Shown: positions 1 to 64,000 of the stretch, one piece after another
How the letters are laid out: each line of letters opens with the position of its first letter
Position numbering within the stretch: the first letter of the stretch is position 1
Source of the DNA: Thermoanaerobaculia bacterium
GTDB taxonomy: Bacteria > Acidobacteriota > Thermoanaerobaculia > Gp7-AA8
DNA length: 64,000 bases
Assembly: GCA_036009605.1 (NCBI GenBank)
Contig: DASYLL010000012.1
Coordinates: 4,810-68,809 of the forward strand
Direction of reading: 5' to 3'
Translations under genes and position numbers: made by a program
The notes under the pieces: generated by a model
The model's input: only the letters and a program-made list of their open reading frames with translations
What the model was told of the DNA's origin: nothing
Databases searched by the model: none

Positions 1-1
1 C

Positions 2-1477
2 ATGGACATCACTTCGCGCAAAGCGGCCGAGGCGCGGGTGCTCCTGCAGAGCGCGGCCCTGAACGCCGCGGCCAATGCCATCGTGATCCTGGACCGCGAC
101 TTCCGCATCGTCTGGATCAACGCCAGCTACACGCTCCTGTCCGGATTCAGCGAAGAAGAAGCGATCGGCCGCCAGCCGCGCGATCTGTTCGAACCCTCAA
201 TGCGCGATACGAAGTACTTCGATGATCTCGAGGCCACGCTTCATTCGGGAGAGGTCTGGAGCGGCGAGACGATCAAGAGTCGCAAGGATGGATCGCTCTA
301 TCCCGAAGCGCAGACCATCACGCCGCTGCGCGACGAGCAGGGCGAGATCACTCACTTCATCTCCATCAAGTCGGATCTCACGGAACGGAAAAGGATCGAA
401 GCGCAGCTTCGGCAGGCTCACAAGATGGAGGCCGTGGGACAGCTCGCGGCCGGAGTCGCCCATGAGTTCAACAATCTGCTCCAGGGGCTCATGTCGATGG
501 CCACGCTCACTCGGTTGCGCGCTGCCACTCCGGAGGCCGCCAGCATCGGGGCGGACATGGAGGCTCAGATTCGGCGTGGAGCCGGGCTCACGCAACAACT
601 CCTGCTCTTTTCGCGCAGCCAGGAGATCGACAAGGTGGACCTCGATCTCGAGGACCAGATTCAGAAGGCCGGCATGCTGGTCAGCCGCCTCATTCCGGAG
701 AACATCGTCGTGCTCGTGGAGACCACGGGGCGGCGGATCTCCACCAGGGGAGACGAAGGACAGATCCAGCAGGTGCTGCTGAACCTGGCCATCAATGCCA
801 GAGACGCCATGCCCGCCGGCGGAACGTTGACGCTGCGCGCGGGCTCGCTCGGCGACGAGGTCTTCCTCGAAGTCGTCGATACCGGCGAAGGCATCGACGA
901 GCGGACACGAGCCCACCTGTTCGAACCGTTCTTCACCACGAAGGAGACAGGCAGAGGTACAGGCCTCGGGCTGGCAGTCGTGCAGGGCATCGTCACGAAC
1001 CACGAAGGACGAATCGAAGTGAACAGCCGTCCGGGCGAAGGATGCCGCTTCCGCGTCATCCTTCAGGCGACGCCGTTCGCCATCGCCAGTCCTCCCCCGC
1101 TCCCCGTTCAGGCGGAGCCCTCTTCAGGCACAGGCCATGTGCTTCTGGTCGAGGACGAAGAGACTGTCCGCGAGGGAATCACCGAACTGCTGAAGGTGAT
1201 GGGGTATGAAGTCACCGCCGTCGGCAGCGGCGAAGAAGCCCTGGCCGTTTCGTTCGAGCCCGCTCCCGATTTCCTGCTCTGCGACATCACGTTGCCGGGA
1301 ATGGGCGGAGCGGATCTCGGCAACCTCCTCGGCGCGCGCTGGCCGGGCCTGAAGATCGTGTTGATGTCGGGCTACTTCTCGGACGAGTCCCGCCTCAACG
1401 CAGACGGACGCGGCTGGTACTTTCTGCAGAAGCCGTTCGAGATGGACCACCTCGCCAGCGGTCTCCGGGCAGTCTGA
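2..1477 (+). CDS. Hybrid sensor histidine kinase (PAS - HisKA - HATPase_c - receiver); possibly 5'-truncated by the window edge
   Basis: ORF 2..1477. PAS-like N-terminus (IVILDRDFRIVWINASY), H-box AHEFNNLLQGL, ATPase boxes (LNLAINARDAM, DTGEGI, GTGLGLAVV). C-terminal receiver (HVLLVEDEE...CDITLPGMGG...QKPF). Confidence 0.85.
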   Translation: MDITSRKAAEARVLLQSAALNAAANAIVILDRDFRIVWINASYTLLSGFSEEEAIGRQPRDLFEPSMRDTKYFDDLEATLHSGEVWSGETIKSRKDGSLYPEAQTITPLRDEQGEITHFISIKSDLTERKRIEAQLRQAHKMEAVGQLAAGVAHEFNNLLQGLMSMATLTRLRAATPEAASIGADMEAQIRRGAGLTQQLLLFSRSQEIDKVDLDLEDQIQKAGMLVSRLIPENIVVLVETTGRRISTRGDEGQIQQVLLNLAINARDAMPAGGTLTLRAGSLGDEVFLEVVDTGEGIDERTRAHLFEPFFTTKETGRGTGLGLAVVQGIVTNHEGRIEVNSRPGEGCRFRVILQATPFAIASPPPLPVQAEPSSGTGHVLLVEDEETVREGITELLKVMGYEVTAVGSGEEALAVSFEPAPDFLLCDITLPGMGGADLGNLLGARWPGLKIVLMSGYFSDESRLNADGRGWYFLQKPFEMDHLASGLRAV

Positions 1478-1535
1478 AGCCGCGCTTCACTCCGAGACGA
1501 CCATCTGCCCGCGGCCGCACCCTCGGGACGCAGCG

Positions 1536-1676
1536 TCAAGTTCGCACCGTGTCGTTCGCGTTGACGAAGCCGACATTCGTGCGCGACGTTGCGTCATGCG
1601 CGAGATGCAACAACACACCGCGCTGCAGCGCCGCGACGCCGCACGCGAACACGATCACCAACGCAAAACGTTTCAC
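1536..1676 (-). CDS. Possible small exported peptide/lipoprotein (46 aa), not in ORF track
   Basis: My own translation: V(GTG)KRFALVIVFACGVAALQRGVLLHLAHDATSRTNVGFVNANDTVRT*. The GTG overlaps the stop of the upstream gene (GTGA at 1673-1676). Hydrophobic leader with Cys. Short, so weak. Confidence 0.25.
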   Translation of the reverse strand: MKRFALVIVFACGVAALQRGVLLHLAHDATSRTNVGFVNANDTVRT

Positions 1677-2086
1677 TTCTTCGCGTCCGCTTCGGGAACC
1701 ACCGGCGTCGCGTCCTCGAGCGTGATCGTCACGACCTGCGATTCGCCGAACGTGCGATTGCCGAGGCGCAGAACCCCTTCGACCGTCGGCCGACGCGGGA
1801 TGGGCGGCAGCACGATGTCCTTCTTCCAGATCACGGCGACGGAATCGAACGGCAGGTCGTGCTCTTCGACGCCGTGCGGATCCTCATGCTCGAAACGCGT
1901 GAGAAAGAGGCCGTTCTCGATACGTGGATGATCGACCGCATAGCCGCGCAGCCGCACGCGTTTGCCGTCGAGACTCTTCATCTCGTCTGTGAACGTCAGG
2001 CCTTCCGCACGGATCGATGCATAGAACTTCTCGAAGCTGACGACAGGAGCCAGAAGCAAAGCGATAGCGAGGACGAATGTGCTCAT
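1673..2086 (-). CDS. Exported hypothetical protein (137 aa)
   Basis: ORF 1673..2134, trimmed to the internal ATG at 2086 preceded by GGAGA. Signal-like MSTFVLAIALLLAPVV. Same strand as, and 58 nt downstream of, the phosphatase gene. Confidence 0.55.
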   Translation of the reverse strand: MSTFVLAIALLLAPVVSFEKFYASIRAEGLTFTDEMKSLDGKRVRLRGYAVDHPRIENGLFLTRFEHEDPHGVEEHDLPFDSVAVIWKKDIVLPPIPRRPTVEGVLRLGNRTFGESQVVTITLEDATPVVPEADAKK

Positions 2087-2143
2087 GAGTGTCTCCGGAA
2101 ACGAATGACGGAGACCCTTGCGAGCCTCCGTCATTGCGCGTCA

Positions 2144-4159
2144 TCAGTAGAGCGTCGGCACCGCATACTGCCCGGTGATCGCATTGACGATGTAGAAGAA
2201 CGCCTCGGTATTGTCCGAAACGCGCGAGAACTGCGACGCGCCCGGGCCATACGCGGAGATGGGAATGTCGGACAGCGTGTGCACGGCGGACGTCTGTCCT
2301 TCCGCGCCCTTCTCGCCGTTCTCGATCACGCCGGCGATCATGATGCCGGTGGTCTTGTCGGGATCACCCGGGTTCGCAACCGCGATGTTGCCGACCTTCG
2401 AGCTCGGAGCCTTCGGCTGCCAGTTCGCTTTCCAGTCTTCGAAGCGGTCGCTGTTCGCGCCGAAGTTGATGATGAGCTTGCGGTCCGGATCCGGGTTGTC
2501 GGGGTATCCATCGTTGTTCGCGTCGACGTAGTTCGTGAAGTTCAACGTGGCCGGATCGTTGCGCGGCGCGCTGTAGTTGTACGTCTTCACGTAATCGCGC
2601 GCCGACTCCTTGTACAGCGGATTGCCGACGCCGGGCAGCGTCACGCCCGCGCACTCGTGATCGGCGCTGACGATGATCAGCGTGTCGTTGTTCGGGTCGC
2701 TGTCGGTGTTGGTCAGCAGCGCGAAATCGAGCGCGACCTGCACGGCATGATCGAGCTGGATGACGTCATAGATCGAGCGCTCCGCGTCCATCGCGTGCGC
2801 CTGCTTGTCGATGTGCGCGCCTTCGACCATGAGAAAGAAACCGTTCGGATACTGCTTCAGCACGTCGATCGCTTTCTTCGTCATCTCGGCGAGGAACGGC
2901 TGATCGGGAAACGCGGACGTGATGGCCGGATCGCCGAGTCCGAGCTTGTCGAAAGCGACGTTCATGTTGTCGAGATTGAAGAGGCCGAGGAGCTTCCTGT
3001 TGGGAGCTGCGCCGTAAGCGTTGAGCTGCGTGCGCGTTTCGAGGAAGTCGAAGCCGGCGGACTTGAAGTCGTTGACGACGTTGCGCTCGTCGGTGCGGCG
3101 CGAGCCGGTCTGGCTCTTCGGGATGAAGTGATACGCGCCGCCGCCCAGCAACACTTTCAGGCCGGTCTTGTCGGCTTCGTCGATGAACTGCGAGGCGATC
3201 ATCGTGCCGTTGCCGCGGTTCTGCGTGTGCGCGATCATCGCGGCCGGCGTGGCGTCGGTGATGAACGCGTCGGACACGACACCCGTGACCATGCCGAGCG
3301 AGCGATGCGCCCATTCCGGCAGGTTTTCGATGCGCGGGTTGTCGTCTTCGGCGGCCGTGTTGTCGGGGAAGACGCCTTCCATGCCGTTGTTCGTCTTGTT
3401 GCCGGTCGAGTAGTTGTGCGCGCCGGGCGCGGAGTCGGTGATGAGCGAGTCCATCGACGACGTCATGAGCAGGCCGTTGAACGGCAGGCGATCCATCGCC
3501 ATCGTGCCGTTGGCCTTGCCCTGCGTGTAGCCCTTGGAGAGAACGCGTCCCGCGGTGCGATGCGCGACGCCCATGCCGTCGCCGATGAGCAGGATCACGT
3601 TCTTCGCGCGCCGCTGCACCGGATCGACGGCATCGATACGAACGCGATGAAACGCCGGAACCGTGCCGCCGAGATGCAACTGCGCATCGTTGCTCTCCCC
3701 TTCGACGGAGAAACGCGGCTGCTGCGCCATCAGCTCTTCGACAGGGTTCACCTGCTTCGCGAGACCGATCGCCTCTGCATTCTGCCAGGTGCGCACGTTG
3801 ATGTTCGAGACCGCCGAAGCGACCGACGATGAGGAGCCCTGCAGCGCCACGTTCGCGCCAATGTTGCGGGCGCCGGGGATGCCGAGGTACATCGAGCGGA
3901 ACGTCCAGCTCTTTGCGTTGCCGGAGCCGGTGACGGTTGCGAGCGAGGTGATGTCGCGGCCATCGAGCGTCACGCGCAGATCGCCGAGCGCGGTGCCTTC
4001 CGGCGCCGTCGCTTCGATGCGAACGTCGAACTTCTGGAACTGGAGAAACTGCGCCTGATTCGGCGGCATGATCCGCACGCGAACCGCGGACTGCGCTGTG
4101 AGTGTGACGGGACTGAAGAGAGCGAAAGCGAACAGCAGCAACGGGATCTTTTTCGTCAT
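2144..4159 (-). CDS. Alkaline phosphatase family protein with signal peptide and extra N-terminal domain
   Basis: ORF 2144..4213, trimmed to MTKKIPLLLFAFALF (ATG at 4159). PhoA-type motifs LLIGDGMGVAHRTA, DSAPGAHNYSTGNKT, MVEGAHIDKQAHA, VSADHECAG. Confidence 0.85.
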   Translation of the reverse strand: MTKKIPLLLFAFALFSPVTLTAQSAVRVRIMPPNQAQFLQFQKFDVRIEATAPEGTALGDLRVTLDGRDITSLATVTGSGNAKSWTFRSMYLGIPGARNIGANVALQGSSSSVASAVSNINVRTWQNAEAIGLAKQVNPVEELMAQQPRFSVEGESNDAQLHLGGTVPAFHRVRIDAVDPVQRRAKNVILLIGDGMGVAHRTAGRVLSKGYTQGKANGTMAMDRLPFNGLLMTSSMDSLITDSAPGAHNYSTGNKTNNGMEGVFPDNTAAEDDNPRIENLPEWAHRSLGMVTGVVSDAFITDATPAAMIAHTQNRGNGTMIASQFIDEADKTGLKVLLGGGAYHFIPKSQTGSRRTDERNVVNDFKSAGFDFLETRTQLNAYGAAPNRKLLGLFNLDNMNVAFDKLGLGDPAITSAFPDQPFLAEMTKKAIDVLKQYPNGFFLMVEGAHIDKQAHAMDAERSIYDVIQLDHAVQVALDFALLTNTDSDPNNDTLIIVSADHECAGVTLPGVGNPLYKESARDYVKTYNYSAPRNDPATLNFTNYVDANNDGYPDNPDPDRKLIINFGANSDRFEDWKANWQPKAPSSKVGNIAVANPGDPDKTTGIMIAGVIENGEKGAEGQTSAVHTLSDIPISAYGPGASQFSRVSDNTEAFFYIVNAITGQYAVPTLY

Positions 4160-4387
4160 CGTGTACCTGCCTTTTTTGCGTGTCGTGTCGAGACGACGCA
4201 CGATGCATCGCACGATGGAAGGGGCAGTTCACGGCGAGGTGAAATCGAAGCCAAGGTGAGACGTCGAATGTGCGGACGCAGCAGCGCTGCGGATGGGGCG
4301 TGATTCCCGTGTAAAGAAGGGTTCCGTTCCTTCTCGCGGCCGCTGGTCCTCCCCTGCCTGCGCCCGCCGCGGGTCTACACTGTCGCG

Positions 4388-7300
4388 GTGAAGCGCGCGC
4401 TGTTCCATTGCGCCCTGTTGATCATCGCGCGTACGTCGCTCGCGCTCGACCCTTCCCACAACATTTCGCAGTACGGCCACACCGCCTGGCGGGTTCGTGA
4501 TGGTCATTTTCCCGCCGCCGTCACTTCGATCGCGCAGACGGGCGACGGCTATCTGTGGGTCGGAACCGATGGCGGCTTGTTGCGTTACGACGGAGTTCGG
4601 TTCGAGCTGTGGGTTCCCCCCGGAGCGATGGAGTCTCCGAGTCGCGTCGTCGCGCTCCTCGGCGCGAGCGATGGCAGTCTCTGGATCGGCACGAACAGTG
4701 GCCTGGCGCAATGGAATCGAGGCCGCTACACCGTGCATGCAACGGCCGGCCGCTTCGGGTCGCTTCTCGAGGACCGCAGTGGAACCGTCTGGGCCGGGCG
4801 TACGCGTGGACGCGGGTTGCCTCCGCTCTGCCGTGTCGAGCAAGGCCAGTTGCGATGCTTCGCGGCACCCGGAAACCCGTCACTGGGATTCATCAGCGCG
4901 CTTCATGAAGATCGCGATGGAGAACTGTGGATGGGCGGCGCCGGAGGAATCTGCCGGTGGCGTAGAGGGAATCCGGAATGCTTCCCGATCCCCGAGCTCC
5001 TCACACGCATGAACAAGACCGGAGTGTTCCGCATCGGCCACGACGCGGAAGGCGTGCTCTGGGTCGACTCGGCCAACTTCGGCGCACAGCGACTCCTCGG
5101 AGGAAAGTGGTCGAAGGGTGAGATCGCGCCGGTCTTCGCGCTGACACTCGATCGGGCCGGCAGTTTCTGGATCGGGACGCAGGAAGAGGGACTCATCCGC
5201 CGTATCAGCGCCCGCGTCGAACGATTCACGGAAGCGGACGGCCTGTCCGGGGATTCCGTTGTCAACGTGCTCGAAGATCGCGAAGGAAACGTCTGGGTCG
5301 CCACTACGAGCGGTCTCGACCGATTCCGCGATGTGAAGGTCGCCACCGTGACGACGCGGGAAGGCCTGCCGTTTCGGCATGTTGGCGCGGTGACGAGCTC
5401 GTCGAAGGGCGGAGTGTGGCTGGCGAACCATCGGACGTTGGTTCGCATGATGGACGCCCGCTCGTTACCCGCGGTCGTACGGCCGCCCGGCGCGGAGACG
5501 GCCAGTCTGTTCGAAGACTCGCGAGGCCGGCTCTGGGTGGGTGTCGACGAAGGCCTCGCGTCGTTCGTGGATGGTCGCTTCTCGATCATCACTCTTCCGG
5601 ATGGCTCGAGAACCGGAGTGGTTCTCTCGATGGCGGAAGATCGCGATAGCGATCTGTGGCTCACGACCACGCACGCGACGTATCTGTTGCTGCGCATCCG
5701 CGACGGCCGGGTGATCGAGACCGTTCCTCGCGATGCGATCGGAGTTCCCTCCGTGCTGCTCGCAGCGCATGCGGAGAGCGGTGTCTGGCTCGGCGCGCGC
5801 GACGGACGGTTGCTTCTGTACCGATCCGGTCGAGTCGTGTCACGCCTGAGAAGTCCCGGCGATGTCGAGCTCCGCGACCTCTTCGTCAACGGCCGCGGAA
5901 CGTGGGCGGTTACCAACCGCGGGCTGCTGCTCTACCGTGAAGATCACGTACACGCTTTCGGCATACGCAGCGGGCTCGCCTGTCAGGACCTCGACGCGGC
6001 TGTGGAAGCTGGTGACGGCGCGATCTGGCTCAAAGGCTCGTGCGGTCTCATGAGGGTTGGCCCGCGCGAGCTGGACACATGGGCCGCGGATCCCACGCGA
6101 CGCGTGGCGGTACGCACCCTCGACGCCTTCGATGGCGTGCAGGCCGGAGTGACTCCGTTCGCACCCCGTGCTGCGAGGTCGAATGACGGCCTCCTCTGGT
6201 TCGCGATCGATGCCGGAGGTCTGCAGGTTCTCGATCCATCACGACTCGACCGACGCTCCGATCCGCCGCCGGTGCAGATCCTGCGCGTCGTTGCGGATCG
6301 CAAAAGCTATGACATTCAGCGCGAGCTGCGGCTCCCGGCGCTCACGCGCGATCTCGAGATTCACTACACGGCGTTGAGTCTCTCGATCCCGGAGAAAGTG
6401 CGCTTTCGCTGTCGGCTGGAAGGAGCGCATTCGGACTGGCGCGACGTCGGCACGCGGCGTGAGGCGTATTACGGCGACCTCGGACACGGAACGTACAGTT
6501 TCCGCGTCATCGCCTCCAATCACGGTGGAGCATGGAACGAGACGGGCGCCTCGATGGTAATTGTCATCCCTCCGGCGTTTCATCAGACCCGAACGTTTCT
6601 TCTGATTTGCATCGTCTCGGCCCTGACCCTGGTGATCCTGCTCCTGCGCTGGCGGATCCTCGTCATGCGCCGGCGCATGCAGCACGATTTTGAGGAAAGG
6701 CTCGACGAGCGGACGAAGATCGCGCGCGAGCTTCACGACCGCCTTCTTCAGGGTCTGGTCAGTACGTCGCTGCAACTCCACGTCGCACTGGAGGAATTGC
6801 CCCCGAAAGTCGAAGGGCGCGGACGCCTCGAACGGGTTCAGGACCTGATGGGTCGTGTCGTGGACGAAGGACGGCGCGTGCTCGAAGGTCTGCGCTCGGA
6901 GATCGCCGAGGATGATCTGGCGAACGCACTGTCGCATGTGAGCGCGGAGATCGGCCTGTCGCAGTCGCAGGTGCCGATCGTCGTCACAGGCGCGGTCAGG
7001 CCGCTGCGGCTGGACATTCGCGACGAGATCTATCAGGTGGCGCGCGAGGCACTCGTGAATGCCTTCCAGCACGCGCAGGCGGAGCGCATCGACGTGCGGC
7101 TCAACTACGGGTCGCGGGCCCTCAGGGTCGATGTTCGCGACGACGGCATCGGCATCGACGATGAAGTGCTGCGATCGGGACGCGAAGGCCATTGGGGTCT
7201 CTCAGGGATGCGCGAGCGCGCCGCGCAGATTGGCGCGAAACTGACGATTCGGACAACGAGAGCGAACGGCACGGAGGTCGAGATCGTGGTGCCGGCGCCG

Positions 7301-7399
7301 ATCGCCTACGAGGATCATCGCGGCTCGGTCCGGACGCGATTTCTGCTCCGGCGTGTCCCGCGTGAAATCGCGAATCGGTCGAGACTCACAGATGGATGA
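4388..7399 (+). CDS. Sensor histidine kinase with large N-terminal beta-propeller/Y_Y_Y-type sensor, one TM, HisKA_3 and HATPase_c
   Basis: GTG start. Repeated G.LWVGT/GLxRF propeller motifs, Y_Y_Y-like segment (YSFRVIASNHGGAWNE), TM FLLICIVSALTLVILLL. H-box IARELHDRLLQG, ATPase DDGIGI...HWGLSGMRERA. Confidence 0.85.
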   Translation: MKRALFHCALLIIARTSLALDPSHNISQYGHTAWRVRDGHFPAAVTSIAQTGDGYLWVGTDGGLLRYDGVRFELWVPPGAMESPSRVVALLGASDGSLWIGTNSGLAQWNRGRYTVHATAGRFGSLLEDRSGTVWAGRTRGRGLPPLCRVEQGQLRCFAAPGNPSLGFISALHEDRDGELWMGGAGGICRWRRGNPECFPIPELLTRMNKTGVFRIGHDAEGVLWVDSANFGAQRLLGGKWSKGEIAPVFALTLDRAGSFWIGTQEEGLIRRISARVERFTEADGLSGDSVVNVLEDREGNVWVATTSGLDRFRDVKVATVTTREGLPFRHVGAVTSSSKGGVWLANHRTLVRMMDARSLPAVVRPPGAETASLFEDSRGRLWVGVDEGLASFVDGRFSIITLPDGSRTGVVLSMAEDRDSDLWLTTTHATYLLLRIRDGRVIETVPRDAIGVPSVLLAAHAESGVWLGARDGRLLLYRSGRVVSRLRSPGDVELRDLFVNGRGTWAVTNRGLLLYREDHVHAFGIRSGLACQDLDAAVEAGDGAIWLKGSCGLMRVGPRELDTWAADPTRRVAVRTLDAFDGVQAGVTPFAPRAARSNDGLLWFAIDAGGLQVLDPSRLDRRSDPPPVQILRVVADRKSYDIQRELRLPALTRDLEIHYTALSLSIPEKVRFRCRLEGAHSDWRDVGTRREAYYGDLGHGTYSFRVIASNHGGAWNETGASMVIVIPPAFHQTRTFLLICIVSALTLVILLLRWRILVMRRRMQHDFEERLDERTKIARELHDRLLQGLVSTSLQLHVALEELPPKVEGRGRLERVQDLMGRVVDEGRRVLEGLRSEIAEDDLANALSHVSAEIGLSQSQVPIVVTGAVRPLRLDIRDEIYQVAREALVNAFQHAQAERIDVRLNYGSRALRVDVRDDGIGIDDEVLRSGREGHWGLSGMRERAAQIGAKLTIRTTRANGTEVEIVVPAPIAYEDHRGSVRTRFLLRRVPREIANRSRLTDG

Positions 7400-8009
7400 T
7401 GCCGCGACGCAGGCCGATGGCGACCGCTTCGGTGCGGTCCCTCGCACCAAGCTTCTCCATCACGTGCCGGACGTGAATCTTCACGGTCATCTCGGTAATG
7501 CCGAGGGTCGCGGCGATCTCGCGATTCCGGTTGCCGCTCGCCATGGAAGACAGGACCTCGAGCTCGCGGGCCGTCAGCGCCGCCGCGGCCAGATTTTCGG
7601 CGAGATGGGTGGCCACATCGGCAGGGATCCGCGTCAGGCCGCGATGAACGTTGCGGATTGCATCGAGCAACTCGCGCGGAGGCGTGCTCTTGAGCATGTA
7701 GCCACGCGCTCCCGCGCGTAACGCGCGCTGAATCTCGACGTCTCCCTGGGATGTCGTGAACATGATCACGCGAGCACCCGAATCCTCCTTGCGAATGGCG
7801 ATGAGCGCGTCGATGCCACTGATGTCGGGCAGGCGGATGTCCAGCAGAGTGACGTCGGGCCGGTGTTCGCGAAACTGCTGGATTCCTTCGAGCCCGCTCG
7901 ATGCTTCCGCCACCAGGACCAGGTCTGCCTCTTTGGCGATCAGCGCGGCGATGCCCTCGCGCATCAGCGGATGATCGTCGACGCACAGAATGCGGATGCG
8001 GTCTGGCAT
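7386..8009 (-). CDS. NarL/FixJ-family response regulator (receiver + LuxR-type HTH)
   Basis: ORF 7386..8042, trimmed to MPDRIRILCVDDH (ATG at 8009). DVTLLDIRLPD receiver. C-terminal LTARELEVLSSMASGNRNREIAATLGITEMTVKIHV. Convergent with the kinase; 3' ends overlap by 14 nt. Confidence 0.9.
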   Translation of the reverse strand: MPDRIRILCVDDHPLMREGIAALIAKEADLVLVAEASSGLEGIQQFREHRPDVTLLDIRLPDISGIDALIAIRKEDSGARVIMFTTSQGDVEIQRALRAGARGYMLKSTPPRELLDAIRNVHRGLTRIPADVATHLAENLAAAALTARELEVLSSMASGNRNREIAATLGITEMTVKIHVRHVMEKLGARDRTEAVAIGLRRGIIHL

Positions 8010-8081
8010 GCGTGCACACTTTAATGCCGAGACGCCGCTCACTCAGATTCGAGCGGCGTCTCGTGAGAGTGCGAGGTGTGC

Positions 8082-8801
8082 TTACTTCCGCGCCGTGACC
8101 GTTTCTTCCCTGGCGGCCTTCTCGATCAGCGCCGCAACGGGTTTGGGCTGGGAGACGTACACGGCGTGGCTTCCGGCGACTTCTGTGACGGTCGAGCCGG
8201 CGCGTTTGGACATGAAGCGTTGCGCGGGCGGCGGAATCATCCGGTCGTCCGTCGCGACGAGATACCAGCTCGGCTTCGTCTTCCACGCCGGCTCCGTGAT
8301 CGCCCCGCTCAGCGCGTTGACTCCCCACGGCACCTGCGAGTCGGCCATGAACCGCGCCGTGTCCGCGTCCACGTCGGCCGCGAAGGAATCGCGGAACTTC
8401 GCCCTGTCCAACTGCAGGAACCCGTCGACCGGCGGCAGAATCGGCGGCACCGGCGCACCGGGCGGCGGATTCTGAATCAGCGTCGAGACCGACTCGCCAG
8501 CGTCCGGAGCAAATGCAGCAATGTAGACGAGCCCCTTCACCTTCGGATGGTTGCCAGCCTCCGTGATCACCACGCCGCCGTAGGAGTGGCCGACGAGAAG
8601 GACCGGGCCCTCCTGCGCGTCGACGATCCGCAGGGTCGCCGCCACGTCGTCAGCGAGGGACACGGTGGAGTTCTGGACCACGTAGACCTTATGACCGCTC
8701 TTTGTGAGGATGTTGTAGACGGGTTGCCATCCCGAGCCGTCCACGAATCCACCGTGAACGAGGACGATGGTCATCATTGCGAGAACCGATAATTGCGTCA
8801 T
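8082..8801 (-). CDS. Alpha/beta-hydrolase fold protein
   Basis: TIVLVHGGFVDGSGW oxyanion region and nucleophile elbow VGHSYGG. The true start may be the MM at 8777/8774. Confidence 0.75.
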   Translation of the reverse strand: MTQLSVLAMMTIVLVHGGFVDGSGWQPVYNILTKSGHKVYVVQNSTVSLADDVAATLRIVDAQEGPVLLVGHSYGGVVITEAGNHPKVKGLVYIAAFAPDAGESVSTLIQNPPPGAPVPPILPPVDGFLQLDRAKFRDSFAADVDADTARFMADSQVPWGVNALSGAITEPAWKTKPSWYLVATDDRMIPPPAQRFMSKRAGSTVTEVAGSHAVYVSQPKPVAALIEKAAREETVTARK

Positions 8802-8945
8802 GTTTCCTGTCCTTTCATGGACTGCAGTCGCAGTCGTTGGCGCAATGTCGGTTCTCGCGAGGCCGACGCCATCATGAAGAAGAGGAGTCTTTTTCTAACA
8901 CCAATCGCAGGCACGTTTCTAGTACGAACGAGCTATGCGGTCCGA

Positions 8946-9305
8946 TCAGTAGTAGAACTCTTCCCGCACGATCTTCCCGCCATCGACCGAATACAGCGCC
9001 ACTTCTTTCATCTTCACGCGCTCCCCGGTCTGCTTCGGCGTGATGTCGAATTCGAAGATCACCGTGAAGCGATCGCCGTTCACCATCGGTCCCTCGGCGC
9101 TCCCGGCATGCACTTCGTGATTCTCGAGCCACCACTGACTCTTGCCGCGGATCGCGGCGATGCCGCGCATCTCCGCCGGCATCGTCTCGTCGCCGCGCGC
9201 TTCCACGCTCACGATGTCATCGCTGTAGAGCGTGTCGATCGCTTCGAGATTCTTTCCGAGCTGGCAGAGCTCCACGAGTTTCGTTCCGACTTCTTTCGTA
9301 TCCAT
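8946..9305 (-). CDS. SnoaL-like / NTF2-fold protein
   Basis: ORF 8946..9380, trimmed to MDTKEV (ATG at 9305) preceded by GGAGG. Size and sequence pattern typical of SnoaL-like small proteins. Confidence 0.65.
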   Translation of the reverse strand: MDTKEVGTKLVELCQLGKNLEAIDTLYSDDIVSVEARGDETMPAEMRGIAAIRGKSQWWLENHEVHAGSAEGPMVNGDRFTVIFEFDITPKQTGERVKMKEVALYSVDGGKIVREEFYY

Positions 9306-9406
9306 TTGTTGCCTCCTGCTGCGGCGCGAACGATACCGCGCCGCCGCGTCACGAAACCGCAAACGCGTGAGCTTCCTCACGCCACCACTCCACGCGCGAA
9401 CCGACT

Positions 9407-9649
9407 ATGCACAGCACCATGAGCTACACCGACTGGCTTCGACGTCAAACCTCGCGACTGGAGGAGGAGATCCGCGCGCACTCGGTCTTCGATGACGAGA
9501 CACCGGCCACGCCTGGCCAGCTGAAGGAACTGCGCGCGAAGGTGGTCATCCACACCTACCTCCGGCAGCAGCTCTTGCGTCGCGACACGGTTGTTGCGGT
9601 GGCCGCGGAGTACGACACGCAGGAGTTCGTTCTGGTGCGAAAAACATAG
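9407..9649 (+). CDS. Hypothetical protein (80 aa)
   Basis: ATG ORF with GC-rich third positions. No recognisable motif. Confidence 0.35.
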   Translation: MHSTMSYTDWLRRQTSRLEEEIRAHSVFDDETPATPGQLKELRAKVVIHTYLRQQLLRRDTVVAVAAEYDTQEFVLVRKT

Positions 9650-9773
9650 CGAACGGTCGTGCGCAAAGCCGCCGAGTCCGTCAAATCCAAGTCACGATAC
9701 GGCCCAAAGCTTGCGAATCCTCGGGGTGCCCTGTCAGACTGTCGGCAACGTATGGGTAGAAAGTGACGGATTG

Positions 9774-10262
9774 ATGCCTTCGAAAGTATTTGTTGGGAAC
9801 CTTGATTTCAATACGACGCGCAATGAAGTGCAGGATCTGTTTGCTCAGGTCGGAGAAGTGCGCGACGTATTTCTGCCGATGGATCGCGAGAGCGGCCGTC
9901 CGCGCGGCTTCGCGTTCGTGGAGTATGCGAACGATGAAGATGCGGCGACTTCGATCGAACGCTTCAACGGCTTTCAGCTCGGCGGACGCGCACTGCGCGT
10001 GAACGCCGCGGAAGACCGTCCGCGCACTGGTGGCGGCGGCGGCCGCGGTGGTGGCGGCGGTGGCTACGGCGGCGGCGGCGGTGGTGGCTACGGTGGTGGC
10101 GGTGGCGGCTACGGCGGCGGTGGTTATGGCGGCGGCGGTGGTGGCGGCTACGGCGGTGGTGGCGGCGGCGGAACCGGCGGTGGCGGCGGCGATCGCTACG
10201 GCGCGCCGGCGAAGCCGAAAGGCAGCCGACGCAACATCCGCGGCAAAAAGCGCAGCCTGTAG
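9774..10262 (+). CDS. RRM-type RNA-binding protein with long Gly/Tyr-rich C-terminal tail
   Basis: ORF 9591..10262, trimmed to ATG at 9774 (MPSKVFVGNLDF = RNP2; RGFAFVEY = RNP1). C-terminal ~70 aa of GGGYGGGG repeats. Confidence 0.85.
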   Translation: MPSKVFVGNLDFNTTRNEVQDLFAQVGEVRDVFLPMDRESGRPRGFAFVEYANDEDAATSIERFNGFQLGGRALRVNAAEDRPRTGGGGGRGGGGGGYGGGGGGGYGGGGGGYGGGGYGGGGGGGYGGGGGGGTGGGGGDRYGAPAKPKGSRRNIRGKKRSL

Positions 10263-10263
10263 C

Positions 10264-10489
10264 CGCGGTCTTCGACCGCGTTGTCGGTTGTCAGCCTGAG
10301 GGCGTTGTCGGTTGTCAGTTGTCGGTTGTCGGTGAGGGGTCGTTTTCACCGGACAGCGGATGACTGACAACCGCGAAGCCGTGTTCCGTTGTCTGTCCGT
10401 GATCGCTTTCACCAGACACCCCGGACAACCGAGAATCGATAACCGATAACCTGACAACCGCGAACTGAGAGCGCAAAGCCCCTCAGTTC
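10264..10489. repeat. Compound intergenic repeat built from GGTTGTC(A/G)G words and their complements, flanked by two small hairpins
   Basis: Hairpin cgcggtc-ttc-gaccgcg (10264-10280). Tandem ttgtcggttgtcag copies (10281-10332). Direct repeat ctgacaaccgcgaa at 10364-10377 and 10451-10464. Related tcg(t/c)tttcacc(g/a)gaca at 10339 and 10401. Hairpin gaactgag/ctcagttc (10462-10489) overlaps the VWA gene stop. Confidence 0.8.
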
Positions 10490-12801
10490 GCCCAGTACCC
10501 CTGAATGGTTCGCACGTTGGCGTCGCGTCGCTCGACGTCGACCCGGATGTTGCGCCATGCCCCGGCTTTGATGCCCGTCGGTCGCGTGAAGGACAACACG
10601 TACTGGCCGCGCATCTCGGCCGCCAGCCGATCGAACATCGCGGGGAACGTCTCTTCAGGCTCGCCGGTGAACATCGTTCCTCCGGTCACTTCCGCGATGT
10701 GCATCAGCGCGTGAGGTGGACGCGAGCGCGCGCTCTCCTCGGGCGGCGAAACGACATAGATCGGAACACCAACCGCGCGCGCCAGCCGCTCGCATTCTTT
10801 CGCGCTCCCGCTGCTCGTGCCTTCGCGACCATCCGAGAGAACGAGCAGCGCTTTCTTTCCGCTGATCCCCTGGAACTGCTGCAGCGCGAATGTCACGCCA
10901 TCGAAGATCGACGTGCCGCCCTGCGGGACCATGTCGAACACGAGGCTGCGCAGACGCTGTCCGTCGCTCGTGCGGCCATGCACGATGCGCGCGCCATGAT
11001 CGAACGAGAGCAGAAACGCGACGTCCTGCGGACGCAACGCGCGCCCGAGAAACTCGGCCGCTGCGCGCATCACGTAGAGCTGTCGTCCGCGCATGCTCGA
11101 CGAGCTGTCGATGGCGACACCGATCGTCACCGGCTCGTCGTCCGAGGAACGGAGTGTCGGGCTGACGCGCTTGCCTTCGTCCGCGATCTTGAAGTCTTTC
11201 GCCTGCAAGCCGCCGACGATCTCGCCTTTGCGACTGGTGACGCTGGCGATGAGCGTGACCGCGCCGACTTCGACCGACTCGCTCACGCCCGATGCGTTGT
11301 AGATCCTCGTCGACTCGGCAGTCGTGCCGTCATCGAGCGTTACTACGGCGCGTAGATATCCGAACTCGCCTTCCGCAACGTTGATCTTCGTTCGAAACGG
11401 CGGAGCCTTCAGCGTCGCGACCTGCTTGTCGTTCCACTGAAGATCCACGCGCTGAACGGATCGCTCCGGCGGCAGGCTCACGTCGAGCTCGACGTCGGTC
11501 GCACCACTGATCCACGTCATCGCCGGGTTCACGATCGACACGAAGAACGCGTCGGCGCGGTCGTTGACCGTGACCATGGCCTCGCCCATCGCCTTCCCTG
11601 CCCTATCGAGCGCCACCGCCTTCACGATGCGCGCACGCGGAATGCGTCCGAGGTCGATCGTCACGCGAAACGGCTGCTCGCTCGCGGAGCCGACCTTCGT
11701 CTCGTCGAGATAGAAATCGACGCGCGTGATGCCCGCTTTCGCCTGCAGGTAAAAGTCCGCATCGCCGACGATCGTGCGTCGCGCCGGCGGCACGATCCGA
11801 ATCAGTGCGTCGTCGTTTGTGAGCGGTGCGATTGCAGCTGCGCTCTTCGCGACTGCTGCTGCGCCGCTCTTCGGCGGCAGTGGCTGATCGTCGAGACGCA
11901 AAAGCCCGAGACGCGCCTGCGCCAGGGTGACCGATCCGACGGGCGCCAGCGCGTACGCCTTGCGATACGCCGCGACGGCTTTGTTGAGGGAAATGTAGTC
12001 CGTCTCGAGGCGCCTCGTCGTCTTGCCATTCAGATCGCGCGCGTAGACCTGCTTCGTGGCCGCAGCCTCGCTCTGACTCGCGATCGCGAGATGCGCATCC
12101 GCCGCGACCGCGTCATTCGCGGGACTCTTGAGGACCTGTTCGATCATTCGCCGGCCGCGGTGCTTCTGCGAGATGTCCCAGAGCGCGCATCCGGCAAGCA
12201 CCTCCGCGAGCTGCGCCGACGCGATGTCGTTCTGCGCGCGAAACGCTTTCGCCGCCTTTTCCAGGCGGTCGGCCGCGTTCTGGCCCTTGTGCACGTTCAG
12301 CAGCGCGTTGCCGAGATCGAGCTCGGCGTCCGCGATCTGTCCCGCGAATCGACGCTCGACGGAACGACGAATGAGCGCTCGCTCCGCGCGAAAGCGCAGC
12401 AGCTCTTCCACGACATGGTTCCACGTGTGTTTCTGAGGGAGGACGAACAGTTGCTGGCCGGACGCATCGAAGAGCATGCGCAGCGGCGCTCCCGGTTTCT
12501 GCGCGAGTTTCTGCAGGAGCGGATCGCGCGACTCCATCGTGTTCGCAGTGACGCGCAACAGCACGAACGAATCAAGCGCATGCACGAAGATCGGATCCGC
12601 CGCCGCTTTTTCGAACGCTTCATCGAGATCGCATCGCGAGCAAGCGGAGCGCAGATTGACGAGCAGCATCTTCTGCTGCGCGCGCGCAGCCGCAAGCGCG
12701 GACTTCACATCGGAATGCCAATGGAGCGGCTCGGCCGCGAGCGTTGCCTGGGCGCCGAGGAAGAGGATGAGGGTGATTCCGACTACGCGGATCGCGGGCA
12801 T
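10483..12801 (-). CDS. Secreted VWA-domain protein (acidobacterial VWFA-related type) with N-terminal TPR/thioredoxin-like region
   Basis: Signal peptide MPAIRVVGITLILFLGAQATLAA. VWA MIDAS-like VAIDSSSSMRG ... LLVLSDGREGTS in the C-terminal third. Confidence 0.8.
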   Translation of the reverse strand: MPAIRVVGITLILFLGAQATLAAEPLHWHSDVKSALAAARAQQKMLLVNLRSACSRCDLDEAFEKAAADPIFVHALDSFVLLRVTANTMESRDPLLQKLAQKPGAPLRMLFDASGQQLFVLPQKHTWNHVVEELLRFRAERALIRRSVERRFAGQIADAELDLGNALLNVHKGQNAADRLEKAAKAFRAQNDIASAQLAEVLAGCALWDISQKHRGRRMIEQVLKSPANDAVAADAHLAIASQSEAAATKQVYARDLNGKTTRRLETDYISLNKAVAAYRKAYALAPVGSVTLAQARLGLLRLDDQPLPPKSGAAAVAKSAAAIAPLTNDDALIRIVPPARRTIVGDADFYLQAKAGITRVDFYLDETKVGSASEQPFRVTIDLGRIPRARIVKAVALDRAGKAMGEAMVTVNDRADAFFVSIVNPAMTWISGATDVELDVSLPPERSVQRVDLQWNDKQVATLKAPPFRTKINVAEGEFGYLRAVVTLDDGTTAESTRIYNASGVSESVEVGAVTLIASVTSRKGEIVGGLQAKDFKIADEGKRVSPTLRSSDDEPVTIGVAIDSSSSMRGRQLYVMRAAAEFLGRALRPQDVAFLLSFDHGARIVHGRTSDGQRLRSLVFDMVPQGGTSIFDGVTFALQQFQGISGKKALLVLSDGREGTSSGSAKECERLARAVGVPIYVVSPPEESARSRPPHALMHIAEVTGGTMFTGEPEETFPAMFDRLAAEMRGQYVLSFTRPTGIKAGAWRNIRVDVERRDANVRTIQGYWAN

Positions 12802-12812
12802 GGGGACGATTA

Positions 12813-14618
12813 TCAGATACCGGTCACGCGAACCACTTCCTCGAAACTGGTAATTCCTTCGGCGAGCTTGCGCAGCGCGCTTTGCCGCAGCGTGCGCATG
12901 CCGCGCTTGACGGCCATTTCCTTGATCTTGATGAAATCCTCGCCGCGGTCGATGAGGTCGCGAATCGAGTTGTCGATCTGGAGGATCTCGAAGATGCCGG
13001 TGCGGCCGTAGTAGCCAGTGTTGCGGCAGCGGATGCAGCCCGCTCCTTCTTTGACGATGATGCGCTTCCCCGCCGGTGCCTGCAGGTTAAGCATGCCCGC
13101 TTCTTCGATGCTCAGCGGACGATTGCGTTTGCAGTCGTCGCAGATGCGGCGCACGAGACGCTGCGCCATCGCACCGATCAGCGTCGACGAGATCAGGAAC
13201 GGCTGGATGTCGAGATCGACGAGGCGCGTGATCGACGACGACGCATCGTTCGTGTGCAGCGACGAGAACACGAGATGTCCCGTCAACGCCGCCTGCACCG
13301 CGTTCTGCGCGGTCTCCTGATCGCGGATCTCCCCGACCATGATGATGTCGGGATCCTGACGCAGGATCGTTCGCAGCGCGGACGCGAACGTGATCCCGAT
13401 CTTGTTCTGCACCGACGTCTGATTGAACTCGTCGTGCACCATTTCGATCGGGTCTTCGATCGTCGTGATGTTCACCTCGGGGGACGCGAGGCTCTTGAGC
13501 GCCGAATACAACGTCACGGTTTTACCGGACCCGGTAGGACCGGTGACGAGGATGATGCCGTGCGGACGCTTGATCCATTCCGCGAACATCTTCAGCTCGT
13601 CCTCGTAGAAGCCGAGGCCTGCGAGCTCGCGGAGCATGACGTCGGGATCGAAGACGCGCATGACGACTTTCTCGCCGAACGCAGTGGGCAGCGTCGAAAC
13701 GCGCAGCTCGACTTCCTGTCCGTTGTGCTCCGTCTTGATGCGGCCATCCTGCGGACGACGCTTCTCCGCGATGTCCATGCGGCACATCGTCTTGAGGCGC
13801 GAGGTGATGGCCAGGTTCACGAGCTTCGGCACGCGCTGGATCTCGTGCAGCACGCCGTCGATGCGAAACCGTATCGCGGCCTCTTCGCGTTTCGGCTCGA
13901 TGTGAATGTCGGACGCACGCGATTCGTACGCGTGCTGCAGCAGAAAGTCGACGGCGTTGACGATGTGCGCATCGCTGGTCTCGATCTCGGAGCCGGACTT
14001 GAGCTTGATGTACTGCTCGAGGTTGCCGAGGTCGATGGCGCCCTTGGAGAGATCGCGCTGCGCTTTTGTGACCGAGGCGCGGAAACCGTACTGCTCGTTG
14101 ATCACGCCCATCACGTCGCTCTCGGCGGAGACGACGATCTCGAGATCCTGCTTCGCCATCGGGCGATACGAATCGATGGCGATGCTGTCGAACGGATTGA
14201 CGATCGCGACGACGAGCTTTCCGTCGCGGATCGCGACGGGAACCATGCGGTTCTTGCGCGCGAACGGACGCGAGATGCGCGACTCGATCATCTGCACGTC
14301 GAGCTTGAGCGGATCGATTTTGTAGAACGGCAGCCGCGCATCCTCGGCGATGAGTCGCGCGAGCAGGAAGTCGTCCATGCGTGTGCCGTTGCCGCTCGCG
14401 TCGGTGAGATTCATCGCGGCGAGGACTTTGAATGGACTGGCATCTTCGTCCGCGCGCGACTTCGAGCTGCGCGCCTGCAAACGGAACTGCTTGTCCGCGT
14501 TCTCGACTTCGGTACGCTGCTTCTCGTCGATGAATCCGGAGTTGAACAGCAGGTCACCGAGGTACGAGACCGTGATCTCACGGCTCGGTCGCGCTGCGGC
14601 GATGGGTGCGGTAGTCAT
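12813..14618 (-). CDS. GspE/PilB-family type II secretion / type IV pilus assembly ATPase
   Basis: Walker A GPTGSGKTVT, Asp/His boxes, Walker B IIMVGEIRD, LTGHLVFSSLHTNDA, C-terminal CxxC...CxxC. N-terminal T2SSE_N-like YLGDLLFNSGFIDEKQ. Confidence 0.9.
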   Translation of the reverse strand: MTTAPIAAARPSREITVSYLGDLLFNSGFIDEKQRTEVENADKQFRLQARSSKSRADEDASPFKVLAAMNLTDASGNGTRMDDFLLARLIAEDARLPFYKIDPLKLDVQMIESRISRPFARKNRMVPVAIRDGKLVVAIVNPFDSIAIDSYRPMAKQDLEIVVSAESDVMGVINEQYGFRASVTKAQRDLSKGAIDLGNLEQYIKLKSGSEIETSDAHIVNAVDFLLQHAYESRASDIHIEPKREEAAIRFRIDGVLHEIQRVPKLVNLAITSRLKTMCRMDIAEKRRPQDGRIKTEHNGQEVELRVSTLPTAFGEKVVMRVFDPDVMLRELAGLGFYEDELKMFAEWIKRPHGIILVTGPTGSGKTVTLYSALKSLASPEVNITTIEDPIEMVHDEFNQTSVQNKIGITFASALRTILRQDPDIIMVGEIRDQETAQNAVQAALTGHLVFSSLHTNDASSSITRLVDLDIQPFLISSTLIGAMAQRLVRRICDDCKRNRPLSIEEAGMLNLQAPAGKRIIVKEGAGCIRCRNTGYYGRTGIFEILQIDNSIRDLIDRGEDFIKIKEMAVKRGMRTLRQSALRKLAEGITSFEEVVRVTGI

Positions 14619-14657
14619 GGATGGATGGATATTCTAACTCTGTCACCCCGAGCGGGC

Positions 14658-15842
14658 TCAGTGCACTTCCAGCAAAAACCCCTTCAAATACTCCCCTTCC
14701 GGGCAATAGACCGACACCGGATGATCAGGCCCCGCGGTCAAGCGTCGCACGATCGATACTCGCCGCCCCGCATCGAGCGCCGCGGCGAAGATCACTTTTT
14801 GAAAAAGATCGATCGACATGTGGCCCGAGCACGAGAACGTCATCAGCTGTCCGCCGGGCTCGATCATGCGCATCGCGTGCAGGTTCACGTCTTTGTAGCC
14901 GCGCGCCGCGCGGTCGACTTCCCCGCGACTTTTCGCGAATGCGGGAGGGTCGCAGATCAGGAGGTCGTAGCGTTCGCGATGCTGTCGCACGTACTGAAAC
15001 GCATCTGCGACGGTGAGCTCGCCTTCGACGCCATTGAGCGCTTGATTCTCACGCGCGAGGTCGATCGCTTTCGCCGAAACGTCGACGTTCGTGACGCTCG
15101 TCGCGCCGCCTGATGCCGCGTAAATACCGAACGCGCCGCTGTACGAGAAGAGATTCAGCACGCGCTTTCCTGCTGCGAGCGTGCGCGTCAGGCGGCGATT
15201 CTCGCGTTGATCGAGGAAGAAACCGGTCTTCTGTCCTTCGCGCGGATCGAGCTTGAATCGCAGTCCTGATTCACGAATCGTCGTCACCGCGTCACCTTCG
15301 CCGATCTGTTCGTCTTCGGTCGTCAGTCGCTCGAGCTCGCGCACCGGCAAGTCGTTCTTGAAGTACACGACGCGCGGCGAGAGTTGCTGGCGCAACGCAT
15401 CGACGAGCAGCGGCTTCAGCTGCTCCGCGCCGCGATTCGCAATCTCGACGACGAGCAGATCGTCATAGCGATCGACGACGATGCCGCTGAGCTCATCGCC
15501 TTCCGCATGCACGACGCGCGCGGCGTTGGTCGTGTCGTCGAAGATCGACCGACGCCGTGCAACCGCATCGGCGACGCGCGACGCGATCACGTCCGCGGTC
15601 AGCTCCTGTTCGCTGAACGTGAGCGCACGAAGACGGATCTGCGAATGCCGTGAATAGAGACCGGACGCGACGCGCTTGCCGTCGGGATCGACGAGGTCGG
15701 CAATCGCGGCATCCTCGGGACCTTTCTCGGATTGAATCGCGCCGGCGAAGATCCAGGGATGGCGATTCGCGATTACGCGCTCTTTGCCTCGCTTGAGCAC
15801 GAGTCGGCGGCGCTGGTCAGTGGCAAAAAGTGAGTCATTCAT
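14658..15842 (-). CDS. rlmI: Class I SAM-dependent rRNA (cytosine-C5) methyltransferase, RlmI-like (PUA + MTase)
   Basis: N-terminal RGKERVIANRHPWIFAGAI (PUA-like), LNLFSYSGAFG SAM motif, ICDPPAF catalytic motif. ~394 aa, as for RlmI. Confidence 0.8.
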   Translation of the reverse strand: MNDSLFATDQRRRLVLKRGKERVIANRHPWIFAGAIQSEKGPEDAAIADLVDPDGKRVASGLYSRHSQIRLRALTFSEQELTADVIASRVADAVARRRSIFDDTTNAARVVHAEGDELSGIVVDRYDDLLVVEIANRGAEQLKPLLVDALRQQLSPRVVYFKNDLPVRELERLTTEDEQIGEGDAVTTIRESGLRFKLDPREGQKTGFFLDQRENRRLTRTLAAGKRVLNLFSYSGAFGIYAASGGATSVTNVDVSAKAIDLARENQALNGVEGELTVADAFQYVRQHRERYDLLICDPPAFAKSRGEVDRAARGYKDVNLHAMRMIEPGGQLMTFSCSGHMSIDLFQKVIFAAALDAGRRVSIVRRLTAGPDHPVSVYCPEGEYLKGFLLEVH

Positions 15843-15865
15843 CGATTGCCCTATAATCCCTGCAA

Positions 15866-16369
15866 ATGTCCCTAACGCGAACCAGAGAATTTCACACGCA
15901 GTGTCAGGAAGAGGTCTACCGTCAGGTCAAGACCTACCTGGATGAGCTCGTCGACGAACATTTCGACGATGCCGATCACTGTGACTTCTATCTCAAGTAC
16001 GGTTCGACGGTGCTGGAGATCTCCATCGATGCCTACGAGGAAGACGATGCGGTCATCGAAATCCTCGCGTTCTGTGTCCAGGGAGTGGAGCCGACGTTCG
16101 AGTTGATGAAGGAGCTGCTGCTCCTGAACTCCGATGTCCGCATGGGGGCGTTCAGTGTGGTGGAACAGGACATCTTCTATTCGCACACATTCCTCGGGCG
16201 CCGTGTGCCTCCCGAGCAGCTCATCGCCTCGCTCGGCAACGTGGCCAGCGTGTCCGATCTCTACGGCGAAAAGCTCGCGGCGCGATACGGCGGAGAGACC
16301 GCGCTGGAGCGTCTGCGGAGCAATGCCAAACGCCATCGCACGGTCGCCGTCAGCGCTCAGAATAATTAA
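15866..16369 (+). CDS. YbjN-like (putative sensory-transduction/chaperone-like) cytoplasmic protein
   Basis: 167-aa acidic protein. Pattern FYLKYGSTVLEISI...ILAFCV...LLLLNSDVRMGAFSV resembles the YbjN/T3SS-chaperone-like fold. Recognised from memory only. Confidence 0.5.
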   Translation: MSLTRTREFHTQCQEEVYRQVKTYLDELVDEHFDDADHCDFYLKYGSTVLEISIDAYEEDDAVIEILAFCVQGVEPTFELMKELLLLNSDVRMGAFSVVEQDIFYSHTFLGRRVPPEQLIASLGNVASVSDLYGEKLAARYGGETALERLRSNAKRHRTVAVSAQNN

Positions 16370-16403
16370 TGGCGTGGCATTCTCATTGCTCTATCGGAGC
16401 GTA

Positions 16404-17006
16404 ATGCACACGCGCATTTCGCTGCTTACGGTCGCCCTCGCCGCAGTCCTTGCGGCCGGTTGCACCGGTGGCTCGGAAACGAAAGCCGCCGACGAACGAA
16501 CCACCGTCACTGACGTTGCGACCGCGACAGAGCCGCAGCTCGACGCGCAGGACGCGCTGGGCTCGATCAACCGCGCCATCCCGATCTACGACGGCGCCGA
16601 TTTCCGACAGGACCTCACCCGCCGCGACGAAGTCATGATCCGCAATCGCTACGGCGCAGACGCGCAGGTCTACACGCTCGCCAGCGACGATTCCTTCCCG
16701 CAGGTCTATCACTACTACATGACCTACCTCGCGCAGTTCCGCGCGTTCCCCTCGCAGAACCCGTATCCGTCCTCACAGAAAAACTGGCGCACGCTCGAAG
16801 TGCAGCTCAATCAGGCAATGCAGGATCCGTTCATCCCCGGCGAAGCCCTCGACCTGCTCGGAAAGCAGGTCATGCTGCAGGTCGCGGAAACCGAAACGGA
16901 GCCGAAGACGGTGATCCGCTACATCGTGACGCCGCGTCCGGCGGCGGTGCCTGTGCCGGTGGCAACGGCCGCGAATGGCGTGACCGCGGACCCCGTAGCA
17001 CGATAG
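16404..17006 (+). CDS. Lipoprotein, function unknown
   Basis: ORF 16134..17006, trimmed to ATG at 16404. Lipobox LAAVLAAGC|TGG. Confidence 0.6.
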   Translation: MHTRISLLTVALAAVLAAGCTGGSETKAADERTTVTDVATATEPQLDAQDALGSINRAIPIYDGADFRQDLTRRDEVMIRNRYGADAQVYTLASDDSFPQVYHYYMTYLAQFRAFPSQNPYPSSQKNWRTLEVQLNQAMQDPFIPGEALDLLGKQVMLQVAETETEPKTVIRYIVTPRPAAVPVPVATAANGVTADPVAR

Positions 17007-17115
17007 AGTCTCAGAGTCGCATAGTCTCAGAGTCTCAGAGGGCTTCGCTTCCCGGCAAGCTTTCGGCGAACGCGAAGCGTCCTCTGAGACTCTGAGACTA
17101 TGCGACTCTGAGACT
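17007..17115. repeat. 109-bp nested palindromic element: perfect 35-bp inverted repeat made of CAGAGTC(T/G) words around an inner hairpin
   Basis: Left arm 17007-17041 agtctcagagtcgcatagtctcagagtctcagagg is the exact reverse complement of right arm 17081-17115. Centre has gcttcgc...gcgaagc (17042-48 / 17072-78). It starts 1 nt after the lipoprotein stop and ends 9 nt before the usp ATG. Confidence 0.9.
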
Positions 17116-17123
17116 TACCGACG

Positions 17124-17900
17124 ATGTTCCACCGCATCCTCATCCCGACCGACTTCTCGACCGCTTCCGAGTGGGTGTTCGAGGACGCCGTCCGCATCGC
17201 CGGCACGAGCGGCGCGGAGTTGATCATCCTGCACGTGCGGATGACCTGGGCATCGCATCCCGATGAGCTGCGCTTCCCTGCCGATCCTTCGCTCTACGAA
17301 TACGCGGAAAAGCTCGAGCTGGAACGGCTGCGCGATCGTGTGCGTCGCGCGAATGCATCCGTCGCAACGCGGCTCATCGTGCGACAGGCACCGGATCCCG
17401 GCGATGAAATCTGCCGCACTGCGAAATCGGAGAACGTCGATCTCATCGTCATCGCCACGCATGGACGACATCACGTCGCGCATCTGCTCGTCGGATCGAC
17501 GACGATGTCCGTGCTGAAAGATCCGCCGTCGCCCGTGCTCGCGATTCGCTACGGCATCCGCAAACGCGCCGCAATGAAACGCGTCGTCGTGCCGGTGCAT
17601 CTGCAGCAGACATCGCATCGCGCACTCGAGCTGGCCGCGCGCGAAGCGGGTGAAATTCATCTCGTCACCGTCTGCTCCGAAGAAGATCAGAACCGCGCCG
17701 ACGAGATGCTGCGCGGGCTCAGCGCCAATCTGCCGAACGTGAAGATCGCCGTGATCCGCGGGAAGGATCCGGAAGATGAGCTGCTCGACTACACGATGAA
17801 AGTCGATGCCGACGCGATTTTTCTCAATCGCGCATCCGAGCCGAGCCAGCGCAAGATCGACATCGTCCGTCACGCACGCGTGCCGGTAATGGTCGTGTGA
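17124..17900 (+). CDS. Universal stress protein, tandem UspA domains
   Basis: MFHRILIPTDFS..., HVAHLLVGSTTMSVL, second Usp repeat RVVVPVH...; 258 aa. Confidence 0.85.
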   Translation: MFHRILIPTDFSTASEWVFEDAVRIAGTSGAELIILHVRMTWASHPDELRFPADPSLYEYAEKLELERLRDRVRRANASVATRLIVRQAPDPGDEICRTAKSENVDLIVIATHGRHHVAHLLVGSTTMSVLKDPPSPVLAIRYGIRKRAAMKRVVVPVHLQQTSHRALELAAREAGEIHLVTVCSEEDQNRADEMLRGLSANLPNVKIAVIRGKDPEDELLDYTMKVDADAIFLNRASEPSQRKIDIVRHARVPVMVV

Positions 17901-18262
17901 CTAGACCAGCCGCGCCGCAAACTCCCCGACGCTCCCGACTCGATCCGCCGGTTCTTCGCCAATGCGCGATCGATCGCATCACCTGCTTCGCGCAAAACAC
18001 GCGCACGTTCGCGAATCGGAAGCGGATTGATGTCGGGACCGACCGAGTTACCGTTCCACGTCACGACGCGATCGCCGATCGCTACACCCGCGCGCTCCGC
18101 CGGACTTCGGCCGCGTGACATGACTCGTGAAACTCAAAGCCACGAAGATCGCGGCGAGCACAACCTGGACCCGGCAAAACAACACCGGAGGCTTCGTTTT
18201 CATGAATGGCAGGGCCGCATGGATTGTAGCTGGAGCCCGCTGTGTTAGTGTCTTCTCTGCGT

Positions 18263-18337
18263 GCGGAGTTAGCTCAGCGGTAGAGCATCTCGCTTACACC
18301 GAGGGGGCCAGGGGTTCGAATCCCTTACTCCGCACCA
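18263..18337 (+). tRNA. tRNA-Val (anticodon TAC), CCA encoded
   Basis: Hand-folded cloverleaf: acceptor GCGGAGT/ACTCCGC, D arm GCTC-AGCGGTA-GAGC, anticodon arm TCTCG-CTTACAC-CGAGG, T arm AGGGG-TTCGAAT-CCCTT, discriminator A + CCA. Confidence 0.9.
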
Positions 18338-18366
18338 ACTTCATCGGCCTCCTTCACTCGCCTCCT

Positions 18367-18747
18367 ATGATCCGGCTCCTCAAACGCAAAGCCCGCCTCC
18401 TTGTTCTCGACGACGACACGTCCATCCAGAAACTCGTCGCCGCACTCCTCCGCCGCGCAGGCTACGCCGTCGACATCGTCAGCTCCGGCTCACAAGCGAT
18501 CGAGAGAATCGGCAAGCAGAAGTACGACGTGCTGCTGCTCGACGTGATGACGCCAACCGATGGCGGCTTCACCGTGATCAAGCATCTGAAGGAAGCGGAC
18601 CCGGCCCTGCTCAAGCGTGTCGTGCTGCTGACAGCTTCGCCGGATTCACTGCTGCGCGGGATGAAGGGCGATATCTATGGTGTGGTGCGGAAGCCGTTCG
18701 AAGCGGCGGAGCTCGTGGCGACCATCGCGCGCGTCATCGCGCAGTGA
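18367..18747 (+). CDS. Single-domain (CheY-like) response regulator
   Basis: ORF 18127..18747, trimmed to ATG at 18367 (the upstream part of the ORF runs through the tRNA). LLVLDDD...VLLLDVMTPTDGG...VRKPF. Confidence 0.85.
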   Translation: MIRLLKRKARLLVLDDDTSIQKLVAALLRRAGYAVDIVSSGSQAIERIGKQKYDVLLLDVMTPTDGGFTVIKHLKEADPALLKRVVLLTASPDSLLRGMKGDIYGVVRKPFEAAELVATIARVIAQ

Positions 18748-18755
18748 TCAAGCGC

Positions 18756-19202
18756 TCACGACGTCAGGTGATCGCCATTCGTCTTCTCATCCGGCTTTTC
18801 CCCAACCGCCCGATCGCGTGAGCTGCGCGAACAACTGACCACCACATCGACCAGCTGCGATAACAGCGCGGGCTTCCGCAAAACGATCTGCACGATCTCC
18901 ACATCGAGTCCGCGCGTCGCCTCGGGATTCGCAGCAAGCACGAGCACCACCGGCCGCTTGCCCACAGGCATCCGCGCAACGGCGCCGATGACGTTCTCGA
19001 CATCTCCGAACGGCAAGCCCACGTCGATCACCAGGACGCCGTACGGTTCTTCGTCGAGTTTCGCGAGCGCGTCCGCCGTCGTTCCGACCGTGTCCGAGAA
19101 CACATCGAGGTTCAGAAGCGCGCTGAAAAGTGCCTGCCTCAGCGCCATGTCGGCGTCGGCAATCAGAACCCGAGAAACGGACCCACCCATCGGACACAAC
19201 AT
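18756..19202 (-). CDS. Receiver-domain protein (CheY-like), divergent sequence
   Basis: RVLIADAD...VLVIDVGLPFGD...LRKP pattern. Convergent with the preceding regulator. Start may be 19190. Confidence 0.65.
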   Translation of the reverse strand: MLCPMGGSVSRVLIADADMALRQALFSALLNLDVFSDTVGTTADALAKLDEEPYGVLVIDVGLPFGDVENVIGAVARMPVGKRPVVLVLAANPEATRGLDVEIVQIVLRKPALLSQLVDVVVSCSRSSRDRAVGEKPDEKTNGDHLTS

Positions 19203-19227
19203 TTACAAGTCGCCTGCCAACAATGCG

Positions 19228-20391
19228 TTAGCTGCTGATGATCGTCGTTTCCGTCGGCGTGACCACTCCTGAAAAGGATTTCTTGTAGATGTCGATGATC
19301 GACATCAGCAGCGAGAACACGAGCGGACCGATCACGAGCCCGACGAACCCAAACGCCTGCAGTCCGCCGAGAACCGCGAACAACAGCGGAATCGCGGGCA
19401 GCTGCGCCTTTCCTTTCATCGCCCAAGGCCGCACGATGTTGTCGACGAGCGAGACCGGAATCGCGCCCCACGCGATCAGGAAAATCGGCTGCCACCACGG
19501 CCGCCCACCCATCGACGCCGAGATCACCAGATAGATCGACGCCGGCACCCATACCGCCGCGGCGCCGACCATCGGGATCAATGACAGCAACGCCGCAACC
19601 GCGCCCCAGAAACCTGCGCCCGGAACGCCCGCGATCGCGAGTCCGATGCCGGTCATCAGGCCTTGTGCGATTCCCGTGAAAAGCTGTCCGCGAAACGTCG
19701 CTTCGATCACGTCTTTGAATCGCTGCTTGAACTCTTCGTCGTACCGTTTTGGCAGCGGCGACAGAATCGAGAGTTGTCGAACGATCGACTCCCCTTCCAC
19801 ATAGAAGAAGAACATCGACAGCAGGACCAGCGCGAATCCGAGCAGCGCGCCCGCGAGCCCGCCGATGAACGTGCCACCGTGTCGCGCGACCCATCCCGGA
19901 ACCTGCTGGATCGCCGGCAGGAGGATGCGCTGAGGGCTCAGCGTTTCCGGATCGAAGCTCGGTGCGACGCGTTTCACGAACGACAGATACTTCGCGACGT
20001 CGATCCGCTGAATCATCTGCTGCGCTTCTCCGGATCGCAGGTTCTCGACGACGACGTTCGCCTGCTGCACGAGCAGAATCCCGAGCACGACCGCGGGAAG
20101 CACGATCACGAACGTGATGCCCAGGAGCATCACCACCGCGGCGCGATTCGAGCTGCCCTTCGTCGTCATCCGCACGAGCCGAAACAGGTTGAACGTGAGG
20201 ATCACCAGGATCATGCCGATCAGAATGGCGGTCATGAACGGCCAGAGGATCTTGAACGCGGCATAGAGCAGCAGCAGCGCCAGCACGGCGAAAAAGATGA
20301 CGCCGGCGAGCTTCCACTGCGGTCGCTGTTCCAGCTCGGCCACCGAGGATTCAGGCGTTTCGATCACGTGAGCCTCCTTCGAAAACTCCAC
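19228..20391 (-). CDS. AI-2E (PerM) family transporter
   Basis: Multi-TM protein with family-typical C-terminal VDNIVRPWAMKGKAQLPAIPLLFAVLGGLQAFGFVGLVIGPLV. The ATG at 20391 overlaps the LysR stop by 41 nt; an in-frame GTG at 20343 would remove the overlap. Confidence 0.85.
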   Translation of the reverse strand: MEFSKEAHVIETPESSVAELEQRPQWKLAGVIFFAVLALLLLYAAFKILWPFMTAILIGMILVILTFNLFRLVRMTTKGSSNRAAVVMLLGITFVIVLPAVVLGILLVQQANVVVENLRSGEAQQMIQRIDVAKYLSFVKRVAPSFDPETLSPQRILLPAIQQVPGWVARHGGTFIGGLAGALLGFALVLLSMFFFYVEGESIVRQLSILSPLPKRYDEEFKQRFKDVIEATFRGQLFTGIAQGLMTGIGLAIAGVPGAGFWGAVAALLSLIPMVGAAAVWVPASIYLVISASMGGRPWWQPIFLIAWGAIPVSLVDNIVRPWAMKGKAQLPAIPLLFAVLGGLQAFGFVGLVIGPLVFSLLMSIIDIYKKSFSGVVTPTETTIISS

Positions 20392-21271
20392 GACGCGCCG
20401 CGCTCGTAATCGCGCTGACGATCGGATTCTTGATCTTTCGTTCCGCTGCGACGGCGTAGAAACGCTCCTTCAGATCCGGCAGGCGTCCTACGATCCGCAC
20501 GTTGTACTGCGTTTCGATCTCGTGCTCGATCACCGAAGGCGCCGGAAAGATGCCGACGCCGGCGCGGCCGAAGTCGGTCATGAGCGCGAGATCGTCGAAT
20601 GTGCCGACGCGACGCGGCGTGATGCCGTTCGAGTCGAGCCACAATTCGAGCGCTCGCCGCAATTGCGTTCCATCGCCGGGCAGCAGCAACGGCGCGCCAT
20701 CGAGCGACTTCGGGAAATGCTTGCGCGCGGACGTTGCCAGCGACGGCGCGGCGAAGAACGTCGTGCCGCTCTCGCCGAGGAGGTGGTTGTACGCGCGCAA
20801 CGGCGCACTCGCGGCGGGGGCATCGGTGAGCACGAGATCGACCTCGTGTTGACCGAGCAATCGCAGCAGCTCTTCCGAGGAAGCCTCGCGGCACACCATC
20901 TCGATCTCCGTGCCCGCGGCGAATGCGGCGCGCAACACACGATACGCGATGAGCTTCGGAAGCACATCCGCGACGCCGATCGTCACGCGCACGGGCTTGC
21001 CCGTGGGGCGATCGCGCAACGTGTCGCGGAGCTCGCGACCGAGCGCGAAGATCTCGTCCGCATAGCGCAGCGAGATGCGTCCCGCTTCGGTCAGCACGAG
21101 GCCGCGCCCCGATTTCTCGAACAGTTTCTCGCCGAGCGAATCGTCGAGCTGTCGGAGCTGGGCGCTGATCGTCGGCTGCGTGAGATGCAGCTTCCGCGTC
21201 GCCGCGGCAATGCTCCCCTCGTGCGCAACCACCCAGAAGTAGTAGAGGTGGTGGTAGTTCAGCCATTCCAT
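20351..21271 (-). CDS. LysR-family transcriptional regulator (NhaR-like N-terminus)
   Basis: MEWLNYHHLYYFWVVAHEGSIAAATRKLHLTQPTISAQLRQLDDSLGEKLFEKSGRGLVLTEAGR wHTH; ~300 aa. Confidence 0.9.
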   Translation of the reverse strand: MEWLNYHHLYYFWVVAHEGSIAAATRKLHLTQPTISAQLRQLDDSLGEKLFEKSGRGLVLTEAGRISLRYADEIFALGRELRDTLRDRPTGKPVRVTIGVADVLPKLIAYRVLRAAFAAGTEIEMVCREASSEELLRLLGQHEVDLVLTDAPAASAPLRAYNHLLGESGTTFFAAPSLATSARKHFPKSLDGAPLLLPGDGTQLRRALELWLDSNGITPRRVGTFDDLALMTDFGRAGVGIFPAPSVIEHEIETQYNVRIVGRLPDLKERFYAVAAERKIKNPIVSAITSAARRGVFEGGSRDRNA

Positions 21272-21279
21272 CGCGGTTT

Positions 21280-21363
21280 AGTCGCAGAGTCTCAGAGTCG
21301 CAGAGTCTCAGAGATCGCCGCAACAACCTCTCTGAGACTCTGCGACTGTGAGACTCTGCGACT
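21280..21363. repeat. 84-bp palindromic element: 35-bp inverted repeat (1 mismatch) of CAGAGTC(T/G) words, 14-nt centre
   Basis: Left arm 21280-21314 agtcgcagagtctcagagtcgcagagtctcagaga. Right arm 21329-21363 tctctgagactctgcgactgtgagactctgcgact (mismatch at 21348). Lies in the divergent LysR/htpX intergenic region. Confidence 0.9.
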
Positions 21364-21414
21364 TCAACTCATAGGATAAATCAATCCATCCAATCGAAAC
21401 AACGCATCATTTCT

Positions 21415-22311
21415 ATGAATGCATTGGCACAACGCTTCGTTGTGCCTCGCGTTATGCACAACCAGATCAAAACGATCCTGCTGCTGGGAACGCTCTCCGC
21501 CATCCTGATCGGCTTCGGCGCACTGCTGGGCCGGCAATGGGTGGTCGGGTTCACCCTGCTCGCCATCGTCTTCAACTTCGGAGCGTATTTCTTCTCCGAC
21601 AAAATTGTTCTGCGCGTTCATCGCGCGCAGCCGATCACCGAGCACGAAGCGCCGCGGCTCTACGCGATCGTGCGTGAGCTGGCCACGCGTGCGGAGATCC
21701 CGATGCCGCGTCTCTTCATGATGCCGTCGGCGCAGCCGAACGCGTTCGCAACCGGACGCAACCCTGCGCACGGCGTCGTCGCAGTCACCGAAGGCATCAT
21801 GCAACTGCTCAGCGAGCGCGAGCTGCGCGGCGTGCTCGCACACGAGATCGGTCATATCAAAAATCGCGATATTCTCGTCTCGACGATCGCCGCGGCTGTC
21901 GCGGGGGCGATCGCATTCATCGCCAACATGCTGCAGTGGACCGCAATCTTTGGCGGAGGTCAGGACGACGACGCGCCGAATCCGATCGCGGCGCTTGCCC
22001 TGGCGTTCATCGCACCGATCGCGGCGACGCTCGTGCAGCTCGGCATCTCGCGCTCGCGTGAGTTCCTCGCCGACGAAACGGGCGCGCGATTGAGCAACGA
22101 TCCCGAGGCGCTTGCGAGCGCGCTCGAGAAACTCGATCGGACCGCGCATGTCATTCCGCCCGCCACCGCGGCGCCCGCAACCGCGAGTCTCTTCATCGTG
22201 AATCCGTTCTCGGGCACTCGCAGCAGGCTCACGAATTTGTTCTCGACCCACCCGCCGATGGCTGAGCGAGTGCGCCGTCTGCGCGGCTTCCGGGTAGGAT
22301 ACGCCGCCTGA
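21415..22311 (+). CDS. htpX: Zinc metalloprotease HtpX (M48)
   Basis: HEIGHIKNRD HExxH motif, N-terminal TMs, C-terminal STHPPMAERV. Start could alternatively be 21454 (MHNQIKT). Confidence 0.9.
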   Translation: MNALAQRFVVPRVMHNQIKTILLLGTLSAILIGFGALLGRQWVVGFTLLAIVFNFGAYFFSDKIVLRVHRAQPITEHEAPRLYAIVRELATRAEIPMPRLFMMPSAQPNAFATGRNPAHGVVAVTEGIMQLLSERELRGVLAHEIGHIKNRDILVSTIAAAVAGAIAFIANMLQWTAIFGGGQDDDAPNPIAALALAFIAPIAATLVQLGISRSREFLADETGARLSNDPEALASALEKLDRTAHVIPPATAAPATASLFIVNPFSGTRSRLTNLFSTHPPMAERVRRLRGFRVGYAA

Positions 22312-23273
22312 TGGAAACGATCGCTTCGCCACACCTCTGGGTCATCTTCAGCGTCTTCGTCCTGGGGATGCTCGCTCTCGACCTCGGCGTCTTCAATCGG
22401 AAGGCGCACGAAGTCCACTTCAAGGAAGCTCTGACGTGGAGCTTCGTCTGGGTCGCGCTTTCAATGGTGTTCAACTGGTGGATCTACCACGAGTTCGGAA
22501 AACAGAAAGCGCTCGAGTTCCTGACGGGCTATCTGATCGAGAAGGCGTTGTCGGTCGATAACATCTTCGTGTTCGTGGTGCTGTTCGCCTCGTTCGCGGT
22601 GCCGAAGATCTATCAGCACCGCGTGCTCTTCTGGGGCGTGATCGGCGCAATCGTCATGCGCGCAATCTTCATCGGCCTCGGTGCCGCGCTCGTCGCGCGC
22701 TTCCACTGGATCATGTATGTGTTCGGCGCGATCCTGATCTTCACCGGCTTCAAGTTGATGGCCGAGGGGGATGCAGAACCACATCCTGAAAAAAATCCGA
22801 TCTATAAGTTCGCGCGAAGACTGATGCCGGCGACGCCGGAGTATCACGGCAAGCAGTTCACGATCATCAAGGAAGGACGCCGCTACGCGACGCCGCTGCT
22901 GCTCGTGCTGATCGCGATCGAGGCGACAGACGTCGTATTCGCAGTCGACTCGATTCCTGCGATCTTCGCCATCACGACCGACCCCTTCATCGTCTACACG
23001 TCCAACATCTTCGCGATTCTCGGATTGCGGGCGATGTACTTCCTCCTCGCGGGCGTCATCGACAAGTTCCACTTCCTCAAATACGGCCTCGCGACGGTGC
23101 TGCTGTTCGTCGGCACCAAGATGGTGATCGTCGACTGGTACAAAGTCTCGATCGGTGCGTCGCTCGCGATCATCGCTCTCACCCTTTTCCTATCCGTCAT
23201 CGCGTCCGTCATCTGGCCCAAAGCGCCGGAGATCGAGCCCGCTGACGTGGAAGGCGAGCTCGATGAACATTGA
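22311..23273 (+). CDS. TerC-family integral membrane protein
   Basis: EKALSVDNIFVFVVLF and AVDSIPAIFAITTDPFIVYTSNIFAILGLRAMYF motifs. The start overlaps the htpX stop (TGATG). Confidence 0.85.
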   Translation: METIASPHLWVIFSVFVLGMLALDLGVFNRKAHEVHFKEALTWSFVWVALSMVFNWWIYHEFGKQKALEFLTGYLIEKALSVDNIFVFVVLFASFAVPKIYQHRVLFWGVIGAIVMRAIFIGLGAALVARFHWIMYVFGAILIFTGFKLMAEGDAEPHPEKNPIYKFARRLMPATPEYHGKQFTIIKEGRRYATPLLLVLIAIEATDVVFAVDSIPAIFAITTDPFIVYTSNIFAILGLRAMYFLLAGVIDKFHFLKYGLATVLLFVGTKMVIVDWYKVSIGASLAIIALTLFLSVIASVIWPKAPEIEPADVEGELDEH

Positions 23274-23805
23274 GGAGACCAGCCTTCCGGGCGTTCTGCT
23301 CCTCGAACCAAGAGCGTTCGGGGACGACCGCGGCTGGTTCATGGAAACGTTCAACGATGAGGTCTTTCGCGCGAACGGCCTCCCCGATGCGTTCGCGCAG
23401 GACAATCACTCGTACTCGCGCGCCGGCGTCGTACGTGGCCTGCACTACCAGCTCGTCGACCCGCAGGGGAAACTCGTGCGATGCACGCGTGGCGCAATCC
23501 TGGACGTCGCCGTAGACATCCGCCGCGGCTCCCCCACCTTCGGCCAATGGATGGGCGCCGAGCTCACCGGCGAGAACCGCCGCATGCTCTGGGTCCCGCC
23601 CGGCTTCGCGCACGGCTTCAGCGTCCTCAGCGACGAAGCCGATGTGCTCTACAAATGCACCACGCGCTGGCACAAAGACAGCGACCGCAGCATCCTCTGG
23701 AGCGACCCTGAACTGGCGATCGATTGGCGCGTTGCAAGCGCTTCCGTCTCGGCAAAAGACGCCACCGGCAGCCTGCTTCGCGACGCCGAAGTTTTCGAGT
23801 ATTGA
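23263..23805 (+). CDS. rfbC: dTDP-4-dehydrorhamnose 3,5-epimerase
   Basis: ORF 23155..23805, trimmed to ATG at 23263. LPGVLLLEPRAFGDDRGWFMETFN, VRGLHYQ, WVPPGFAHGF. Confidence 0.9.
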   Translation: MNIEETSLPGVLLLEPRAFGDDRGWFMETFNDEVFRANGLPDAFAQDNHSYSRAGVVRGLHYQLVDPQGKLVRCTRGAILDVAVDIRRGSPTFGQWMGAELTGENRRMLWVPPGFAHGFSVLSDEADVLYKCTTRWHKDSDRSILWSDPELAIDWRVASASVSAKDATGSLLRDAEVFEY

Positions 23806-23908
23806 CAGTGCGGAAGTGCGCGGCTACGATGCGCCTCCTCGTCGGGAATGCAGTTGTGCCGACGAGGGTTAGCAGGGATTCCTCGCGCCGAAAGGCGCAA
23901 ACGACCGC

Positions 23909-23985
<77 letters not shown>

Positions 23986-24001
23986 AATTACGATTCATCC
24001 C

Positions 24002-24032
24002 ACGCCGCCGAAAGGCGGCGTTTGTCTTTTTT
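24002..24032 (+). terminator. Rho-independent terminator after tRNA-Asp
   Basis: acgccgcc-gaaa-ggcggcgt stem-loop (24002-24021) followed by ttgtctttttt. Confidence 0.65.
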
Positions 24033-24085
24033 GGACAAGAGAAACTTCGACGCTCCCCCGATGCAAACTCTCATTAGCACTCTCA

Positions 24086-24433
24086 TTAAGCGGTTTTGTA
24101 TTCTGCACGGTGCCGGCGCGGTTTTAAGTGACGGCGGCGCGCACGCCGGCGACGCCCGCCAGTTGGTGAGCTCGGGCGAGTCTTCGAGCGATCGAGCGGC
24201 TGCGTGAGCGCGGCTGCGGTGGGCGCCTCCCACCCTTCGATCATGTCCGCCATCATCTCGGCGTCGAAGTTGAAGTAGTGCTTTTCGACCGTCTTAACGT
24301 TCGTGTCGCCCATCATCTTGACGATCTTGAGGATGTGCGCGCCGTCGCGGACCTTCTGCGCGTACGTCAGTAGACCGCCGTACATGCCGTGTGTGATCGG
24401 CTGGAAATGCTCCTGAAGAATCCTCGAGGACAT
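24086..24433 (-). pseudogene. Tyrosine-recombinase (phage-type integrase) C-terminal remnant
   Basis: ITHGMYGGLLTYAQKVRDGAHILKIVKMMGDTNVKTVEKHYFNF aligns by eye to the HxLRxT...G...LGHxxxxxTxxxY catalytic tail. The R (HGMY) and H (MGD) are substituted, and ~250 N-terminal residues are missing. It abuts tRNA-Asp. Confidence 0.5.
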
Positions 24434-25018
24434 TCATGCCGCGTTGGACTCGGAGGCGATCGTCTCGGGGAGTAATCCCGAGGCCGCGAGAGCCCTCACG
24501 CTGAACGGCGCACCCGACGCGCTGGCGTCGCCAATCACGGTGAGCGCTCTTTCGATCTGGGCCACCGCTTCCTTTGGCCGTCCCACCGCGTTCTCGACGT
24601 GAGCCAGAGTGAAGTGAGCCATCCATGTCACCAGGACGTCGTTCTTATTCGCCGCATCGATGGCGTTGCTCAGGGCGTTGTCGACATTGCCCATATCCGC
24701 CTCGGCAGCACCAAGGAGCAAGAGCGTGATGGCCTCGCGGGGAACGTCCTCTTTCTCCCGATACTCCTGCAGGGCCTCCCTGAGCTGCGGGATCTTTCTC
24801 GCCGACTCCTGCGGTTGTGCCGCGAGCGACACTCCGATGAGTTGGAGCAGCAGCGCGGCGGCGATGGCGATGCGTCGACTCGTTCGTGACTGGCGACTTC
24901 GGTGACCCACTACCAAAGACACGCCTGCGCTGGTTTGGTGTGTGTGTCGACACCGTTCGTGAGGGTGCTTTCGCGTCTCCATAGACTTCGCTCGCACACA
25001 CAGGACGTCGCCCCCCAA
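24434..25018 (-). CDS. Hypothetical exported helical (TPR-like?) protein
   Basis: Signal-like RRIAIAAALLLQLIGVSLAAQP. Helical repeats with A/L-rich pattern. The true start is probably internal (for example ATG 24982 or a GTG near 24910). Confidence 0.4.
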   Translation of the reverse strand: MGGDVLCVRAKSMETRKHPHERCRHTHQTSAGVSLVVGHRSRQSRTSRRIAIAAALLLQLIGVSLAAQPQESARKIPQLREALQEYREKEDVPREAITLLLLGAAEADMGNVDNALSNAIDAANKNDVLVTWMAHFTLAHVENAVGRPKEAVAQIERALTVIGDASASGAPFSVRALAASGLLPETIASESNAA

Positions 25019-25044
25019 AACCCACCGATCCGTGTCTGTCTTAC

Positions 25045-26937
25045 ATGACCTCCTTCATGCGGGGAACTGTGATGCGACAGAGACTGACCGTTGACGGACC
25101 AGAGCAGCGAGTCTCGCGTAATGCCATGACGGGTGCTCTCGTCCCTTTGCTCTTGCTCCTGGGCTCCTGCTCGTCATTCGACCCCGCCGTCCTCGACAAG
25201 CTGAAGAAGCTGCCGCAACTTCCAACGCTCGAATCGTTACTCAACAAGCCGCCAGTGACGACTTCGTTCGCCGACGCGCACGCCGAGGTCGCGTTTCTCG
25301 ACAACACGATCCCGGAGAACGCACGCGCGTTTCCGATGACCTCCATGCCGCGCGACCCACAAGGGCGCTATCTCCTCGGTCCCGGTCTCTATGAGTTGGA
25401 GGCGCAGAGCTACTGCATCAAAGCTGGTACGTACGCACCATCGGAGGGCGACGGCTATCTCTATGCGCCGCTGAAGGGACCGCGGGAGAAGGTCGTGCGC
25501 GCGATTCTCCGGCGGTCGGCCGAGAAGCCGGAAATCGAGCAACACGATGTGCAGGTCCTGCTGTGGGCGGTGATCGCGCGAGCGAAGCTGCGCGACATGA
25601 ATCCGCAACTGCAGCAGACGGCAACGGCGCTTCTGGATGCGCGCGAGCTCTTCGAGCTGAATGGCGGTGCGCTCGGCCTCATCCCTCCCGAGATGATCGA
25701 CAAGTACATGGCCAGGCTCTCGCCGCAGTTGCAGAAAGTCTTTCGCGCTGAGCAGCAGTTGCGGCAGCACCTGGCGCGCGCGAACGCAACGTATCAGCAG
25801 TATGAACAGCTGGCCGTGCTGGCAGGTCTCGCACCGGCCGCCGATATCATTCGTCCGACCCCGCGAGGGCGCTGGTCCTGGCATCCCGACGGTTACTTCA
25901 TCCGCTACTTTCCGCAGGGGTATCAGCGCACGAAGATGCAGGTGTACGTACCCCCGTCGATGACGATCGAGCGCGATGACGAAGGACGGATCGCCGCGGT
26001 CGCGGACGGACGCACGTTTCGCGTCGAGACGAGCTACGAGGGAAGCACGATCACGGAAGTGCGTTTGACCGCGTTCGGCAAGACGATCAAGCGCAAGCCG
26101 ACCGCGGTGCGCGCCAGCGCCCGCGTGTCCTCGCGCGTGAGCTCGATGGAGACGCAGCTCTCGGCGATGACGCTGGCGTCGGATGCGCCGTTCCCCGCGT
26201 CGAACGCCCGCCGTATCGTGGAGGCGGCAGTGTGGTCCCTGGTAGTACAGCAGGCACTCGCCGCGTACGTGAAGGAGAACTTCCCCTGCTCGGTAGAGTT
26301 CGTATCGCGGCTCTGGAATCTGCCTGCTTCCGCGCTGGCCGATCTGCTCGATGGCTTGCGCAACGAGGAGGTAACGTTCGATGCGTCGGGTAATGTCGCC
26401 GTGCCGGCGAACACCTCCTCACAGCGCCTGGCCTCGGGCGGCGAACCGGTGCGCGAGCCGGGCGAGCGATGGTTCGAATCCCTGCCCGATTGTCCGTGTC
26501 GTTGGAGCGACATCAAGTTCAACCAGCCCAGGCCCGACAAGAAAGGACGTCCGGGCCGTTGGATGGCCACGAACGGCTGCGGTCTGCAGACCTATCACCC
26601 GGACGCGGTGAAAGAAGCGCGCTGGACGCCAACGGACGAAGGTCCGGGGCAGCAATGCACCTATGACAAACACAACAAACTGATCACCGGCGGGTTGGCG
26701 GCGGGAACACCTGACTTCTACCCCCCCAACAATCAGCTTCCCGCACACTGGCTCGAGGACGTCGTGCCATTCTCGAACCGGAATCTGTTCGTGCTTTTCG
26801 ACGTGCCACCGATCTCGTGCGACATCTACATGAAACTCTATCCGCCGAATGAAGGAAACGGTTGTGCGGAGAACATCGTCGGCCCGTTGCCATCATCGAC
26901 AATGACGTGTTACGGGCAGACGCTATTAGCGCGCTGA
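25045..26937 (+). CDS. Large orphan lipoprotein, no recognisable domain
   Basis: Lipobox LLLLLGSC|SS (likely start ATG 25126). GC-rich third positions through most of the ORF. Cys-rich C-terminal part (LPDCPCRW, NGCGLQ, QQCTY). Confidence 0.6.
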   Translation: MTSFMRGTVMRQRLTVDGPEQRVSRNAMTGALVPLLLLLGSCSSFDPAVLDKLKKLPQLPTLESLLNKPPVTTSFADAHAEVAFLDNTIPENARAFPMTSMPRDPQGRYLLGPGLYELEAQSYCIKAGTYAPSEGDGYLYAPLKGPREKVVRAILRRSAEKPEIEQHDVQVLLWAVIARAKLRDMNPQLQQTATALLDARELFELNGGALGLIPPEMIDKYMARLSPQLQKVFRAEQQLRQHLARANATYQQYEQLAVLAGLAPAADIIRPTPRGRWSWHPDGYFIRYFPQGYQRTKMQVYVPPSMTIERDDEGRIAAVADGRTFRVETSYEGSTITEVRLTAFGKTIKRKPTAVRASARVSSRVSSMETQLSAMTLASDAPFPASNARRIVEAAVWSLVVQQALAAYVKENFPCSVEFVSRLWNLPASALADLLDGLRNEEVTFDASGNVAVPANTSSQRLASGGEPVREPGERWFESLPDCPCRWSDIKFNQPRPDKKGRPGRWMATNGCGLQTYHPDAVKEARWTPTDEGPGQQCTYDKHNKLITGGLAAGTPDFYPPNNQLPAHWLEDVVPFSNRNLFVLFDVPPISCDIYMKLYPPNEGNGCAENIVGPLPSSTMTCYGQTLLAR

Positions 26938-27378
26938 AGCCATGCTCGGGATGGCGAACGCGGCCGGCGAGAACGGCATGCTCATCGTCGCGTTCGCGAC
27001 GCATGGCGTGAGTTACGGCGGGACGCAATATCTGCTCTACGTCCGAACAGCGCTACAAGCGCTTCACAGGGGCAAGTCATCCTGTCCGCCGCGGCGGCGG
27101 GCCAATATGCCTACGACGACACCCGCCGCAACGGCGTCTTTACAGCCGCCGTCATCGATGCTCTCCGCTGCCAGGCCGCCATCGACGAGCGCGGCGTCGT
27201 AACGGTCGACGCCCTGGCTGCCTTCGTCGAGGAGCGCGTTCTTGCCTGGATCCGCAGTCACAGGGATATCGATGTCGCGCGCGCAACGCAGGTGATGTGG
27301 GAAGGTCAGGCGAAGAAGATGCCTGTCGCAGCCTGCCGCAATGCCGCGGTCGCACCGGCCTCCGGCTGTACGAGGTGA
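26853..27378 (+). pseudogene. Caspase-like (peptidase C14) domain remnant, N-terminally truncated and frameshifted
   Basis: Frame 2 (26942-): ENGMLIVAFATHGVSYGGTQYLL (His-Gly dyad region). Frame 1 (27076-27378): QVILSAAAAGQYAYDDTRRNGVFTAAVIDALRC...VTVDALAAFVEERV, where the expected catalytic Cys is Ala. A possible further piece VLRADAISALK lies in frame 0 (26853-26940). The frame change sits at the GGGG run at 27068-27071. Confidence 0.5.
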
Positions 27379-27515
27379 GCCGCCACGCGCTCGGCGACCG
27401 CGAAGCACGTTTTTATCGTTGCCGTGTCTCTACAGAGGAATGGGTCCGGCGTACGTATGGATCCAATATGACGTTTCTGCCTCCGTCCATCAGGACTGCT
27501 TTCCATAACTGATCG

Positions 27516-29339
27516 GTGCACGTCCACATCGGATCGATCATTAAGTTTCGCACTGAGGGCTTCAGCACCATGCTGTGCATCGTGGCTCGCTATGCGGGCC
27601 GGGTTCTTCGTTTCGAGCTCGCACCTGGGCGCGTCCGTTTGGGTTCAGCGCCCAATAACGACCTGTATATACCGTTCCCGGGCATTTCGCGGCGACATGC
27701 AGAGATCGAGCGTACGGAGCGCGGCGCTGTGATTCGCGACCTCGGTTCCAAGAACCTGCTCGTGGTCAACGGCGCGGCGGTGACCGTCGCGGAATTGCCT
27801 CTCAATGGCACGATTCGCGTCGGCCGCGCCACGCTTTCGCTCGAGGAAGCCCGGACATCCGACCTGCACCTCGCACTCGCGGTTGCGGAGAAAAGCCATG
27901 CGCAATCCGAAGAGACCCGCACCGAACACGAATCCTCGACGGGTGGCCCCGCGGCGGCATTGCAACTCGTTCGCACTTACGAGGGAATGTCACACCGCGT
28001 CTTTCTGCGAACCCTCGGCACGAGACTGAACGAAGCGTGCGAAGTCCTGGCCGCCGACACCGTGGCGCTCGGGAGTTGGACCGGCGACGGCCGAATCTCG
28101 ATCCGAACCATCGCGGGCTCGCTGCCTGATGACGACGTGCTGAGGCGAATCTCCCCAGGAAGACGGAAACGGCAGGTCACCAGACGACAATCCGAGAACG
28201 TCGTAGAGTCCGTTCACGGCCGGCACTGGTGCATGGCCGTGTTCGGACGAAATCACCGCCCTGCACAATGGCAACTGGACTTCATTGAATATCTGGCCTG
28301 TAAATCCTTTGGGCAGGAGTCCGAACCCGCTGCAGCGGAGGTTTCGGCCGACACGCCACTACCCGTTCCCGAATCGATGGTGATCGGCTCTTCCGCGCGC
28401 ATGCGCGAGGCAATGGACCAGCTCCGCGCCACTGCAGGGAGCGATCTGGACGTGCTGCTCACAGGAGAGACGGGTACGGGCAAAGAACTCTTTGCACGGC
28501 TCGTTCACGCCGCCGGCAGATACCCATCGGGACAGTTCGTGGCCATCAATTGCGCCGCAATTCCTTCCGAGTTGCTCGAGGCGGAGCTGTTCGGAGTGCA
28601 CGGCCGCGTCGCCACTGGCGTCGATCCGAGGGTCGGGCGCTTCGCGCAGGCCGAGGGAGGTTCGCTCTTCCTCGACGAGATCGGCGAGCTTCCGGACCGC
28701 CTTCAGGCAAAGCTGTTGCGTGTGCTTCAGGAGCGCGAGATTCTTCCGCTCGGTGCCGTCCATGCACGTCCGATTCATCTTCGCGTAATCGCCGCGTCGA
28801 ACCGCAATCTCCTCCAACTGTCGCGCGACGGCACATTCCGTCCCGATTTGTACTATCGCCTGAGTGCCCTCCGGTTTGACCTTCCCGCATTGCGGGACCG
28901 GCGCGAGGATATCCCCGGGCTCACGCTTGCGTTCGCGAATGAGGCCGCCGCGCGTCACCGGAAAAACGTGCGCGGTGTCAGCCGCTCCGCGCTGGCGGCA
29001 TTGATTGCCTACGACTGGCCCGGAAACATCCGCGAGTTACGGAATCAGGTCCAGCGCGCGATTCTGATCTGTGAGCCGAACGGACTGCTCGATGGAACGC
29101 ACTTCGAGCTGGAGTCGTCCGCGCATCCGGTTCCTCGTGCTCAACACGCTGTGACAGAGCAATCCACGCCGGCTGAGCCGCTCGCGCCGCTGCAACAGCA
29201 AGTCGAAGCTCTCGAGCGCGGCGCAATCTCGAAAGCGCTTCTCCAGTGTCACGGCAACCGCAGCGCCGCGGCACGGCTGCTGGGCATCACGCGCAACGGA
29301 CTCGCATTGAAGCTGCGAAGACTGGGGCTCTCGCAATGA
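27516..29339 (+). CDS. Sigma-54-dependent transcriptional activator with N-terminal FHA domain (FHA - central region - AAA+ - Fis-type HTH)
   Basis: FHA: RLGSAPNNDLYIPFPGISRRHAEI...RDLGSKNLLVVNG. AAA+: GETGTGKE, GSLFLDEIGEL, RPDLYYRL. HTH: NRSAAARLLGITRNGLALKLRRLGL. The start may be ATG 27570 (MLCIV). Confidence 0.85.
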   Translation: MHVHIGSIIKFRTEGFSTMLCIVARYAGRVLRFELAPGRVRLGSAPNNDLYIPFPGISRRHAEIERTERGAVIRDLGSKNLLVVNGAAVTVAELPLNGTIRVGRATLSLEEARTSDLHLALAVAEKSHAQSEETRTEHESSTGGPAAALQLVRTYEGMSHRVFLRTLGTRLNEACEVLAADTVALGSWTGDGRISIRTIAGSLPDDDVLRRISPGRRKRQVTRRQSENVVESVHGRHWCMAVFGRNHRPAQWQLDFIEYLACKSFGQESEPAAAEVSADTPLPVPESMVIGSSARMREAMDQLRATAGSDLDVLLTGETGTGKELFARLVHAAGRYPSGQFVAINCAAIPSELLEAELFGVHGRVATGVDPRVGRFAQAEGGSLFLDEIGELPDRLQAKLLRVLQEREILPLGAVHARPIHLRVIAASNRNLLQLSRDGTFRPDLYYRLSALRFDLPALRDRREDIPGLTLAFANEAAARHRKNVRGVSRSALAALIAYDWPGNIRELRNQVQRAILICEPNGLLDGTHFELESSAHPVPRAQHAVTEQSTPAEPLAPLQQQVEALERGAISKALLQCHGNRSAAARLLGITRNGLALKLRRLGLSQ

Positions 29340-30307
29340 ACCGCCGTGCCGAGACCGAAACCATCGATGTACTCTCCGGCAGCTTCGACCCGGGGATTGC
29401 GGTCATCCCACCCGGCACGCGTCTCGGATCCCGTTATGTCATTCGTGACGCCCTTGGGATCGGTGGTTCCTCAGTCGTCTATGCCGCTGACGACTCCCTG
29501 ACGTCTCGTGCCGTGGCCGTAAAAGTCCTGAGGCCGGATCGGTCAACCGAGACGGCGCTCGTTCGTTTCCGGAACGAGGCATTGATTGCACAGGGCATCG
29601 ACTGTCCGCACATTGTGCGCGTTTTCGACTACGCGGAGGGACCTCCCACATATCTGGTCATGGAGCTCGCGCGAGAGGGGTCGCTTCGACAAGCTCTGAA
29701 GGACGGACCGTTGCCCATCGGCCGAGCGATCGAGATTGCCGGACAGGTTCTTCGTGCGCTGTCTGCACTGCACGACCGCTTCATCATCCATTGTGACGTC
29801 AAGCCGGGGAACATTCTGATCGACGCCGGAGCACGGGTCGTCCTCGGTGATTTTGGACTGGCGCGTCAAACGAGCGAGTGCGCAGACGTCTGTAGCAGTC
29901 AGGGCGTGATCGGAACACTCGAATACCTCGCCCCGGAGCAGGCACTGGGACGAGGCCTCGACGCCCGCACCGACCTCTATGCCCTCGGAATCGTCCTGTT
30001 CGAGATGCTCACCGGAGCAGTGCCGCACCGTCGCGCATCCGCATTGGGAACGCTGCTCGCGCACATTCAGGAGCCGGCACCGAACGTACGGAAACTGCGC
30101 CCCACCACACCTCAATGGCTTTCCGAATTAATCGCGTGTCTTCTCGACAAGCAACCGCGAAAGCGCTTCGACTCTGCCAGCGCCGTTCTGCACGACCTTC
30201 CGCAGCACGATACAGAGTCCCTGCGCACCTGCATCTGTGATTGCACAGAATCGTGGCAGACCGGCGCACATAGTTGTCATGACGTGCGCAGCAAGTTGGC
30301 AATTTGA
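29336..30307 (+). CDS. Ser/Thr protein kinase, soluble kinase-domain-only protein with Cys/His-rich tail
   Basis: ORF 29246.., trimmed to ATG at 29336, which overlaps the activator stop (ATGA). GIGGSSVVY, AVAVKVL, HCDVKPGNIL, DFGLAR, GTLEYLAPEQ. Tail CICDCTESWQTGAHSCH. Confidence 0.9.
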   Translation: MNRRAETETIDVLSGSFDPGIAVIPPGTRLGSRYVIRDALGIGGSSVVYAADDSLTSRAVAVKVLRPDRSTETALVRFRNEALIAQGIDCPHIVRVFDYAEGPPTYLVMELAREGSLRQALKDGPLPIGRAIEIAGQVLRALSALHDRFIIHCDVKPGNILIDAGARVVLGDFGLARQTSECADVCSSQGVIGTLEYLAPEQALGRGLDARTDLYALGIVLFEMLTGAVPHRRASALGTLLAHIQEPAPNVRKLRPTTPQWLSELIACLLDKQPRKRFDSASAVLHDLPQHDTESLRTCICDCTESWQTGAHSCHDVRSKLAI

Positions 30308-30328
30308 GCCGGAAAAGGACTGAATTCG

Positions 30329-30344
30329 CGGCACAGCCGGTGCA
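30329..30344 (+). promoter_or_regulatory. Sigma-54 (-24/-12) promoter candidate
   Basis: cGGCACagccggTGCA versus consensus TGGCAC-N5-TTGCW. GG (30330-31) and GC (30342-43) are separated by exactly 10 nt. It lies 54 nt upstream of the ATG at 30398, which has a GGAGG SD at 30386-90. Confidence 0.55.
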
Positions 30345-30397
30345 GAAACAATGGTGAATCGGGGTCGTCCACCACAAACCAACAATCGGAGGTTTCT

Positions 30398-30790
30398 ATG
30401 TCTCGTGTGAGGCTTTTCGTTTCACTGCTTCTTGTCCTGAGCGCTGTTGCAGTCTTTGCGGATGACCCGCCGCCGGGAACTGTCGTACAGCGGCAGTGGC
30501 TGCGTCCCTGTCTCGACTCGGGGTCGGTCACGTACGACCAGTACGAGTACAGGTGCACGTCCGCCGAGTCGAGCGTTCAGGTCTACAACATCTACACGCG
30601 TGCCGAGTACCTGAAGGACGCCGTCTACCGGGTCGATCGCTCGCCGCTTTCGAACAGCAACTTCTACGCGTACGCCGTCAAGCAGTACACCGAGGTGGCA
30701 GATACCAAACGGCTCGACTCGGCGGCGTTGGTCATTAAGCGCGATATTTCCACGAAGACGCCGGGGTGGGCATACAAGAAGAAGGATTAG
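30398..30790 (+). CDS. Small secreted protein (130 aa)
   Basis: Signal peptide MSRVRLFVSLLLVLSAVAVFA|DD. First gene after the sigma-54 promoter candidate. Confidence 0.6.
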   Translation: MSRVRLFVSLLLVLSAVAVFADDPPPGTVVQRQWLRPCLDSGSVTYDQYEYRCTSAESSVQVYNIYTRAEYLKDAVYRVDRSPLSNSNFYAYAVKQYTEVADTKRLDSAALVIKRDISTKTPGWAYKKKD

Positions 30791-30793
30791 CGT

Positions 30794-31924
30794 ATGCAGC
30801 GGCAGCCCATAGTGAGTATGCGCTCCGGCCGGTTCGGCCGTCTCTCCCTGCGAGCGGCCGCTGCAGCGATCACCGGAGTTCTCTCGTTTCTCTCATGTAC
30901 AACGGTGGACGGCCCCGATCAACCACCAACACCAATCGCTACGCCCGACCGCAGCGCCATTCAATGGGATGCGGTCGGGATCGCATCCCTGCCGATACAC
31001 ACTGCGGCCGTGATCGCCGATCTCACCCTTCTCCTTGATGGCCGTTTGTGGCCAGGCTATACGCTCGCGTCGCATCCCCTGCTGGTCGATGTCGCCGGAG
31101 AGGCGTTGTACTGCATCGGCCGTTGCGTGGCCGGACTGGACGGTCCTCTGCGAACCGACGAGATCGCAGGCCGTTTCACTGGACGATACTCGTTCGTTCC
31201 CGGCACAACAGTCGGGCTGGCCGACGAACAAACGGTCCTCATCGTGAGCTTCGACCCGAATCGCGAGGTTCTGAAAGACATCGTCTTCACAGCCATTCAC
31301 GAGGGATTTCACGCCTACTATCAGGCCGACCGCGAAAACGACGTACCGCTCGAGATGCGCCTTCCCGGCAATGCGCAACGTAGTGCATACGCATCACGCG
31401 CGGAGCTTCAGAACACATACACTGCCGCGGCGGAACGGAACGGATTCCTCTCCCGCGAGATTCGCGCGCTGGCGTGGGCCGCGAAGGCAGGCGCGAAGGA
31501 GCGGGCCGACGACGGAGAGTTGCGCGCTTGTCTCGATCAGTTCCTCGAATTACGGCGGATCCGACACAGCGAGCTTCCGACTCCCGTAATGGAGGAGGAC
31601 CTCTGGGAGCGAACCGAAGGGGTTCCGCTCTACCTGGAGCGCAAAGCCGCGACTCTCCTCGGGCGTTCCGACACAAACGTTCTCGAACAGATATTCGACT
31701 ACGGGGTCGTACCGGATCTCTCGATGGTGCCGTACTTCTCGATCACGGGCGCACTCGAAGCCGTGATTCTCGATCAACTCACGCGCGACGAATGGCGCAC
31801 CTGGGTCTTCCCCGGGCGATCGGGAGAAGGACTGTCGCTCTACGACGCGGTCGTCCGCGCTCGGAGCTCACTCCGCCCGGGGTTGCCCGTCCCATGTCCC
31901 GCCAATGCAGGAGCCGAATCATGA
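30794..31924 (+). CDS. Lipoprotein with HExxH motif (putative zinc metallopeptidase-like)
   Basis: Lipobox VLSFLSC|TT. HEGFH at 31298-31312 (FTAIHEGFHAYYQ). Starts 3 nt after the previous stop. Confidence 0.6.
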   Translation: MQRQPIVSMRSGRFGRLSLRAAAAAITGVLSFLSCTTVDGPDQPPTPIATPDRSAIQWDAVGIASLPIHTAAVIADLTLLLDGRLWPGYTLASHPLLVDVAGEALYCIGRCVAGLDGPLRTDEIAGRFTGRYSFVPGTTVGLADEQTVLIVSFDPNREVLKDIVFTAIHEGFHAYYQADRENDVPLEMRLPGNAQRSAYASRAELQNTYTAAAERNGFLSREIRALAWAAKAGAKERADDGELRACLDQFLELRRIRHSELPTPVMEEDLWERTEGVPLYLERKAATLLGRSDTNVLEQIFDYGVVPDLSMVPYFSITGALEAVILDQLTRDEWRTWVFPGRSGEGLSLYDAVVRARSSLRPGLPVPCPANAGAES

Positions 31925-33348
31925 ATATGCGCCACCTCGTGTCTCTCACTATCGCCGCGTCCCTCCTCGTCCTTGGTGCGGCTGCTGAGCCCACCGGCCT
32001 TCCGTCTCGGGTTCACATCTCCGATCCGCCGTCACGGTGGAAGTGCGAGCGGCCGGAGGAAGCGCCGGAGTGGCTGGTCGCTGAGGGAGTCACGAGACCT
32101 CCGATCCTCGCTTGCCGCGATGACGCGGGGGCGATACTGCTGCTCTCCTACACCGATCTGTCGACCTCGCGCACCGGTTATTCGGTCGATACGCTCGTCA
32201 GCGGGGCCGAAGATCAACTGCCCGGTTCATGGCGCGTGCAGAAGAAGAGCTCCGCGTTCACCACGAGGCAGACGCCGTCGCGGCTGGCCGTCACACGCGT
32301 GAGACTCGTCGGTAGCGGGAACGGCTTGACCTTCGCGGCGGGCGGGTCGACACCAACGCTGGTCCTGATGGAACAGGTGCCGCTGGCGTATTCGGAACCC
32401 CCGAGTACTACGGCGCTGCACCAGTACATTCTTGCGTTCGAGGTTCGAACCTCGCTGCCACCGGAACCGCGGCGAAAGGCAGCCATCGACGAACGCGAAA
32501 GGGAGTTGGAGCGCTGGGTCGATACCCTCGTCGTCGATCACTCGATTGCCCTGCTGCAGCCATCGGAGTTCGAGTTCCTCTCCGCGACCCGCGTCGGCGC
32601 TTCCACGGCGTCCCCCCGACCGGCCGCCCCCGCGCCCGTTGCACCCTCGCCTGCGGAAGCGACCGCAAAAGCGTTCATCGCCGGCGACTCCGGGGAACTA
32701 GCCGAGCCGACGGCTCGCGAGCTCGAGGAACTGGCGCGCACGGAATCGACCCTGGGATCCGCCGCCGCGGAGACCCTGCGGCGCGCCCGTCTGCGTGCAG
32801 CGTCCGCACGCACGCCCGAGGTCTGGCGCACAATCGCGACGAACACGCCAAAAGCGACCCTGCCAGGACTGGTGGCGGTGTTTCTATCCGCCGCGCTATC
32901 AAACAATGACGCGGTTACCGCCAACGCCGTGATCGCGTCCGCCACGGAGAGCTCGCTAACGCTCGCCAGCTTCAGCGACACCGATCTCCAATCCATCCTC
33001 GTGGGTCTTGAGTCGTTTCCTGGTTTGCTCGTCGACGGCGGCGGGCCGGCGCTCGCCATCGACGCAGCCCGCGACGGTGAACGCCTTGCGCGACTGCTGG
33101 CCCGATCCGGTGTGACGTTCATCGACATCGCGACACTGGCGCGACCAATCCCGCCGGGTGAAACGCGCTGGAAATTGCTGCGCTCGACCCCCGCAAACTC
33201 TCTGCCGGTGTTTGTGCGTTCCGGCCAAAATCTCGGCCGCCTCGTCCGTGACGGCGCAACCGCACGCTTCGAACGATTCGCAACTCTCGTCGATGTCATG
33301 CACGCCGTCAGAGCCGCCGGCACGCGGAACAGTGCAATGGCGCGGTAG
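31921..33348 (+). CDS. Secreted hypothetical protein (475 aa)
   Basis: ORF 31474.., trimmed to ATG at 31921, which overlaps the upstream stop (ATGA). Signal MNMRHLVSLTIAASLLVLGAAA|EP. Ala/Pro-rich linker mid-protein. Confidence 0.55.
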   Translation: MNMRHLVSLTIAASLLVLGAAAEPTGLPSRVHISDPPSRWKCERPEEAPEWLVAEGVTRPPILACRDDAGAILLLSYTDLSTSRTGYSVDTLVSGAEDQLPGSWRVQKKSSAFTTRQTPSRLAVTRVRLVGSGNGLTFAAGGSTPTLVLMEQVPLAYSEPPSTTALHQYILAFEVRTSLPPEPRRKAAIDERERELERWVDTLVVDHSIALLQPSEFEFLSATRVGASTASPRPAAPAPVAPSPAEATAKAFIAGDSGELAEPTARELEELARTESTLGSAAAETLRRARLRAASARTPEVWRTIATNTPKATLPGLVAVFLSAALSNNDAVTANAVIASATESSLTLASFSDTDLQSILVGLESFPGLLVDGGGPALAIDAARDGERLARLLARSGVTFIDIATLARPIPPGETRWKLLRSTPANSLPVFVRSGQNLGRLVRDGATARFERFATLVDVMHAVRAAGTRNSAMAR

Positions 33349-34665
33349 TTACGGTATCCGGCGCCGCGCCAGGACACCCCCGACCCCCGCCATCGCACAA
33401 ACCAGCGGCATCACCGGCACCCGAAACCGCGTCTCACCAAAAGTCCCTCCGGCCGCGGCGATCATGTACGCGGCCGACCCCACCACGATCAAAACGGCAG
33501 CCGTCCAGCGCATCGACACGAATCCGTACGCCGCCAGCAGATATAGCAGCAACAGGAAGACGCCGAGTCCCACATGCAGGAGGTCTCGCGCGCTGATTCC
33601 GCCTTGCTGCACGCGCTCGGCGAATCGCACCTTTGGCCACGGCAGCCCGAAGAGTGCGCCGAGCTCGCCTCCGCCGCTGGAGATCAGCGTGTAGAACATC
33701 CCTTTGGCGTGAATCACCGCGTACTGCGGCAGATTGCCTTTCATCACTTTCATGCCTTCGCGCCGCATGTATGCGTAGCGCTGGCCGCGGCTCCAGGTGC
33801 GCTGCTCCGGGTGCAGTTGCAGGTAGCGATCGTCGTCCACCCAATCCTCGCCGCCTTTCCATCCCATCTGCAGCGCCTGCTCGTGTTGCGAGATCCCCTT
33901 CTGCTCGACCAGGATCTGTGCGCCACCGTAAAAGTACGCGGCCATGGCGCTGATCGCGGAGAAGCCCGGGAAACCGTACGCGCGATTGCGCAGCGACCAT
34001 GGAGCGAGCAGCGCGAACGCCAGCGTTCCGGCGAGTACGGCGTGAGCGACACCGCGCCACTGTCGCGCGAACAACGCGCGCAACGCCAGGAAGCCAACGA
34101 CGCAGGCAGGCAGGAACAGCGTGACCGGACGGACGTACGCGGCGGTGACGAACAGGAGCATTGCGCCGATGAGATGCGCCGCACGCGCGGACTGCGAATA
34201 CCGCACCGAGAGATATACCGCCCACACCAGGAGCGTCGCGGCGATGGTCTCCGTGAGCATGTAGACCGTGAGTGCAATCGATGCGGGCTCGATTGCAAAG
34301 AGTGCCGCGCCGACCAGTCCGACGCGATCGTTTCTACTCAGTGCGCGTCCGAGCGCGCAGACACCGATGGTCGTCAAAAGAGACAGGAGAATCTGGATGG
34401 CGATCGTCACGCCCTGCACGTGTCCGAGCGCGACGCCCGGAACCAGGAGCAGCGGGTAGCCGGGTGTGCGAATGACATGCGGTTCGCCGCGAAACGTGAA
34501 CGTCCCGTACGCCAGCAGATCCTCCGCCAGGCCAACGTAGGTGATCGTGTCGATCGCAAAGGAGACGGACCGACCGGTAGCGGACCATGCACCGATTGCC
34601 ACTGCGCCGCGAAGAACGAGCGCCAATAGGAGAATCCATCCGAGGGATTTCCGTCGCGCCTGCAT
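33349..34665 (-). CDS. Polytopic membrane glycosyltransferase (GT39/ArnT/PMT_2-like)
   Basis: ORF 33349..34701, trimmed to MQARRK (ATG at 34665). About 10+ TM segments. N-terminal DTITYVGLAEDLL...GEPHVIRTPGYPLLL loop typical of the family. Confidence 0.7.
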   Translation of the reverse strand: MQARRKSLGWILLLALVLRGAVAIGAWSATGRSVSFAIDTITYVGLAEDLLAYGTFTFRGEPHVIRTPGYPLLLVPGVALGHVQGVTIAIQILLSLLTTIGVCALGRALSRNDRVGLVGAALFAIEPASIALTVYMLTETIAATLLVWAVYLSVRYSQSARAAHLIGAMLLFVTAAYVRPVTLFLPACVVGFLALRALFARQWRGVAHAVLAGTLAFALLAPWSLRNRAYGFPGFSAISAMAAYFYGGAQILVEQKGISQHEQALQMGWKGGEDWVDDDRYLQLHPEQRTWSRGQRYAYMRREGMKVMKGNLPQYAVIHAKGMFYTLISSGGGELGALFGLPWPKVRFAERVQQGGISARDLLHVGLGVFLLLLYLLAAYGFVSMRWTAAVLIVVGSAAYMIAAAGGTFGETRFRVPVMPLVCAMAGVGGVLARRRIP

Positions 34666-34747
34666 AAACGTGCGATGGTAGTCGAAAAAGACCAGGCCCA
34701 CCGCACAATACCGATTGGTATTGACGTCGTGCGCTGTGTAATCCCAA

Positions 34748-35299
34748 TTACCTGACGGCCGACAATGCCATCGCGATCAGTCCATCCGTCATGCGGCGGA
34801 GCTCCGCGAGCGACGCGCTCGACGTCTTCAATCCCTTCGTCGCCAGCGCCATGATGTGCGCGAGATCGGCCGCGGTGAGGCTGCGACGACCTTTCATCTC
34901 CGGCTCGAGCACTTCGAGCAGCTGACGTTCGAAGTGTGCATAGAGGTCACCGATCGCATCAGGAACGTAAGAAGCGCACATGGAGAGCAACTCGATGGCG
35001 TTCTCGGAATCGATGACGCTGGCGAACGGCTCGAGAATCCACGTCCCGAAGATGATCTCGAGTCGATCCTTCAGGTTCTTTTTGCGCTGCAGACGTTTCG
35101 CGGTCTCGATCGCAAGCTCTTCTCGCTGTCGATTCACGAGATCGCCGAGCACAGCCTCTTTGTTCGCGAACGCGGCATAGAGCGACGGCCGCGACATCTC
35201 GCACGCCTCGGCGATGTCGCTGATCGTCACCTTCCGGAAGCCGTGCCGGAGGAACAGCCGGTGGGCAGCTTCGGCGATCTTCTGTTTCTTCGGATCCAT
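34748..35299 (-). CDS. TetR-family transcriptional regulator
   Basis: KIAEAAHRLFLRHGFRKVTISDIAEACEMSRPSLYAAFANKEAV HTH. Confidence 0.9.
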   Translation of the reverse strand: MDPKKQKIAEAAHRLFLRHGFRKVTISDIAEACEMSRPSLYAAFANKEAVLGDLVNRQREELAIETAKRLQRKKNLKDRLEIIFGTWILEPFASVIDSENAIELLSMCASYVPDAIGDLYAHFERQLLEVLEPEMKGRRSLTAADLAHIMALATKGLKTSSASLAELRRMTDGLIAMALSAVR

Positions 35300-35307
35300 C
35301 GAGCCTC

Positions 35308-35371
35308 ACTTTACAGTTGACGCGATGTGTAAAGTCGTTAAACTCTTTACATATCGTGTCAATCTGTAAAG
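35308..35371. promoter_or_regulatory. Two palindromic operator candidates in the TetR/ADH divergent region
   Basis: ACTTTACA-N12-TGTAAAGT (35308-35335) and CTTTACA-N13-TGTAAAG (35345-35371). A TTGACG -35-like hexamer lies inside the first. Confidence 0.45.
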
Positions 35372-35392
35372 GTTAGCACGCCAGGAGAAAAG

Positions 35393-36466
35393 ATGACTGA
35401 ATTGAATCTGAGCCATTCCACGACGGCTTTCGCCGGAACATCCGCCGCGGGATACGCCGCGCTCGAGCGAGGCGGACCGATCGTGCCCTTTTCATTCGCA
35501 CGACGCCAGGTGCGACCGCAGGACGTGGCGCTGCGAGTCCGCTTCTGTGGCGTCTGCCACACGGACCTTCATTCAATTCATGAATGGGGACAGGAGTTTC
35601 CGATCGTCCCCGGTCACGAGATCGTCGGCGAGGTGACCGAGGTTGGCAGCGAGGTGACGCGGTTCGCCGTGGGCGATCAGGTCATGGTCGGCACGATCGT
35701 CGACTCCTGCCGCGTCTGCGAGCCATGCAGGATGGGGATGGAGGTGTATTGCCGCGCGTACCCGACGCTCACGTTTGACGGCATCGATCGCGTCGACGGC
35801 ACGCGCACGCGCGGCGGCTACTCCGATCTCTATGTCGCCGATCAACGCTTCGTCTATCACCTCCCCGAAGGAATGGACCCCGCCGCGACGGCGCCGCTTC
35901 TCTGCGCTGGCATTACGACGTTCTCCCCGCTTCGTCACTGGAACGCGGGCCCCGGCAAGACCGTCGGCGTGGTCGGCATCGGCGGCCTCGGACATCTGGC
36001 CATCAAGTTCGCGCGCGCAATGGGAGCGCACGTCATTGCATTCACGACTTCTCCCGGAAAAGTCGAAGACGCCCGGAAACTCGGCGCGCATGAAGTCGTG
36101 CTCTCCACCGACCCGGAGCAGATGAAAGCACAGGCGTTTCGCATCGACCTGATCATCGACACCGTGTCGAAGCGCTATCCGCTCGACCCGTTCCTCCAGA
36201 CTCTCAACCTCAATGGCACTCTCTGCTCCCTCGGCATCCCGGATCGTTTCGAATTCTCGCCGGTGATGCTGGCGATGGGACGCCGCCGCCTTTCCAGTTC
36301 CGGCTCCGGGGGCACGATCGAGACGCAGGAAATGCTCGATTTCTGCAAGGAGCACGACATCGTTGCGGACGTCGAAGTGATCACACCCAATGACCTCAGC
36401 GCTGCGTTCAAACGACTGGACAAAGGAGACGTTCACTATCGATTCGTGCTCGACATGGGACGATAA
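35393..36466 (+). CDS. Zinc-dependent NAD(P) alcohol dehydrogenase (cinnamyl-alcohol/YahK-like)
   Basis: GVCHTDLH, GHEIVGEV, structural-Zn Cys cluster DSCRVCEPC, GIGGLGHLAIKFA Rossmann motif. GGAG SD. Confidence 0.9.
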   Translation: MTELNLSHSTTAFAGTSAAGYAALERGGPIVPFSFARRQVRPQDVALRVRFCGVCHTDLHSIHEWGQEFPIVPGHEIVGEVTEVGSEVTRFAVGDQVMVGTIVDSCRVCEPCRMGMEVYCRAYPTLTFDGIDRVDGTRTRGGYSDLYVADQRFVYHLPEGMDPAATAPLLCAGITTFSPLRHWNAGPGKTVGVVGIGGLGHLAIKFARAMGAHVIAFTTSPGKVEDARKLGAHEVVLSTDPEQMKAQAFRIDLIIDTVSKRYPLDPFLQTLNLNGTLCSLGIPDRFEFSPVMLAMGRRRLSSSGSGGTIETQEMLDFCKEHDIVADVEVITPNDLSAAFKRLDKGDVHYRFVLDMGR

Positions 36467-36484
36467 CGCGGAGGTCGGGTCTGT

Positions 36485-36539
36485 CTCCTTTGCAACCGAC
36501 ATCCGGATTTCCGGACTGTATCGTCCGAAAGCAAAGGAG
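36485..36539 (+). promoter_or_regulatory. 5'-UTR hairpin pairing an anti-SD with the Shine-Dalgarno of the 36550 gene
   Basis: CTCCTTTGC (36485-93) is the perfect complement of GCAAAGGAG (36531-39), which contains the AAGGAGG SD 11 nt before the ATG. Inner hairpin tccgg/ccgga (36502-06/36511-15). Confidence 0.35.
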
Positions 36540-36549
36540 GTAGACCCTC

Positions 36550-37149
36550 ATGCCCGAATACATCCGGACCAAGCGCAAGTGCCAATTTGCGGAGCCAAAT
36601 CCGATCTGGTGCCCGCCGCTCAAGGACAATCTCGGAAAGTACAAGACGCCGGCTGGCTTCTACGAGTGGCACACGAGTATCTGGGAGTACCAGGTCGATC
36701 CGGCGAATTTCGGTCCCGACATCTTTCACCCGGGCTGTCTCCTGACGGATTCGTTCGCAACGATGTGCGGCCCGATTCACTCGTCGCTCTATTTTCAGCT
36801 GCTCTTCGGATTCTTCCCGCACCTCAGCGGAAAGCACATCACATACGCCGCCAACGACAACGAGATTCACATTACCTGGGCGTTCGTCACGACGAAAGGC
36901 CGGAAGGAGATTCTCGTACCGGCCAATGACGTCTTCGGGATGAAGGATGGACTGATCAACTATCGACTGGCGACCTTCGATGTCCCCACGGTCATCGGCG
37001 CGTTGCTCATCGCCTATGGCGGCACGGATCCTCTGTTCGAAGGAAACCTGGCGGAGACGATGTGGCGCTGGCACGTCGATGAGGACTTCGCGCGAGAGCA
37101 GCTCGCAGAAGTACAGGTGCGACGCGCAACGGGAACGCAAGAGACATAG
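36550..37149 (+). CDS. Hypothetical protein (199 aa), possibly NTF2-like fold
   Basis: Strong SD. No motif that I can name with confidence. Confidence 0.5.
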   Translation: MPEYIRTKRKCQFAEPNPIWCPPLKDNLGKYKTPAGFYEWHTSIWEYQVDPANFGPDIFHPGCLLTDSFATMCGPIHSSLYFQLLFGFFPHLSGKHITYAANDNEIHITWAFVTTKGRKEILVPANDVFGMKDGLINYRLATFDVPTVIGALLIAYGGTDPLFEGNLAETMWRWHVDEDFAREQLAEVQVRRATGTQET

Positions 37150-37188
37150 AGACAACGGACGCGGCTGTCACCGAGCCGCGTCCGGTCT

Positions 37189-37413
37189 TCAATCCTCGTC
37201 TTCCTCGTCCCCCTCGCGATACGCCAGCAAATCCCCCGGCTGACATCGCAGCGCAGAGCACAACTTCGCGAGCGTCGAAAACCTCACGCCCTTCACCTTG
37301 CCCGAGCGAAACAGCGAGAGGTGCGTTTCGCTCACGCCGATCATGGCAGCGAGCTCTTTCGCACGAAGTTTTCGCGCGGCGAGAATGCGGTCGATTGTGA
37401 TCTCGATCGGCAT
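37189..37413 (-). CDS. Small XRE-family HTH regulator (YozG-like)
   Basis: ORF 37189..37776, trimmed to MPIEITIDRILAARKLRAKELAAMIGVSETHLSLFRSGKVKGVRFSTLAKLCSALRCQPGDLL. The start lies 2 nt after the stop of the upstream membrane-protein gene. Confidence 0.85.
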   Translation of the reverse strand: MPIEITIDRILAARKLRAKELAAMIGVSETHLSLFRSGKVKGVRFSTLAKLCSALRCQPGDLLAYREGDEEDED

Positions 37414-37414
37414 G

Positions 37415-37918
37415 TCAGAAGATCTCGTCGAGCTCGGATTGAATCGTCGATGCGTGGCGCAGCACCGCGGCGATTGCTTTGAGCGCGAGGCCGATGGCAC
37501 CGAGGACCATGCCGGCTGCGTCGAAGGCGATCCAGTGACCGGCGTCGAATCCGAGGAGACGGCAGGCGCCCGGCACGATGAAGACTCGCGCCACGGAGCC
37601 GCAGACGAGAACGATGCCGACGCGGTCGAGCATGCGTGTGATGTGTCCCGCGAACAGCTCGCCGCGCGAGAACGCGGATAGCGCCTCGCGCACCCACCAC
37701 AGTCCCAGAACGAACAACAACTCGGGGAACGCGGCAACGGCCTGACATGCCAGATAGCGCCATGCGTCCGCGGCAAATCCGCTCTTCATGAGCTGGATCG
37801 TCGCGTTGCTGAATCGCTCCAGGATCACCATCGCCAATGAGACGATCCAGAGGACCGTCACGAAGCGTCGCATGCGCGCGCTGTGCTGCTGCAGAGATGC
37901 CGTCGGATCACTCGTCAC
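37415..37918 (-). CDS. DUF2975-like membrane protein (usual partner of YozG-type HTH)
   Basis: 4 predicted TM segments. The gene order membrane protein then small XRE HTH is the classic DUF2975/YozG pair. GTG start at 37918, or ATG at 37873. Confidence 0.65.
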   Translation of the reverse strand: MTSDPTASLQQHSARMRRFVTVLWIVSLAMVILERFSNATIQLMKSGFAADAWRYLACQAVAAFPELLFVLGLWWVREALSAFSRGELFAGHITRMLDRVGIVLVCGSVARVFIVPGACRLLGFDAGHWIAFDAAGMVLGAIGLALKAIAAVLRHASTIQSELDEIF

Positions 37919-37938
37919 ACGTGCCTCACAATTTCGCG

Positions 37939-37981
37939 TTGACCACTTTGCAACGCCATGTTAGTTTAAGTCTTACTTAAA
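37939..37981 (+). promoter_or_regulatory. Sigma-70-like promoter candidate overlapped by a perfect palindrome
   Basis: TTGACC (37939-44), 17 nt, TAGTTT (37962-67). Palindrome TTTAAGT-ctt-ACTTAAA at 37965-37981, upstream of the ABC ATPase gene. Confidence 0.3.
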
Positions 37982-38005
37982 TTTCAAGGACAACGCAAAA
38001 CGGAC

Positions 38006-38908
38006 ATGTACTGCCTCGAAACCACCGACCTCTCCCACCGCTTCGCCGACCACGACGTGCTCTCCGGTGTCAGCATCCAGGTCCCCACCGGCAGCATTTA
38101 CGGCTTCCTTGGCCCCAACGGCGCCGGCAAGACGACCACTCTCCGACTGATTCTCGGCCTGCTGCGAATGCAGCACGGCGAGATCCGCATCTTCGGCAGG
38201 CAGTTCGACCGCGAGCGCATCGCCATCCTGCGCAACATCGGCTCGATGATCGAGAGCCCTTCTCTCTATGACCACCTGACCGCATTCGAGAATCTCAAGC
38301 TCCTGCAACTGATCCATCGCTGCCCGGAAAGCCGCATTCACGAAGTTCTCGAGCTCGTCGGCCTGTCCTACACCGGAAACAAGCGCGCAAAACAATTCTC
38401 CCTCGGCATGCGCCAACGTCTCGCCATCGCCGCGACGCTCCTGCATCGCCCGACGCTGATCATTTTGGACGAGCCGACCAACGGACTCGATCCGCACGGG
38501 ATCATCGAGATCCGCAATCTCCTGATGGAGCTCAATCAACGACACGGCGTGACAATTCTCGTTTCCAGTCACCTGCTCCCCGAGATCGAGCGAATCGCGA
38601 CGCACGTCGGGATTCTCGGCAAGGGCAAGCTCCTGTTTCAGGGAACGATCGAGGAGCTTCGGCAGCGCCGGCAGGAAGTGTTGTCGATCCGAATCTCGAC
38701 CAGCGACAACGACTCAGCATTGCGTGCAATCGCGCAGGACGGAATCGAAGCGCAGCTCGTCGATGACGAGATTGTGCTTCCCGCTCTTGCAAGCAACCGA
38801 ATCGCGGCAATCAACCGCAAATTGATCATGCACGATCTCGATGTCTACGAAATCCGCAGCGTGCACAACGATCTCGAAACCATCTTCCTGAATCTCGTGA
38901 AGGAATAG
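38006..38908 (+). CDS. ABC transporter ATP-binding protein (ABC-2/bacitracin-lantibiotic export type)
   Basis: Walker A GPNGAGKTT, signature FSLGMRQRL, Walker B LIILDEPTNGLD, H-loop SSHLL. Confidence 0.9.
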   Translation: MYCLETTDLSHRFADHDVLSGVSIQVPTGSIYGFLGPNGAGKTTTLRLILGLLRMQHGEIRIFGRQFDRERIAILRNIGSMIESPSLYDHLTAFENLKLLQLIHRCPESRIHEVLELVGLSYTGNKRAKQFSLGMRQRLAIAATLLHRPTLIILDEPTNGLDPHGIIEIRNLLMELNQRHGVTILVSSHLLPEIERIATHVGILGKGKLLFQGTIEELRQRRQEVLSIRISTSDNDSALRAIAQDGIEAQLVDDEIVLPALASNRIAAINRKLIMHDLDVYEIRSVHNDLETIFLNLVKE

Positions 38909-38914
38909 CCGCCG

Positions 38915-39697
38915 ATGCACGCATTCATCCTCGCCTTTCACAGTGAGTGGCTGAAACGGAAGCGCAGCTTCGCATCCACTCTCGTCATTGCGGGCGCGCT
39001 GTTCACGCCGGCGATCGTCATGGCCGTCCGCCTGCTCTATTACAAGAAACTGCCGGGCATTTACGCAGCCGATGCGTTCTGGAAGAATCACTGGCAGAAC
39101 ACGTGGGAATCGATGGCCGTCTTCTTTCTGCCGATGGGAGCGATGCTGGCGACGAGCATGATTCTGCAGATCGAGTTCAAGAGCAACGCGTGGAAACAGC
39201 TCCATACGCTTCCGATGAGCACAGCCGTGATCTTTCTGTCGAAACTCGCGGTGATTCTGGTGATGCTGGTCGAGTTCCTGATCCTCTTCAATATCGGGAT
39301 CTACCTCTCAGGAATGATCCCCGCGTTCATCGTTCCCGGCGTACCGCATCCGAAGGGCAGCTTTCTCGACCTGCCGCTGCTGCGCGAGAATGCGCTCTAC
39401 TTCATCGCTGCCCTGCCGATCGTCGGCGCGCAATACCTCATGGCTTTGCGCTCCAATAATGTACTGCTCCCGATCGGGATCGGTTTCATGGCCTGGGTGT
39501 GCGCGCTGGCCGCCGTTCAGTCGCGTTTCGCGATCTGGTGGCCGTATGACTACACGATCATTCACTACGTGCGCGATCACCCGAAAGGGGCTCATTTCGC
39601 GTCGTACACGCAATTGCACTGGATGGCGTTCGTCTCGTTTCTGCTTCTGACGGCGATCAGCTACGGTCTGTTCGTCACGAAACGCGAGCGAGGATGA
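38915..39697 (+). CDS. ABC-2-type transporter permease
   Basis: 6 TM segments. Immediately follows the ATPase (6-nt gap). Confidence 0.75.
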   Translation: MHAFILAFHSEWLKRKRSFASTLVIAGALFTPAIVMAVRLLYYKKLPGIYAADAFWKNHWQNTWESMAVFFLPMGAMLATSMILQIEFKSNAWKQLHTLPMSTAVIFLSKLAVILVMLVEFLILFNIGIYLSGMIPAFIVPGVPHPKGSFLDLPLLRENALYFIAALPIVGAQYLMALRSNNVLLPIGIGFMAWVCALAAVQSRFAIWWPYDYTIIHYVRDHPKGAHFASYTQLHWMAFVSFLLLTAISYGLFVTKRERG

Positions 39698-39761
39698 AAG
39701 CGCACCAGGACTCGTGCCCGCCGAACGGCGCGGAGCGGACGCCTGCGCTATCCTTCGGATC

Positions 39762-40196
39762 ATGACCAATTCATCAGCTCCCTCCGAAGAGTCCACGCCC
39801 GGCTCTGCAGCGCTCAACGGCCTTGAACTATCGGCCGCGCTGACCGTCGCCGATCTCGAAAAAAGTGTCGCGTGGTATCAGGACGTCGTTGGCTTCGCGA
39901 TTGACCAGAAGCACGAACGCGGTGGAAAACTGGTCGCGGTGTCCCTCCGCTCAGGCCAGATACGGATTCTGCTCGGTCAGGACGACGGTGCCAGGGGTCT
40001 CGATCGCGTGAAGGGCGAAGGGTTCTCGCTCCAGATCACGACGGATCAGAACGTGGACGAGATCGCAAAGCGCATCGAAGACCACGGAGTGTCTCTGGAC
40101 TTGCAACCTACCGACACGCCATGGGGGCGCGTGTTCCGGTTTCGCGATCCGGATGGATTCCGATTCGCTATTTCATCCCTGAAAAAGGTGGCGTAG
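39762..40196 (+). CDS. VOC (glyoxalase/bleomycin-resistance) family protein
   Basis: ORF 39714 (GTG).., trimmed to ATG at 39762. TVADLEKSVAWYQDVVGF ... WGRVFRFRDPDGFRFAI. Confidence 0.8.
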   Translation: MTNSSAPSEESTPGSAALNGLELSAALTVADLEKSVAWYQDVVGFAIDQKHERGGKLVAVSLRSGQIRILLGQDDGARGLDRVKGEGFSLQITTDQNVDEIAKRIEDHGVSLDLQPTDTPWGRVFRFRDPDGFRFAISSLKKVA

Positions 40197-40207
40197 TCGC
40201 GTCGTGC

Positions 40208-41476
40208 TTACTCTTTGCGTTCGAGATTGCCGAGGCGCGTTTCCAGATTCTCGATCGTCCGCTGCTGCTCCTGAATCACTTTCGTGAGCACGGCAACGAC
40301 GTCCATCGACGAGAGCCCCTTCCGATCGTTCGTTGCGACGAGATCCGGCACGTCTTCAGCGATGAAGCCGATGTGCGTCTCGCCGGGATTCGCTTTGTAC
40401 GCGAAGCTCACCGGCTCCAGCGCTTTCAACGCATCAAGTGCGGCGTTGCCGTCGAGTTGATGAATGTCCCGCTTCACGTCGCGGCTGGAGGCATTGACCC
40501 AGTTGCCGGCGTCGAGACGCGCGCCGCTGCTGTGGTGAATCTGGAACGTCGGCACCGCGACGCCGAGGCCGACGCGGCCGGTGGAGTCGACAACGAGCGA
40601 GTTGCCGGGCGCGGCGGAACGGACGATGAACGGATTCGACTCGTGATTGACGTCGCGCACAAAGAAATTCGCGTCGTTCGCCACGATGTCCCACGCCTGG
40701 AACGGTGATGCGCTCTGCTCCATACGGATGATCGGAGAGACGGGCACGCTGATGGTCAGGTCTCGCGCGGGCGTCGACGTGCGGAGACCGATGCGACCGG
40801 TGCTGTCGAGATAGAGCGCGTTGTTCGGCGTGGCGCCTTCGATCAGCAGCGGTACGGTTGCAGCGGTGAGATCTTCGACGAAGAACTTGTTCGCACCGCC
40901 GCTATTGATGTCGTTCGCGCTCAATTGCCAGTCGGTCGTCGCGAAGCCGACGGCGGCCGAGGTGTCTTCGAACTTGAGACGCGTGTTGTTCTCTTTCAGC
41001 TTGGCTGAGGCGAGCCCATAGGACTCGGCGTTGGTGCAATCGGCACCGGCGCAGACGCCGCCCTGCGCGGAGACATCGTCCGAGAAGAACGTTTCCACGG
41101 CCGGCCGCAGATGCCGCGGCGACGCAGTCGCGCGCTCGACCCCGTCCGGTGAAACGATCGTTCCGTTGGCAATCGTGAACGAGCCGGACTGCACATCCGC
41201 GTTTGCAGTGCGCAATTCGTACGAGTACACGCCGTCAGCGAGCTTGTCGACCCGCAGCATCGGATTGCGGCCGGCAGCGAACGTATCGGTGATCACCTCG
41301 CCGTCGGGTCGTTGTACGGAGAGAACTGTGGCCGATGGATCGATCGCTGACTGCCATTCGATCGTTCTGTCGGTCGTGACGAGCCGTGCGGCTCGCTGTT
41401 CAACATCGGCCGCGAACGCAACGACAGGAAGGAGTGCTACGAGAAAAGAGAATGAGAACCGGGCTTTCGAACGCAT
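40208..41476 (-). CDS. Secreted 'tail-fibre' domain protein with C-terminal peptidase-S74 intramolecular-chaperone domain
   Basis: Signal MRSKARFSFSFLVALLPVVAFA. C-terminus SSRDVKRDI...LDALKALEPVSFAYK...HIGFIAEDVPDLV...MDVVAVLTKVIQEQQRTIENLE is typical of the endosialidase chaperone domain. Confidence 0.75.
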   Translation of the reverse strand: MRSKARFSFSFLVALLPVVAFAADVEQRAARLVTTDRTIEWQSAIDPSATVLSVQRPDGEVITDTFAAGRNPMLRVDKLADGVYSYELRTANADVQSGSFTIANGTIVSPDGVERATASPRHLRPAVETFFSDDVSAQGGVCAGADCTNAESYGLASAKLKENNTRLKFEDTSAAVGFATTDWQLSANDINSGGANKFFVEDLTAATVPLLIEGATPNNALYLDSTGRIGLRTSTPARDLTISVPVSPIIRMEQSASPFQAWDIVANDANFFVRDVNHESNPFIVRSAAPGNSLVVDSTGRVGLGVAVPTFQIHHSSGARLDAGNWVNASSRDVKRDIHQLDGNAALDALKALEPVSFAYKANPGETHIGFIAEDVPDLVATNDRKGLSSMDVVAVLTKVIQEQQRTIENLETRLGNLERKE

Positions 41477-41577
41477 GCTGCCTCCTGAAGATCGAGAAAC
41501 GGAGACGTTTGTCGCAGGAGGGAAGTATAGAGATGCGCCGATCGGGCAAGCGTGCGCTGCGTCACCAGGGCGCGCAC

Positions 41578-41601
41578 GTGGTGGCGGTTTCCCGCCACCA
41601 C
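41578..41601 (-). terminator. Terminator-like GC hairpin after the beta-propeller gene (no U-tract)
   Basis: gtggtggcgg-tttc-ccgccaccac, 15 nt beyond the stop at 41616. Confidence 0.3.
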
Positions 41602-41615
41602 CTCAAAGCTCTCGT

Positions 41616-42419
41616 TTATCGCGTCATGTACAGCGTGCCCGATTCGACGGTGTAGAGCTTTCCATCGAATGCGATCAGCAGTTCCGTGCCGGCGTACTCG
41701 CCGCGCTGACCGACCTGCGTGTAATTGCCGTTCTCGTCGATCTTGTAGAGCGTGCCGTTGCTCTGAATGCTCCAGAGCACGCCTTGCGAAGCGGCCAGTC
41801 CGACCGAATTTCTCCAGATGCCGCTCTTTCCGACCTGCCGCCATCTTCCGCGCGCGGGATCGGTCGAATAGAGCGTGCCGGCCTCGATGGTCCACAACTG
41901 CCCTCTCATCGCGGCGAGCTGACTGGCGTTCGCGAAAACGCCCTGCGGCCCGACCTGCTCGTAGCGGCCGTTCTTGTCGGTCTTGTAGAGCGTACCGTCG
42001 CTCTCCAGGCTCCAGAGGTAGCCGGCAGTTCCGACCAGCGCAACGACGTTGGCCCAATCGCCTTTCTTGCCGAGCTGCTGCCAGCGCTTCGCGCGCGGAT
42101 CGGTTCGATACAACGTCCCGTTCTCGATCGTATAGAGGCTTCCGTCCAGCGCTTCCAGCAAAGAAGCGTCGCTGAACGATCCGGCCGGTCCGATCTGCTC
42201 GTATTCGCCGCGGCGATTCGTGCGGAACAGTGACCCGTCTGCTTCGATGCTCCACAGTGAACCGTCCATGCCGGTCATGGCCACGGTTCCTTCCCAATCG
42301 CCCTCGTCGCCGAGCTGTGTCCAGTTCGCGGGAGCCCGCTGCGCGAACACAGTCGGCGCAAGGACGGCCGTCAATAGACAGACCGCTGCAATGCGCATCA
42401 CGCTGATGTGAAATGACAT
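41616..42419 (-). CDS. Secreted repeat protein, probable beta-propeller (lectin-like)
   Basis: ORF 41616..42683, trimmed to MSFHISVMRIAAVCLLTAVLAPTVFA. About five ~47-aa repeats of G.LW(S/T)IE.(D/N)G(T/S)LY(K/R)TD...G.Y.QVG..G. Confidence 0.65.
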   Translation of the reverse strand: MSFHISVMRIAAVCLLTAVLAPTVFAQRAPANWTQLGDEGDWEGTVAMTGMDGSLWSIEADGSLFRTNRRGEYEQIGPAGSFSDASLLEALDGSLYTIENGTLYRTDPRAKRWQQLGKKGDWANVVALVGTAGYLWSLESDGTLYKTDKNGRYEQVGPQGVFANASQLAAMRGQLWTIEAGTLYSTDPARGRWRQVGKSGIWRNSVGLAASQGVLWSIQSNGTLYKIDENGNYTQVGQRGEYAGTELLIAFDGKLYTVESGTLYMTR

Positions 42420-42479
42420 GGTTTCCTCTCTTATGTGGGGGGGACGCCCTGGCGCGGGGTGCGCAGGCGTACGCGGTTG

Positions 42480-42509
42480 GAAGCTGCCCGGACGGATCCG
42501 GGCAGCTTC
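42480..42509 (-). terminator. Terminator-like 12-bp GC hairpin after the small secreted-protein gene
   Basis: gaagctgcccgg-acggat-ccgggcagcttc, 14 nt beyond the stop at 42523. No clear U-tract. Confidence 0.4.
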
Positions 42510-42522
42510 ACCTCGCGAGTGT

Positions 42523-42846
42523 TTACTCGAACTCGATGTGGACTTCGTCTTCGCAGAAGTCGAACTGCTGCGGCTCGGACTCCTCGTTGTTCGAGAATAC
42601 GGCCTTGAAGTACTGCTGGCAGCTCTCGCCGTTGGTCGACGAATCCCAAACGAGCGTGATGGTCTTGCCCGGGTTGATGCCATTGCCGATGTCGAAGAAT
42701 CCGAACTCCTCGCCGTCTTCGGAGACGAGGATCTTCGAGATCTTCGTGTCGGTGTTGTTCGTGACTTTGAACGAATACTCGTCGGCGAATGCGGAAACGC
42801 TCATGAGAAGGACGGCGGCGGCGATGACGAAATGTTTCAATTTCAT
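42523..42846 (-). CDS. Small secreted acidic protein (107 aa)
   Basis: ORF 42523..42909, trimmed to MKLKHFVIAAAVLLMSVSAFA|DE. Confidence 0.55.
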   Translation of the reverse strand: MKLKHFVIAAAVLLMSVSAFADEYSFKVTNNTDTKISKILVSEDGEEFGFFDIGNGINPGKTITLVWDSSTNGESCQQYFKAVFSNNEESEPQQFDFCEDEVHIEFE

Positions 42847-42932
42847 TGGACTTCCCCTTTTCAAAAAAATGATTCGCGCGGTTTCCCCGTCGCGAGTGCT
42901 CCACGGCAACCCGTGGCAACCATCAATACGAT

Positions 42933-44825
42933 TCAGTTCTCCGCTACGACGATGACCCGGTCATCCGTACTAAACGTGACACTCGCAGCCTTCGGAGGAT
43001 TCACATGGACTCCATCGCCGCTGCCTCCGGCCAGTCGATATCCGATGGCCACTTCTCCGCGGCGGCGCGCGCATTCGACGACGTGCCAGTAGCTCATCGG
43101 CTTTCCGAGAGCGACATAGTCGGACGCGGGACGCAGGTAAATCTCCGATCCGTCGGAGTCGAAGATGTCGTCAAACACCGCGCGGAGATCGCGATTCTCC
43201 GTGACCTGTGCGACCAGGAGACTGGTGAGATTTTCGCTGACGATGAAGTCGTCGGCCTGCGTGATCTCGGCCAGCTCGCGGTTGCGAACGTCGAGCATCT
43301 CGCTGACGATCGAGTAGCGGTTCGTGCCGCTCTTCGCCTCGATGTCGCGCAGATGCAGCAGCGTGACGAGCGTCTTCGCGTCGGCCTTCTGCACCGGCAG
43401 GTCGTCGGCATAGCAGAGGACGATGATGTGCTCGTACTGTTCGGGATCGACGCTCTCGAGCGTGGCGCGATCGCTGGAGTTGCCGCGACGAAAATCGAGC
43501 TCCTGCCGCACGAGAAGAGGCCGAAGCGCCTCGATGTCGTCGGCAATGCTCGGACTGTCGGCAACGACCGTCATCACCGAACCGGGAGCAACATAGTTGT
43601 CGAGCTCGCGAATGATGATCGGCGCGCGGGCGCTCCATCCGAGGAGCAGCGTCTTCTCCGGAGTGGCAACCGATGTCGGCCTCTCCACGAGCAGCGACGC
43701 GTCCATCGTCGGCGTGTGCCTGCCGATCCGCACGGCCGCCATGTCGGCAGCGATGACGATCGCTTCGTCACCCGCGACAAAAGCGCGATCCATCGGAGGA
43801 TTCAGCTGCACGATTCCGTCAGCGGTCTTCACGCCAAGGAGAGACGACGTGTCGAACGCGAAGAGTGCGTCCTTGAACGACACTCCGTCCAGTGCCGCGT
43901 CGCGCTTGAAGTAGATCTCGTCTCCGCCGAAGTCGAGCAGTTCCGTGTACACACCGGAGAGGCCGGTCTGCCGGCATGTCTGCGCGATGACGCGCGCAAT
44001 GGTCTCGCCGGTCTCGATGAGCTGCGCTTCGTCGCGTCCGACCAGGCGGGCCGGCTCCATGTTCCTGCGCTCTTTGATCTCGGCAACGATGTGGAACTTC
44101 TCCGCTCGCCGATCGGGATGATTCGTCACCGCCAGAATCGACTTGATCACCTCAGCATCCGGATCATCCCCCTCGGGTGAGAGAACCACGATCGCGCGAG
44201 CAGCGTTGAAATTCACGAGCCGCAGATCGCCGAGGTCGATGGGATTGCCGCGACGGCAGACGACGGTGGTCGTCTTCGCATCGTCGATGCGCTCGCGCAC
44301 TTCATCGTCCATCGCGACCTTGTCGCGATCGGCCATGATCACGATGACGTTGCGCTTGCGGTGCTCGTTGCCAAGGATGAGCTCCCCCATGATGGAGAAG
44401 ATGCGATCGTTCCAGCCGAGGATCACGATGTGGTTGGTCTCGGCGACGAGCGAGCGGCCTTTGCGGAGCTCTTCGATCTGATTGCCGACACCGTTGGAGA
44501 TGAGACCGATGAGCGTGCCGACGATGAAGACACCGCCCAGCGTGACCAGGAGCATCATCACCAGATAGGACACGGGTCCGCTGTCGCCGCCCATCGTTCC
44601 GGCGTCGAGCGTGCGCATCAGGTTGTGCCACATCAGCGCAGGGAACGACAGCGCTGCCCCATCCTCGGCCGGCGGAGCTGCGCCGAGGAGCGTGAGCAGG
44701 ATCGTTGCGACCGCGAGAAATGCAACGGTGACGATCGCGAGCCACGCGATCAGGGCAGGCGTTCCGCGAGAGAGCGTATTGTCAAACGCATAGCGCAGAC
44801 GCTGCCGGAGCGTAAAAGTTTTCAT
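42933..44825 (-). CDS. CASTOR/POLLUX-related putative ion channel with two RCK/TrkA-like domains
   Basis: ORF 42933..44966, trimmed to MKTFTLRQRLRYAFDNTLSRG (GAGGAG SD). LDAGTMGGDSG...VTLGGVFIVGTLIGLI pore-like region. IVILGWNDR and LLLGWSARAP RCK starts. Confidence 0.75.
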   Translation of the reverse strand: MKTFTLRQRLRYAFDNTLSRGTPALIAWLAIVTVAFLAVATILLTLLGAAPPAEDGAALSFPALMWHNLMRTLDAGTMGGDSGPVSYLVMMLLVTLGGVFIVGTLIGLISNGVGNQIEELRKGRSLVAETNHIVILGWNDRIFSIMGELILGNEHRKRNVIVIMADRDKVAMDDEVRERIDDAKTTTVVCRRGNPIDLGDLRLVNFNAARAIVVLSPEGDDPDAEVIKSILAVTNHPDRRAEKFHIVAEIKERRNMEPARLVGRDEAQLIETGETIARVIAQTCRQTGLSGVYTELLDFGGDEIYFKRDAALDGVSFKDALFAFDTSSLLGVKTADGIVQLNPPMDRAFVAGDEAIVIAADMAAVRIGRHTPTMDASLLVERPTSVATPEKTLLLGWSARAPIIIRELDNYVAPGSVMTVVADSPSIADDIEALRPLLVRQELDFRRGNSSDRATLESVDPEQYEHIIVLCYADDLPVQKADAKTLVTLLHLRDIEAKSGTNRYSIVSEMLDVRNRELAEITQADDFIVSENLTSLLVAQVTENRDLRAVFDDIFDSDGSEIYLRPASDYVALGKPMSYWHVVECARRRGEVAIGYRLAGGSGDGVHVNPPKAASVTFSTDDRVIVVAEN

Positions 44826-45031
44826 GAACTCCTCTTGAAATGGTCCCGACCCGGTATATGGACGGGTTGGACGGTAGCAGAGACTAGCGCTCACGTCTCG
44901 TGAAACGTGCGTCAGCCGAACGTAAAGATGCGCTGCGAACCGGCATTCGGGGCAAACCTGCGACAAGACCTACGGGTACGCCGTGCTACCCTGCCGCGCC
45001 CTCGGGGTCCTGCCTCATGAAGGAGAGTCTG

Positions 45032-45730
45032 ATGCGTATCGCTGCTGCGTTGTTTCTGATGCTGATTCCGGTGTTCGCGCGTGCGCAGGAAGAGTCGATC
45101 GTCGCCGATCGCCCCGGTCTCGCCGACGGTTCGACAACGGTCCCGCAGGGAGTCGCGCAGCTGGAAACCGGCGTGACTACCGAAGAGGGAGATAACTTCG
45201 CGCTCCCCACCCTCGTGCGATATGGAATCACGAATCGTTTCGAGCTGCGCATCGCCAGCGACGTCCTCGGATGGAACTCGGACGACAGCGACATCGCTCC
45301 GATCTCCGCCGGATTCAAACTGCGCCTTCGCGAAGGCGCGATTCCGCTCTCGCTCATCGCAAGCGTGCAACCGCCGTCCGGCGGAGGGAGCCTTCGATCG
45401 GATGCATTCGAAACCGAGGCACGTCTCGTGAGCGACATCGCAATCGCGGAAGGGCTGTCGCTGACACCGAACGTCGGAATCGCATTCGCCGAGGGCGATG
45501 ACGCGGTTGGGATCTTCGCGATGACGCTCGAACGGGAGATGGGACGTGCATTGCCGTTTGTCGATTTCGAGACGAGCTTTGGCAGTGGCGACACGTCGTT
45601 GATCGCCGACGCAGGAGTGGCGTGGGTGGTTCGCCCGAATACGCAGCTGGATATTTCGGCGGGCGTGAATGTCGTTGGCGATGCGTATCCGGACTGGTTC
45701 ATCGCGGCTGGGTATAGTCGGCGGTTTTAA
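45032..45730 (+). CDS. Outer-membrane beta-barrel protein (MetA-pathway/transporter-like family)
   Basis: ORF 44900.., trimmed to ATG at 45032 with AAGGAG SD. Signal MRIAAALFLMLIPVFARA|QE. ADRPGLADGSTTVPQGVAQLETG start typical of the family. C-terminal aromatic residue (RRF). Confidence 0.7.
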   Translation: MRIAAALFLMLIPVFARAQEESIVADRPGLADGSTTVPQGVAQLETGVTTEEGDNFALPTLVRYGITNRFELRIASDVLGWNSDDSDIAPISAGFKLRLREGAIPLSLIASVQPPSGGGSLRSDAFETEARLVSDIAIAEGLSLTPNVGIAFAEGDDAVGIFAMTLEREMGRALPFVDFETSFGSGDTSLIADAGVAWVVRPNTQLDISAGVNVVGDAYPDWFIAAGYSRRF

Positions 45731-45785
45731 AAGGAATCCGCGTTTCGCGTCTCTCTCCTGATTACCTACAAAGGAGGGACAACCC

Positions 45786-46775
45786 ATGGCGAAACGAACG
45801 ACCGGAGCGGCTGCGATCGCGGCTGCAGCGGAGCGGACGCAGAACATCGACAATTCCACGCGACAGGCAAGTCAGCCGGAACAAAGCTATCAGGACGACA
45901 CCAGCGGAACCGTCGACGAAGGCTCGGGCGACGAGCCGAGTTGTGCGATCAAGCAGTTGCCATCGCGTCTCCAGTTCAAAGCGGCCGAGGTCGCATCGTT
46001 GATCAATCCGGTCAATGAACCATCCTTCGGGCTCACTGCAGCAGTCTCTGAAGGAGTGTTGCCGACACCGCTGGCCATCGCGGTCGCGACCGCGAAATAT
46101 TGGGGAGCGAGACCACGCACGCTCACCGTCAGCTTCCTGGAAACGACACCCACGGAACTGCGGCGACGCATCCTCGGCCATCTGAATGCCTGGACGAGAA
46201 CCGGCGGTGTGCGATTTCAGGAGACCGCGAGCGGCGGTCAGGTGCGAATCTCTCGTGGCGCGGGCGGCTACTGGTCCTACCTCGGGACCGACGTCCTGCT
46301 CATCCCGCCCGGCCGGCCAACCATGAATCTGCAGTCCTTCACCATGAACACCGCGGAGAAGGAGTACACGCGCGTCGTCCGCCACGAGGCGGGTCACACG
46401 CTGGGGTTCCCGCACGAACACATGCGCAAAGATCTCGTGAAACTCATCGACCCGGCAAAAGCCTACGACTACTTTCTTCGCACGTATGGATGGGACAGGA
46501 CCACCGTCAAACAGCAGGTGCTGACCGCGCTCGACGAGCGGACGATCATGGGCACGCCGGTCGATCAGGATTCGATCATGTGCTACCAGCTTCCGGGCTC
46601 GATCACGACCAATGGACGTCCGATCCGCGGCGGCACCGACATCAACAACAGCGACTACGCGTTCGCAGGACGCATTTACCCGCGAAGCCTCGCGGCCGCC
46701 TCGACGGGCTGTTCCGAAACGTCGGACGACTGGCCCGAAAGCGAAGACGTGGACGTGAACAGCTACGCATCGTGA
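45786..46775 (+). CDS. Astacin-like (metzincin) zinc metalloprotease, no detectable signal peptide
   Basis: HEAGHTLGFPHEH = HExxHxxGxxHE signature. AAGGAGG SD. The N-terminal ~60 aa are acidic/low-complexity, not hydrophobic. Confidence 0.75.
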   Translation: MAKRTTGAAAIAAAAERTQNIDNSTRQASQPEQSYQDDTSGTVDEGSGDEPSCAIKQLPSRLQFKAAEVASLINPVNEPSFGLTAAVSEGVLPTPLAIAVATAKYWGARPRTLTVSFLETTPTELRRRILGHLNAWTRTGGVRFQETASGGQVRISRGAGGYWSYLGTDVLLIPPGRPTMNLQSFTMNTAEKEYTRVVRHEAGHTLGFPHEHMRKDLVKLIDPAKAYDYFLRTYGWDRTTVKQQVLTALDERTIMGTPVDQDSIMCYQLPGSITTNGRPIRGGTDINNSDYAFAGRIYPRSLAAASTGCSETSDDWPESEDVDVNSYAS

Positions 46776-46800
46776 GCGGCATTCGTACCCGAGGCCTCAG

Positions 46801-48699
46801 ATGAAACGGGTTGCATTCGTGAAAAGCGATTCGAGCGGCCGCGAACATTTCGCGGCCGCCACGGATCTTCCGACCTTCCTCGCGCAAGCAGGCGAATTGA
46901 CGTGTGCGCAACGGCAACGGATCGTGGAGCAGGCGCTGATCCTGGTCGGAGAGAACTACGCGCACCTGCCGTTGAAGCGCGCCATGCACTCGATCGATCC
47001 CGTGCAGCGTCTGAGGTTGTTGCTTCAGACGCTGAAGGCGGCAGCGGAGCCCGACCAGCCGACCGAGATCGAGTTCCATCGCGAGATGACCGACATCTTC
47101 ATGTCGCTCCGCGATCTCCACACGAACTACCTCCTGCCCGCGCCGTACAACCAGATGACCGCTTTTCTGCCGTTCCTGGTGGAAGACTACGTTCACGCGG
47201 ATGGCCAGCGCGGATACGTCGTCTCGCACGTTGTAACCTGGTTCACGCATCCGACCTTCGTCCCGGGAGTGGAAGTCCTCCATTGGAACGGGATGCCGAT
47301 CGAGCGTGCGGTCTCCCAAAACGGGCAGCGGTATGCAGGCAGCAACCGAGAGGCACGACATGCCCGCGGCGTGGAGACCCTCACCATCCGCGCATTGCTT
47401 CTTGCACCGCCGCCTGATGAGGACTGGGTGATCGTCGGGTACGAGACCGGGACGGGCGAACGGCTGGAGATTCGGATGAACTGGCAGGTCACTCCGTCGA
47501 TCGCGAGCCGAGTCGATCCCGACTCCGCCGGTCGCGGGGCCTCGGTCGCGCTGGGCATCGACCTCGAGAACGAGATCATTCGCCGAATGCGGGCCGCGCT
47601 CTTTGCTCCCGAAGTCCTCGCCGCATCCCGCGAAACGGCAGCGCCGCTCGCAGCGCGCGATTCGCGCTATCCCGACATCTTCACTGCGAAGGAGGTCGTC
47701 ACTCCCTCGGGAACGTTCGGCTACCTCCGCATTCGGACGTTCAATCACTGGCCGCCCGAGCAGTTCGTCGGAGAGTTTCTTCGGCTGATCGCCCTTCTCC
47801 CGCAACGCGGGCTCATCATCGACGTCCGCGGCAACGGCGGCGGCGTCATCATGAATGGAGAACTGATCCTGCAGACGCTCACGCCACGGACCATCGAGCC
47901 GGAGCCGGTCCAGTTCATCAACACGCCTCGCAATCTCGAGATCTGTCGCCGCAACGGGCCGCAGTCGCAATGGACCGATCTTTCCGCATGGCGGGACTCG
48001 ATCGCTCAGGCGCTCCAGACCGGCGCCGTCTTCTCCGCGGGCTTTCCGATCTCCGATCCCGAAGAGTGCAACGCCATCGGCCAACGCTACTTCGGACCGG
48101 TCGTTCTGATCACCGACGCACTCTGCTACAGCACGACCGATATCTTCGCCGCAGGCTTTCAGGATCACGGCATCGGCACCGTCCTCGGCACAGACGGCAA
48201 CACAGGTGCGGGAGGCGCCAACGTCTGGGAACATCAATCCTTCGTAAGCGACATCCTTCCCGATTCCGGATACGAAGAATTGCCGAACGGAGCCGGCATG
48301 CGGATCTCCATTCGCCGGACGCTGCGCGTCGGCGGACACGCAGGAGCTCCCGTCGAGGACCTCGGCGTGATCCCGCAAGAGCGCCACTTCCTCACTCGCA
48401 ACGACGTCCTCCACGACAACGAAGATCTCATCCGAAACGCGGCTTCTCTGCTGGCCGCTCGCCCAGTGCGCGCGCTGAAGGTGAAGTTCGAGCGCATCTC
48501 CTCGACACACGCGAAAGTCATCGCAGAAACAGAAGGAATGACGCGCCTCGACGTTTATCTGGACGACCGCCCCAACCAATCCATCGAAGTGGAAAACGGC
48601 CTCGTGCAGTTCGACGCTCCGCTGGCCCGTACTCTGGAGCTGCGTGGATTCGACGGCGGACAACTGGCGGCGCGGTATCGGACAGAGATTCACGCATAA
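46801..48699 (+). CDS. Peptidase S41 family protein (CPAF/tail-specific-protease-like), no detectable signal peptide
   Basis: GLIIDVRGNGGG motif and LITDALCYSTTDIFAAGFQD Ser region. 25 nt after the metalloprotease gene. Confidence 0.75.
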   Translation: MKRVAFVKSDSSGREHFAAATDLPTFLAQAGELTCAQRQRIVEQALILVGENYAHLPLKRAMHSIDPVQRLRLLLQTLKAAAEPDQPTEIEFHREMTDIFMSLRDLHTNYLLPAPYNQMTAFLPFLVEDYVHADGQRGYVVSHVVTWFTHPTFVPGVEVLHWNGMPIERAVSQNGQRYAGSNREARHARGVETLTIRALLLAPPPDEDWVIVGYETGTGERLEIRMNWQVTPSIASRVDPDSAGRGASVALGIDLENEIIRRMRAALFAPEVLAASRETAAPLAARDSRYPDIFTAKEVVTPSGTFGYLRIRTFNHWPPEQFVGEFLRLIALLPQRGLIIDVRGNGGGVIMNGELILQTLTPRTIEPEPVQFINTPRNLEICRRNGPQSQWTDLSAWRDSIAQALQTGAVFSAGFPISDPEECNAIGQRYFGPVVLITDALCYSTTDIFAAGFQDHGIGTVLGTDGNTGAGGANVWEHQSFVSDILPDSGYEELPNGAGMRISIRRTLRVGGHAGAPVEDLGVIPQERHFLTRNDVLHDNEDLIRNAASLLAARPVRALKVKFERISSTHAKVIAETEGMTRLDVYLDDRPNQSIEVENGLVQFDAPLARTLELRGFDGGQLAARYRTEIHA

Positions 48700-51600
48700 C
48701 TGTACGGCAGCGTTCGCACGGCATCCGGCGAACCGTTGGCCATCTCGACGAAGCGACAGAGACCATTCACGAGTCGCATCTGCTTGGGCGTCTTGCACGC
48801 AACGTCGAGCAGTCGGGGGCTGGCGACGACCGTTGCGACGCAGCGAGCGCGCGAGATCGCAACGTTCAATCGATTGCGGCTGAAGAGAAACTCGATGTCG
48901 CGCGGAAGCTCGGCGGCGCTCGACGTGGCCATGCTGAAGAAAACGATCTGCGCCTCTCTCCCCTGAAATTTGTCGACCGTTCCGACCGGCACATCGCTCA
49001 ACCCAGCCTCGGAAAGGACATTCGTGATGCGACGCACTTGCGCGTTGTACGCGGCAACGATGAGGAAATTCGAGGGACGCAGCGGCGACACTCTTCCCTT
49101 CGAGTCGGTGAACGTGCCGCGCAGCATGCGTCGAATCTCTGCCGCGATTGCCTGCGCTTCTTCTTCCGAGGACTGTGCGTTGCCGACGTGCTCGACGGCC
49201 AGGAATCGCAATCCGGTTTCCACCACCCCGCCGATTGTCACGGCTTGATTCGCACACTCATCTGCAGATTCGAGTCGCGAGTCGTAGACGACCTCAGAAA
49301 CGAACTCGCAGACCTTCGGATGCATGCGCCGCGTGTGTCCGAGGAAGATGCCGCGATCGGGCGGAACGGTTGCGTGCTTGCCGAGAAGGTGTTCGAGAAC
49401 GGAGCCGCCGGCGCCGTCGGGATGTGCGCCTTGCGAGACCTGCGCGAGCTGCAACGGATCGCCGAGGAGGATCACATTGCGGGCGGCGGTCGAGACGGCG
49501 ATTGCGTTTGCGAGCGACACCTGTCCCGCTTCGTCGATGAAGAGATAGTCGAGAGTGCGGTCCATCGCGTCATCCGAGAAGAGCCAGGCAGTGCCGGCGA
49601 CGAGCGCGATCGCGGGATCGGCGCAAGCGCCGTTGCTGCTCGTCGGCTCGATCATCGGATTCGGCAGTTTCGACACGAAGATCGAATCCTCGCCGGTGCT
49701 GCTCTTCTTCAAACCGCGGAACCAGAAGTTTTTCTCGCGCGCGAACTCTTCGACCCGCTCGAGCAGATTGTGAATGGCCTTGTGTGAGTTCGATGTCACG
49801 CCGACGCGCTTTCCGGCGCGCAGCAGATCGACGATGACGTGCGCGCCGGTGTACGTCTTGCCGGAGCCCAGAGGTCCCTGCACAAACAGATACGAGTCGT
49901 CGAGATTGCGCGTGACCTCGGCGGGATCGTGCAGTGCCTCACCTTCCGCGAGACCGCGCACGCGCGGCGCGTGATTGAGGAGGATGTCGAGACCGGCGCG
50001 ATAGGGGGTACCGGACTCGACGACTGCTTTCGCGAAACGACGGATGGCTTTGCGAATGGGACCGCTGTTGATCGAGGGCTTCGGAATGAGGGCGATGGGA
50101 TGCGGCTGCTGCGCGAGCTTCGGTCCGCGACGAAGCGTGAGCACACCGGTCGCATCCTCGAGCGACTCGATCTCGCCCGCACTCTCGCCGTCGCGCGCGT
50201 CGCACACGACGTCGCCTTCATCAAACTTGTGTTCCTGCGGTTTGAAGCGGTACGTGAAGAGCAGTGACTTCTTCATCTTCACCGGCGCGACGGTCTCGTC
50301 GAGCATCAATCCCGCGATCGATTCGCTGTCCTCGAACAGCTCATCGGCCGTCATCTTCTGCCGCGCGAAGTACCACCACCACGCCGGCCGTTCTTCGCGC
50401 CGGTGGTAATAAAGAAGATGCGCGAGCAGCGGCTGCTCATCGATCAGTTGCGCGTGCAGAGCGGCGGTTTCTTCATCCTCGTCGCGTCGCTCTTCCTTCA
50501 GCGGCTGCGCCTGCTCCGAATCCTTCCACGCGACGTCGGCAGGCTTGATTGCCGCGAGCCACCGCTGCAGGCCGAGCACGGAAATGCAGTCCTCGCGGTT
50601 GTATCGCTCGATCGAGACGAGCATCGCCGGATCGTTCGTCTCCAGCCATTGCTCGTACGCGAGCACCGCGCCGCCCGCGTCGGCAACGCCTTCTTCTTCG
50701 CGTTGAAAGTAAAACGTCTCGACCTTCTTGAGGCCGTATCCGGAGTGCGAGATGCGCATCGACTGACGCACGATCGCAGAGAGATCGACGAACGCCTCCT
50801 GTCGCAGCAGATCATCGAGCTCGCGTTCGCGCGTGCCGTGTCGTCCCGTCAATCTTTTGAGCGTGGCCACTTCCATCGCACCGTAGTGATAGATGTGCGC
50901 ATCGGGATCCGCCGCGCGACGCGCCACGAGAAAGTCCATCACCTCGGCGAACGCCTCAGCCTCCGCCGCAGCGTTGTGAGCCCACCATGCGCGGTACTCG
51001 CTCTCGCTCCATGCAACGCCGAAGAGGTACGTCAGTCCCTCGCCGACGAACGGATCGCCTTCGACATCGAAGAACACATCGCCCGAGGACGGCCTCGGCA
51101 GACGGAGAAAGCCGCGCTCCGATTCCTGCGGCAGCAATTCGAACGTGTGAATGCCTGTACGCCGATGTTCGAGTTGCAAGCGCGCCTGATGCGCGAGGAC
51201 GCCGAGGTTCTCCGGCTGAATCCGAGGAACGCGCAACTCCGGCGGCACCTCGGCAAGCGCAGTCAGCGTCGTTACGCCCCCTTTCTCCAGCCGCGTGGCC
51301 TGCGTGCGGCGGATGTTCGCAACGAGTGAAAGATGGTCGACGTTGTTCCAATGCTTCCAGCAATGTGCCGACCAATCGCAGAGCGCGCAGAACTCGACCG
51401 GATACGGCGCGGGCGCGTCGCCACGTCCGATGAATGCTTCGACGGATGCGCGGACATGACGGTAGTACGCGGCGTACTCGGCGACGATGAAGGAGACGCG
51501 CTCGTTCGTGCCGAGGATGATGTGCATCGACTCGGGAGCGACGCCCTGCAGGCGTGCGAGGTGCGCGCTGTAATCGGACAGCTGTAGAAGAAAGTGAGCC

Positions 51601-52040
51601 TTCACGGCGCGCGCGAGTTTCGTGTCGAGGACTTCGTAACTCCAGTCGCCGAGGATCGAAGGGCGTTCGACGCGCTCGAGGAGATCGGCGTAGCCAACCC
51701 AGCGGCCGTCGAAGAACGCGGCCTGATAGATCGCGTCCGCGCCGCCGCGCATCGCGTCGAGCGTCGCGGCTTCGGCGTGGCGCAGATCCGACGGAAGCCA
51801 GTCGGGACGATCGATGGTAACGACGCGTTTGCCGCTTGCATGGAGAGTGGCCAGATACGCGTGCTCGTGCTCATCGCCCTTCTCTGCGATCAGATCGGTC
51901 CATGCAGACGGAGGCCGTGTCGCGAGCGGTTTGATCACGCCGCTCTTGGTCCCGTGATCGAGAAACGTCGCATGCTCGCAGCGCACGTACTTCGTGAGAT
52001 CGCCCGTGGCGAAGAGCAGAGTCGAACCGGCGTATCGCAT
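48690..52040 (-). CDS. RecB-like nuclease (TM0106-type PD-(D/E)xK + RNase-H-like exonuclease domain) fused to an SF1 DNA2/Upf1-like helicase (1116 aa)
   Basis: ORF 48690..53147, trimmed to MRYAGSTLLFATGDLTKYVRCEH (ATG at 52040). YEVLDTKLAR nuclease core, FFDVEGDP...YNREDC exonuclease-like. Helicase Walker A GPLGSGKTYT, Walker B FIDEAGQ, later motifs VDKFQGREAQIV, RLNVAISRAR. Confidence 0.85.
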   Translation of the reverse strand: MRYAGSTLLFATGDLTKYVRCEHATFLDHGTKSGVIKPLATRPPSAWTDLIAEKGDEHEHAYLATLHASGKRVVTIDRPDWLPSDLRHAEAATLDAMRGGADAIYQAAFFDGRWVGYADLLERVERPSILGDWSYEVLDTKLARAVKAHFLLQLSDYSAHLARLQGVAPESMHIILGTNERVSFIVAEYAAYYRHVRASVEAFIGRGDAPAPYPVEFCALCDWSAHCWKHWNNVDHLSLVANIRRTQATRLEKGGVTTLTALAEVPPELRVPRIQPENLGVLAHQARLQLEHRRTGIHTFELLPQESERGFLRLPRPSSGDVFFDVEGDPFVGEGLTYLFGVAWSESEYRAWWAHNAAAEAEAFAEVMDFLVARRAADPDAHIYHYGAMEVATLKRLTGRHGTRERELDDLLRQEAFVDLSAIVRQSMRISHSGYGLKKVETFYFQREEEGVADAGGAVLAYEQWLETNDPAMLVSIERYNREDCISVLGLQRWLAAIKPADVAWKDSEQAQPLKEERRDEDEETAALHAQLIDEQPLLAHLLYYHRREERPAWWWYFARQKMTADELFEDSESIAGLMLDETVAPVKMKKSLLFTYRFKPQEHKFDEGDVVCDARDGESAGEIESLEDATGVLTLRRGPKLAQQPHPIALIPKPSINSGPIRKAIRRFAKAVVESGTPYRAGLDILLNHAPRVRGLAEGEALHDPAEVTRNLDDSYLFVQGPLGSGKTYTGAHVIVDLLRAGKRVGVTSNSHKAIHNLLERVEEFAREKNFWFRGLKKSSTGEDSIFVSKLPNPMIEPTSSNGACADPAIALVAGTAWLFSDDAMDRTLDYLFIDEAGQVSLANAIAVSTAARNVILLGDPLQLAQVSQGAHPDGAGGSVLEHLLGKHATVPPDRGIFLGHTRRMHPKVCEFVSEVVYDSRLESADECANQAVTIGGVVETGLRFLAVEHVGNAQSSEEEAQAIAAEIRRMLRGTFTDSKGRVSPLRPSNFLIVAAYNAQVRRITNVLSEAGLSDVPVGTVDKFQGREAQIVFFSMATSSAAELPRDIEFLFSRNRLNVAISRARCVATVVASPRLLDVACKTPKQMRLVNGLCRFVEMANGSPDAVRTLPYSYA

Positions 52041-52118
52041 TGCACACGGATCGACACGAACGCGCGGCGACGGTGGCGTGACGCCCCGTTTTCGCGCGGA
52101 GCGTGTCTTGACGATGGA

Positions 52119-54236
52119 ATGTTGCCGACGGAGCTCGAGCGTGTGTTGCAGGCGTCGATCGCACGCCGACAGTGGACCGACCGCGGAAAACGCCGGGCGG
52201 AGAGCCCGTCGTTCCAGTGGATCGCGCAAGGCGGCAGCGCGAACGTGCATGGCTATGCGACAGGCGACTTCGTCTACATCGGCAACGGCGCTGGGACCGA
52301 ACCTTCGGCGATCGATCCGCGTCTGCCGATCGACGCCGCGTATCCGAACACGTCCGGCGAACAGATGCCGTACTGGCCGGCCTATGACTCGATCCCCGCG
52401 GAATGCCGTGCCGCGTATCTGCAGTGGCTGCACGGCGGACGCACGGATCCGTACGTCGCCATCGGATACGTCTTCGTCTTCTTCTACGGCCTCGAACGCC
52501 GCGTCTACGACTTCATCGCGCGCCGCGGCTCGAACGCGGACGAAGTTCTCGCCATCGCGAACGAAGTGGCTCGTCTGTACGCGCTGCACGCGAACCGCAG
52601 CGGCTCGTTCGAACGCTACGCGGAAGAGCTGCTCGATCTGATCGAGTTGATCGAACCGCGCGCGCGAACGATTCCGCGTGAGATCACGATCCAGCCCGGA
52701 TACGGCGTCCCGCGCCGCATCGCTATCGCACTCGGTGAGCTTGCGGTTGCAGAACAGCCGGTTCCCGCAGGACTCGCGCTCGATTGGCTGCGGTCGATCT
52801 GGTATTTCAACATGCCGGCCATACGCTGCGCGGACGAATTCGAACTGCTCTTTCACATCCGCTACGCGAAACGTTTCGGGCAGGGACTTTATCTGCAGCC
52901 GGGCCGCACGTTCCTCGACTTCACCTACCAACCCGCCAGTGCCGCACTCGACGCGATCCGCGTCAACCAGCGCGACATTCCCGACGTCACGCAGCTCGCT
53001 CGACCACGCACGAAACTCACCGAGCTCACCCAGGAATGCAGCAGCGCACTCGACGCCTTCAGCCGTCTCCTCGGCAAGAATCCCAGCGCACGCGAATCGC
53101 TCGCGGCATTCGCACTGCTGCCCGATGAGCTGATCGAGGGCACGCATTCCGCCGACGCGAAATCACTCGCTGCGCTCGTCACCTCGCGTCTCGACGAGCA
53201 CGGCCGCGCGCAACTCGGCGCGGCTGAGCTGCTGCAATTCGTGCGCATCGCGAAGCCGGAGAAGATCGCGAAGAACGAAGCGATGCTGCTCGCGCAGGCG
53301 CTCGAAAAACTCGGCTACGGCATCGAGCCCGACGTGCGCCTCGGCGGTCCGACGTTCGAGAGCGACGGCCGCGTGATCGTTTTTCGCCGCCTCCCCGACT
53401 GTCCGTCCACTGCATCGGATGAATACGCAACGGCCACGATCTGCATGCGCCTCGGCACGATGGTCAGTGCCGCCGACGACGACGTTTCTGAACAGGAACG
53501 CGCACTCCTCGAGCGACACATCGCCGAAGCGCTCCTGCTCTCCGCGGGCGAACGCCAACGCCTCCGCGCGCACCTCGCGTGGCTGATCGAAACAAATCCC
53601 GGAACCGCGGGCATGAAGAAACGCCTCGCCGCACTGTCGCACGACGCGCGGCATCACATCGGACGACTGCTCGTCAGCATCGCCACGACCGACACGCGCG
53701 TCGATCCGCGCGAGATGAAGATCCTCGAAAAGCTCTACGACCTCATCGGACTCAATGAGACCGATCTCTATCGCGACGTCCACTCCGCGCAATCCGCGGA
53801 CGATGAGCCGCTCGTGATCGACACGCCCGCGTCAGTCTCGAAGCGATTCACCATTCCTCCGAAGCCGCAGCCAACACCCGGCCTCGACATGTCGCGCGTC
53901 CGACTCCGCATCGCGGAAACGCGCCAGGTGTCCGCGCTTCTCGGCAGCATCTTCGTCGAAGACGAAGCACCTGCGCGCATCGCACCCATCGCTGCGCAAG
54001 CAAACACGATCGGCACACTCGATGCCGCGCATTCGGAACTGCTGCGCCGTCTTGCGCAATGCGAGAGCTGGACGCGCGACGAAGTCGAGCGCATCACGTT
54101 GGAACTGTCGCTGATGACCGACGGCGCGCTCGAAGCGATCAACGACTACGCCTACGCGACCGCGGATGAGCCGTTCTGGGAAGACGACGATCCGATCGCG
54201 ATCAACGCCGCAGTAGCGAGGAACTTCATTCGATGA
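52119..54236 (+). CDS. TerB-N / TerB / TerB-C three-domain protein (SngA-like)
   Basis: ORF 51594.., trimmed to ATG at 52119. TerB-N: MPYWPAYDSIPAECRAAYLQWLHGGRTDPYVAIGYVFVFFYGLERR. Central TerB-like helical bundle: MVSAADDDVSEQERALLERHI...VSIATTDTRVDPREMKILEKLYDLIGL. TerB-C: LDAAHSELLRRLAQCESWTRDEVERI...INDYAY. Confidence 0.8.
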   Translation: MLPTELERVLQASIARRQWTDRGKRRAESPSFQWIAQGGSANVHGYATGDFVYIGNGAGTEPSAIDPRLPIDAAYPNTSGEQMPYWPAYDSIPAECRAAYLQWLHGGRTDPYVAIGYVFVFFYGLERRVYDFIARRGSNADEVLAIANEVARLYALHANRSGSFERYAEELLDLIELIEPRARTIPREITIQPGYGVPRRIAIALGELAVAEQPVPAGLALDWLRSIWYFNMPAIRCADEFELLFHIRYAKRFGQGLYLQPGRTFLDFTYQPASAALDAIRVNQRDIPDVTQLARPRTKLTELTQECSSALDAFSRLLGKNPSARESLAAFALLPDELIEGTHSADAKSLAALVTSRLDEHGRAQLGAAELLQFVRIAKPEKIAKNEAMLLAQALEKLGYGIEPDVRLGGPTFESDGRVIVFRRLPDCPSTASDEYATATICMRLGTMVSAADDDVSEQERALLERHIAEALLLSAGERQRLRAHLAWLIETNPGTAGMKKRLAALSHDARHHIGRLLVSIATTDTRVDPREMKILEKLYDLIGLNETDLYRDVHSAQSADDEPLVIDTPASVSKRFTIPPKPQPTPGLDMSRVRLRIAETRQVSALLGSIFVEDEAPARIAPIAAQANTIGTLDAAHSELLRRLAQCESWTRDEVERITLELSLMTDGALEAINDYAYATADEPFWEDDDPIAINAAVARNFIR

Positions 54237-55522
54237 TCAAACCAAAGCATCGCGAATCGATCATTCAATCGCTGCGCGCCGGTGTCGTGCCGCGCGCGGG
54301 ACAGCAACACATCCAGGTCGGCCGCCACGACGAAGTGAAGGCGCTCGTCACGGACATCGATCGCGTGGCAGACGCCGGCTCATCGATCCGCTTCATCATC
54401 GGCGAGTACGGTTCCGGCAAAACGTTCTTCCTGAATCTCATCCGCTCCATTGCGCTCGAACGCAACCTCGTCACGATCAACGCCGACCTCTCGCCCGATC
54501 GCCGCCTGCACGCGACCGGCGGACAGGCGCGATCGCTGTACGCGGAGTTGATGCGCAATCTCGCGACGCGCTCGAAACCGGATGGCGGCGCGTTGGCGAG
54601 CGTCGTCGAGAAGTTCGTCTCCAGCGCACTCGCCGAAGCGCGCGCCGCGGAAATCGGCGTCGACGCGGTAATTCGCACGCGACTGGCATCGCTCCAGGAG
54701 CTCGTCGGCGGCTACGACTTCGCGCACGTCATCGAGGCGTACTGGCGCGCACACGACAGCGGCAACGAAGACCTGAAGGAATCGGCGCTGCGCTGGCTGC
54801 GCGGCGAGTACACGAGCAAAACCGACGCGCGCACGCACCTCGGCGTCCGCACGATCGTCAGCGATGCGAACGTCTACGATCAGCTGAAGCTCTTCTCGCG
54901 CTTCGTACGTCTCGCGGGATACGGCGGATTGCTGATCGTGCTCGACGAGCTCGTGAATCTCTACAAGCTCGCGAACACGCAGGCGCGCAACAGCAACTAC
55001 GAACAGATCCTGCGCATTCTCAATGACATGCTGCAGGGATCCGCCGAAGGCATGGGCGTCCTCCTCGGCGGCACGCCGGAGTTTCTGCTCGACACGCGCC
55101 GCGGTCTCTACAGCTACTCGGCGCTGCAATCGCGACTCGCGCAGAACCAGTTCGCGACGAACGGTCTCGTCGACTACAGCGGTCCCGTATTGCCGCTCTC
55201 GCAGCTCACAAAGGAAGACCTGTACGTGTTGCTCGCGAACATCCGCAACGTATACGCGCTCGGCGATGCCTCGAAATACCTCATCCCCGACGACGCGCTC
55301 GAGGCGTTCATGCATCACTGCTCGACGCGCATCGGCGACGCCTATTTCCGCACGCCGCGCAACACCGTGACCGCATTCGTGAGTCTGCTCTCCGTGCTCG
55401 AACAGAACGCCGAAGCGAAGTGGCACGAGCTGCTCGGAGCGGTCACGATTCCGACCGACCGCAATCCCGATCTCGAAGGCGTCGCGGACGACGATGACGA
55501 TCTCGCCTCCTTCCGGCTCTGA
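54233..55522 (+). CDS. P-loop ATPase, DUF2791/BrxD-like (SngB-like)
   Basis: The start overlaps the upstream stop (ATGA). Walker A GEYGSGKTF, Walker B GLLIVLDELVNL. ~430 aa. Confidence 0.8.
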   Translation: MIKPKHRESIIQSLRAGVVPRAGQQHIQVGRHDEVKALVTDIDRVADAGSSIRFIIGEYGSGKTFFLNLIRSIALERNLVTINADLSPDRRLHATGGQARSLYAELMRNLATRSKPDGGALASVVEKFVSSALAEARAAEIGVDAVIRTRLASLQELVGGYDFAHVIEAYWRAHDSGNEDLKESALRWLRGEYTSKTDARTHLGVRTIVSDANVYDQLKLFSRFVRLAGYGGLLIVLDELVNLYKLANTQARNSNYEQILRILNDMLQGSAEGMGVLLGGTPEFLLDTRRGLYSYSALQSRLAQNQFATNGLVDYSGPVLPLSQLTKEDLYVLLANIRNVYALGDASKYLIPDDALEAFMHHCSTRIGDAYFRTPRNTVTAFVSLLSVLEQNAEAKWHELLGAVTIPTDRNPDLEGVADDDDDLASFRL

Positions 55523-57710
55523 CGGCTCGTCGTCGTTCGAGTGGCTGCACGAGCGCGTGCGCCGCTGGATCTGGGACCAGCAATGGTCCGAGCTCCGCGA
55601 CGTGCAGGAGACGGCCATCCGCACGATCCTCGGCACCAACGGCGACGCGATCATTACCGCTGCGACCGCAGCCGGAAAAACAGAAGCCGCGTTTCTGCCG
55701 ATCTGCTCGACGCTCGTCGACGATGAGACTTCGACCGGCGTGCAGGTGTTGTACATCGGACCGCTGAAGGCACTGATCAACGATCAATGGCGCAGGCTCG
55801 ACGGTCTGTGTGAATCGCTTGAGATTCCGGTGCATCGCTGGCATGGCGATGTGACCTCGTCCGCGCGCATGCGACTGATCCGGCAACCCGACGGCATCCT
55901 GCTGATCACACCCGAATCTCTCGAAGCGATGTTCGTACGACGCGGCTCCGAAGTCGGGCGCATCTTCGCGGGATTGCGCTTCGTCGTCATCGACGAACTG
56001 CACGCATTCATCGGCAGCGAGCGCGGCATGCAGTTGCAATCGCTGCTGCATCGCATCGAGCTCGTGTTGCACCGGACCGTGCGAAGAATCGGACTGAGCG
56101 CGACGCTCGGTGACATGACCATTGCCGCCGATTTTCTTCGTCCTCCGAATCGCCGCACGACACCACCGGAAGTCGTGAAATCCGAGGAAGCGGGCGCCGG
56201 GATGAAACTGAAGCTCTACGGTTTCCGTCGCGCGCTGAAGCCCGAGATCGAAGTTCCCGAGGAAGACGAAGAAGACGAAACCGCGCGCTCGATCGCACAG
56301 CATCTCTTCAAAAACCTGCGTGGCGCAAACAATCTCGTCTTCGCAAACGCGCGCGGCAGCGTCGAAAAGTACACCGATCTTCTTTCGCGCATGTGCGAGT
56401 CCGCGTCCCTGCCGCAGGAGTTCTTCGCGCATCACGGCAGCCTCTCGCGCGAGCTGCGCTTCGACGTCGAAGATCAACTCAAGCGGGGCGATCGACCGCT
56501 CACCGTGATCTGCACGAGCACGCTCGAAATGGGTATCGACATCGGTGCCGTCACGAGCGTCGCGCAGATCGGCCCGCCGCCGAACGTCGCCTCGCTACGC
56601 CAACGCCTCGGCCGCTCCGGTCGTCGCGGCGAGCCCGCGGTGCTGCGCCTGTACATCGAAGAAGCGACCGTCACCGAACGCAGCTCGCCACAGGAAGCGA
56701 TCCGCGCCACGCTCGTCGAGACGATCGCGATGATGAACCTTCTGCTCGAGAAATGGGTCGAACCGCCGCCTGCCGGCATGCTGCACGGCTCGACGTTCGT
56801 GCAGCAATTTCTCTCGCTCATCGCGCAACACGGCGGCGTGTCTCCCTCGGACGCCTACGCGATGCTCTGCGCCGGCGGACCGTTTCACGAGCTATCGAAG
56901 CCAATGTTCATGGGCCTGCTGCGCACGTTGAGCTCGCACGAGCTCATCGAGCAAACGAGCAATCAGGAGCTGCACCTCGGCGCGAAGGGCGAGAAGTACG
57001 TCAACACGCACGACTTCTACACGGCCTTCTTCACCGCCGACGAATATCGCCTCATGACCGCGGGAACGAACCTCGGCACGCTGCCGATCGTGAATCCGAT
57101 CGACGAAGGCTCGTTCCTCATCTTCGCGGGACGGCGATGGCGCATCGTTTCCGTCGATCAGGAGAAGCGCGTCATCGATCTCGTCGCGGCAGGCGGAGGT
57201 CGCGTGCCGATCTTCGACGGTGCGTCGCGCGGCAACGTACACGATCGCGTGCGTCGCGAGATGCTCGCCATCTACACGACCACGGACGTTCCGCGTTACC
57301 TCGACGCGACCGCCTCGGATCTCCTGCACGAAGGACGCGAAAACTTCGCGCGCTATGCACTCGATCGCACGTCGTTCATCCGCGCCGGTGATGGTGCGCT
57401 GTACTTTCCATGGTACGGCAGCCTGGCGATGAACACGCTCGTGCAGCAGTTCGCGGCGCGCGGCATTCGCGTCTCGGCCGAAGGTCCCGCGATCGCTGTC
57501 GAGAAATGGTCGCCGGAGAAACTGCGCGACGCAGTCGACGCGTGCGAGAGCGAGCGGCCGGTCGACACACTCGCTCTCGCGGCAAACGTCAAAAACAAAG
57601 AACAGGAAAAGTGGGATTGGGCACTCGACGAAGAGACGCTCTGCGCGTCGTATGCGAGCCGAAGCCTCAGTCGAAATCCCCTCAGAGGCGCGCTTCGAAA
57701 ATCAGATTGA
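55494..57710 (+). CDS. Lhr-like DExH-box SF2 helicase (SngC-like)
   Basis: Motif I AATAAGKTEAAFLP, motif II VVIDELHAF, motif III LSATLG, motif VI QRLGRSGRRG. Overlaps the ATPase gene by 29 nt. Confidence 0.85.
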   Translation: MTISPPSGSDGSSSFEWLHERVRRWIWDQQWSELRDVQETAIRTILGTNGDAIITAATAAGKTEAAFLPICSTLVDDETSTGVQVLYIGPLKALINDQWRRLDGLCESLEIPVHRWHGDVTSSARMRLIRQPDGILLITPESLEAMFVRRGSEVGRIFAGLRFVVIDELHAFIGSERGMQLQSLLHRIELVLHRTVRRIGLSATLGDMTIAADFLRPPNRRTTPPEVVKSEEAGAGMKLKLYGFRRALKPEIEVPEEDEEDETARSIAQHLFKNLRGANNLVFANARGSVEKYTDLLSRMCESASLPQEFFAHHGSLSRELRFDVEDQLKRGDRPLTVICTSTLEMGIDIGAVTSVAQIGPPPNVASLRQRLGRSGRRGEPAVLRLYIEEATVTERSSPQEAIRATLVETIAMMNLLLEKWVEPPPAGMLHGSTFVQQFLSLIAQHGGVSPSDAYAMLCAGGPFHELSKPMFMGLLRTLSSHELIEQTSNQELHLGAKGEKYVNTHDFYTAFFTADEYRLMTAGTNLGTLPIVNPIDEGSFLIFAGRRWRIVSVDQEKRVIDLVAAGGGRVPIFDGASRGNVHDRVRREMLAIYTTTDVPRYLDATASDLLHEGRENFARYALDRTSFIRAGDGALYFPWYGSLAMNTLVQQFAARGIRVSAEGPAIAVEKWSPEKLRDAVDACESERPVDTLALAANVKNKEQEKWDWALDEETLCASYASRSLSRNPLRGALRKSD

Positions 57711-58749
57711 ACGGCGTCTCCGCCGCGCGCCGGAAATGCGAGAAGCCCGCTTTGCGGAACACCTCGGCGAGACGTGCCTCCCCTGCTTGCGCGCCGAGGA
57801 CCAGTTGGCCGCCGTCGGAGATCGCATGGGCACTGCAGATGGCGGCCGAGGCGGCGTAGTACATCCGCGCGACCGGCGAGATGTTGTCTTCTACGCGATC
57901 GCCCGCGAACGGCTCGATGAGCATGACCGTGCCGCCGGGAGCGAGCGCGCCGGCGGCATAGCGCGCGGCGCCAACCGGATCGCCCATGTCGTGCAATGCA
58001 TCGAAGAAACAAATGAGGCCGTAGCCGTCGGCGGGATAGTCGACGGCGCGGGCGGTATCGAAATGCACGCGATCGCCGAGACCGGCATTCGATGCGAGTC
58101 GCGTCGCTTCATCGATCGAAGGCGCGTGAACGTCGAAGCCGTGAAAACGCGATTGCGGAAACGCGTGCGCCATCAGCATCGTCGAGTGACCGTGTCCGCA
58201 GCCGACATCGGCGACGGTGATTCCGGCTTCGAGCTGATTCACGACACCTTCGACCGCGGGCAGCCACTGCGAAAGGAGACTGCCGCTGTAGGCGTTGCGA
58301 TAGAAGGCCGCGACGCCGCTGTGGAGACGCGCGTCGTGATCCCCCCAACTGACGCCGGCGCCGGTGCGAAACGCGTCGAGCGTTCTCTCTTCGTCGAACC
58401 ACATCGACGCCGGCACGTTCCACGCCGGTGGAAGAAACAGCGGACTCTCTTCGTCGGCCAGGACGATCGCCTGCTCGGGAAACAGCTCGTAGGTATCGCT
58501 CACCGCGTGGTAACCGACGTAGCCTCCCGCGACCTGCGAGCCCAGCCACTCGCGGACATATCGCTCCGCGCATCCGCTGCGCGACGCGACCTCGTGAGAG
58601 GTCAGCGGTCCCGCTCCGGACATCGCTTTGTAGAGACCGAGTTTGCTGCCGACGCTGACCATCACGCCGCCATAACCCGCGGAGAGATCGCCTATGGCGC
58701 GGACGAGAAACGATTCCAGTTTGGTCTGATCGATTGCTTGTGCGTTCAT
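57682..58749 (-). CDS. Class I SAM-dependent methyltransferase with N-terminal wHTH-like dimerisation region
   Basis: ORF 57682..58863, trimmed to MNAQAID (ATG at 58749, GGAG SD). SAM motif VADVGCGHGHS. FFDALHDMGDP. Confidence 0.8.
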   Translation of the reverse strand: MNAQAIDQTKLESFLVRAIGDLSAGYGGVMVSVGSKLGLYKAMSGAGPLTSHEVASRSGCAERYVREWLGSQVAGGYVGYHAVSDTYELFPEQAIVLADEESPLFLPPAWNVPASMWFDEERTLDAFRTGAGVSWGDHDARLHSGVAAFYRNAYSGSLLSQWLPAVEGVVNQLEAGITVADVGCGHGHSTMLMAHAFPQSRFHGFDVHAPSIDEATRLASNAGLGDRVHFDTARAVDYPADGYGLICFFDALHDMGDPVGAARYAAGALAPGGTVMLIEPFAGDRVEDNISPVARMYYAASAAICSAHAISDGGQLVLGAQAGEARLAEVFRKAGFSHFRRAAETPFNLIFEARL

Positions 58750-58856
58750 CTTTGTTGCTCCTGCTCGCCGATTTGAAGTTGTCCGGCGACGCACCTCATA
58801 ATCGGATCGATGGCGCGTCCGCGGGAGTGGCGGAATCGCCCTGAAAAGGTTCATTC

Positions 58857-59879
58857 GTGCCACAACCAGCCAGCGTCGGATCGAATCCCCGTCACGTCAG
58901 CCTCGTCGCCCTGCCCGATGCAGCGGTCTCCACGCTGTTCGGCATCTACGACGTCATGAACGGCTTCAGCAACTTTCTCGGCTCCGGCCAGAGCGCGCCG
59001 TTTCGCATCGAGATCGTTGGCGAGACAGCGGGTCGCGTTGCACTGGCGAGCGGCGTATCGGTCGACGTGCAGCGCACCATCGACACGATCGAGACGACCG
59101 ACATCGTGATCGTTCCGTCGCTGTTCCTGCAGCCGGGCGGATGGAAGAAGGAGCGCTATCCGCGTCTCGTCGAATGGCTGCGCGCGATGCACGAACGCGG
59201 CGCGCTCCTCTGTTCCGCGTGCTCCGGAATCTTTCTTCTGGCGGAGACAACGTTGTTCGACGGAAAAGACGCGACCGTGCACTACGGCTACGCGCGGTCC
59301 TTCACGACGACGTATCCGGCTGTTCCCATTCATCCGGAACGCGTGCTCGTGATCGCCGGCGCGCGAGAGGAGCTCGTGAGCTCGGGCGCATCGACGACGT
59401 GGCACGATCTCGTGCTCTATCTCATCGCGCGCTATGCCGGCGCGACCACCGCGCAGGACGTCGCGCGCATGTTCGCGCTGCAATGGCATCAGGACGGCCT
59501 CACGCCGTACATGATTTTCGAAGGGAAGAGCGATCACGGCGACGGCGACATTCAGAGCGCGCAGCAATGGCTGCGCGAGCATTTCTCGGTGGCCAGTCCG
59601 GTCGAGGAAATGGTCCGGCAATCGAGACTCGCCGAGCGGACGTTCAAACGCCGCTTTGTCGCGGCGACCGGACTCACGCCGATTGCATACATCCAGCGCC
59701 TGCGCATCGAAGATGCGAAGCGGCGCCTCGAGCGTACCGAGGCGCCGGTCGACGAGATCAGCTGGCGCGTGGGCTATGAGGATCCGGCGTTCTTTCGGCG
59801 GCTGTTTCGACGCACGACCGGACTCGCACCGGGCGCGTATCGCAAGCGTTTCCGGATTCCTGATTTCGCGCGGACGTAA
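58857..59879 (+). CDS. GlxA-family transcriptional regulator (DJ-1/PfpI domain + AraC-type HTH)
   Basis: GTG start. LLCSACSGIFLLAE nucleophile-elbow-like. C-terminal IAYIQRLRIEDAKRRLE...ISWRVGYEDPAFFRRLFRR. Confidence 0.85.
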   Translation: MPQPASVGSNPRHVSLVALPDAAVSTLFGIYDVMNGFSNFLGSGQSAPFRIEIVGETAGRVALASGVSVDVQRTIDTIETTDIVIVPSLFLQPGGWKKERYPRLVEWLRAMHERGALLCSACSGIFLLAETTLFDGKDATVHYGYARSFTTTYPAVPIHPERVLVIAGAREELVSSGASTTWHDLVLYLIARYAGATTAQDVARMFALQWHQDGLTPYMIFEGKSDHGDGDIQSAQQWLREHFSVASPVEEMVRQSRLAERTFKRRFVAATGLTPIAYIQRLRIEDAKRRLERTEAPVDEISWRVGYEDPAFFRRLFRRTTGLAPGAYRKRFRIPDFART

Positions 59880-59888
59880 CACGCGTTC

Positions 59889-60335
59889 TCATGAGACGCG
59901 CACCGCGTGCCGGTTCAGCACGTATTTGTCGAACGCGTATTTCCAGGGCACCGCCAGCATCATCAGCGGAACCCACATGAACACCTTCGCCATCCCCTCG
60001 GCACGCGACCCTGCCAGTTGGCCGACCGTCCACAACGGATAGGCGACGAAGAGCAGCCAGACGGATTTGTAGAGGACGATGAAGATCGCGATCGGAAGCA
60101 ACTTCAGCGGCCGAAACACGCCGAAGATCGACAGCAATGAGTACGACGCGAACATGCTCCACGCCGCGGCCCTCATCGGGTCCCATGCTCCTTGATGCTT
60201 CAGCAGATAGGACCACGCGTCAAAGCCGACGAATAGAAACACCAACAAAAACAACGTTCGCAGCAGATAGATGTGGATCGGCCGCACACCCTCGTAACGT
60301 TCAGTATTGGGTCGAAAGACATAAGAAATCGCCAT
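59889..60335 (-). CDS. Hypothetical membrane protein (4 TM)
   Basis: ATG ORF with hydrophobic segments LRTLFLLVFLFVGF, AAWSMFASYSLLSIFGVF, LLPIAIFIVLYKSVWLLFVAY, VFMWVPLMMLAVPW. Confidence 0.55.
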   Translation of the reverse strand: MAISYVFRPNTERYEGVRPIHIYLLRTLFLLVFLFVGFDAWSYLLKHQGAWDPMRAAAWSMFASYSLLSIFGVFRPLKLLPIAIFIVLYKSVWLLFVAYPLWTVGQLAGSRAEGMAKVFMWVPLMMLAVPWKYAFDKYVLNRHAVRVS

Positions 60336-60490
60336 GTTCGTAATCTCCTGTCGCGAATATCGGCGCTACGCGCGAACAGGCCCACCTGATTGCGACGAAC
60401 AGCGGTTTTTCGGGTATGAGCGTGCGGTCTGGCGCAGCAACCAGCGCTGCCGGCCGCGCCGGCCCGCCGGAGGCCCCCGGTCGTTCTCCC

Positions 60491-61258
60491 TCACATCTGC
60501 CGAAAAACATGCAGGTAATTGCGACTGACGGGCAGGACGTCCTTGCGGCCCTTGAGGTGAATCTCGGCGGTCTCGTTGTCGTGCCTCCGGATGTGACTGA
60601 TCGAGTGGAGATTCACGACGACCGATCGATGTACCTGCACGAACTGATTGGCGTCGAGCTGCGTGATGAGCTCCTTCAGCGGGATGCGCACAACCGCCTC
60701 GCCACCTCGCCAGGCGATGACGGTGTACTTCGCGTCCGAGCGGACGTAGTCGATCTCGTCGACCGGGATCATTCGCACGATCTGTCCCACCTGCGCGCGA
60801 ATCCAGCGAAGGGACGTCCCCTGCAACGCGGCCAGCTGCGCGGCGAGCTGCTGCAACAGCACTTCGGTGTTTGTCGCCGGACGCGCCGCTGCCAGACGTT
60901 CCCTGAGCCGCGCGACCGTTTCCTCGAGACGCGCCGGCTCGACCGGCTTGACGAGGTAATCGAGCGCGCCCTGTGCGAACGCCTGCACGGCGTAATGGTC
61001 GTATGCGGTGACGAACACGAGATGCGCGCGGCGGCCGATATGGTTCGCCGCATCCATTCCCGACAAGCCGGGCATGTGCACGTCGAGAAAACAGACGTCG
61101 GGCTCGAGCTCGTCGAAAAAGTTGATGGCCTCGCGGCCGTTGCGCGCCTGCGCCACGATCTCCAGTTCGGGCCACGCCTGTGCGAGCTGGCGCGCCAGCG
61201 CTTCGCGCAGAAGAGGCTCGTCGTCGGCGATCAGTGCGGTTGGGTGCGCGTCCATCAA
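60491..61258 (-). CDS. LytR/AlgR-family response regulator (receiver + LytTR DNA-binding domain)
   Basis: ALIADDEPL...VCFLDVHMPG receiver. LytTR IPVDEIDYVRSDAKYTVI...QVHRSVVVNL. Confidence 0.9.
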   Translation of the reverse strand: MMDAHPTALIADDEPLLREALARQLAQAWPELEIVAQARNGREAINFFDELEPDVCFLDVHMPGLSGMDAANHIGRRAHLVFVTAYDHYAVQAFAQGALDYLVKPVEPARLEETVARLRERLAAARPATNTEVLLQQLAAQLAALQGTSLRWIRAQVGQIVRMIPVDEIDYVRSDAKYTVIAWRGGEAVVRIPLKELITQLDANQFVQVHRSVVVNLHSISHIRRHDNETAEIHLKGRKDVLPVSRNYLHVFRQM

Positions 61259-62373
61259 CTCGTCCCTGCCACTGCCGGCATCTCCAGTTCTGCGCAGACC
61301 CCGCCGTGTTCCTGCGACGTGATCCTCAGCTCCGCGTCATCGCCGAACATCAGTTGCAGACGTTCGCGAAGCGCGGAGAGACCGCTGCGCAAACCGTGAT
61401 CCGTTGCATGCAGACCGATGCCGGTGTCGCTGACGCGGATCACACAGCGATCGCCGCGCCGCTCGACGTGAATGTCGATCGAGCCGCCTTCCTCACTCGG
61501 GTCGATGCCGTGACGAACGGCGTTCTCGACGAGCGTGAGCAGCGTCGTCGGCGGACAGCGAAGGGAACGCGCGGAGTCGTCCACGTGCAGCGCGTATCGC
61601 AGACGATCGGGCATACGCATGTGCATCAACTCCAGATAGGCCTCGACCAGGCGCAGTTCACGGCCGAGCGTTGCCACCGGCTCGTGGAGCAGCGGCACGG
61701 CCGCGCGGAGATAGTCGATGAGACTGCGCAGCACGGACGAGGCACGAGGCGATCCGGTGTCGACCAGGGCCTGAACATTCGCCAGCGTGTTGAAGAGAAA
61801 GTGCGGCGCAACCTGCGCCTGGAGCAGCTGCAGACGAGCATCGAGCGCCTGACGTCCGAGCTCACTTCGCTCCAGTTCAAACGCGAGCGCCTGATGTCGC
61901 GCCATCGCTTCCTTCTGCCGCACCAGCGCTGCCAGCGCCGTCCAGGGCGCGACGAGAAGGGCGAAGAACGTGAGCATCATCCAGCCCTCCATCCGGTCCG
62001 GATCCTCCCAGTACGGCGGAGCGCCCGGTCTGGTGGACAGGATCCAGATCGACACAGTGGAAAGCGGAACGGACACGCCTACGGCGACGACCTGGAGCAC
62101 CCATCGCGGCAGCCACCGCGGCAACCGTTTCGGCCAATGCTCGAGGACCGAAAACACGAGCGTGGCGATGAGTCCCACCGCTGCCGCACGCATGACGATC
62201 GAGGCGATCCCCTCCCGCCATCCCTGTCCCAGGAGCCAACCCAGCGCAGCGGAGAGTGTCAGGGCGACAACCACGCGCCGCCACCCATGCGCGATGGGGA
62301 GGTCGGTGGTTGGAGCGAGCGAGGTCATTGACGTTGATGGTGCGGCCGTGCGCCGCGGTGCGTCAACGGCCAT
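61255..62373 (-). CDS. LytS/YehU-type sensor histidine kinase (membrane domain + His_kinase + HATPase_c)
   Basis: ORF 61255..62889, trimmed to ATG 62373 (or 62328). QVAPHFLFNTLANVQAL H-region, LVENAVRHGI N-box, DTGIGL. The stop overlaps the regulator start (ATGA). Confidence 0.85.
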   Translation of the reverse strand: MAVDAPRRTAAPSTSMTSLAPTTDLPIAHGWRRVVVALTLSAALGWLLGQGWREGIASIVMRAAAVGLIATLVFSVLEHWPKRLPRWLPRWVLQVVAVGVSVPLSTVSIWILSTRPGAPPYWEDPDRMEGWMMLTFFALLVAPWTALAALVRQKEAMARHQALAFELERSELGRQALDARLQLLQAQVAPHFLFNTLANVQALVDTGSPRASSVLRSLIDYLRAAVPLLHEPVATLGRELRLVEAYLELMHMRMPDRLRYALHVDDSARSLRCPPTTLLTLVENAVRHGIDPSEEGGSIDIHVERRGDRCVIRVSDTGIGLHATDHGLRSGLSALRERLQLMFGDDAELRITSQEHGGVCAELEMPAVAGTS

Positions 62374-62421
62374 GCGACGAAACGCGGTTTTGGCGCGCTC
62401 GTAAGCACCTCGTAAGTGGCC

Positions 62422-64000
62422 ATGACCATCATTCGCGTCCGGGCAGCCAAGGCTGTCGTGAATCGGAGGTCTTGCTTGCGGTCTCGTATCTCGCTGTTGA
62501 TGTTTCTCGGTCTCGTACTCTTCGTGGTTGCCGACAGCGCGGCCGCACAGGGACGTCGTCGCGCCGTGCGGTCGGGTGTTGGAACCGCACCGGCCGCGCA
62601 GATCACCACGTTTGCAGTCATCGATCAGGCCGTGGCCGAAAGCCGCATCTCGCCCGATCAGGCCATGCTCTACAAAATCTTCACGATCTATGACGATCCG
62701 CGTCTGCCGCAGGAAATGCGCGGCGACGACAGCGGCATCGCCGACACGATCTACATGAGCGAAGTCGCCGCGAAGTACGAAACGCTGCCGGTCGACGTGC
62801 AGATGCAGGTCGCGCCGTTTCTGATTCCGCCGTTTCACAAGAACAGCTGGTACGAGTTGCGACAGCAGCAAACCACACAGCCATTTCAATCCCTCGGCAT
62901 CACGCCGTACGGCTTCGGCATCGAGCGGCCGTGTACCGACTGCCCTCTCAGTTTCGAATGGGAATTCGTCCCCACCGCCAATGGCAAAGTGAAGGTCTGG
63001 TACTTCGCCAGCAATGCGCTCGACAAGCTCAAGGCCCAGGGATTCGCTGACGAGATCGACCAGGTCATCTGGCCGAAGCTCAAGGGACTGATGGGACGCG
63101 AGCCGCTGCCGGACGACGGCGAAGGATGGCTCGGCGCTGCGATGGGCGGCGACTCGCGTCTCGATATCGCGCTGGTCGACATCGGACGCAGCATCACCAC
63201 CGCGCGATTCAGCAACAAGTGCAATGGCGCCGCATGGGCGTCCATCCAGTTCAACAAATCACGGCCGCGTGAAGAGCTCGCGCACGAGTTGATGCATGCC
63301 TTTCAGTACGCGTTCAACGTGAAAGTCCGCGGCGGCGACTGCACGGGCGAAGGCGAATACCGCTGGCTCATGGAAGCGACCGCGGAATGGGTCAAGGATT
63401 ACATCTATCCGGGCTCGACATCACCGCATAACGAACACTGGGCGACCCCGCACTTTCTGCGCGAGCCGGAAGCGCCGCTGAACCATCAGCAGGATCCGCA
63501 CTGGTATGGCGCATACCTGTTTCCCTTCTTTCTCGCGCGATTGAAAGGACAGACGAACATCGTCGGACAGGTCTGGGCGAATACCGAGGGTGTGGCCAGC
63601 CTGCCTGCGATCGAGCAGGCGTTGCAGCCCCTGGGCGGTTTCGAAAAGGTGTGGCCGGAATTCGTGCTCCACAACTGGAACGAGGATCCGGTCGACGACT
63701 ACAAGAAGATCGATCAGCTCAACGCCCGCCCGAAAGAATCCGGAGACACGCTTCTCAAAGGCGCCGAGGTCGATCAATACGCGACGCTCAACGTCGAGTT
63801 GCCGCATCTCTCCGCGTCCTACAAACACTTCGTCTTCAATGACAAGGTGAACTCCTTCGCGTTCCTCAATGGCCTCACCTTCGTTCTCTCCACCGAGCCG
63901 CGCGTTCTCATGAACACGTTCGACCTCGGCCATCAATACAAATGGACCGCCGTGCCGCCCGAACAGAAAAAGGGTGCATCCGTGCAGGCGATTCTCAAGA
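62422..64000 (+). CDS. Exported HExxH protein (putative metallopeptidase), 3'-partial; absent from the supplied ORF track
   Basis: My own translation from ATG 62422 is open to the window end (526 codons) with GC-rich third positions. TM/signal ISLLMFLGLVLFVVADSAAAQG. LAHELMHAFQY HExxH near 63280. The minus-strand ORFs 62886..63257 and 63421..63936 are its shadows. Confidence 0.65.
   Translation, partial: MTIIRVRAAKAVVNRRSCLRSRISLLMFLGLVLFVVADSAAAQGRRRAVRSGVGTAPAAQITTFAVIDQAVAESRISPDQAMLYKIFTIYDDPRLPQEMRGDDSGIADTIYMSEVAAKYETLPVDVQMQVAPFLIPPFHKNSWYELRQQQTTQPFQSLGITPYGFGIERPCTDCPLSFEWEFVPTANGKVKVWYFASNALDKLKAQGFADEIDQVIWPKLKGLMGREPLPDDGEGWLGAAMGGDSRLDIALVDIGRSITTARFSNKCNGAAWASIQFNKSRPREELAHELMHAFQYAFNVKVRGGDCTGEGEYRWLMEATAEWVKDYIYPGSTSPHNEHWATPHFLREPEAPLNHQQDPHWYGAYLFPFFLARLKGQTNIVGQVWANTEGVASLPAIEQALQPLGGFEKVWPEFVLHNWNEDPVDDYKKIDQLNARPKESGDTLLKGAEVDQYATLNVELPHLSASYKHFVFNDKVNSFAFLNGLTFVLSTEPRVLMNTFDLGHQYKWTAVPPEQKKGASVQAILK

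Follow-up and report, generated by a model that had tools for sequence, protein, structure and literature searches.

The window, a stretch of 64 kb from a soil acidobacterium, contains at 27516-33348 a forward-strand cassette composed of an FHA-type enhancer-binding-protein homologue (EBP), a Ser/Thr kinase, a sigma-54-type promoter and then three genes for exported proteins (g3, g4 and g5). The EBP gene (27516..29339, +) can be read as a 607-aa ORF from GTG 27516; most of the homologues listed, however, begin at ATG 27570, which makes this the probable true start (MLCIVARY..., 589 aa). Its stop codon overlaps the start of the kinase gene (29336..30307, +, 323 aa) as ATGA at 29336-29339, g3 (30398..30790, +, 130 aa) and g4 (30794..31924, +, 376 aa) are separated by 3 nt (TAG cgt ATG, 30788-30796), and g4 and g5 (31921..33348, +, 475 aa) overlap as ATGA at 31921-31924. 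An earlier note on this DNA had described these junctions, the three-gene operon, the lengths of g3 and g5 and an HEGFH motif in g4, all of which are present, and had proposed looking for the five-gene block in other genomes. The same order occurs in six other contigs (L001-L006, Thermoanaerobaculia/Acidobacteriota), whose flanks are unrelated and different at each locus. The EBP/kinase stop/start overlap is retained in 6/6 orthologous loci, as TGATG or GTGA, and both the 3-nt gap and the g4/g5 overlap are kept in all orthologues; every complete five-gene locus belongs to a close relative (70-84% protein identity). The note had also placed the block near tRNA-Asp in an accessory region. The tRNA gene is there (23909-23985, 3.5 kb upstream of the block) and the flanks vary, but the GC content of the block (0.63) equals that of the window (0.625), so that accessory status is suggested by the variable flanks alone.

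The 90-nt gap between the kinase gene and g3 holds the sigma-54-type promoter, GGCAC-agccg-GTGCA (GGCACagccgGTGCA, 30330..30344, +), with the -24 GG at 30330-30331, the -12 GC at 30342-30343 and a predicted transcription start near 30355. The element begins 22 nt after the kinase stop, where the earlier note had seen a GG-N10-GC match, and lies 55 nt before the g3 start codon. It is better than that note claimed: GGCACagccgGTGCA is the sole GGCAC-N6-TGCW match on both strands of the 64 kb, with 0.86 expected, and arithmetic from this expectation gives a chance of ~6e-4 for such a match in the gap on the correct strand. In the DNA alignment of the seven loci GGCAC and GTGCA are invariant, and 4/5 spacer positions vary. 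The same alignment points to a candidate UAS region (30215..30329, +), formed by the 3' tail of the kinase gene plus the 22 nt of the gap that follow it, in which the blocks ATTGCrCAGrATCGTGGC, CTGCGCACA and TTGGCrATTTGAAnCGGAAATGCC are conserved as DNA although the encoded kinase tails diverge both in sequence and in frame. The kinase tail beyond ~residue 290 is not conserved at the protein level, and conserved DNA within such a tail would fit the guess, made in the earlier note, that the UAS lies inside the 3' part of the kinase gene. Downstream, an invariant 12-mer, AATCGGGGTCGT (30357..30368, +), opens the predicted 5' UTR; neither an Rfam match nor a covarying structure was found for AATCGGGGTCGT and this UTR.

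According to Pfam, the EBP consists of an FHA domain (residues 40-103), a central domain of ~170 aa without assignment, Sigma54_activat (289-453), AAA_lid_14 and HTH_8 (563-602). Walker A (GETGTGKE, 28464-28487) and Walker B (LFLDEIGE, 28665-28688) are intact. The protein is non-canonical at two sites, the sigma-54 contact loop and the phosphate-binding Arg of the FHA domain, and the motifs absent from this activator are two that textbooks treat as essential. Since both are altered, that the EBP activates sigma-54 and that its FHA domain reads phosphothreonine (pThr) are things that we infer.

The first change concerns the L1 loop, where RVATGV (28605..28622, +) occupies the position of GAFTGA in canonical bEBPs; in an alignment the GAFTGA of ZraR (1ojl) falls opposite it, with F replaced by A. 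The loop is identical in six EBP orthologues and is found in 97 of the 109 parsed homologues among 120 listed. Across their range of 42-86% identity it is conserved more strictly than the surrounding residues, which argues for a functional loop. GAFTGA is the defining sigma-54 contact motif, changes of its F3 other than to Tyr are classed as inactive, and the GAFTGA-defective homologues TyrR, DhaR and HupR act with sigma-70 (PMC3162934). GVATGV proteins are among the GAFTGA-defective entries (Francke et al. 2011, PMC3162934, supplementary file 3), and a protein with this loop, DVUA0100 of Desulfovibrio vulgaris Hildenborough, has been predicted to activate type III secretion operons from their sigma-54 promoters (Kazakov et al. 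2015, PMC4641369).

By those published criteria an F3 -> A loop is inactive, and this sustains the strongest alternative to our reading: the EBP, like TyrR, VpsR and HupR, would not depend on sigma-54, GGCAC-N5-GTGCA would be its dimer operator or the site of another protein, and the trio would be transcribed, under activation or repression, from a sigma-70-type promoter; or else the sigma-54 promoter is real but depends on another EBP, one of canonical type. The promoter core is near-palindromic (GCAC-N7-GTGC, the two halves being reverse complements) and could therefore be a dimer operator instead, an arrangement that we take to resemble NtrC-type dyads. In addition, a trio at another locus, L013, has no recognisable sigma-54 site and appears to have a sigma-70-like TTGTCA-N18-TACGAT. 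However, RVATGV is strictly conserved across the paralogues, unlike a degenerate relic, and the separate conserved blocks upstream are better UAS candidates than the core itself. The element stands before g3 at the distance that a promoter should have, a search for a sigma-70-like promoter in 27000-34000 found none, and DVUA0100, with its GVATGV, is associated by prediction with sigma-54 promoters. The equivalent site at L014/L096 is non-palindromic (TGGAAT-N5-TTGCA). Sigma-54-like sites precede the next gene at all these paralogue loci: TGGAATCCsGATTGCA at L014/L096 (42 nt before that gene), CGGCAACCTACTTGCA at L015 and the weaker TGGTTTGAATATCGCA at L097. They speak for the sigma-54 reading, but matches of this quality (9/12; 8/12 in L097) are frequent by chance in this GC-rich DNA, shuffles giving ~10 in 20 kb. 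Half-sites of the form TTGGC/GCCAA are also repeated upstream of these candidate promoters, a post hoc observation. On balance we consider a sigma-54-independent EBP, or a promoter served by another activator, unlikely, though it is the alternative to which we give most credence.

The kinase that would act on the EBP is a soluble, minimal Hanks-type Ser/Thr kinase (Pkinase E 1e-47) of the non-RD type, in which the beta3 Lys (VAVKVL), HCD, DFG and APE are present. It is a bare catalytic domain without a sensor, and hydropathy revealed no hydrophobic segment of membrane-helix length, in line with the solubility claimed for it earlier. Its association with the EBP is recurrent: in 4/4 further paralogue loci (L014/L096, L015, L097) an FHA-EBP with RVATGV adjoins a kinase of the same subfamily. 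The catalytic domains of these kinases are 44-49% identical to that of the block and the EBPs 44-47% identical, and from these similar values the pairs appear to have been duplicated together. For comparison, a background set of 80 loci, in which most of the EBPs are ordinary, contains two with a kinase nearby, and both of these EBPs lack an FHA domain; adjacency to a kinase is a specific trait of the FHA-bearing family.

Whether pThr recognition joins the two partners depends on the second change. The FHA domain (27633..27824, +, Pfam FHA E 1e-12) has SRRH (27687-27698) and GSKN (27744-27755), and the arginine of its GR motif is replaced by Ser (LGSAPNND, 27639-27662); the GR of the Rv1747 and FhaA domains aligns opposite this GS. 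The position is GS or GA in every parsable member (23/23, among the 120 homologues listed), and the domain scores nearly as high on the YscD-type, phospho-independent FHA-like model of Pfam as on FHA. Both observations would suit a module for phospho-independent interaction or oligomerisation, in which case the kinase may phosphorylate the linker or the central domain of the EBP, or other targets while merely being co-expressed; the conserved central domain, without a Pfam match, could then be the real input domain. Against this, the S-R-x-H and S-x-N phosphate/peptide contacts are invariant in 29/29 aligned members, and the adjacency of the kinase is specific to the EBP family that carries the domain. 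Mycobacterial FHA domains, moreover, also bind pThr through a Ser-Arg pair. Partnership without pThr recognition is accordingly the second alternative in rank, and we think it improbable rather than far-fetched.

The output genes carry signal or lipoprotein leaders, as the earlier note had them, called here from inspection and hydropathy, and their three families had no match in Pfam, NCBIfam, PADLOC or PDB sequence searches, so that the note's failure to assign them holds. The predicted signal peptide of g3 probably ends between AVFA and DD; its conserved features are two Cys and the motifs VKQ, AxV and W.Y, and in L007, L008, L009, L011 and L013 a g4 homologue is preceded by a distant homologue of g3. 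The product of g4 is a putative lipoprotein (FLSC, Cys35), and a Cys after a hydrophobic stretch recurs in distant homologues. HEGFH (31298-31312) and WERTEG (31604-31621) are invariant, and HExFH with ExxEG persists down to 22-29% identity. A set of 1.84 billion representatives contains just 20 clusters of this very rare family, of which g4 is a candidate zinc metallopeptidase. In the AF2 model of g4 (pLDDT 74, pTM 0.77) the HExxH helix comes after a beta-sheet; run through Foldseek, as the note had suggested for the exported proteins, the model had no structural neighbour (best E 0.08, TM <0.25), and against the peptidase models of Pfam no hit was significant, the best being DUF6782 (E 0.028) and Peptidase_M1 (E 0.23), each hit by a single member of the family. 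In g5 the N-terminal domain (W40, C42, C65...) is conserved, the C-terminal domain varies between lineages, and a Pro/Ala linker joins the two. As a module, the exported trio is older and is also present apart from the regulators: the L013 trio has neither EBP nor kinase, and at L011, another distant trio locus, an EBP homologue stands alongside (E 1.6e-64).

Taken together, these features suggest the following mechanism. Overlapping genes would yield an AAA+ activator of the EBP family together with the minimal Hanks kinase cognate to it, and the kinase would control the assembly or the ATPase of the EBP, directly or via a phospho-dependent contact with the FHA-like domain. The EBP would bind the DNA blocks conserved at the 3' end of the kinase gene and remodel sigma-54 RNA polymerase at GGCAC-N5-GTGCA, thereby switching on a three-gene operon whose products belong to the envelope: g3 as a small secreted protein, g4 as a lipoprotein and probable zinc peptidase of HExxH...E type, and g5 as their larger, secreted partner. 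That the block is a co-inherited regulatory cassette of a Thermoanaerobaculia (Acidobacteriota) lineage working in this way is a proposal on which our confidence is evenly poised. That its genes are instead neighbours by descent alone in a narrow clade, and not a regulatory unit, is very improbable, because, close as the relatives with complete loci are, the block is intact while the flanks differ everywhere, the stop/start overlaps are retained, the promoter bases are invariant around a variable spacer, kinase-EBP pairs recur among paralogues and the trio of L011 again adjoins an EBP homologue. The circuit drawn in the earlier note, from kinase through FHA-EBP to sigma-54 promoter, keeps its block, its promoter and its kinase-EBP pairing, and is weakened at two steps by the lack of the canonical GR arginine and of GAFTGA; its 'effector set' is a putative one, and 'self-contained' needs qualifying, since the kinase has no sensor and the L013 trio no regulators, even though the five genes are co-conserved.

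Several known systems resemble parts of this proposed cassette. (i) The candidate peptidase g4 is like the gluzincin (MA(E) clan) M1 aminopeptidases in having its HExxH helix after a beta-sheet and a downstream W-x3-E-G glutamate motif; in the M1 enzymes, however, the arrangement is HExxH-x18-E within WLNEGF, while in g4 ~100 residues, with three inserted helices, separate HExxH from the candidate Glu. (ii) PknH-EmbR of M. tuberculosis is a Hanks kinase/FHA-protein pathway. In type VI secretion, PpkA-Fha1 is a threonine-phosphorylation pathway read by an FHA protein (PMC10482370, PMC5995506). In both systems, as here, the gene for a Hanks kinase adjoins that for an FHA protein which turns phosphorylation into output, transcriptional in the case of EmbR. 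Unlike the EBP, Fha1 serves as a scaffold rather than as a transcription factor, EmbR belongs to the OmpR/SARP-type regulators and works with sigma-70, and the FHA domains of both keep the GR arginine; PpkA and PknH are membrane sensor kinases, whereas the kinase here is a bare soluble catalytic domain. (iii) The FHA-domain EBPs of Myxococcus xanthus (Jelsbak, Givskov & Kaiser 2005, PNAS 102:3010; cited in PMC12288465) share with our EBP an N-terminal FHA, an AAA+ sigma-54 interaction domain and an HTH, and for them too input from Hanks-type Ser/Thr kinases has been proposed; the host bacteria of both are rich in such kinases. The present family differs in its RVATGV loop and absent GR arginine, a contrast that rests on the general rule that functional EBPs carry GAFTGA, in its family-specific central domain and in the physical pairing of each member examined with one co-diversifying kinase subfamily. 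(iv) In DVUA0100 the N-terminal region is long and unassigned, neither an FHA domain nor a kinase partner has been reported for it, and the first loop position is G instead of R. Nevertheless, it and other GVATGV EBPs share with our family the xVATGV loop (F3 -> A) and a predicted sigma-54-type promoter at the target operons; sigma-54 activation is predicted for DVUA0100 and the EBP alike, and the targets, type III secretion in the one case and the exported trio in the other, encode envelope or secretion functions.

Five consecutive genes on the plus strand of the window (gene calls, 27516-33348) encode, in order, an FHA-type enhancer-binding-protein homologue (EBP; 27516-29339; FHA, Sigma54_activat, AAA_lid_14 and HTH_8 by Pfam), a 323-aa Hanks kinase (29336-30307; Pkinase match) and the products of three ORFs, namely g3 (130 aa; 30398-30790), g4 (376 aa, with an HEGFH motif; 30794-31924) and g5 (475 aa; 31921-33348). 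The EBP stop and the kinase start share an ATGA (29336-29339), g3 and g4 are separated by 3 nt, and g4 and g5 overlap by 4 nt; a convergent PMT_2-type glycosyltransferase gene (Pfam; 33349-34701, minus strand) abuts the end of g5 exactly. The complete cassette, its order unchanged, is present on six contigs (L001-L006), none of which carries the genes flanking it in the window, and in the two with gene calls (L001 and L002) the flanks differ from each other too. All seven sequences retain the stop/start overlap of EBP and kinase, the TAG-nnn-ATG junction and the ATGA shared by g4 and g5. Given the same order amid unrelated flanks, the invariant promoter bases described below and these kept junctions, the block is, as judged by sequence comparison, a real unit that is inherited together. 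The earlier note had described the genes, their overlaps, the promoter element and the HEGFH motif without database searches, and had taken the whole for one self-contained circuit; each of these features lies where it was described, and the co-conservation of all five genes elsewhere strengthens the observation. The GC content of the block (0.63, vs 0.625 for the window) gives no sign of recent transfer. In L002 the kinase frame is broken after residue 236 (9229-9232) and the remainder of the domain is encoded in a different one (9229-9384), which is either a pseudogene or an assembly error; despite this, the EBP, promoter and trio of that locus are intact.

The surroundings in the window are varied. 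After a tRNA-Asp gene (23909-23985) comes a hairpin with a T-run that resembles a terminator (about 24000-24033), and a supposed integrase remnant beside the tRNA gene (24086-24433, minus strand), integrase-like at its C-terminus by eye, found no support in Pfam or the PDB and was dropped. Just upstream of the cassette, 25045-26937 encodes a 630-aa protein with a sub-threshold AMOP match (E 4e-5, 24.2 bits vs a cut-off of 25), which is not conserved beside the cassette in other genomes. Downstream lie accessory-looking genes for a Peptidase_S74 (endosialidase chaperone, tail-fibre-like) protein (40208-41476, minus strand), a Castor/Pollux-type RCK channel protein (42933-44966, minus strand) and an astacin-like (M12A) protein (45786-46775, plus strand), and then a defence-like cluster of four genes (48690-57710): a 1485-aa SF1 helicase with an RNase_H_2-like domain (48690-53147, minus strand), a TerB_N/TerB/TerB_C protein (51594-54236, plus strand), a BrxC/BrxD-type ATPase (54233-55522; E 6e-155) and a DEAD/Cas3-like helicase (55494-57710). 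Because the ORFs of the SF1 helicase and the TerB protein overlap each other on opposite strands, one of the two may be a spurious call. PADLOC matches of the cassette kinase (PD-T4-6, mad6) and of the EBP (RtcR/PspF) reflect generic domain similarity and were discarded as evidence of defence.

Between the kinase and g3, 22 nt past the kinase stop, lies the sigma-54-type promoter GGCACagccgGTGCA (30330-30344, plus strand). Written as cGGCAC-agccg-gTGCA, it matches 9 of the 12 specified positions of TGGCAC-N5-TTGCW, GGCAC and TGCA included, with GG and GC exactly 10 nt apart, and it stands 55 nt ahead of the ATG at 30398 on the same strand. The pattern GGCAC-N6-TGCW has a single match on both strands of the 64 kb, against 0.86 expected, from which our own arithmetic gives P ~6e-4 for a match in the 90-nt gap on the coding strand. 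All seven loci agree in GGCAC and GTGCA and differ at 4 of the 5 spacer positions, and no sigma-70-like promoter was found in 27000-34000. Just past the predicted sigma-54 transcription start all seven loci share the invariant 12-mer AATCGGGGTCGT (30357-30368), for which, as for the 5' UTR, neither an Rfam match nor a covarying structure (consensus fold) was obtained.

The earlier note had placed the upstream activating sequence (UAS), as a guess, in the 3' part of the kinase gene, and the DNA there agrees with it. Past about residue 290 the orthologous kinases have tails that cannot be aligned at the protein level and that terminate in different frames, yet the DNA beneath them keeps the blocks ATTGCrCAGrATCGTGGC, CTGCGCACA and TTGGCrATTTGAAnCGGAAATGCC, which makes ~30215-30329 the best candidate for the UAS region. 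TTGGC(R)/(Y)GCCAA half-sites occur in the window at 30296-30320 and, often as inverted pairs, up to about 110 nt upstream of candidate promoters at three loci of paralogous EBPs (L014, 9729-9817; L015, 11300-11413; L097, 9140-9253), with a Poisson P of 0.001-0.02 per locus for a motif that was chosen after viewing the data; they are possible family-wide UAS half-sites. The candidate sigma-54 sites of these paralogues are TGGAATCCsGATTGCA in L014 and its orthologue L096, CGGCAACCTACTTGCA in L015 and TGGTTTGAATATCGCA in L097. It is position that supports them, because matches of equal quality are frequent by chance: the 9-of-12 consensus score gave 100 matches in 254 kb of GC-rich DNA, shuffles of which gave as many or more, and the score was dropped as a promoter test for this lack of discrimination.

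The EBP itself has the build of a sigma-54 activator. Its true start is probably the ATG at 27570, which gives 589 aa, because MLC(I/L)VARY begins most of the listed homologues. The AAA+ sigma-54 interaction domain (PF00158, Sigma54_activat; E 3.5e-54, residues 289-453) has intact Walker A (GETGTGKE) and Walker B (LFLDEIGE) motifs, FRPDLYYRL and GNIRELRN can also be read from the translation, and a Fis-type HTH closes the protein (HTH_8; E 3.7e-12, residues 563-602). The best 120 homologues (42-86% identity) combine FHA, AAA+ and HTH in all but three N-terminally truncated entries, and every named one comes from Thermoanaerobaculia or Acidobacteriota; in none of 29 members do the central ~170 residues between FHA and AAA+ match a Pfam model.

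The departure lies in the L1 loop, where RVATGV aligns opposite the GAFTGA of ZraR (1ojl), and the EBP thus falls outside a GAFTGA criterion that accepts only conservative variants such as GAYTGA and GSFTGA. Francke et al. regard GAFTGA as essential and class replacements of F3 other than Tyr as inactive; they report that the GAFTGA-defective homologues TyrR, DhaR and HupR are sigma-70 dependent, and the GAFTGA-defective entries of their supplementary table include GVATG_V (F3 to A) proteins from Desulfovibrio and Solibacter usitatus (PMC3162934). The main rival to the circuit follows this precedent: the EBP would not work with sigma-54, as other GAFTGA-less homologues do not, and the near-palindromic site ahead of g3 would be an operator. 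We consider this unlikely and rank it below a sigma-54 role. RVATGV is identical in the six orthologues and present in 97 of the 109 homologues that could be parsed among the best 120, xxATGV being found in most of the others, and this strict conservation across paralogues, in a loop seen here in at least 100 distinct proteins, speaks for a functional loop and against a decayed one. A single computational precedent exists for an xVATGV loop like that of this EBP, DVUA0100 of D. vulgaris (GVATGV), which Kazakov et al. linked to sigma-54 promoters at operons for type III secretion and whose substitutions, they concluded, "do not prevent" activation (PMC4641369). Acidobacterium capsulatum and Solibacter usitatus, of a lineage different from this one, have rpoN (PMC3162934, supplementary file 1). 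A literature search for RVATGV gave nothing relevant.

The loop also appears to occur beyond the FHA family. A metagenome scan for the L1 region, with general EBP peptides as queries, returned 80 loci that serve here as a background set only; these are mostly canonical EBPs, with GAFTGA in 61 of the 80. GVATGV or RTATGV loops were seen in further EBPs of the scan (L017, 1801; L018, 701; L026, 124; L047, 6055), and on these four short contigs no FHA domain, family N-terminal similarity or kinase was detected, which is why the loop does not seem confined to the family.

The kinase (PF00069, E 1.1e-47) has its motifs in place: the Gly-rich loop GIGGSS, VAVKVL with the beta3 Lys, HCDVKPGN, DFG and APE. 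It is a non-RD kinase, Cys replacing Arg (HCD), and the hydropathy of the 323-aa sequence reveals no stretch of membrane-helix grade. A Hanks kinase adjoins the EBP in all four further paralogue loci that were fetched: (i) L014 and its orthologue L096 encode, in this order, a kinase of 901 and 908 aa whose tail is of TPR or FG-GAP type, the EBP and an unannotated or Flg_new_2 protein; (ii) L015 encodes the EBP, a convergent 867-aa kinase and a 1405-aa Lectin_C/Flg_new_2 protein; and (iii) L097 encodes, again in order, an 880-aa kinase, the EBP, a 200-aa protein and a 1544-aa Peptidase_M10/PKD/BACON protein. In the background of mostly canonical EBPs (583 kb in total) a kinase is nearby in only 2 of the 80 loci, and the two EBPs concerned are receiver-type and GAF-type, neither of them FHA. 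A neighbourhood of another type than that of the FHA-EBP family occurs in L083 of that set (767-6840), where a 1418-aa Pkinase + nSTAND1 + WD40 protein and the start of a canonical GAF-type EBP overlap. The catalytic domains of the paralogue kinases are 44-49% identical to the window kinase, and the similar level of the EBP identities suggests that the pairs were duplicated together. Beside these kinases of 867-908 aa, that of the window, a catalytic domain alone, is unusual. The genes downstream of the paralogous pairs (L014 9875-11557, L096 8941-10881, L015 11648-15865, L097 9387-14926) encode large proteins with Flg_new_2, Lectin_C, or Peptidase_M10 with PKD and BACON domains. These products are probably secreted or at the surface, in line with the published view of sigma-54 as a regulator of the cell exterior.

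The link from kinase to EBP would run through the FHA domain (PF00498, E 1.1e-12, residues 40-103), whose best PDB relative is Rv1747 FHA-1 (E 2.6e-9). The GR arginine of the Rv1747 and FhaA domains aligns to Ser43, GS or GA stands at this position in 23 of 23 family members parsed by motif pattern, and the domain scores almost as high against the YscD-type FHA-like model of Pfam as against FHA. Although S58-R59-x-H61 and S78-K-N80 are retained here and unchanged in 29 of 29 members, the replaced arginine and the close YscD-type score leave the reading of phosphothreonine by this domain plausible but not secure.

The presumed output is the trio. Homologues of g4 and g5 form 24 and 20 clusters, all at least 71% identical; the named ones all come from Acidobacteriota or Thermoanaerobaculia MAGs, and most share contigs. 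Among 1.84 billion proteins, an exhaustive g4 profile search recovered no more than 20 representative clusters, and HExFHxx[YF]Q and EExxWExxEG persist in the distant members (22-29% identity). H169, E170 and H173 of g4 do not vary among the 24 close homologues and persist in 20 of 21 aligned members, at least 90% of an alignment that reaches down to 22-29% identity; E268 and E272 are invariant, E275 is present in at least 90% of members, and all three, candidates for the third zinc ligand of a gluzincin, lie on one helix (265-288) of the AF2 model, which places four strands ahead of the HExxH helix (160-183; pLDDT 74, pTM 0.77). That model used an alignment including distant homologues, the only one that worked, one from the 24 close homologues having been discarded at pLDDT 33. 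The N-terminus ...GVLSFLSC35 fits, by inspection, a PROSITE-style lipobox pattern; its Cys is present in most close homologues, and several distant ones have a Cys after an N-terminal hydrophobic stretch. That g4 is a zinc peptidase lipoprotein, as sequence and model would have it, is in our view about an even call, and the zincin fold is not confirmed, since Foldseek found the model no neighbour in the PDB or BFVD (best E 0.08 and 0.17, TM <=0.25). The earlier note had been able to assign the output proteins to no family, and this holds, on the structural side for the g4 model and for g3, g4 and g5 in profile and sequence searches of PDB, Pfam, NCBIfam and PADLOC, which gave no match. Homologues of g3 share two Cys and VKQ, AxV and W.Y motifs, and those of g5 a common N-terminal domain (W40, C42, C65...), a Pro/Ala linker and one of two alternative C-terminal domains.

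By its gene order the trio is an old module, because g3-like, g4-like and g5-like genes follow one another in the same order on distant contigs (L007, L008, L009, L011 and L013). Upstream of these distant trios no sigma-54 site was found in L008, L011 or L013. The trio of L013 follows a divergent FGE-sulfatase gene, with a sigma-70-like TTGTCA-N18-TACGAT present, and this 6.5-kb contig has no EBP, kinase or sigma-54 site; in L011 a fragment of an EBP homologue (6134-6907; E 1.6e-64) lies downstream of the trio and convergent to it, cut by the contig end. Upstream of the L011 trio (106-2612) two paralogous genes encode proteins of 350 and 485 aa, for which no Pfam match is recorded.

The earlier note's scheme, in which the Hanks kinase would act on the FHA-EBP, which would in turn fire the sigma-54 promoter and so express three unannotated exported protein families, survives as the best reading, one we hold with evenly balanced confidence; what tempers it is that two of its links rest on non-canonical motifs, RVATGV and an FHA domain without the GR Arg, which the earlier note had not seen. 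A minimal kinase, its EBP, the promoter and the output lie within 5.8 kb, and reconstitution of the circuit, in vitro or in a heterologous host, would be feasible; its output is three protein families without annotation, one of them a rare HExxH lipoprotein family. Surveys of sigma-54 regulons, including one of 2025 (PMC12316311), retain GAFTGA-bearing proteins only (PMC3162934, PMC12316311). The occurrence of RVATGV proteins beside candidate sigma-54-type promoters suggests either that this filter discards real activators or that the same engine is used otherwise, and either outcome would inform how AAA+ activators contact sigma-54.

A wider reading, which we put forward tentatively and think somewhat doubtful, is that RVATGV FHA-EBPs and their adjacent Hanks kinases form a lineage-expanded one-to-one system, in which the non-GAFTGA loop still engages sigma-54, possibly a co-adapted one, and the Arg-less FHA domain reads its cognate kinase. 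If so, treating GAFTGA as invariant and essential systematically hides a whole class of sigma-54 activators, whose targets in Acidobacteriota would be envelope and secreted proteins. Ever since the work on Myxococcus, Hanks kinases have reportedly been proposed to be linked to sigma-54 activators; to our knowledge such links are without a simple genetic model. The scheme of kinase, FHA-EBP and sigma-54 is already known, and what differs here is the xVATGV loop and the three unannotated exported families as output; a one-to-one system of this kind would be the Ser/Thr-kinase counterpart of the histidine-kinase/NtrC pairs.

Follow-up and report, generated by a model that had tools for sequence, protein, structure and literature searches.

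A TM0106-family nuclease–helicase with Dna2-like architecture is co-inherited with the Shango operon in one family of Thermoanaerobaculia

RecBCD, AddAB and AdnAB degrade DNA ends by combining a RecB-family nuclease (carrying an Fe–S cluster in AddB) with SF1 motors. Dna2, a eukaryotic and archaeal enzyme essential in replication and repair (PDB 5EAN, 5EAW), runs from an Fe–S PD-(D/E)xK nuclease through a stalk and barrel to an SF1B helicase. The TM0106 family of RecB-like putative nucleases (NCBIfam TIGR03491; COG2251) corresponds to RNase H-like family F.13 of Majorek et al. (2014, PMC3985635), who assigned PF13482/COG2251 to the 3′–5′ exonucleases; tandem AAA domains are frequent in COG2251 (PMC3985635). 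Nhi of S. epidermidis (SERP2475), with a DUF2075/PF09848 motor, is a proven stand-alone anti-phage enzyme (bioRxiv 10.1101/776245). Shango, as published, comprises three genes without a nuclease, and these confer protection on E. coli as well as on P. aeruginosa (Millman et al. 2022, bioRxiv 10.1101/2022.05.11.491447; Johnson et al. 2022, bioRxiv 10.1101/2022.11.11.516204); its helicase, SngC, groups with defence SF2 helicases (PMC12278908).

Here, we analysed a 64,000-nt window of a Thermoanaerobaculia bacterium genome (GCA_036009605.1 DASYLL010000012.1:4810-68809), in which a 1116-aa triple enzyme, hereafter FUS, is encoded as a single copy in the genome, head-to-head with Shango. The original prediction placed a 1116-aa gene from 52040 on the minus strand, a TerB gene from 52119 on the plus strand and 78 bp between them, all of which held. 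On the minus strand, the frame that ends at 48690 stays open as far as 53147; the start at 52040 agrees with the N-termini (MR[FLY]...) and lengths (1081–1177 aa) of 17 aligned homologues, and the frame beyond it is an antisense shadow over sngA. As the sngA ATG at 52119 is in frame with its own TerB_N match, the gap (52041–52118) is exactly 78 nt. PADLOC recognizes sngABC as an intact, canonical Shango, in which a domain search found no recognizable nuclease. The wider surroundings do not form a large defence island: the genes further out encode peptidases, a channel, a methyltransferase and regulators, and the unit in the window consists of FUS, sngA, sngB and sngC only. Its features are as follows.

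48690..52040, minus strand: FUS gene, TM0106/COG2251 long form (translation, family matches and a start fixed by the 17-homologue alignment)
51345..52040, minus strand: Cas4/RecB-type PD-(D/E)xK nuclease with a four-cysteine Fe–S cluster signature, aa 1–232 (invariant residues; inside the TIGR03491 match)
51096..51344, minus strand: conserved helical linker (DHLSLVANIRR...), aa 233–315 (invariant D235, H236, L237, V240 and A241; helices at 245–295 in the AlphaFold model)
50550..51095, minus strand: DEDDy-type 3′–5′ exonuclease fold (RNase_H_2, PF13482), aa 316–497 (PF13482 match and invariant residues)
49941..50549, minus strand: helical stalk and beta-barrel linking exonuclease to motor, aa 498–700 (model helices 516–569, strands 587–653; covered by the full-length Foldseek alignment to Dna2)
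48735..49940, minus strand: SF1B (Upf1/Dna2/IGHMBP2-like) helicase core, aa 701–1102 (AAA_11/AAA_12/AAA_30; PDB sequence matches to IGHMBP2, DNA2 and UPF1)
52041..52118, no strand: divergent control region, 78 bp (sequence)
52053..52078, minus strand: left promoter-like unit, CGCCAC-N15-GTGTC, ending 12 nt ahead of the FUS ATG (N15 invariant in all type-1 cassettes)
52082..52107, plus strand: right promoter-like unit, CGCCCC-N15-GTGTC, ending 11 nt ahead of the sngA ATG (conserved in cassettes; also 5′ of sngA in the Shango-only genomes G015 and G083)
52119..54236, plus strand: sngA (TerB_N-TerB-TerB_C), short form, 705 aa (PADLOC SngA, E 5e-83; domain matches)
54233..55522, plus strand: sngB, BrxC/BrxD-type ATPase, 429 aa (PADLOC SngB, 1e-180)
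55494..57710, plus strand: sngC, DEAD/DEAH helicase of SngC/BrxHI type, 738 aa (PADLOC SngC, 3e-263)

The three-part architecture predicted for FUS was recovered in full: YEVLDTK, FFDVEGDP, YNREDC, GPLGSGKTYT and DEAGQ all occur in the translation, and profile searches agree with them. TIGR03491 matches aa 13–495 at 258.2 bits (curated cut-off 97.45), PF13482 matches aa 322–495 at 91.2 bits (cut-off 22), and the AAA_11/AAA_12/AAA_30 matches cover aa 710–1074, where each helicase motif is intact. None of the catalytic signatures varies in an alignment of 18 sequences (FUS and 17 homologues). In the nuclease these are C21, C218, C221 and C227 (C...CxxCx5C), D119, E136/D139/K141 and Q153/Y157; in the exonuclease D325, E327, D329, Y480 and D484, with an acidic residue at position 390 (E390 in FUS); and in the helicase the Walker A motif (G722..K728-T729), DEAGQ (836–840), GDPxQL (860–865), TVDKFQG (1021–1027) and RLNVAxSRA (1057–1065). 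The linker at aa 233–315 may be helix-hairpin-helix-like. Neither this anatomy nor the Shango matches next to it can be due to chance. The AlphaFold model of FUS (mean pLDDT 81, pTM 0.71) has full-length Dna2 as its best PDB match in Foldseek (5EAN/5EAW, E 8e-26, TM 0.36–0.39), followed by the helicase cores of IGHMBP2 and UPF1. PADLOC matches of FUS comprise MkoA, MkoC, DpdJ and PDC-S37 only, all in the helicase region; an assignment to Mokosh (MkoA/MkoC) was rejected, these matches being confined to aa 812–1087 in the C-terminal half of the helicase.

FUS is a full member of the TM0106 family, from which it shows no architectural difference. It shares with Dna2 the order of nuclease, stalk/barrel and helicase, whereas sequence similarity (phmmer) is restricted to aa 966–1070 at the helicase C-terminus, the inserted DEDDy exonuclease has no counterpart in Dna2, and FUS is patchy, plasmid-borne and defence-linked rather than essential. 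Like FUS, Nhi joins an N-terminal PD-(D/E)xK nuclease to an SF1B-like helicase in one polypeptide and occurs patchily, on plasmids and near defence genes, but it lacks both the Fe–S cluster and the DEDDy domain; PF09848 has no match in FUS at E ≤ 0.01, and no Nhi model appears among the PADLOC matches of FUS, in a release that may not include one. The two enzymes are analogous, with no homology past the superfamily level. Whereas RecBCD, AddAB and AdnAB are housekeeping enzymes that are built from several subunits and conserved broadly, FUS consists of a single chain with an added 3′–5′ exonuclease and has a patchy distribution.

Nearly all of the 78-bp gap is taken up by a bipartite element present in two mirror-image copies, one facing each gene; the full nested palindrome (52053–52107) is unique in the 6.28-Mb genome. 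No sigma-70 consensus promoter was found in 52041..52118, and the element matched none of the promoter consensuses tested and was not enriched elsewhere in the genome. Comparison of 19 units from 10 cassettes, nine contributing both mirror units and P0051 one (its second copy carries one mismatch), revealed an inner spacing of 15 nt in every unit, a distance of 0 to 9 nt between mirror units and a GTGTC box 8–12 nt ahead of the FUS ATG in nine of the ten cassettes. FUS-only loci and other Shango lineages lack the element. CGCCAC-N15-GTGTC is described here as a putative promoter, although it could alternatively be an operator. The co-regulation that had been proposed from the head-to-head layout gains direct support at the sequence level from these mirror copies, conserved across 10 related cassettes. 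Neither the Shango–FUS cassette nor the mirror element appears in any description found in our literature and database searches.

Within the taxonomic family of the window, FUS adjoins Shango in 11 of the 15 Shango genomes (nine divergent, two co-directional), and two metagenome relatives carry further divergent pairs. Three layouts were observed, namely divergent with a gap of 78–190 nt, sngC followed by FUS after ~47 nt, and, in a Solirubrobacterales MAG outside the family, FUS followed by sngA after 1 nt. Flanking genes differ in every genome, the edges always enclosing exactly the same four genes, which move as a unit. FUS copies in divergent linkage group into a single clade (support 100), the same genome groups recur in the FUS and SngB+SngC trees, and these groups cut across host genera. 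Co-inheritance, differing flanks, congruent trees and a common control element are found together in this lineage. One could nevertheless regard FUS and Shango as unrelated defence modules that became neighbours by hitch-hiking, with no functional or regulatory coupling and with a palindrome belonging to Shango only. Across 80 diverse FUS loci, Shango adjoins two, close to the expectation for a random defence-island neighbour, and McrBC (six loci) and WYL-WCX genes (nine loci) are commoner partners; the palindrome persists in Shango-only G083, and the family-level cases may go back to one event. The linkage perhaps reflects one or two ancestral events, so the 11 cases are not independent. However, the left unit faces FUS at a fixed 8–12 nt from the ATG in nine of the ten cassettes and is mutated in G015 and respaced to N14 in G083, where FUS has been lost, and the linkage is kept over 38% to 100% SngA identity and despite a change of gene order, always with the same cassette edges. 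Taken together, these observations leave simple hitch-hiking with little probability.

A different reading has FUS as the indispensable fourth subunit (‘SngD’) of one Shango subtype, in which the TerB protein, ATPase and helicase would sense infection and recruit or license FUS as the only nuclease, neither part protecting alone in this lineage. It would fit a Shango that has no recognizable nuclease and a mechanism that the literature calls unclear, the three tight layouts, the co-diversification and joint travel of the four genes, their common control element, and the finding that, in the clade at ≥60% identity, each of the 11 FUS copies examined adjoins Shango. Against it, Shango remains intact where FUS is lost or decayed: G015 and G083, both of which lost FUS secondarily, branch within the linked clade, G015 retaining the first ~18 codons of FUS and G083 the palindrome, and FUS is decayed in G110 and G069. 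The closest FUS-only relatives lie in other defence contexts. Outside the family, FUS is missing from all nine other acidobacterial Shango loci and from the 5 kb around Shango in 26 of 27 Pseudomonas Shango genomes, the remaining one being an independent join, as is a Solirubrobacterales MAG with FUS-TGAgATG-sngA (1-nt gap); 78 of the 80 diverse FUS loci are without Shango; and three genes suffice in E. coli and P. aeruginosa. These family-wide data argue against FUS as a general Shango component, and an obligatory subunit even in this lineage appears rather unlikely. Relative to published Shango, the cassette of the window is distinguished by a fourth, divergently transcribed Dna2-like gene that is co-inherited in one acidobacterial family only.

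The reading towards which we lean is that FUS is a DNA-degrading defence enzyme able to act on its own, which was captured as a co-regulated, dispensable partner of Shango. From its domains, we infer a one-chain, Dna2-shaped machine for processing DNA ends, in which the SF1B motor would translocate 5′→3′ on single-stranded DNA and pass the strand to the N-terminal Cas4-type Fe–S PD-(D/E)xK nuclease while the inserted DEDDy exonuclease would trim 3′ ends, so that both strands of linear, nicked and unwound DNA could be destroyed. Captured next to Shango in one Thermoanaerobaculia family, the gene would have become part of a mobile, co-inherited four-gene cassette; outward transcription of FUS and sngABC from back-to-back copies of the same element would therefore switch them on together. 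FUS would thus be a dispensable nuclease partner in this lineage, neither a universal nor an obligatory Shango subunit; given the fixed four-gene package in this group of soil acidobacteria and the common mirror sequence, it may add a DNA-destroying arm to Shango. The proposed FUS–Shango coupling would resemble the logic of Hachiman HamAB, a DNA-surveying helicase with an effector nuclease, whereas Hachiman is built as a complex of two proteins from unrelated families (Cell 2024, PMC12278908). A bolder version, which we hold only tentatively, is that FUS supplies a Shango subtype with its missing nuclease: the TerB protein, BrxD-like ATPase and SngC helicase would sense infection and then either deliver DNA to a Dna2-like two-nuclease motor or activate that motor, all four genes being driven by mirror copies of an alternative-sigma-type promoter, and long TM0106 enzymes would serve as a portable ‘DNA shredder’ for different sensors. 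If so, Shango would be the candidate sensor in this lineage, with WYL regulators or McrBC as candidates at other loci. The TM0106 family, its architecture and three-gene Shango were already known; the mirror CGCCAC-N15-GTGTC pair and the fixed four-gene cassette are, as far as our searches show, new.

Beyond the cassette, FUS homologues fall into >7000 clusters, consistent with the original prediction of a widespread family named only ‘TM0106 family RecB-like putative nuclease’, with no assigned role. Long or partial forms were recorded for 18 of the 121 genomes from the window's family (~15%) and for 9 of the 301 Pseudomonas species genomes (~3%). No neighbour gene is conserved across the 80 FUS loci, which span many phyla. 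The neighbour count that the original prediction had proposed found WYL, McrBC, DISARM, Azaca, MADS, Dpd and R-M genes often nearby; adjacency to Shango itself is specific to one lineage, though very tight there. PADLOC matches among 131 immediate neighbours include ZacC, DrmD, BrxHI, mad3/8, DpdE and R-M enzymes. The defence-island association is partial, because roughly one in two immediate neighbours across phyla is an ordinary gene, such as one for an MFS transporter (eight cases) or a peptidase. WYL regulators also have known parts in DNA-damage responses, and WYL-WCX proteins include damage-response activators. FUS might accordingly be an accessory repair or recombination enzyme, resecting ends like RecBCD, AddAB or AdnAB, with no immune role and an incidental position beside Shango; the Dna2-like architecture, the WYL-WCX loci, RmuC at two loci and the many ordinary neighbours point that way, and the broad FUS tree, which tracks phyla fairly well, would likewise agree with an accessory repair enzyme of long residence. 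Its low frequency, with frequent loss and decay, carriage on plasmids, common defence neighbours and a control element shared here with an anti-phage operon make this very unlikely. The setting is not a conserved housekeeping one; the distribution is patchy and the neighbours are often defence genes. Patchiness, plasmid carriage and defence neighbours point to the long TM0106/COG2251 form as a candidate stand-alone-capable anti-phage or anti-plasmid effector. Homologues were absent from 50,697 phage records and present on 68 of 72,556 plasmids, 25 of them conjugative, and two annotated plasmid contexts resemble defence islands.

The locus comprises the 1116-aa triple enzyme FUS, a long-form TM0106/COG2251 protein, and the anti-phage operon Shango (sngABC), separated by a short gap carrying two opposed CGCCAC-N15-GTGTC units (the mirror element):

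48690–52040, minus strand, FUS
52053–52107, intergenic gap, mirror element
52119–54236, plus strand, sngA
54233–55522, plus strand, sngB
55494–57710, plus strand, sngC

The minus-strand frame ending at 48690 is open as far as 53147, and translation from 52040 yields 1116 aa. This start is supported by 17 aligned homologues that open at equivalent MR[FLY] residues, by homologue lengths of 1081–1177 aa, and by the position of the upstream frame, which is antisense to sngA and its strong TerB_N, TerB and TerB_C matches. With the sngA ATG at 52119, the gap is therefore 52041–52118 (78 nt), confirming the divergent starts of the original prediction. The further 369 open codons of the FUS frame (52041–53147, minus strand, antisense to sngA), which produce a 1485-aa entry in the ORF list, are a shadow frame of the kind common in high-GC DNA. 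PADLOC matches to SngA (5e-83), SngB (1e-180) and SngC (3e-263) establish the adjoining operon, predicted as Shango-like. Further out lie genes for peptidases, a channel, a methyltransferase and regulators, and base composition is flat; the unit is thus four genes without a large island, and the proposed defence-island setting was not borne out. No repeats, integrase or spare DNA were found at the cassette borders in the window. At their 3′ ends, FUS shares 10 nt with a convergent S41 peptidase gene (48690–48699) and sngC shares 29 nt with a convergent methyltransferase gene (57682–57710). Comparison of filled and empty sites gave no clean pair: orthologues of the S41 peptidase occur in two relatives (G114, G100) but in rearranged regions, and the right-flank methyltransferase had no close orthologue.

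FUS carries intact catalytic signatures for two nucleases together with an SF1B motor, arranged in the order found in Dna2. TIGR03491 (TM0106 RecB-like nuclease) matches aa 13–495 (258 bits), PF13482 matches aa 322–495, and a complete SF1B core occupies the C-terminal 400 residues, in agreement with the three parts predicted (PD-(D/E)xK-like, RNase-H-like exonuclease and DNA2/Upf1-type helicase), whose quoted motifs were all found in the translation. Across 18 homologues, the Cas4/AddB/Dna2-type cysteines C21, C218, C221 and C227, the nuclease residues D119, E136, D139 and K141, and the QxxxY residues Q153 and Y157 are invariant; the DEDDy signature is built from D325, E327, Y480, D484 and an acidic side chain at position 390. 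Majorek et al. (PMC3985635) placed PF13482/COG2251 among 3′-5′ exonucleases and recorded a DUF83 nuclease with tandem AAA domains in COG2251. In the PDB, the AlphaFold model of FUS (pLDDT 81, pTM 0.71) matches full-length Dna2 best (E 8e-26) and the IGHMBP2 and UPF1 helicase cores next. Together, the domain set and this structural match define a Dna2-shaped enzyme with an extra proofreading-type exonuclease, alike to Dna2 in fold but unlike it in sequence. The Walker A motif reads GPLGSGKT (L724, codon 49866–49868) versus GPPGSGKT in at least 90% of aligned homologues, with the GxxGxGKT core intact.

FUS is a full member of TM0106/COG2251, a family and architecture known before; the description of the control region is new here. 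Neither a PDB sequence search nor the literature yielded a solved structure or any study of this family, and literature searches found nothing on its helicase form or TIGR03491 and nothing relevant on PF13482 in defence. Membership of Mokosh, Dpd or PDC-S37 was rejected, the PADLOC matches being confined to the helicase. Mechanistically, FUS would load on DNA ends or single-stranded regions and move 5′→3′, its Fe-S nuclease cutting the tracked strand and its exonuclease trimming the other, with destruction of phage or plasmid DNA as the predicted outcome; in this lineage it would be expressed with Shango. FUS is analogous to Nhi, whose motor is of the DUF2075 type and which lacks Fe-S and DEDDy modules; as an immune effector, the FUS family would count as a functional counterpart of Nhi and a bacterial relative of Dna2.

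Within the window's taxonomic family, a SngB search recovered Shango in 15/121 genomes, and FUS adjoins it on one contig in 11 of the 15, cases that are not independent events and come from a comparison in which many genomes are MAGs. Nine cassettes are divergent (G000, G108, G102, G064, G110, G094, G073, G088 and G096) and two are co-directional, with sngABC followed by FUS after ~47 nt (G103, whose contig is that of locus L001, and G069). The window's flanking genes recur at no other cassette, and among the fetched loci the flanks differ in every genome. Identity to the window is 86–91% for SngB, 73–81% for SngC, 59–67% for SngA and 60–72% for FUS in divergent cassettes, and 69–70%, 54%, 40–41% and 51–52%, respectively, in co-directional ones. 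Two metagenome relatives (64% and 63% identity) share the divergent layout with Shango, again with new flanks; a third (54%) does not. In a 92-protein FUS tree, the divergently linked copies group as a single clade (support 100), itself nested in a family-specific one, and in the SngB+SngC tree the Shango of this taxonomic family is monophyletic (support 99). Both trees share the groups window+G064+G108 and G102+G088, which cut across host genera. The four genes are one block at different sites, constituting a mobile, co-diversifying cassette.

The Shango-only genomes G015 and G083 are nested within the linked clade of the SngB+SngC tree; the first ~18 codons of FUS persist in G015 and the palindrome described below in G083, so FUS was lost secondarily in both while Shango was kept. 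FUS is also degraded beside an intact Shango in G110 and G069. FUS as an obligatory fourth subunit would suit the frequent adjacency and the shared tree groups, sits poorly with these losses and is unlikely. We give a slight preference to FUS being a dispensable nuclease partner co-expressed with Shango in this lineage. A wider pseudogene count was rejected: several 'stops inside' FUS are natural stop codons, read through in the matches as the C-terminal tail of the window protein is longer, and only G110 and G069 are clearly degraded. Split FUS matches in G016 and G031 may be frameshifts.

AAA_13 ATPases are common in defence loci; at L095 (G042, 1936–4167), a convergent gene of this family (E 6e-134) comes after a type-2-like Shango that has no FUS. 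SngA itself occurs in two forms. The window protein (705 aa) is short, and the long form (1017–1092 aa) has a conserved N-terminal extension of ~300 aa, with a hydrophobic stretch reading like two membrane helices and the motif LYANKDGSPDRR; Pfam gave no match upstream of TerB_N in two full-length long-form proteins. The window protein, starting at 52119, lacks this extension; the corresponding coordinates at other loci are:

L082, 11847–12780
L083, 7711–8641
L086, 10158–11249
L090, 15281–16423
L091, 12475–13707

Gap alignment of nine divergent cassettes revealed a nested palindrome, GACAC-N15-GTGG(CG)-N0-9-(CG)CCAC-N15-GTGTC, between whose boxes the bases vary freely. Its best reading is a pair of CGCCAC-N15-(C/G)GTGTC copies placed back to back. 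All 19 units collected from 10 cassettes keep an inner spacing of 15 nt, and the distance between units ranges from 0 to 9 nt; this combination argues for two separate bipartite sites rather than one dimer-bound operator. In the window, 12 nt separate one GTGTC box from the FUS ATG and 11 nt separate the other from the sngA ATG, and the distance to the FUS ATG is 8–12 nt in 9/10 cassettes. A scan of 51800–52400 found no sigma-70 consensus promoters or terminators. We infer two divergent alternative (ECF-like) sigma promoters giving near-leaderless transcripts, the putative promoter boxes presumably resembling ECF −10 boxes; an operator role for the mirror element is the alternative. With one unit facing each gene, the shared element lends sequence-level support to the co-regulation first suggested from the head-to-head layout. 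Pure hitch-hiking of the two systems, with the palindrome serving Shango alone, fits poorly with a unit that faces FUS at a near-constant distance and appears decidedly improbable.

The sngA-facing unit is kept in the Shango-only relatives G015 and G083; the FUS-facing unit is mutated in the former and respaced to N14 in the latter, and the motif was not found at FUS-only loci. Even with one mismatch allowed, it is absent ahead of sngA from type-2 cassettes, from other Acidobacteriota and from Pseudomonas, so a universal Shango operator was rejected. A large genome-wide regulon was likewise dropped, since the full palindrome is unique to the cassette in the 6.28-Mb genome and CGCCAC/CCAC-N15-GTGTC showed no N15 enrichment over other spacings there. 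Downstream of the mirror element, the sngA leader carries another conserved stretch, GGATTTTCCGTTTTCCGTCACTCC, in the gaps of L089 (G096), L085 (G110), L086 (G094) and, partly, L087 (G073) and L083 (G102); the window's 78-bp gap lacks it. As a small experimental target, the mirror element could reveal how Acidobacteria, whose promoters are little studied, turn on a mobile defence cassette.

Outside the taxonomic family, Shango occurs in 9/400 other Acidobacteriota genomes, with FUS beside it in 0/9. Among 301 Pseudomonas genomes, 27 encode Shango, nine FUS and four both (odds ratio 9.4, p 0.005, uncorrected for phylogeny); FUS lies within 5 kb in one of the 27 Shango loci, convergent and with small genes between, and in none of the other 26. 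Among 80 diverse FUS loci, Shango is adjacent in two, the family member L001 and a Solirubrobacterales MAG (L024) with FUS from a different clade and FUS stop and sngA start joined as TGAgATG (1-nt gap). Tight joining has thus occurred at least twice. In L024, sngB lies in two frames (15740–16979; frameshift or assembly error) and the sngC ORF (16936–20604, 1222 aa) has a C-terminus ~460 aa longer than usual. Published Shango has three genes and protects E. coli and P. aeruginosa; together with the rare linkage elsewhere, this indicates that FUS is no general Shango component. A P. aeruginosa PA14 paper reports a 'large multi-domain helicase' adjoining the Shango TerB gene, a candidate FUS homologue, and no literature was found on the FUS/Shango cassette or the mirror element. 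Shango is a validated anti-phage system that is not known to have an effector; the lineage that joins it genetically to an entire nuclease-helicase offers a testable way into how it might kill phage DNA.

More than 7000 homologue clusters of FUS were found, the named ones reading 'RecB family nuclease' or 'TM0106 family...', as anticipated for a widespread family annotated only in those terms. Its thousands of members span most bacterial phyla and conjugative plasmids, with homologues on 68/72,556 plasmids (25 of them conjugative) and in 0/50,697 phage records. FUS is single copy in the window's genome and patchy around it, with long or partial forms in 18/121 genomes of the taxonomic family. 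No neighbour is universally conserved across the 80 loci from many phyla. Recurrent ones are a WYL-WCX regulator (9/80, mostly divergent), McrB with McrC (6/80) and an SbcCD-like pair with a giant Sacsin/NOV_C protein. PADLOC matches (E ≤ 1e-10) among 131 immediate neighbours include WYL, ZacC, DrmD, BrxHI, mad3/8, DpdE, HNH and R-M enzymes, and two annotated plasmid contexts are defence-like. Ordinary neighbours are also many by Pfam (MFS transporters (8), peptidases). The proposed count of defence neighbours gives, in raw numbers, an association that is real but partial. An accessory repair enzyme would be compatible with the Dna2-like fold and the ordinary neighbours, less so with an accessory, plasmid-borne and defence-linked distribution, and is the least probable reading. 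If the family is shown to be an immune effector, it would add a widespread single-gene defence class.

At L097 (G019, 3219–8350), a FUS-only relative in the taxonomic family, FUS is the third gene, preceded by those for a 1106-aa HEPN_Swt1-DUF499 protein and a 602-aa helicase-like protein, another candidate multi-gene defence context. The FUS of Pseudomonas G292 (L106, 12263–15655) is nearest (~47% identity) to Acidobacteriota/Chloroflexota homologues rather than the proteobacterial clade, which suggests inter-phylum transfer. Relatives without the long form encode helicase-less, stand-alone TM0106 proteins of ~500 aa with nuclease and exonuclease (31–33% identity):

G116, contig C61, 104141–105595
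G004, contig C30, 64675–66117
G032, contig C603, 11035–12495

What the first reader, a model, noticed from the sequence alone, without database searches (positions are those of the whole stretch)
52119..57710. Three-gene TerB-N/TerB/TerB-C + P-loop ATPase + Lhr-like helicase operon (Shango-type candidate anti-phage system)
- Seen: three co-directional genes with coupled junctions (ATGA overlap at 54233-54236; 29-nt overlap at 55494-55522).
- Gene 1 carries the TerB-N hallmark (YWPAY...YLQWL...GYVFVFFYGLERR), a central TerB-like bundle and a TerB-C tail.
- Gene 2 has Walker A GEYGSGKTF and Walker B LIVLDE.
- Gene 3 is a DExH helicase (AAGKTEA, DELH, SAT, QRLGRSGRRG).
- Established: comparative genomics predicted this triad as a TerB-associated DNA-processing/conflict module. 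It was later named Shango (SngA/B/C) and reported to protect against phage. Its mechanism and trigger are unknown.
- From memory, the ATPase/helicase pair also resembles the BrxD/BrxHI pair of BREX variants.
- Inference: this is a Shango-like system in an Acidobacteriota-like genome. It is the strongest defence-system candidate in the window.
Basis: partly seen in the sequence, partly recalled or inferred. Interest (0 to 1): 0.72.

Follow-up and report, generated by a model that had tools for sequence, protein, structure and literature searches.

The report
Shango anti-phage operon, with nuclease-helicase neighbour
The three genes are a textbook copy of Shango, a known bacterial anti-virus system whose mechanism is unknown, so the find is ordinary; the one new lead is that in this bacterial lineage it is inherited together with a neighbouring DNA-cutting and unwinding enzyme.

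Summary
Three co-directional, overlapping genes lie at 52119-54236, 54233-55522 and 55494-57710.

- **Identity.** They match the PADLOC profiles SngA (5e-83), SngB (1e-180) and SngC (3e-263). Pfam finds TerB_N, TerB and TerB_C in gene 1, BrxC_BrxD in gene 2, and DEAD plus Helicase_C in gene 3. All ATPase and helicase motifs are intact.
- **Synteny.** The order SngA-SngB-SngC is kept in 80 of 80 related genome loci from many phyla. SngB-like genes occur on 690 plasmids.
- **Classification.** This is a canonical Shango system in a Thermoanaerobaculia (Acidobacteriota) metagenome-assembled genome. It is a new member of a known kind, and standard defence annotators would call it automatically.
- **Mechanism.** The Shango mechanism remains unknown in the literature. 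The triad has no nuclease. SngC models as an Lhr-core-like translocase. SngB belongs to the BrxD family, which others have proposed to be a helicase loader.
- **New lead.** A divergent 1116-aa nuclease-helicase (48690-52040, minus strand) sits 78 bp upstream. It travels with Shango in 8 of the 10 closest relatives, although all other flanking genes differ. Its more distant homologues never sit next to Shango (0 of 84).
- **Other lineages.** Other Shango loci lie next to AddAB-, SbcCD-, RmuC- or RecBCD-type genes. This hints at cooperation with DNA-end processors.

The parts
52119..54236 (+). sngA: a 705-aa soluble short-form protein with four regions. They are TerB_N (aa 38-224, nt 52230-52790), a conserved middle region with no Pfam family (aa 225-442), TerB (aa 443-550, nt 53445-53768) and TerB_C (aa 588-700, nt 53880-54218).
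   Evidence: - Pfam and PADLOC matches.
- The AF2 model has mean pLDDT 87.6, and only the TerB bundle matches a PDB fold (2h5n, 2ou3).
- Invariant acidic residues D453, E478, D525 and E532 lie within the TerB region, with E460 nearly invariant. The GLERR motif (aa 124-128) is also invariant across 70 homologues.
- No TM-like segment is present.
54233..55522 (+). sngB: a 429-aa P-loop ATPase of the BrxC_BrxD family (PF10923). Walker A is at nt 54401-54427 and Walker B at nt 54932-54949.
   Evidence: - Pfam BrxC_BrxD 5.6e-155; PADLOC SngB 1.2e-180 against BrxD 7e-49.
- NCBIfam BrxD scores 162 bits, below its cutoff of 350.
- Identity is 60-89% across 80 loci and 690 plasmids.
55494..57710 (+). 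sngC: a 738-aa DExH SF2 helicase. Motif I is at nt 55668-55688, II at 55992-56003, III at 56097-56105 and VI at 56601-56630. The conserved C-terminal half (aa ~395-738) has no Pfam family; the whole chain superposes on the Lhr helicase core.
   Evidence: - PADLOC SngC 3e-263.
- phmmer against PDB: Lhr 5v9x/7lhl at 2e-33 and MrfA 6znp.
- The AF2 model has pLDDT 86.6 and pTM 0.85. The best Foldseek match is the Lhr core 5v9x, over the full length (E 3e-28, TMq 0.66).
- No nuclease domain was detected.
- The C-terminal half carries many invariant residues.
52041..52118 (.). A 78-bp divergent intergenic region between the nuclease-helicase gene and sngA. It is presumed to hold promoters for both directions. 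It contains an imperfect inverted repeat at 52061-52073 / 52086-52098.
   Evidence: - Start codons were fixed by homology.
- The inverted repeat is 13 nt and 77% complementary.
- The sigma-70 consensus scan found no promoter, so the promoter assignment is inference only.
48690..52040 (-). Candidate accessory gene, not part of the defined Shango system. It encodes an 1116-aa nuclease-helicase with three enzymatic parts:
- a TM0106-family RecB/Cas4-like PD-(D/E)XK nuclease with four Cys;
- an RNase_H_2 domain resembling a DEDDy exonuclease;
- an SF1 AAA_11/AAA_12 helicase.
   Evidence: - NCBIfam TIGR03491 1.6e-76; Pfam RNase_H_2, AAA_11 and AAA_12.
- Invariant residues: D119, E136, D139, K141; C218, C221, C227; D325, E327, Y480, D484; G722-K728; D836-E837.
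- It lies next to Shango, divergently oriented, in 8 of the 10 closest genome loci. The other flanking genes of those loci differ.
- It is co-directional with Shango in the Tepidiformaceae loci L046 and L053.
- None of 84 more distant homologue loci carries Shango.

Best explanation
**What it is.** The locus is a complete, canonical Shango system (sngA-sngB-sngC). It is a translationally coupled operon in a Thermoanaerobaculia genome and is predicted to act against phage.

**Shown here.** The three proteins are full-length orthologues of SngA, SngB and SngC with intact catalytic motifs. The triad is strictly co-inherited across phyla.

**Inferred mechanism (about 40% confidence as a whole).**
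1. SngB is an ATPase of the BrxD family, which others classify as ORC/Cdc6-type AAA+. It assembles on or loads SngC onto foreign DNA. This is the role proposed for the homologous, tightly linked BrxD-BrxHI pair of type 2 BREX.
2. SngC is an Lhr-core-like 3'-5' translocase. It would unwind or strip replication and recombination intermediates of the invader.
3. SngA is the sensor or regulatory subunit. Its TerB bundle keeps invariant acidic residues, which may bind a metal. It would gate the motor in response to an infection cue. In many close relatives SngA is anchored in the membrane by an extra N-terminal two-helix segment. Here it is soluble.
4. The triad has no nuclease, so DNA destruction, if it occurs, must come from a partner. 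In this clade the co-inherited, divergently transcribed nuclease-helicase at 48690-52040 is the obvious candidate.
For: **Identity**
- PADLOC SngA 5e-83, SngB 1e-180 and SngC 3e-263, each over essentially the whole profile.
- Pfam TerB_N, TerB and TerB_C; BrxC_BrxD; DEAD and Helicase_C.
- A Klebsiella plasmid SngA has the same domain architecture.

**Operon**
- The junctions overlap by 4 nt and 29 nt.

**Co-inheritance**
- 80 of 80 genome loci keep the A-B-C order, wherever the contig allows.
- 690 plasmids carry an SngB-like gene at mostly 60-68% identity.

**Function of the family**
- Shango from E. coli and P. aeruginosa PA14 reduces phage plating by about 10-100 fold.

**Helicase**
- The closest structures by sequence and by fold are Lhr and MrfA.
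- Hachiman authors place SngC with BrxHI, DruE and DpdJ in an immune SF2 clade.

**Loader idea**
- BrxD and BrxHI form a tightly linked pair, and BrxD has been proposed to be a helicase loader.

**Sensor idea**
- Invariant acidic residues lie within the TerB region.
- 47 of 112 homologues have a long N-terminal extension, and 45 of those have TM-like segments.

**Partner nuclease**
Against: - No experiment exists for this locus or for any Acidobacteriota Shango.
- The mechanism steps rest on analogy only. No biochemical study of any Sng protein was found in the library.
- The protection reported for homologues is modest.
- The locus is not in an obvious defence island. Its neighbours are peptidases, a methyltransferase and regulators, and base composition is unremarkable.
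- The nuclease-helicase partner is absent from 2 of the 10 closest loci and from 68 of the other 70 loci. It therefore cannot be an obligatory part of Shango.
Confidence: 0.9

Rival explanations
1. In this lineage the functional unit has four genes, not three. The divergent nuclease-helicase would be the effector arm of a Shango variant. SngABC would sense and open foreign DNA, and the neighbour would degrade it. More generally, Shango would work together with DNA-end-processing machines.
For: - The neighbour lies next to Shango, divergently oriented, with 78-200 bp intergenic spacers in short-form loci. This holds in 8 of the 10 closest genome loci, at 60-71% identity.
- At least 31 of 53 close NH homologues lie on contigs of the same length as SngA homologues.
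- Genes outside the four-gene block are not conserved between these loci.
- An independent juxtaposition occurs in Tepidiformaceae. There the order is SbcD-SbcC-NH-SngA-SngB-SngC, all co-directional. The block is duplicated at 99% identity, and the duplication ends about 380 bp after sngC.
- The most recurrent neighbour families around 80 Shango loci are all DNA-end processors:
  - NH, 10 loci;
  - AddAB-like, 5 loci, plus the Methylorubrum plasmid pCMU01;
  - SbcC/SbcD-like, about 5 loci;
  - RmuC, 3 loci;
  - RecC/RecB, 1 locus.
- All catalytic residues of the neighbour are invariant.
- PA14 Shango also has 'a large multi-domain helicase' directly upstream.
Against: - 60 of 80 Shango loci have none of these neighbours.
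- L004 and L010, within the same clade, lack NH.
- None of 84 NH homologue loci at 34-54% identity has any Shango gene.
- PA14 Shango protected when cloned without the upstream helicase.
- The gene is transcribed divergently, not within the operon.
- Within one clade, adjacency can be plain vertical inheritance.
- The PA14 helicase family could not be checked.
Confidence: 0.25
2. The locus is a DNA-repair or stress module rather than an immune system. An Lhr/MrfA-like helicase with an ATPase and a TerB stress protein would act on the cell's own damaged DNA. The neighbouring exonuclease-helicase would play the part that MrfB plays for MrfA.
For: - SngC's closest solved relatives, Lhr and MrfA, are repair helicases.
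- The NCBIfam best hit is the ligase-associated DNA-damage-response DEXH helicase family, although far below its cutoff (230 against 850 bits).
- Repair genes recur next to Shango.
- The window has no clear defence-island signature.
Against: - Homologous systems have a measured anti-phage phenotype.
- The system is common on conjugative plasmids, with 690 records of which 541 are conjugative.
- Other Shango loci sit beside Kiwa, Hachiman and SIR2 genes.
- Genome context is variable even among close relatives. This is typical of mobile defence genes and not of core repair genes.
Confidence: 0.08
3. The ATPase-helicase pair is a remnant or satellite of a BREX type 2 system (BrxD plus BrxHI), and the TerB protein is unrelated to it.
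For: - Gene 2 hits Pfam BrxC_BrxD at 6e-155, and PADLOC BrxD and BrxHI at 7e-49 and 5e-118.
- BrxD and BrxHI form a tightly linked pair in BREX type 2.
Against: - The Sng profiles score far higher than the Brx profiles: 599 against 165 bits, and 874 against 393 bits.
- NCBIfam BrxD is below its cutoff (162 against 350 bits).
- No PglX, PglZ, BrxC or PglW is among the ten neighbouring genes scanned.
- SngA is fused into the operon by an ATGA overlap and accompanies the pair in 80 of 80 loci.
Confidence: 0.02

Closest known systems
Shango (SngABC) of E. coli and Pseudomonas aeruginosa PA14 (Millman et al. 2022; Johnson et al. 2023)
   Same: - It has the same three proteins in the same order, with full-length matches to the PADLOC SngA, SngB and SngC profiles.
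- SngA has the same TerB_N / TerB / TerB_C architecture as a Klebsiella plasmid copy.
- The catalytic motifs are intact.
   Different: - The host phylum is Acidobacteriota (Thermoanaerobaculia).
- SngA is only about 35-40% identical to copies from other phyla, whereas SngB is 60-70% identical.
- In this clade the operon is linked to a divergent TM0106-type nuclease-helicase.
- No phenotype has been tested.
BrxD-BrxHI pair of type 2 BREX
   Same: [quoted passage not shown]
- The helicase is a homologous Lhr-like SF2 enzyme.
- In both cases the two genes form a tightly linked pair.
   Different: - No methyltransferase (PglX), PglZ, BrxC or PglW is present nearby.
- The pair is joined to a TerB_N/TerB_C protein instead.
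- It falls below the NCBIfam BrxD equivalog cutoff.
Lhr and MrfA (YprA) DNA-repair helicases
   Same: - SngC superposes on the Lhr helicase core over its full length (5v9x, TMq 0.66) and on MrfA.
- MrfA works with a separate exonuclease, MrfB (from my own knowledge). That parallels a helicase with a nuclease partner.
   Different: - Scores are far below the NCBIfam Lhr-type equivalog cutoffs (198 against 849 bits, and 127 against 1496 bits).
- No DEAD_assoc or DUF1998 domain was detected.
- SngC is always encoded together with SngA and SngB.
Hachiman (HamAB) and other helicase-plus-nuclease defence systems
   Same: An SF2 helicase is paired with a nuclease. The helicase acts as the DNA-state sensor. 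This is the working model for a Shango-plus-NH unit.
   Different: - In Hachiman the nuclease is an obligatory operon partner.
- Here the nuclease-helicase is divergent and specific to one lineage. It is absent from most Shango loci.
Dna2 / AddB / Cas4-type nucleases with an iron-sulfur cluster, fused to SF1 helicases (comparison for the neighbour gene)
   Same: - It has a PD-(D/E)XK motif and the pattern C...CxxCx5C.
- It has an SF1 (AAA_11/AAA_12) helicase in the same polypeptide.
   Different: - It carries an extra RNase_H_2 domain, resembling a DEDDy exonuclease, between the nuclease and the helicase.
- It belongs to the uncharacterised family TIGR03491 (TM0106).
- Binding of an iron-sulfur cluster is inferred from the Cys pattern only.

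Membership tests
Shango (PADLOC / DefenseFinder definition) | An SngA component (TerB_N ... TerB_C protein) is present | tested here: met
   - PADLOC SngA 5.2e-83: protein aa 26-697 match profile positions 30-517 of 528.
- Pfam TerB_N 4e-39, TerB 1e-10 and TerB_C 1e-21.
Shango (PADLOC / DefenseFinder definition) | An SngB component (DUF2791 / BrxC_BrxD-family ATPase) is present, with an intact P-loop | tested here: met
   - PADLOC SngB 1.2e-180, matching profile positions 6-439 of 439.
- Walker A GEYGSGKTF and Walker B LIVLDE are present.
Shango (PADLOC / DefenseFinder definition) | An SngC component (DExH SF2 helicase) is present, with intact motifs | tested here: met
   - PADLOC SngC 3e-263, matching profile positions 3-709 of 720.
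- Motifs I, II, III and VI are present.
Shango (PADLOC / DefenseFinder definition) | The three genes are contiguous and co-directional, and this arrangement is conserved in relatives | tested here: met
   - The junctions overlap by 4 nt and 29 nt.
- The order A-B-C is kept in 80 of 80 loci, wherever the contig extends.
Shango (PADLOC / DefenseFinder definition) | The system confers resistance to phage | not testable with these tools
   This has been shown only for the E. coli and P. aeruginosa PA14 homologues.
BREX type 2 | The core genes PglX methyltransferase, PglZ and BrxC (and PglW) lie in the same locus | tested here: not met
   None was found among the ten neighbouring genes between 40208 and 62889, using Pfam and PADLOC.
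BREX type 2 | Gene 2 reaches the BrxD equivalog threshold | tested here: not met
   NCBIfam NF033438 scores 162.3 bits against a cutoff of 350.
Tellurite-resistance (ter) gene cluster | TerB is encoded with TerZ/A/C/D/E-type genes | tested here: not met
   There is no TerC or TerD family hit among the neighbours. TerB occurs only as an internal domain of SngA.
Lhr / ligase-associated DEXH repair helicases | The protein reaches the equivalog score and has the Lhr accessory domains | tested here: not met
   - TIGR04121 scores 230 against 850 bits, PRK13767 198 against 849 and PRK09751 127 against 1496.
- There is no DEAD_assoc hit.
- The fold is nevertheless Lhr-core-like.
TM0106-family RecB-like nuclease (for the neighbour gene) | The protein matches TIGR03491 above its cutoff and has a conserved PD-(D/E)XK motif | tested here: met
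   - It scores 258 bits against a cutoff of 97.
- D119, E136, D139 and K141 are invariant in 18 homologues.

The most novel reading that the evidence does not exclude
Shango may be the sensing and unwinding half of a two-part system that hands invader DNA to a DNA-end-processing nuclease. In Thermoanaerobaculia this partner has become fixed as a fourth, divergently transcribed gene at 48690-52040. That gene encodes a Cas4/RecB-like nuclease, an exonuclease domain and an SF1 helicase. Other lineages place AddAB-, SbcCD-, RmuC- or RecBCD-type genes next to Shango for the same purpose. If so, the unknown effector step of Shango would be explained.
Probability: 0.22. Interest if true: 0.6.

Novelty: new member of a known kind. 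Interest (0 to 1): 0.3.

Why it matters
- **As it stands.** The locus adds one more Shango system, from an uncultured Acidobacteriota lineage, to a family already catalogued in many phyla and on hundreds of plasmids. That has little weight on its own.
- **The open question.** How Shango stops phage is unknown, and the triad has no recognisable effector.
- **The lead.** This clade keeps Shango and a three-activity nuclease-helicase together while everything around them changes. In other phyla Shango repeatedly sits beside AddAB-, SbcCD-, RmuC- and RecBCD-type genes.
- **What it makes testable.** These facts give a concrete hypothesis: Shango may work through, or guard, DNA-end processing.
- **A second handle.** Close relatives have either a membrane-anchored or a soluble SngA. 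Comparing the two forms offers a test of the 'membrane surveillance' idea.

Tried and rejected
1. **The 880-aa ORF (51594-54236) as gene 1.** Rejected. Its first 175 codons are the antisense of the neighbour's conserved N-terminus, and homologues start at the PT(D/E)LER motif.
2. **The 1485-aa minus-strand ORF (48690-53147).** The real gene starts at 52040, at the conserved MR[YFL]xG... N-terminus.
3. **An unusual inserted domain in SngA.** I suspected this because the 705-aa protein maps to a 528-column profile. Rejected. Klebsiella plasmid and cyanobacterial SngA have the same TerB_N / TerB / TerB_C layout.
4. **Solved structures.** A PDB sequence search with SngA and SngB gave no hits. Foldseek with the SngA model matched only the TerB bundle, so the folds of TerB_N, the middle region and TerB_C stay unassigned.
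5. **A hidden nuclease in the SngC C-terminus.** None was found. The whole chain superposes on the Lhr core.
6. **The downstream wHTH-methyltransferase (57682-58863) as a modification partner.** It is absent from all 80 related loci. Its only PADLOC hit is a generic methyltransferase match.
7. **Mobile-element or island signals.**
   - GC content shows no shift.
   - No integrase is among the scanned neighbours.
   - The nearest tRNA is more than 28 kb away.
8. **Promoter and terminator scan.** It found no sigma-70-like promoter. Terminator-like hits are within chance.
9. **NH as a general Shango partner.** Rejected by the reverse test, with 0 of 84 loci positive.
10. **Anantharaman et al. 2012.** The paper could not be opened. 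Its prediction is cited only through the papers that cite it.
11. **The PA14 'large multi-domain helicase'.** It could not be retrieved, so its family is untested.

Full report
**1.

The window has three co-directional ORFs at 52119-54236 (705 aa), 54233-55522 (429 aa) and 55494-57710 (738 aa).
- Genes 1 and 2 share ATGA at 54233-54236. Genes 2 and 3 overlap by 29 nt.
- GC3 is 0.76-0.83 for these frames.
- The mechanical ORF holding gene 1 opens at 51594. Its upstream 175 codons are the antisense of a divergent gene. That gene's start at 52040 is fixed by a conserved N-terminus, MR[YFL]xGxxLxL, seen in eight related loci.
- Short-form homologues of gene 1 start at the same PT(D/E)LERxLQ motif, so ATG 52119 is the likely start.
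- Identical proteins are deposited for a Thermoanaerobaculia bacterium MAG.

**2. What the genes are**

Gene 1:
- Pfam gives TerB_N (4e-39, aa 38-224), TerB (1e-10, aa 443-550) and TerB_C (1e-21, aa 588-700).
- The PADLOC SngA profile matches at 5e-83.

Gene 2:
- It matches Pfam BrxC_BrxD over the whole model (6e-155).
- PADLOC SngB scores 1e-180 (599 bits), against 165 bits for BrxD.
- The NCBIfam BrxD equivalog scores 162 bits against a cutoff of 350.

Gene 3:
- It has DEAD and Helicase_C domains.
- PADLOC SngC scores 3e-263 (874 bits), against 393 bits for BrxHI.

I suspected an extra domain in SngA, because 705 residues map onto a 528-column profile. A Klebsiella plasmid SngA and a cyanobacterial SngA have the same TerB_N / TerB / TerB_C layout, so the architecture is canonical.

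**3.

- A pattern scan of one genome per species with an SngA alignment found 388 relatives. In the best 80 loci, SngA, SngB and SngC lie in that order on one strand in every case where the contig extends far enough.
- The loci come from Acidobacteriota, Cyanobacteria, Planctomycetota, Myxococcota, Actinomycetota, Chloroflexota, Nitrospirota and others.
- Outside the Thermoanaerobaculia clade, SngB is 61-73% identical to the window protein, SngC 43-54% and SngA 34-41%.
- SngB-like genes occur on 690 plasmids. Of these, 449 are from Klebsiella and 144 from Salmonella, and 541 are conjugative.
- The triad is therefore a single, widely mobile unit.

**4. Structure-level evidence**

- *SngC.* The model has pLDDT 86.6 and pTM 0.85. 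It superposes over its full length on the Mycobacterium smegmatis Lhr helicase core (5v9x, E 3e-28, TMq 0.66), and next on MrfA. Sequence search agrees. No nuclease fold appears. The C-terminal half carries many invariant residues.
- *SngA.* The model has pLDDT 87.6. It matches only TerB-type bundles in the PDB (2h5n, 2ou3). TerB_N, the conserved middle region (aa 225-442) and TerB_C have no solved counterpart.
- *SngA conservation.* Across 70 homologues the invariant residues include GLERR (aa 124-128) and the acidic residues D453, E478, D525 and E532, which lie within the TerB region. E460 is nearly invariant. Whether these acidic residues form a metal site is inference.
- *No solved relatives.* SngA and SngB have no relatives in the PDB by sequence.

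**5. What is known**

- Shango was described in E. coli and in P. aeruginosa PA14. It gives about 10-100 fold reductions in plating for several phages.
- Its mechanism is still described as unknown. Only a 'membrane surveillance' speculation exists, based on TerB.
- SngC has been grouped with BrxHI, DruE and DpdJ in an immunity-specific SF2 clade.
- A 2026 comparative study classifies BrxD as an ORC/Cdc6-type AAA+ ATPase. It reports that BrxD and BrxHI form a tightly linked pair. It proposes that BrxD loads or activates BrxHI on DNA. That study does not mention Shango.

**6. Most likely mechanism**

Identity as Shango is close to certain. The mechanism below is inference, and I put it at about 40% as a whole.
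1. SngB oligomerises and loads or activates SngC on foreign DNA.
2. SngC translocates 3'-5' like Lhr and disrupts replication or recombination intermediates.
3. SngA is the sensor or regulator.
4. Because the triad has no nuclease, any DNA destruction must come from a partner.

**7.

A divergently transcribed gene begins 78 bp upstream of sngA. It spans 48690-52040 on the minus strand and encodes 1116 aa.
- It matches TIGR03491, 'TM0106 family RecB-like putative nuclease', at 258 bits against a cutoff of 97. It also has Pfam RNase_H_2 and the SF1 helicase domains AAA_11 and AAA_12.
- These residues are invariant in 18 homologues:
  - the PD-(D/E)XK residues D119, E136, D139 and K141;
  - the Cas4/AddB-like Cys pattern C218, C221 and C227, with C21 nearly invariant;
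  - residues resembling a DEDDy exonuclease, D325, E327, Y480 and D484;
  - Walker A and Walker B.
- It lies next to Shango, divergently oriented, in 8 of the 10 closest genome loci, at 60-71% identity.
- At least 31 of 53 close homologues lie on contigs of the same length as SngA homologues.
- Genes outside this four-gene block are not shared between those loci. The block therefore persists while its surroundings change.
- In a Tepidiformaceae (Chloroflexota) genome a 41%-identical homologue sits co-directionally in the series SbcD-SbcC-NH-SngA-SngB-SngC. That block is duplicated at 99% identity, and the duplication ends about 380 bp after sngC.

Evidence against a general link:
- Three homologues at 49-54% identity are standalone genes.
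- None of 84 loci holding homologues at 34-54% identity has any Shango gene.
- Two loci within the clade lack the neighbour.
- PA14 Shango worked when cloned without its upstream 'large multi-domain helicase'.

I rate a functional four-gene unit at about 0.2-0.25.

**8. A wider pattern, recorded as a lead**

- Unbiased clustering of ORFs within 7 kb of the 80 Shango loci gave these as the most recurrent families: the nuclease-helicase, AddA-like and AddB-like proteins, SbcC-like and SbcD-like proteins, and RmuC.
- A Pfam census of 79 immediate neighbours agrees. It adds RecC 33 nt downstream of sngC in a Vicinamibacterales genome.
- On the Methylorubrum plasmid pCMU01, Shango is followed directly by an AddB-like and an AddA-like gene.
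- About 20 of 80 loci show such a neighbour, from roughly ten independent juxtapositions. The other 60 show none.
- Kiwa (KwaB) and Hachiman (HamA) genes also occur beside Shango. A plain defence-island effect is therefore not excluded.

**9. Rivals**

- *BREX remnant.* Contradicted by the profile scores, by the missing core genes and by the fixed presence of SngA.
- *Ter cluster.* Contradicted by the absence of other ter genes.
- *Repair module.* Not excluded by sequence. It fits poorly with the phenotype of homologues, the plasmid carriage and the variable context.

**10. Verdict**

This is a new member of a known kind, and standard tools would annotate it automatically. Interest is modest (0.3). 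The value lies in the clade-specific nuclease-helicase linkage, the recurrent end-processing neighbours, and the soluble versus membrane-anchored SngA forms. These are handles on an unsolved mechanism.

Noticed in passing
Related proteins P0003, P0009-P0014, P0016 and others (homologues of window 52119-54236); loci L002, L005, L008: 47 of 112 SngA homologues carry an N-terminal extension of about 300 aa that the window protein lacks. This includes many at 60-69% identity. In 45 of the 47 the extension holds TM-like hydrophobic segments, usually two adjacent ones. Soluble and membrane-anchored forms therefore coexist within one clade, and both forms keep the nuclease-helicase neighbour.
   Followed up: partly
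L011, L013, L018, L021, L032, L082 (AddAB-like); L040, L041, L046, L053, L012 (SbcC/SbcD-like); L010, L011, L022 (RmuC); L074 (RecC/RecB): In unrelated phyla and on a Methylorubrum plasmid, Shango loci repeatedly lie directly beside DNA-end-processing genes. These are the most recurrent neighbour families found. About 60 of 80 loci have none of them.
   Followed up: partly
L046 and L053 (same Tepidiformaceae chromosome, OZ253575.1): Two copies of a block of at least 16 kb are about 99% identical. The block holds SbcD-SbcC-NH-SngA-SngB-SngC. Similarity ends about 380 bp after the sngC stop. The left end lies beyond the fetched flank.
   Followed up: partly
window 42933-44966 (-) and L059 15764-17698: A Castor/Pollux-type RCK ion-channel protein lies 7 kb upstream of Shango in the window. 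A 50%-identical homologue lies directly downstream of Shango in a Thermoanaerobaculaceae genome. This could be chance or a remnant of synteny.
   Followed up: no
window 57682-58863 (-): A gene for a winged-HTH plus SAM methyltransferase (Rv2258c-like) converges on sngC. It overlaps the 3' end of sngC by 29 nt. It is absent from all 80 related loci, so it is not part of the system.
   Followed up: yes
window 40208-41476 (-): A 422-aa protein has a Peptidase_S74 domain (intramolecular chaperone of endosialidase). From my own knowledge, this domain is typical of phage tail-fibre and tailspike proteins. It may be a prophage remnant or a surface protein.
   Followed up: no
window 8332-8418 (-) and 18263-18337 (+): ARAGORN calls tRNA-Gly and tRNA-Val at positions that lie inside ORFs with coding-like GC3 (8082-8801 and 18127-18747). 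Either the ORF call or the tRNA call is probably wrong at each site.
   Followed up: no
L081 (Klebsiella pneumoniae plasmid NZ_CP129856.1) 6946-12497 and 13374-19299: On this plasmid sngA is missing from the distributed gene table, but it is intact as a 678-aa ORF. Shango is followed by a 1425-aa protein with no Pfam match and then by a SIR2-family gene.
   Followed up: partly
L084 7302-12280: A standalone homologue of the nuclease-helicase is flanked on both sides by small DUF433 genes that look like toxin-antitoxin pairs. A GmrSD-type gene lies nearby. The nuclease-helicase family may itself be a defence or island gene.
   Followed up: no
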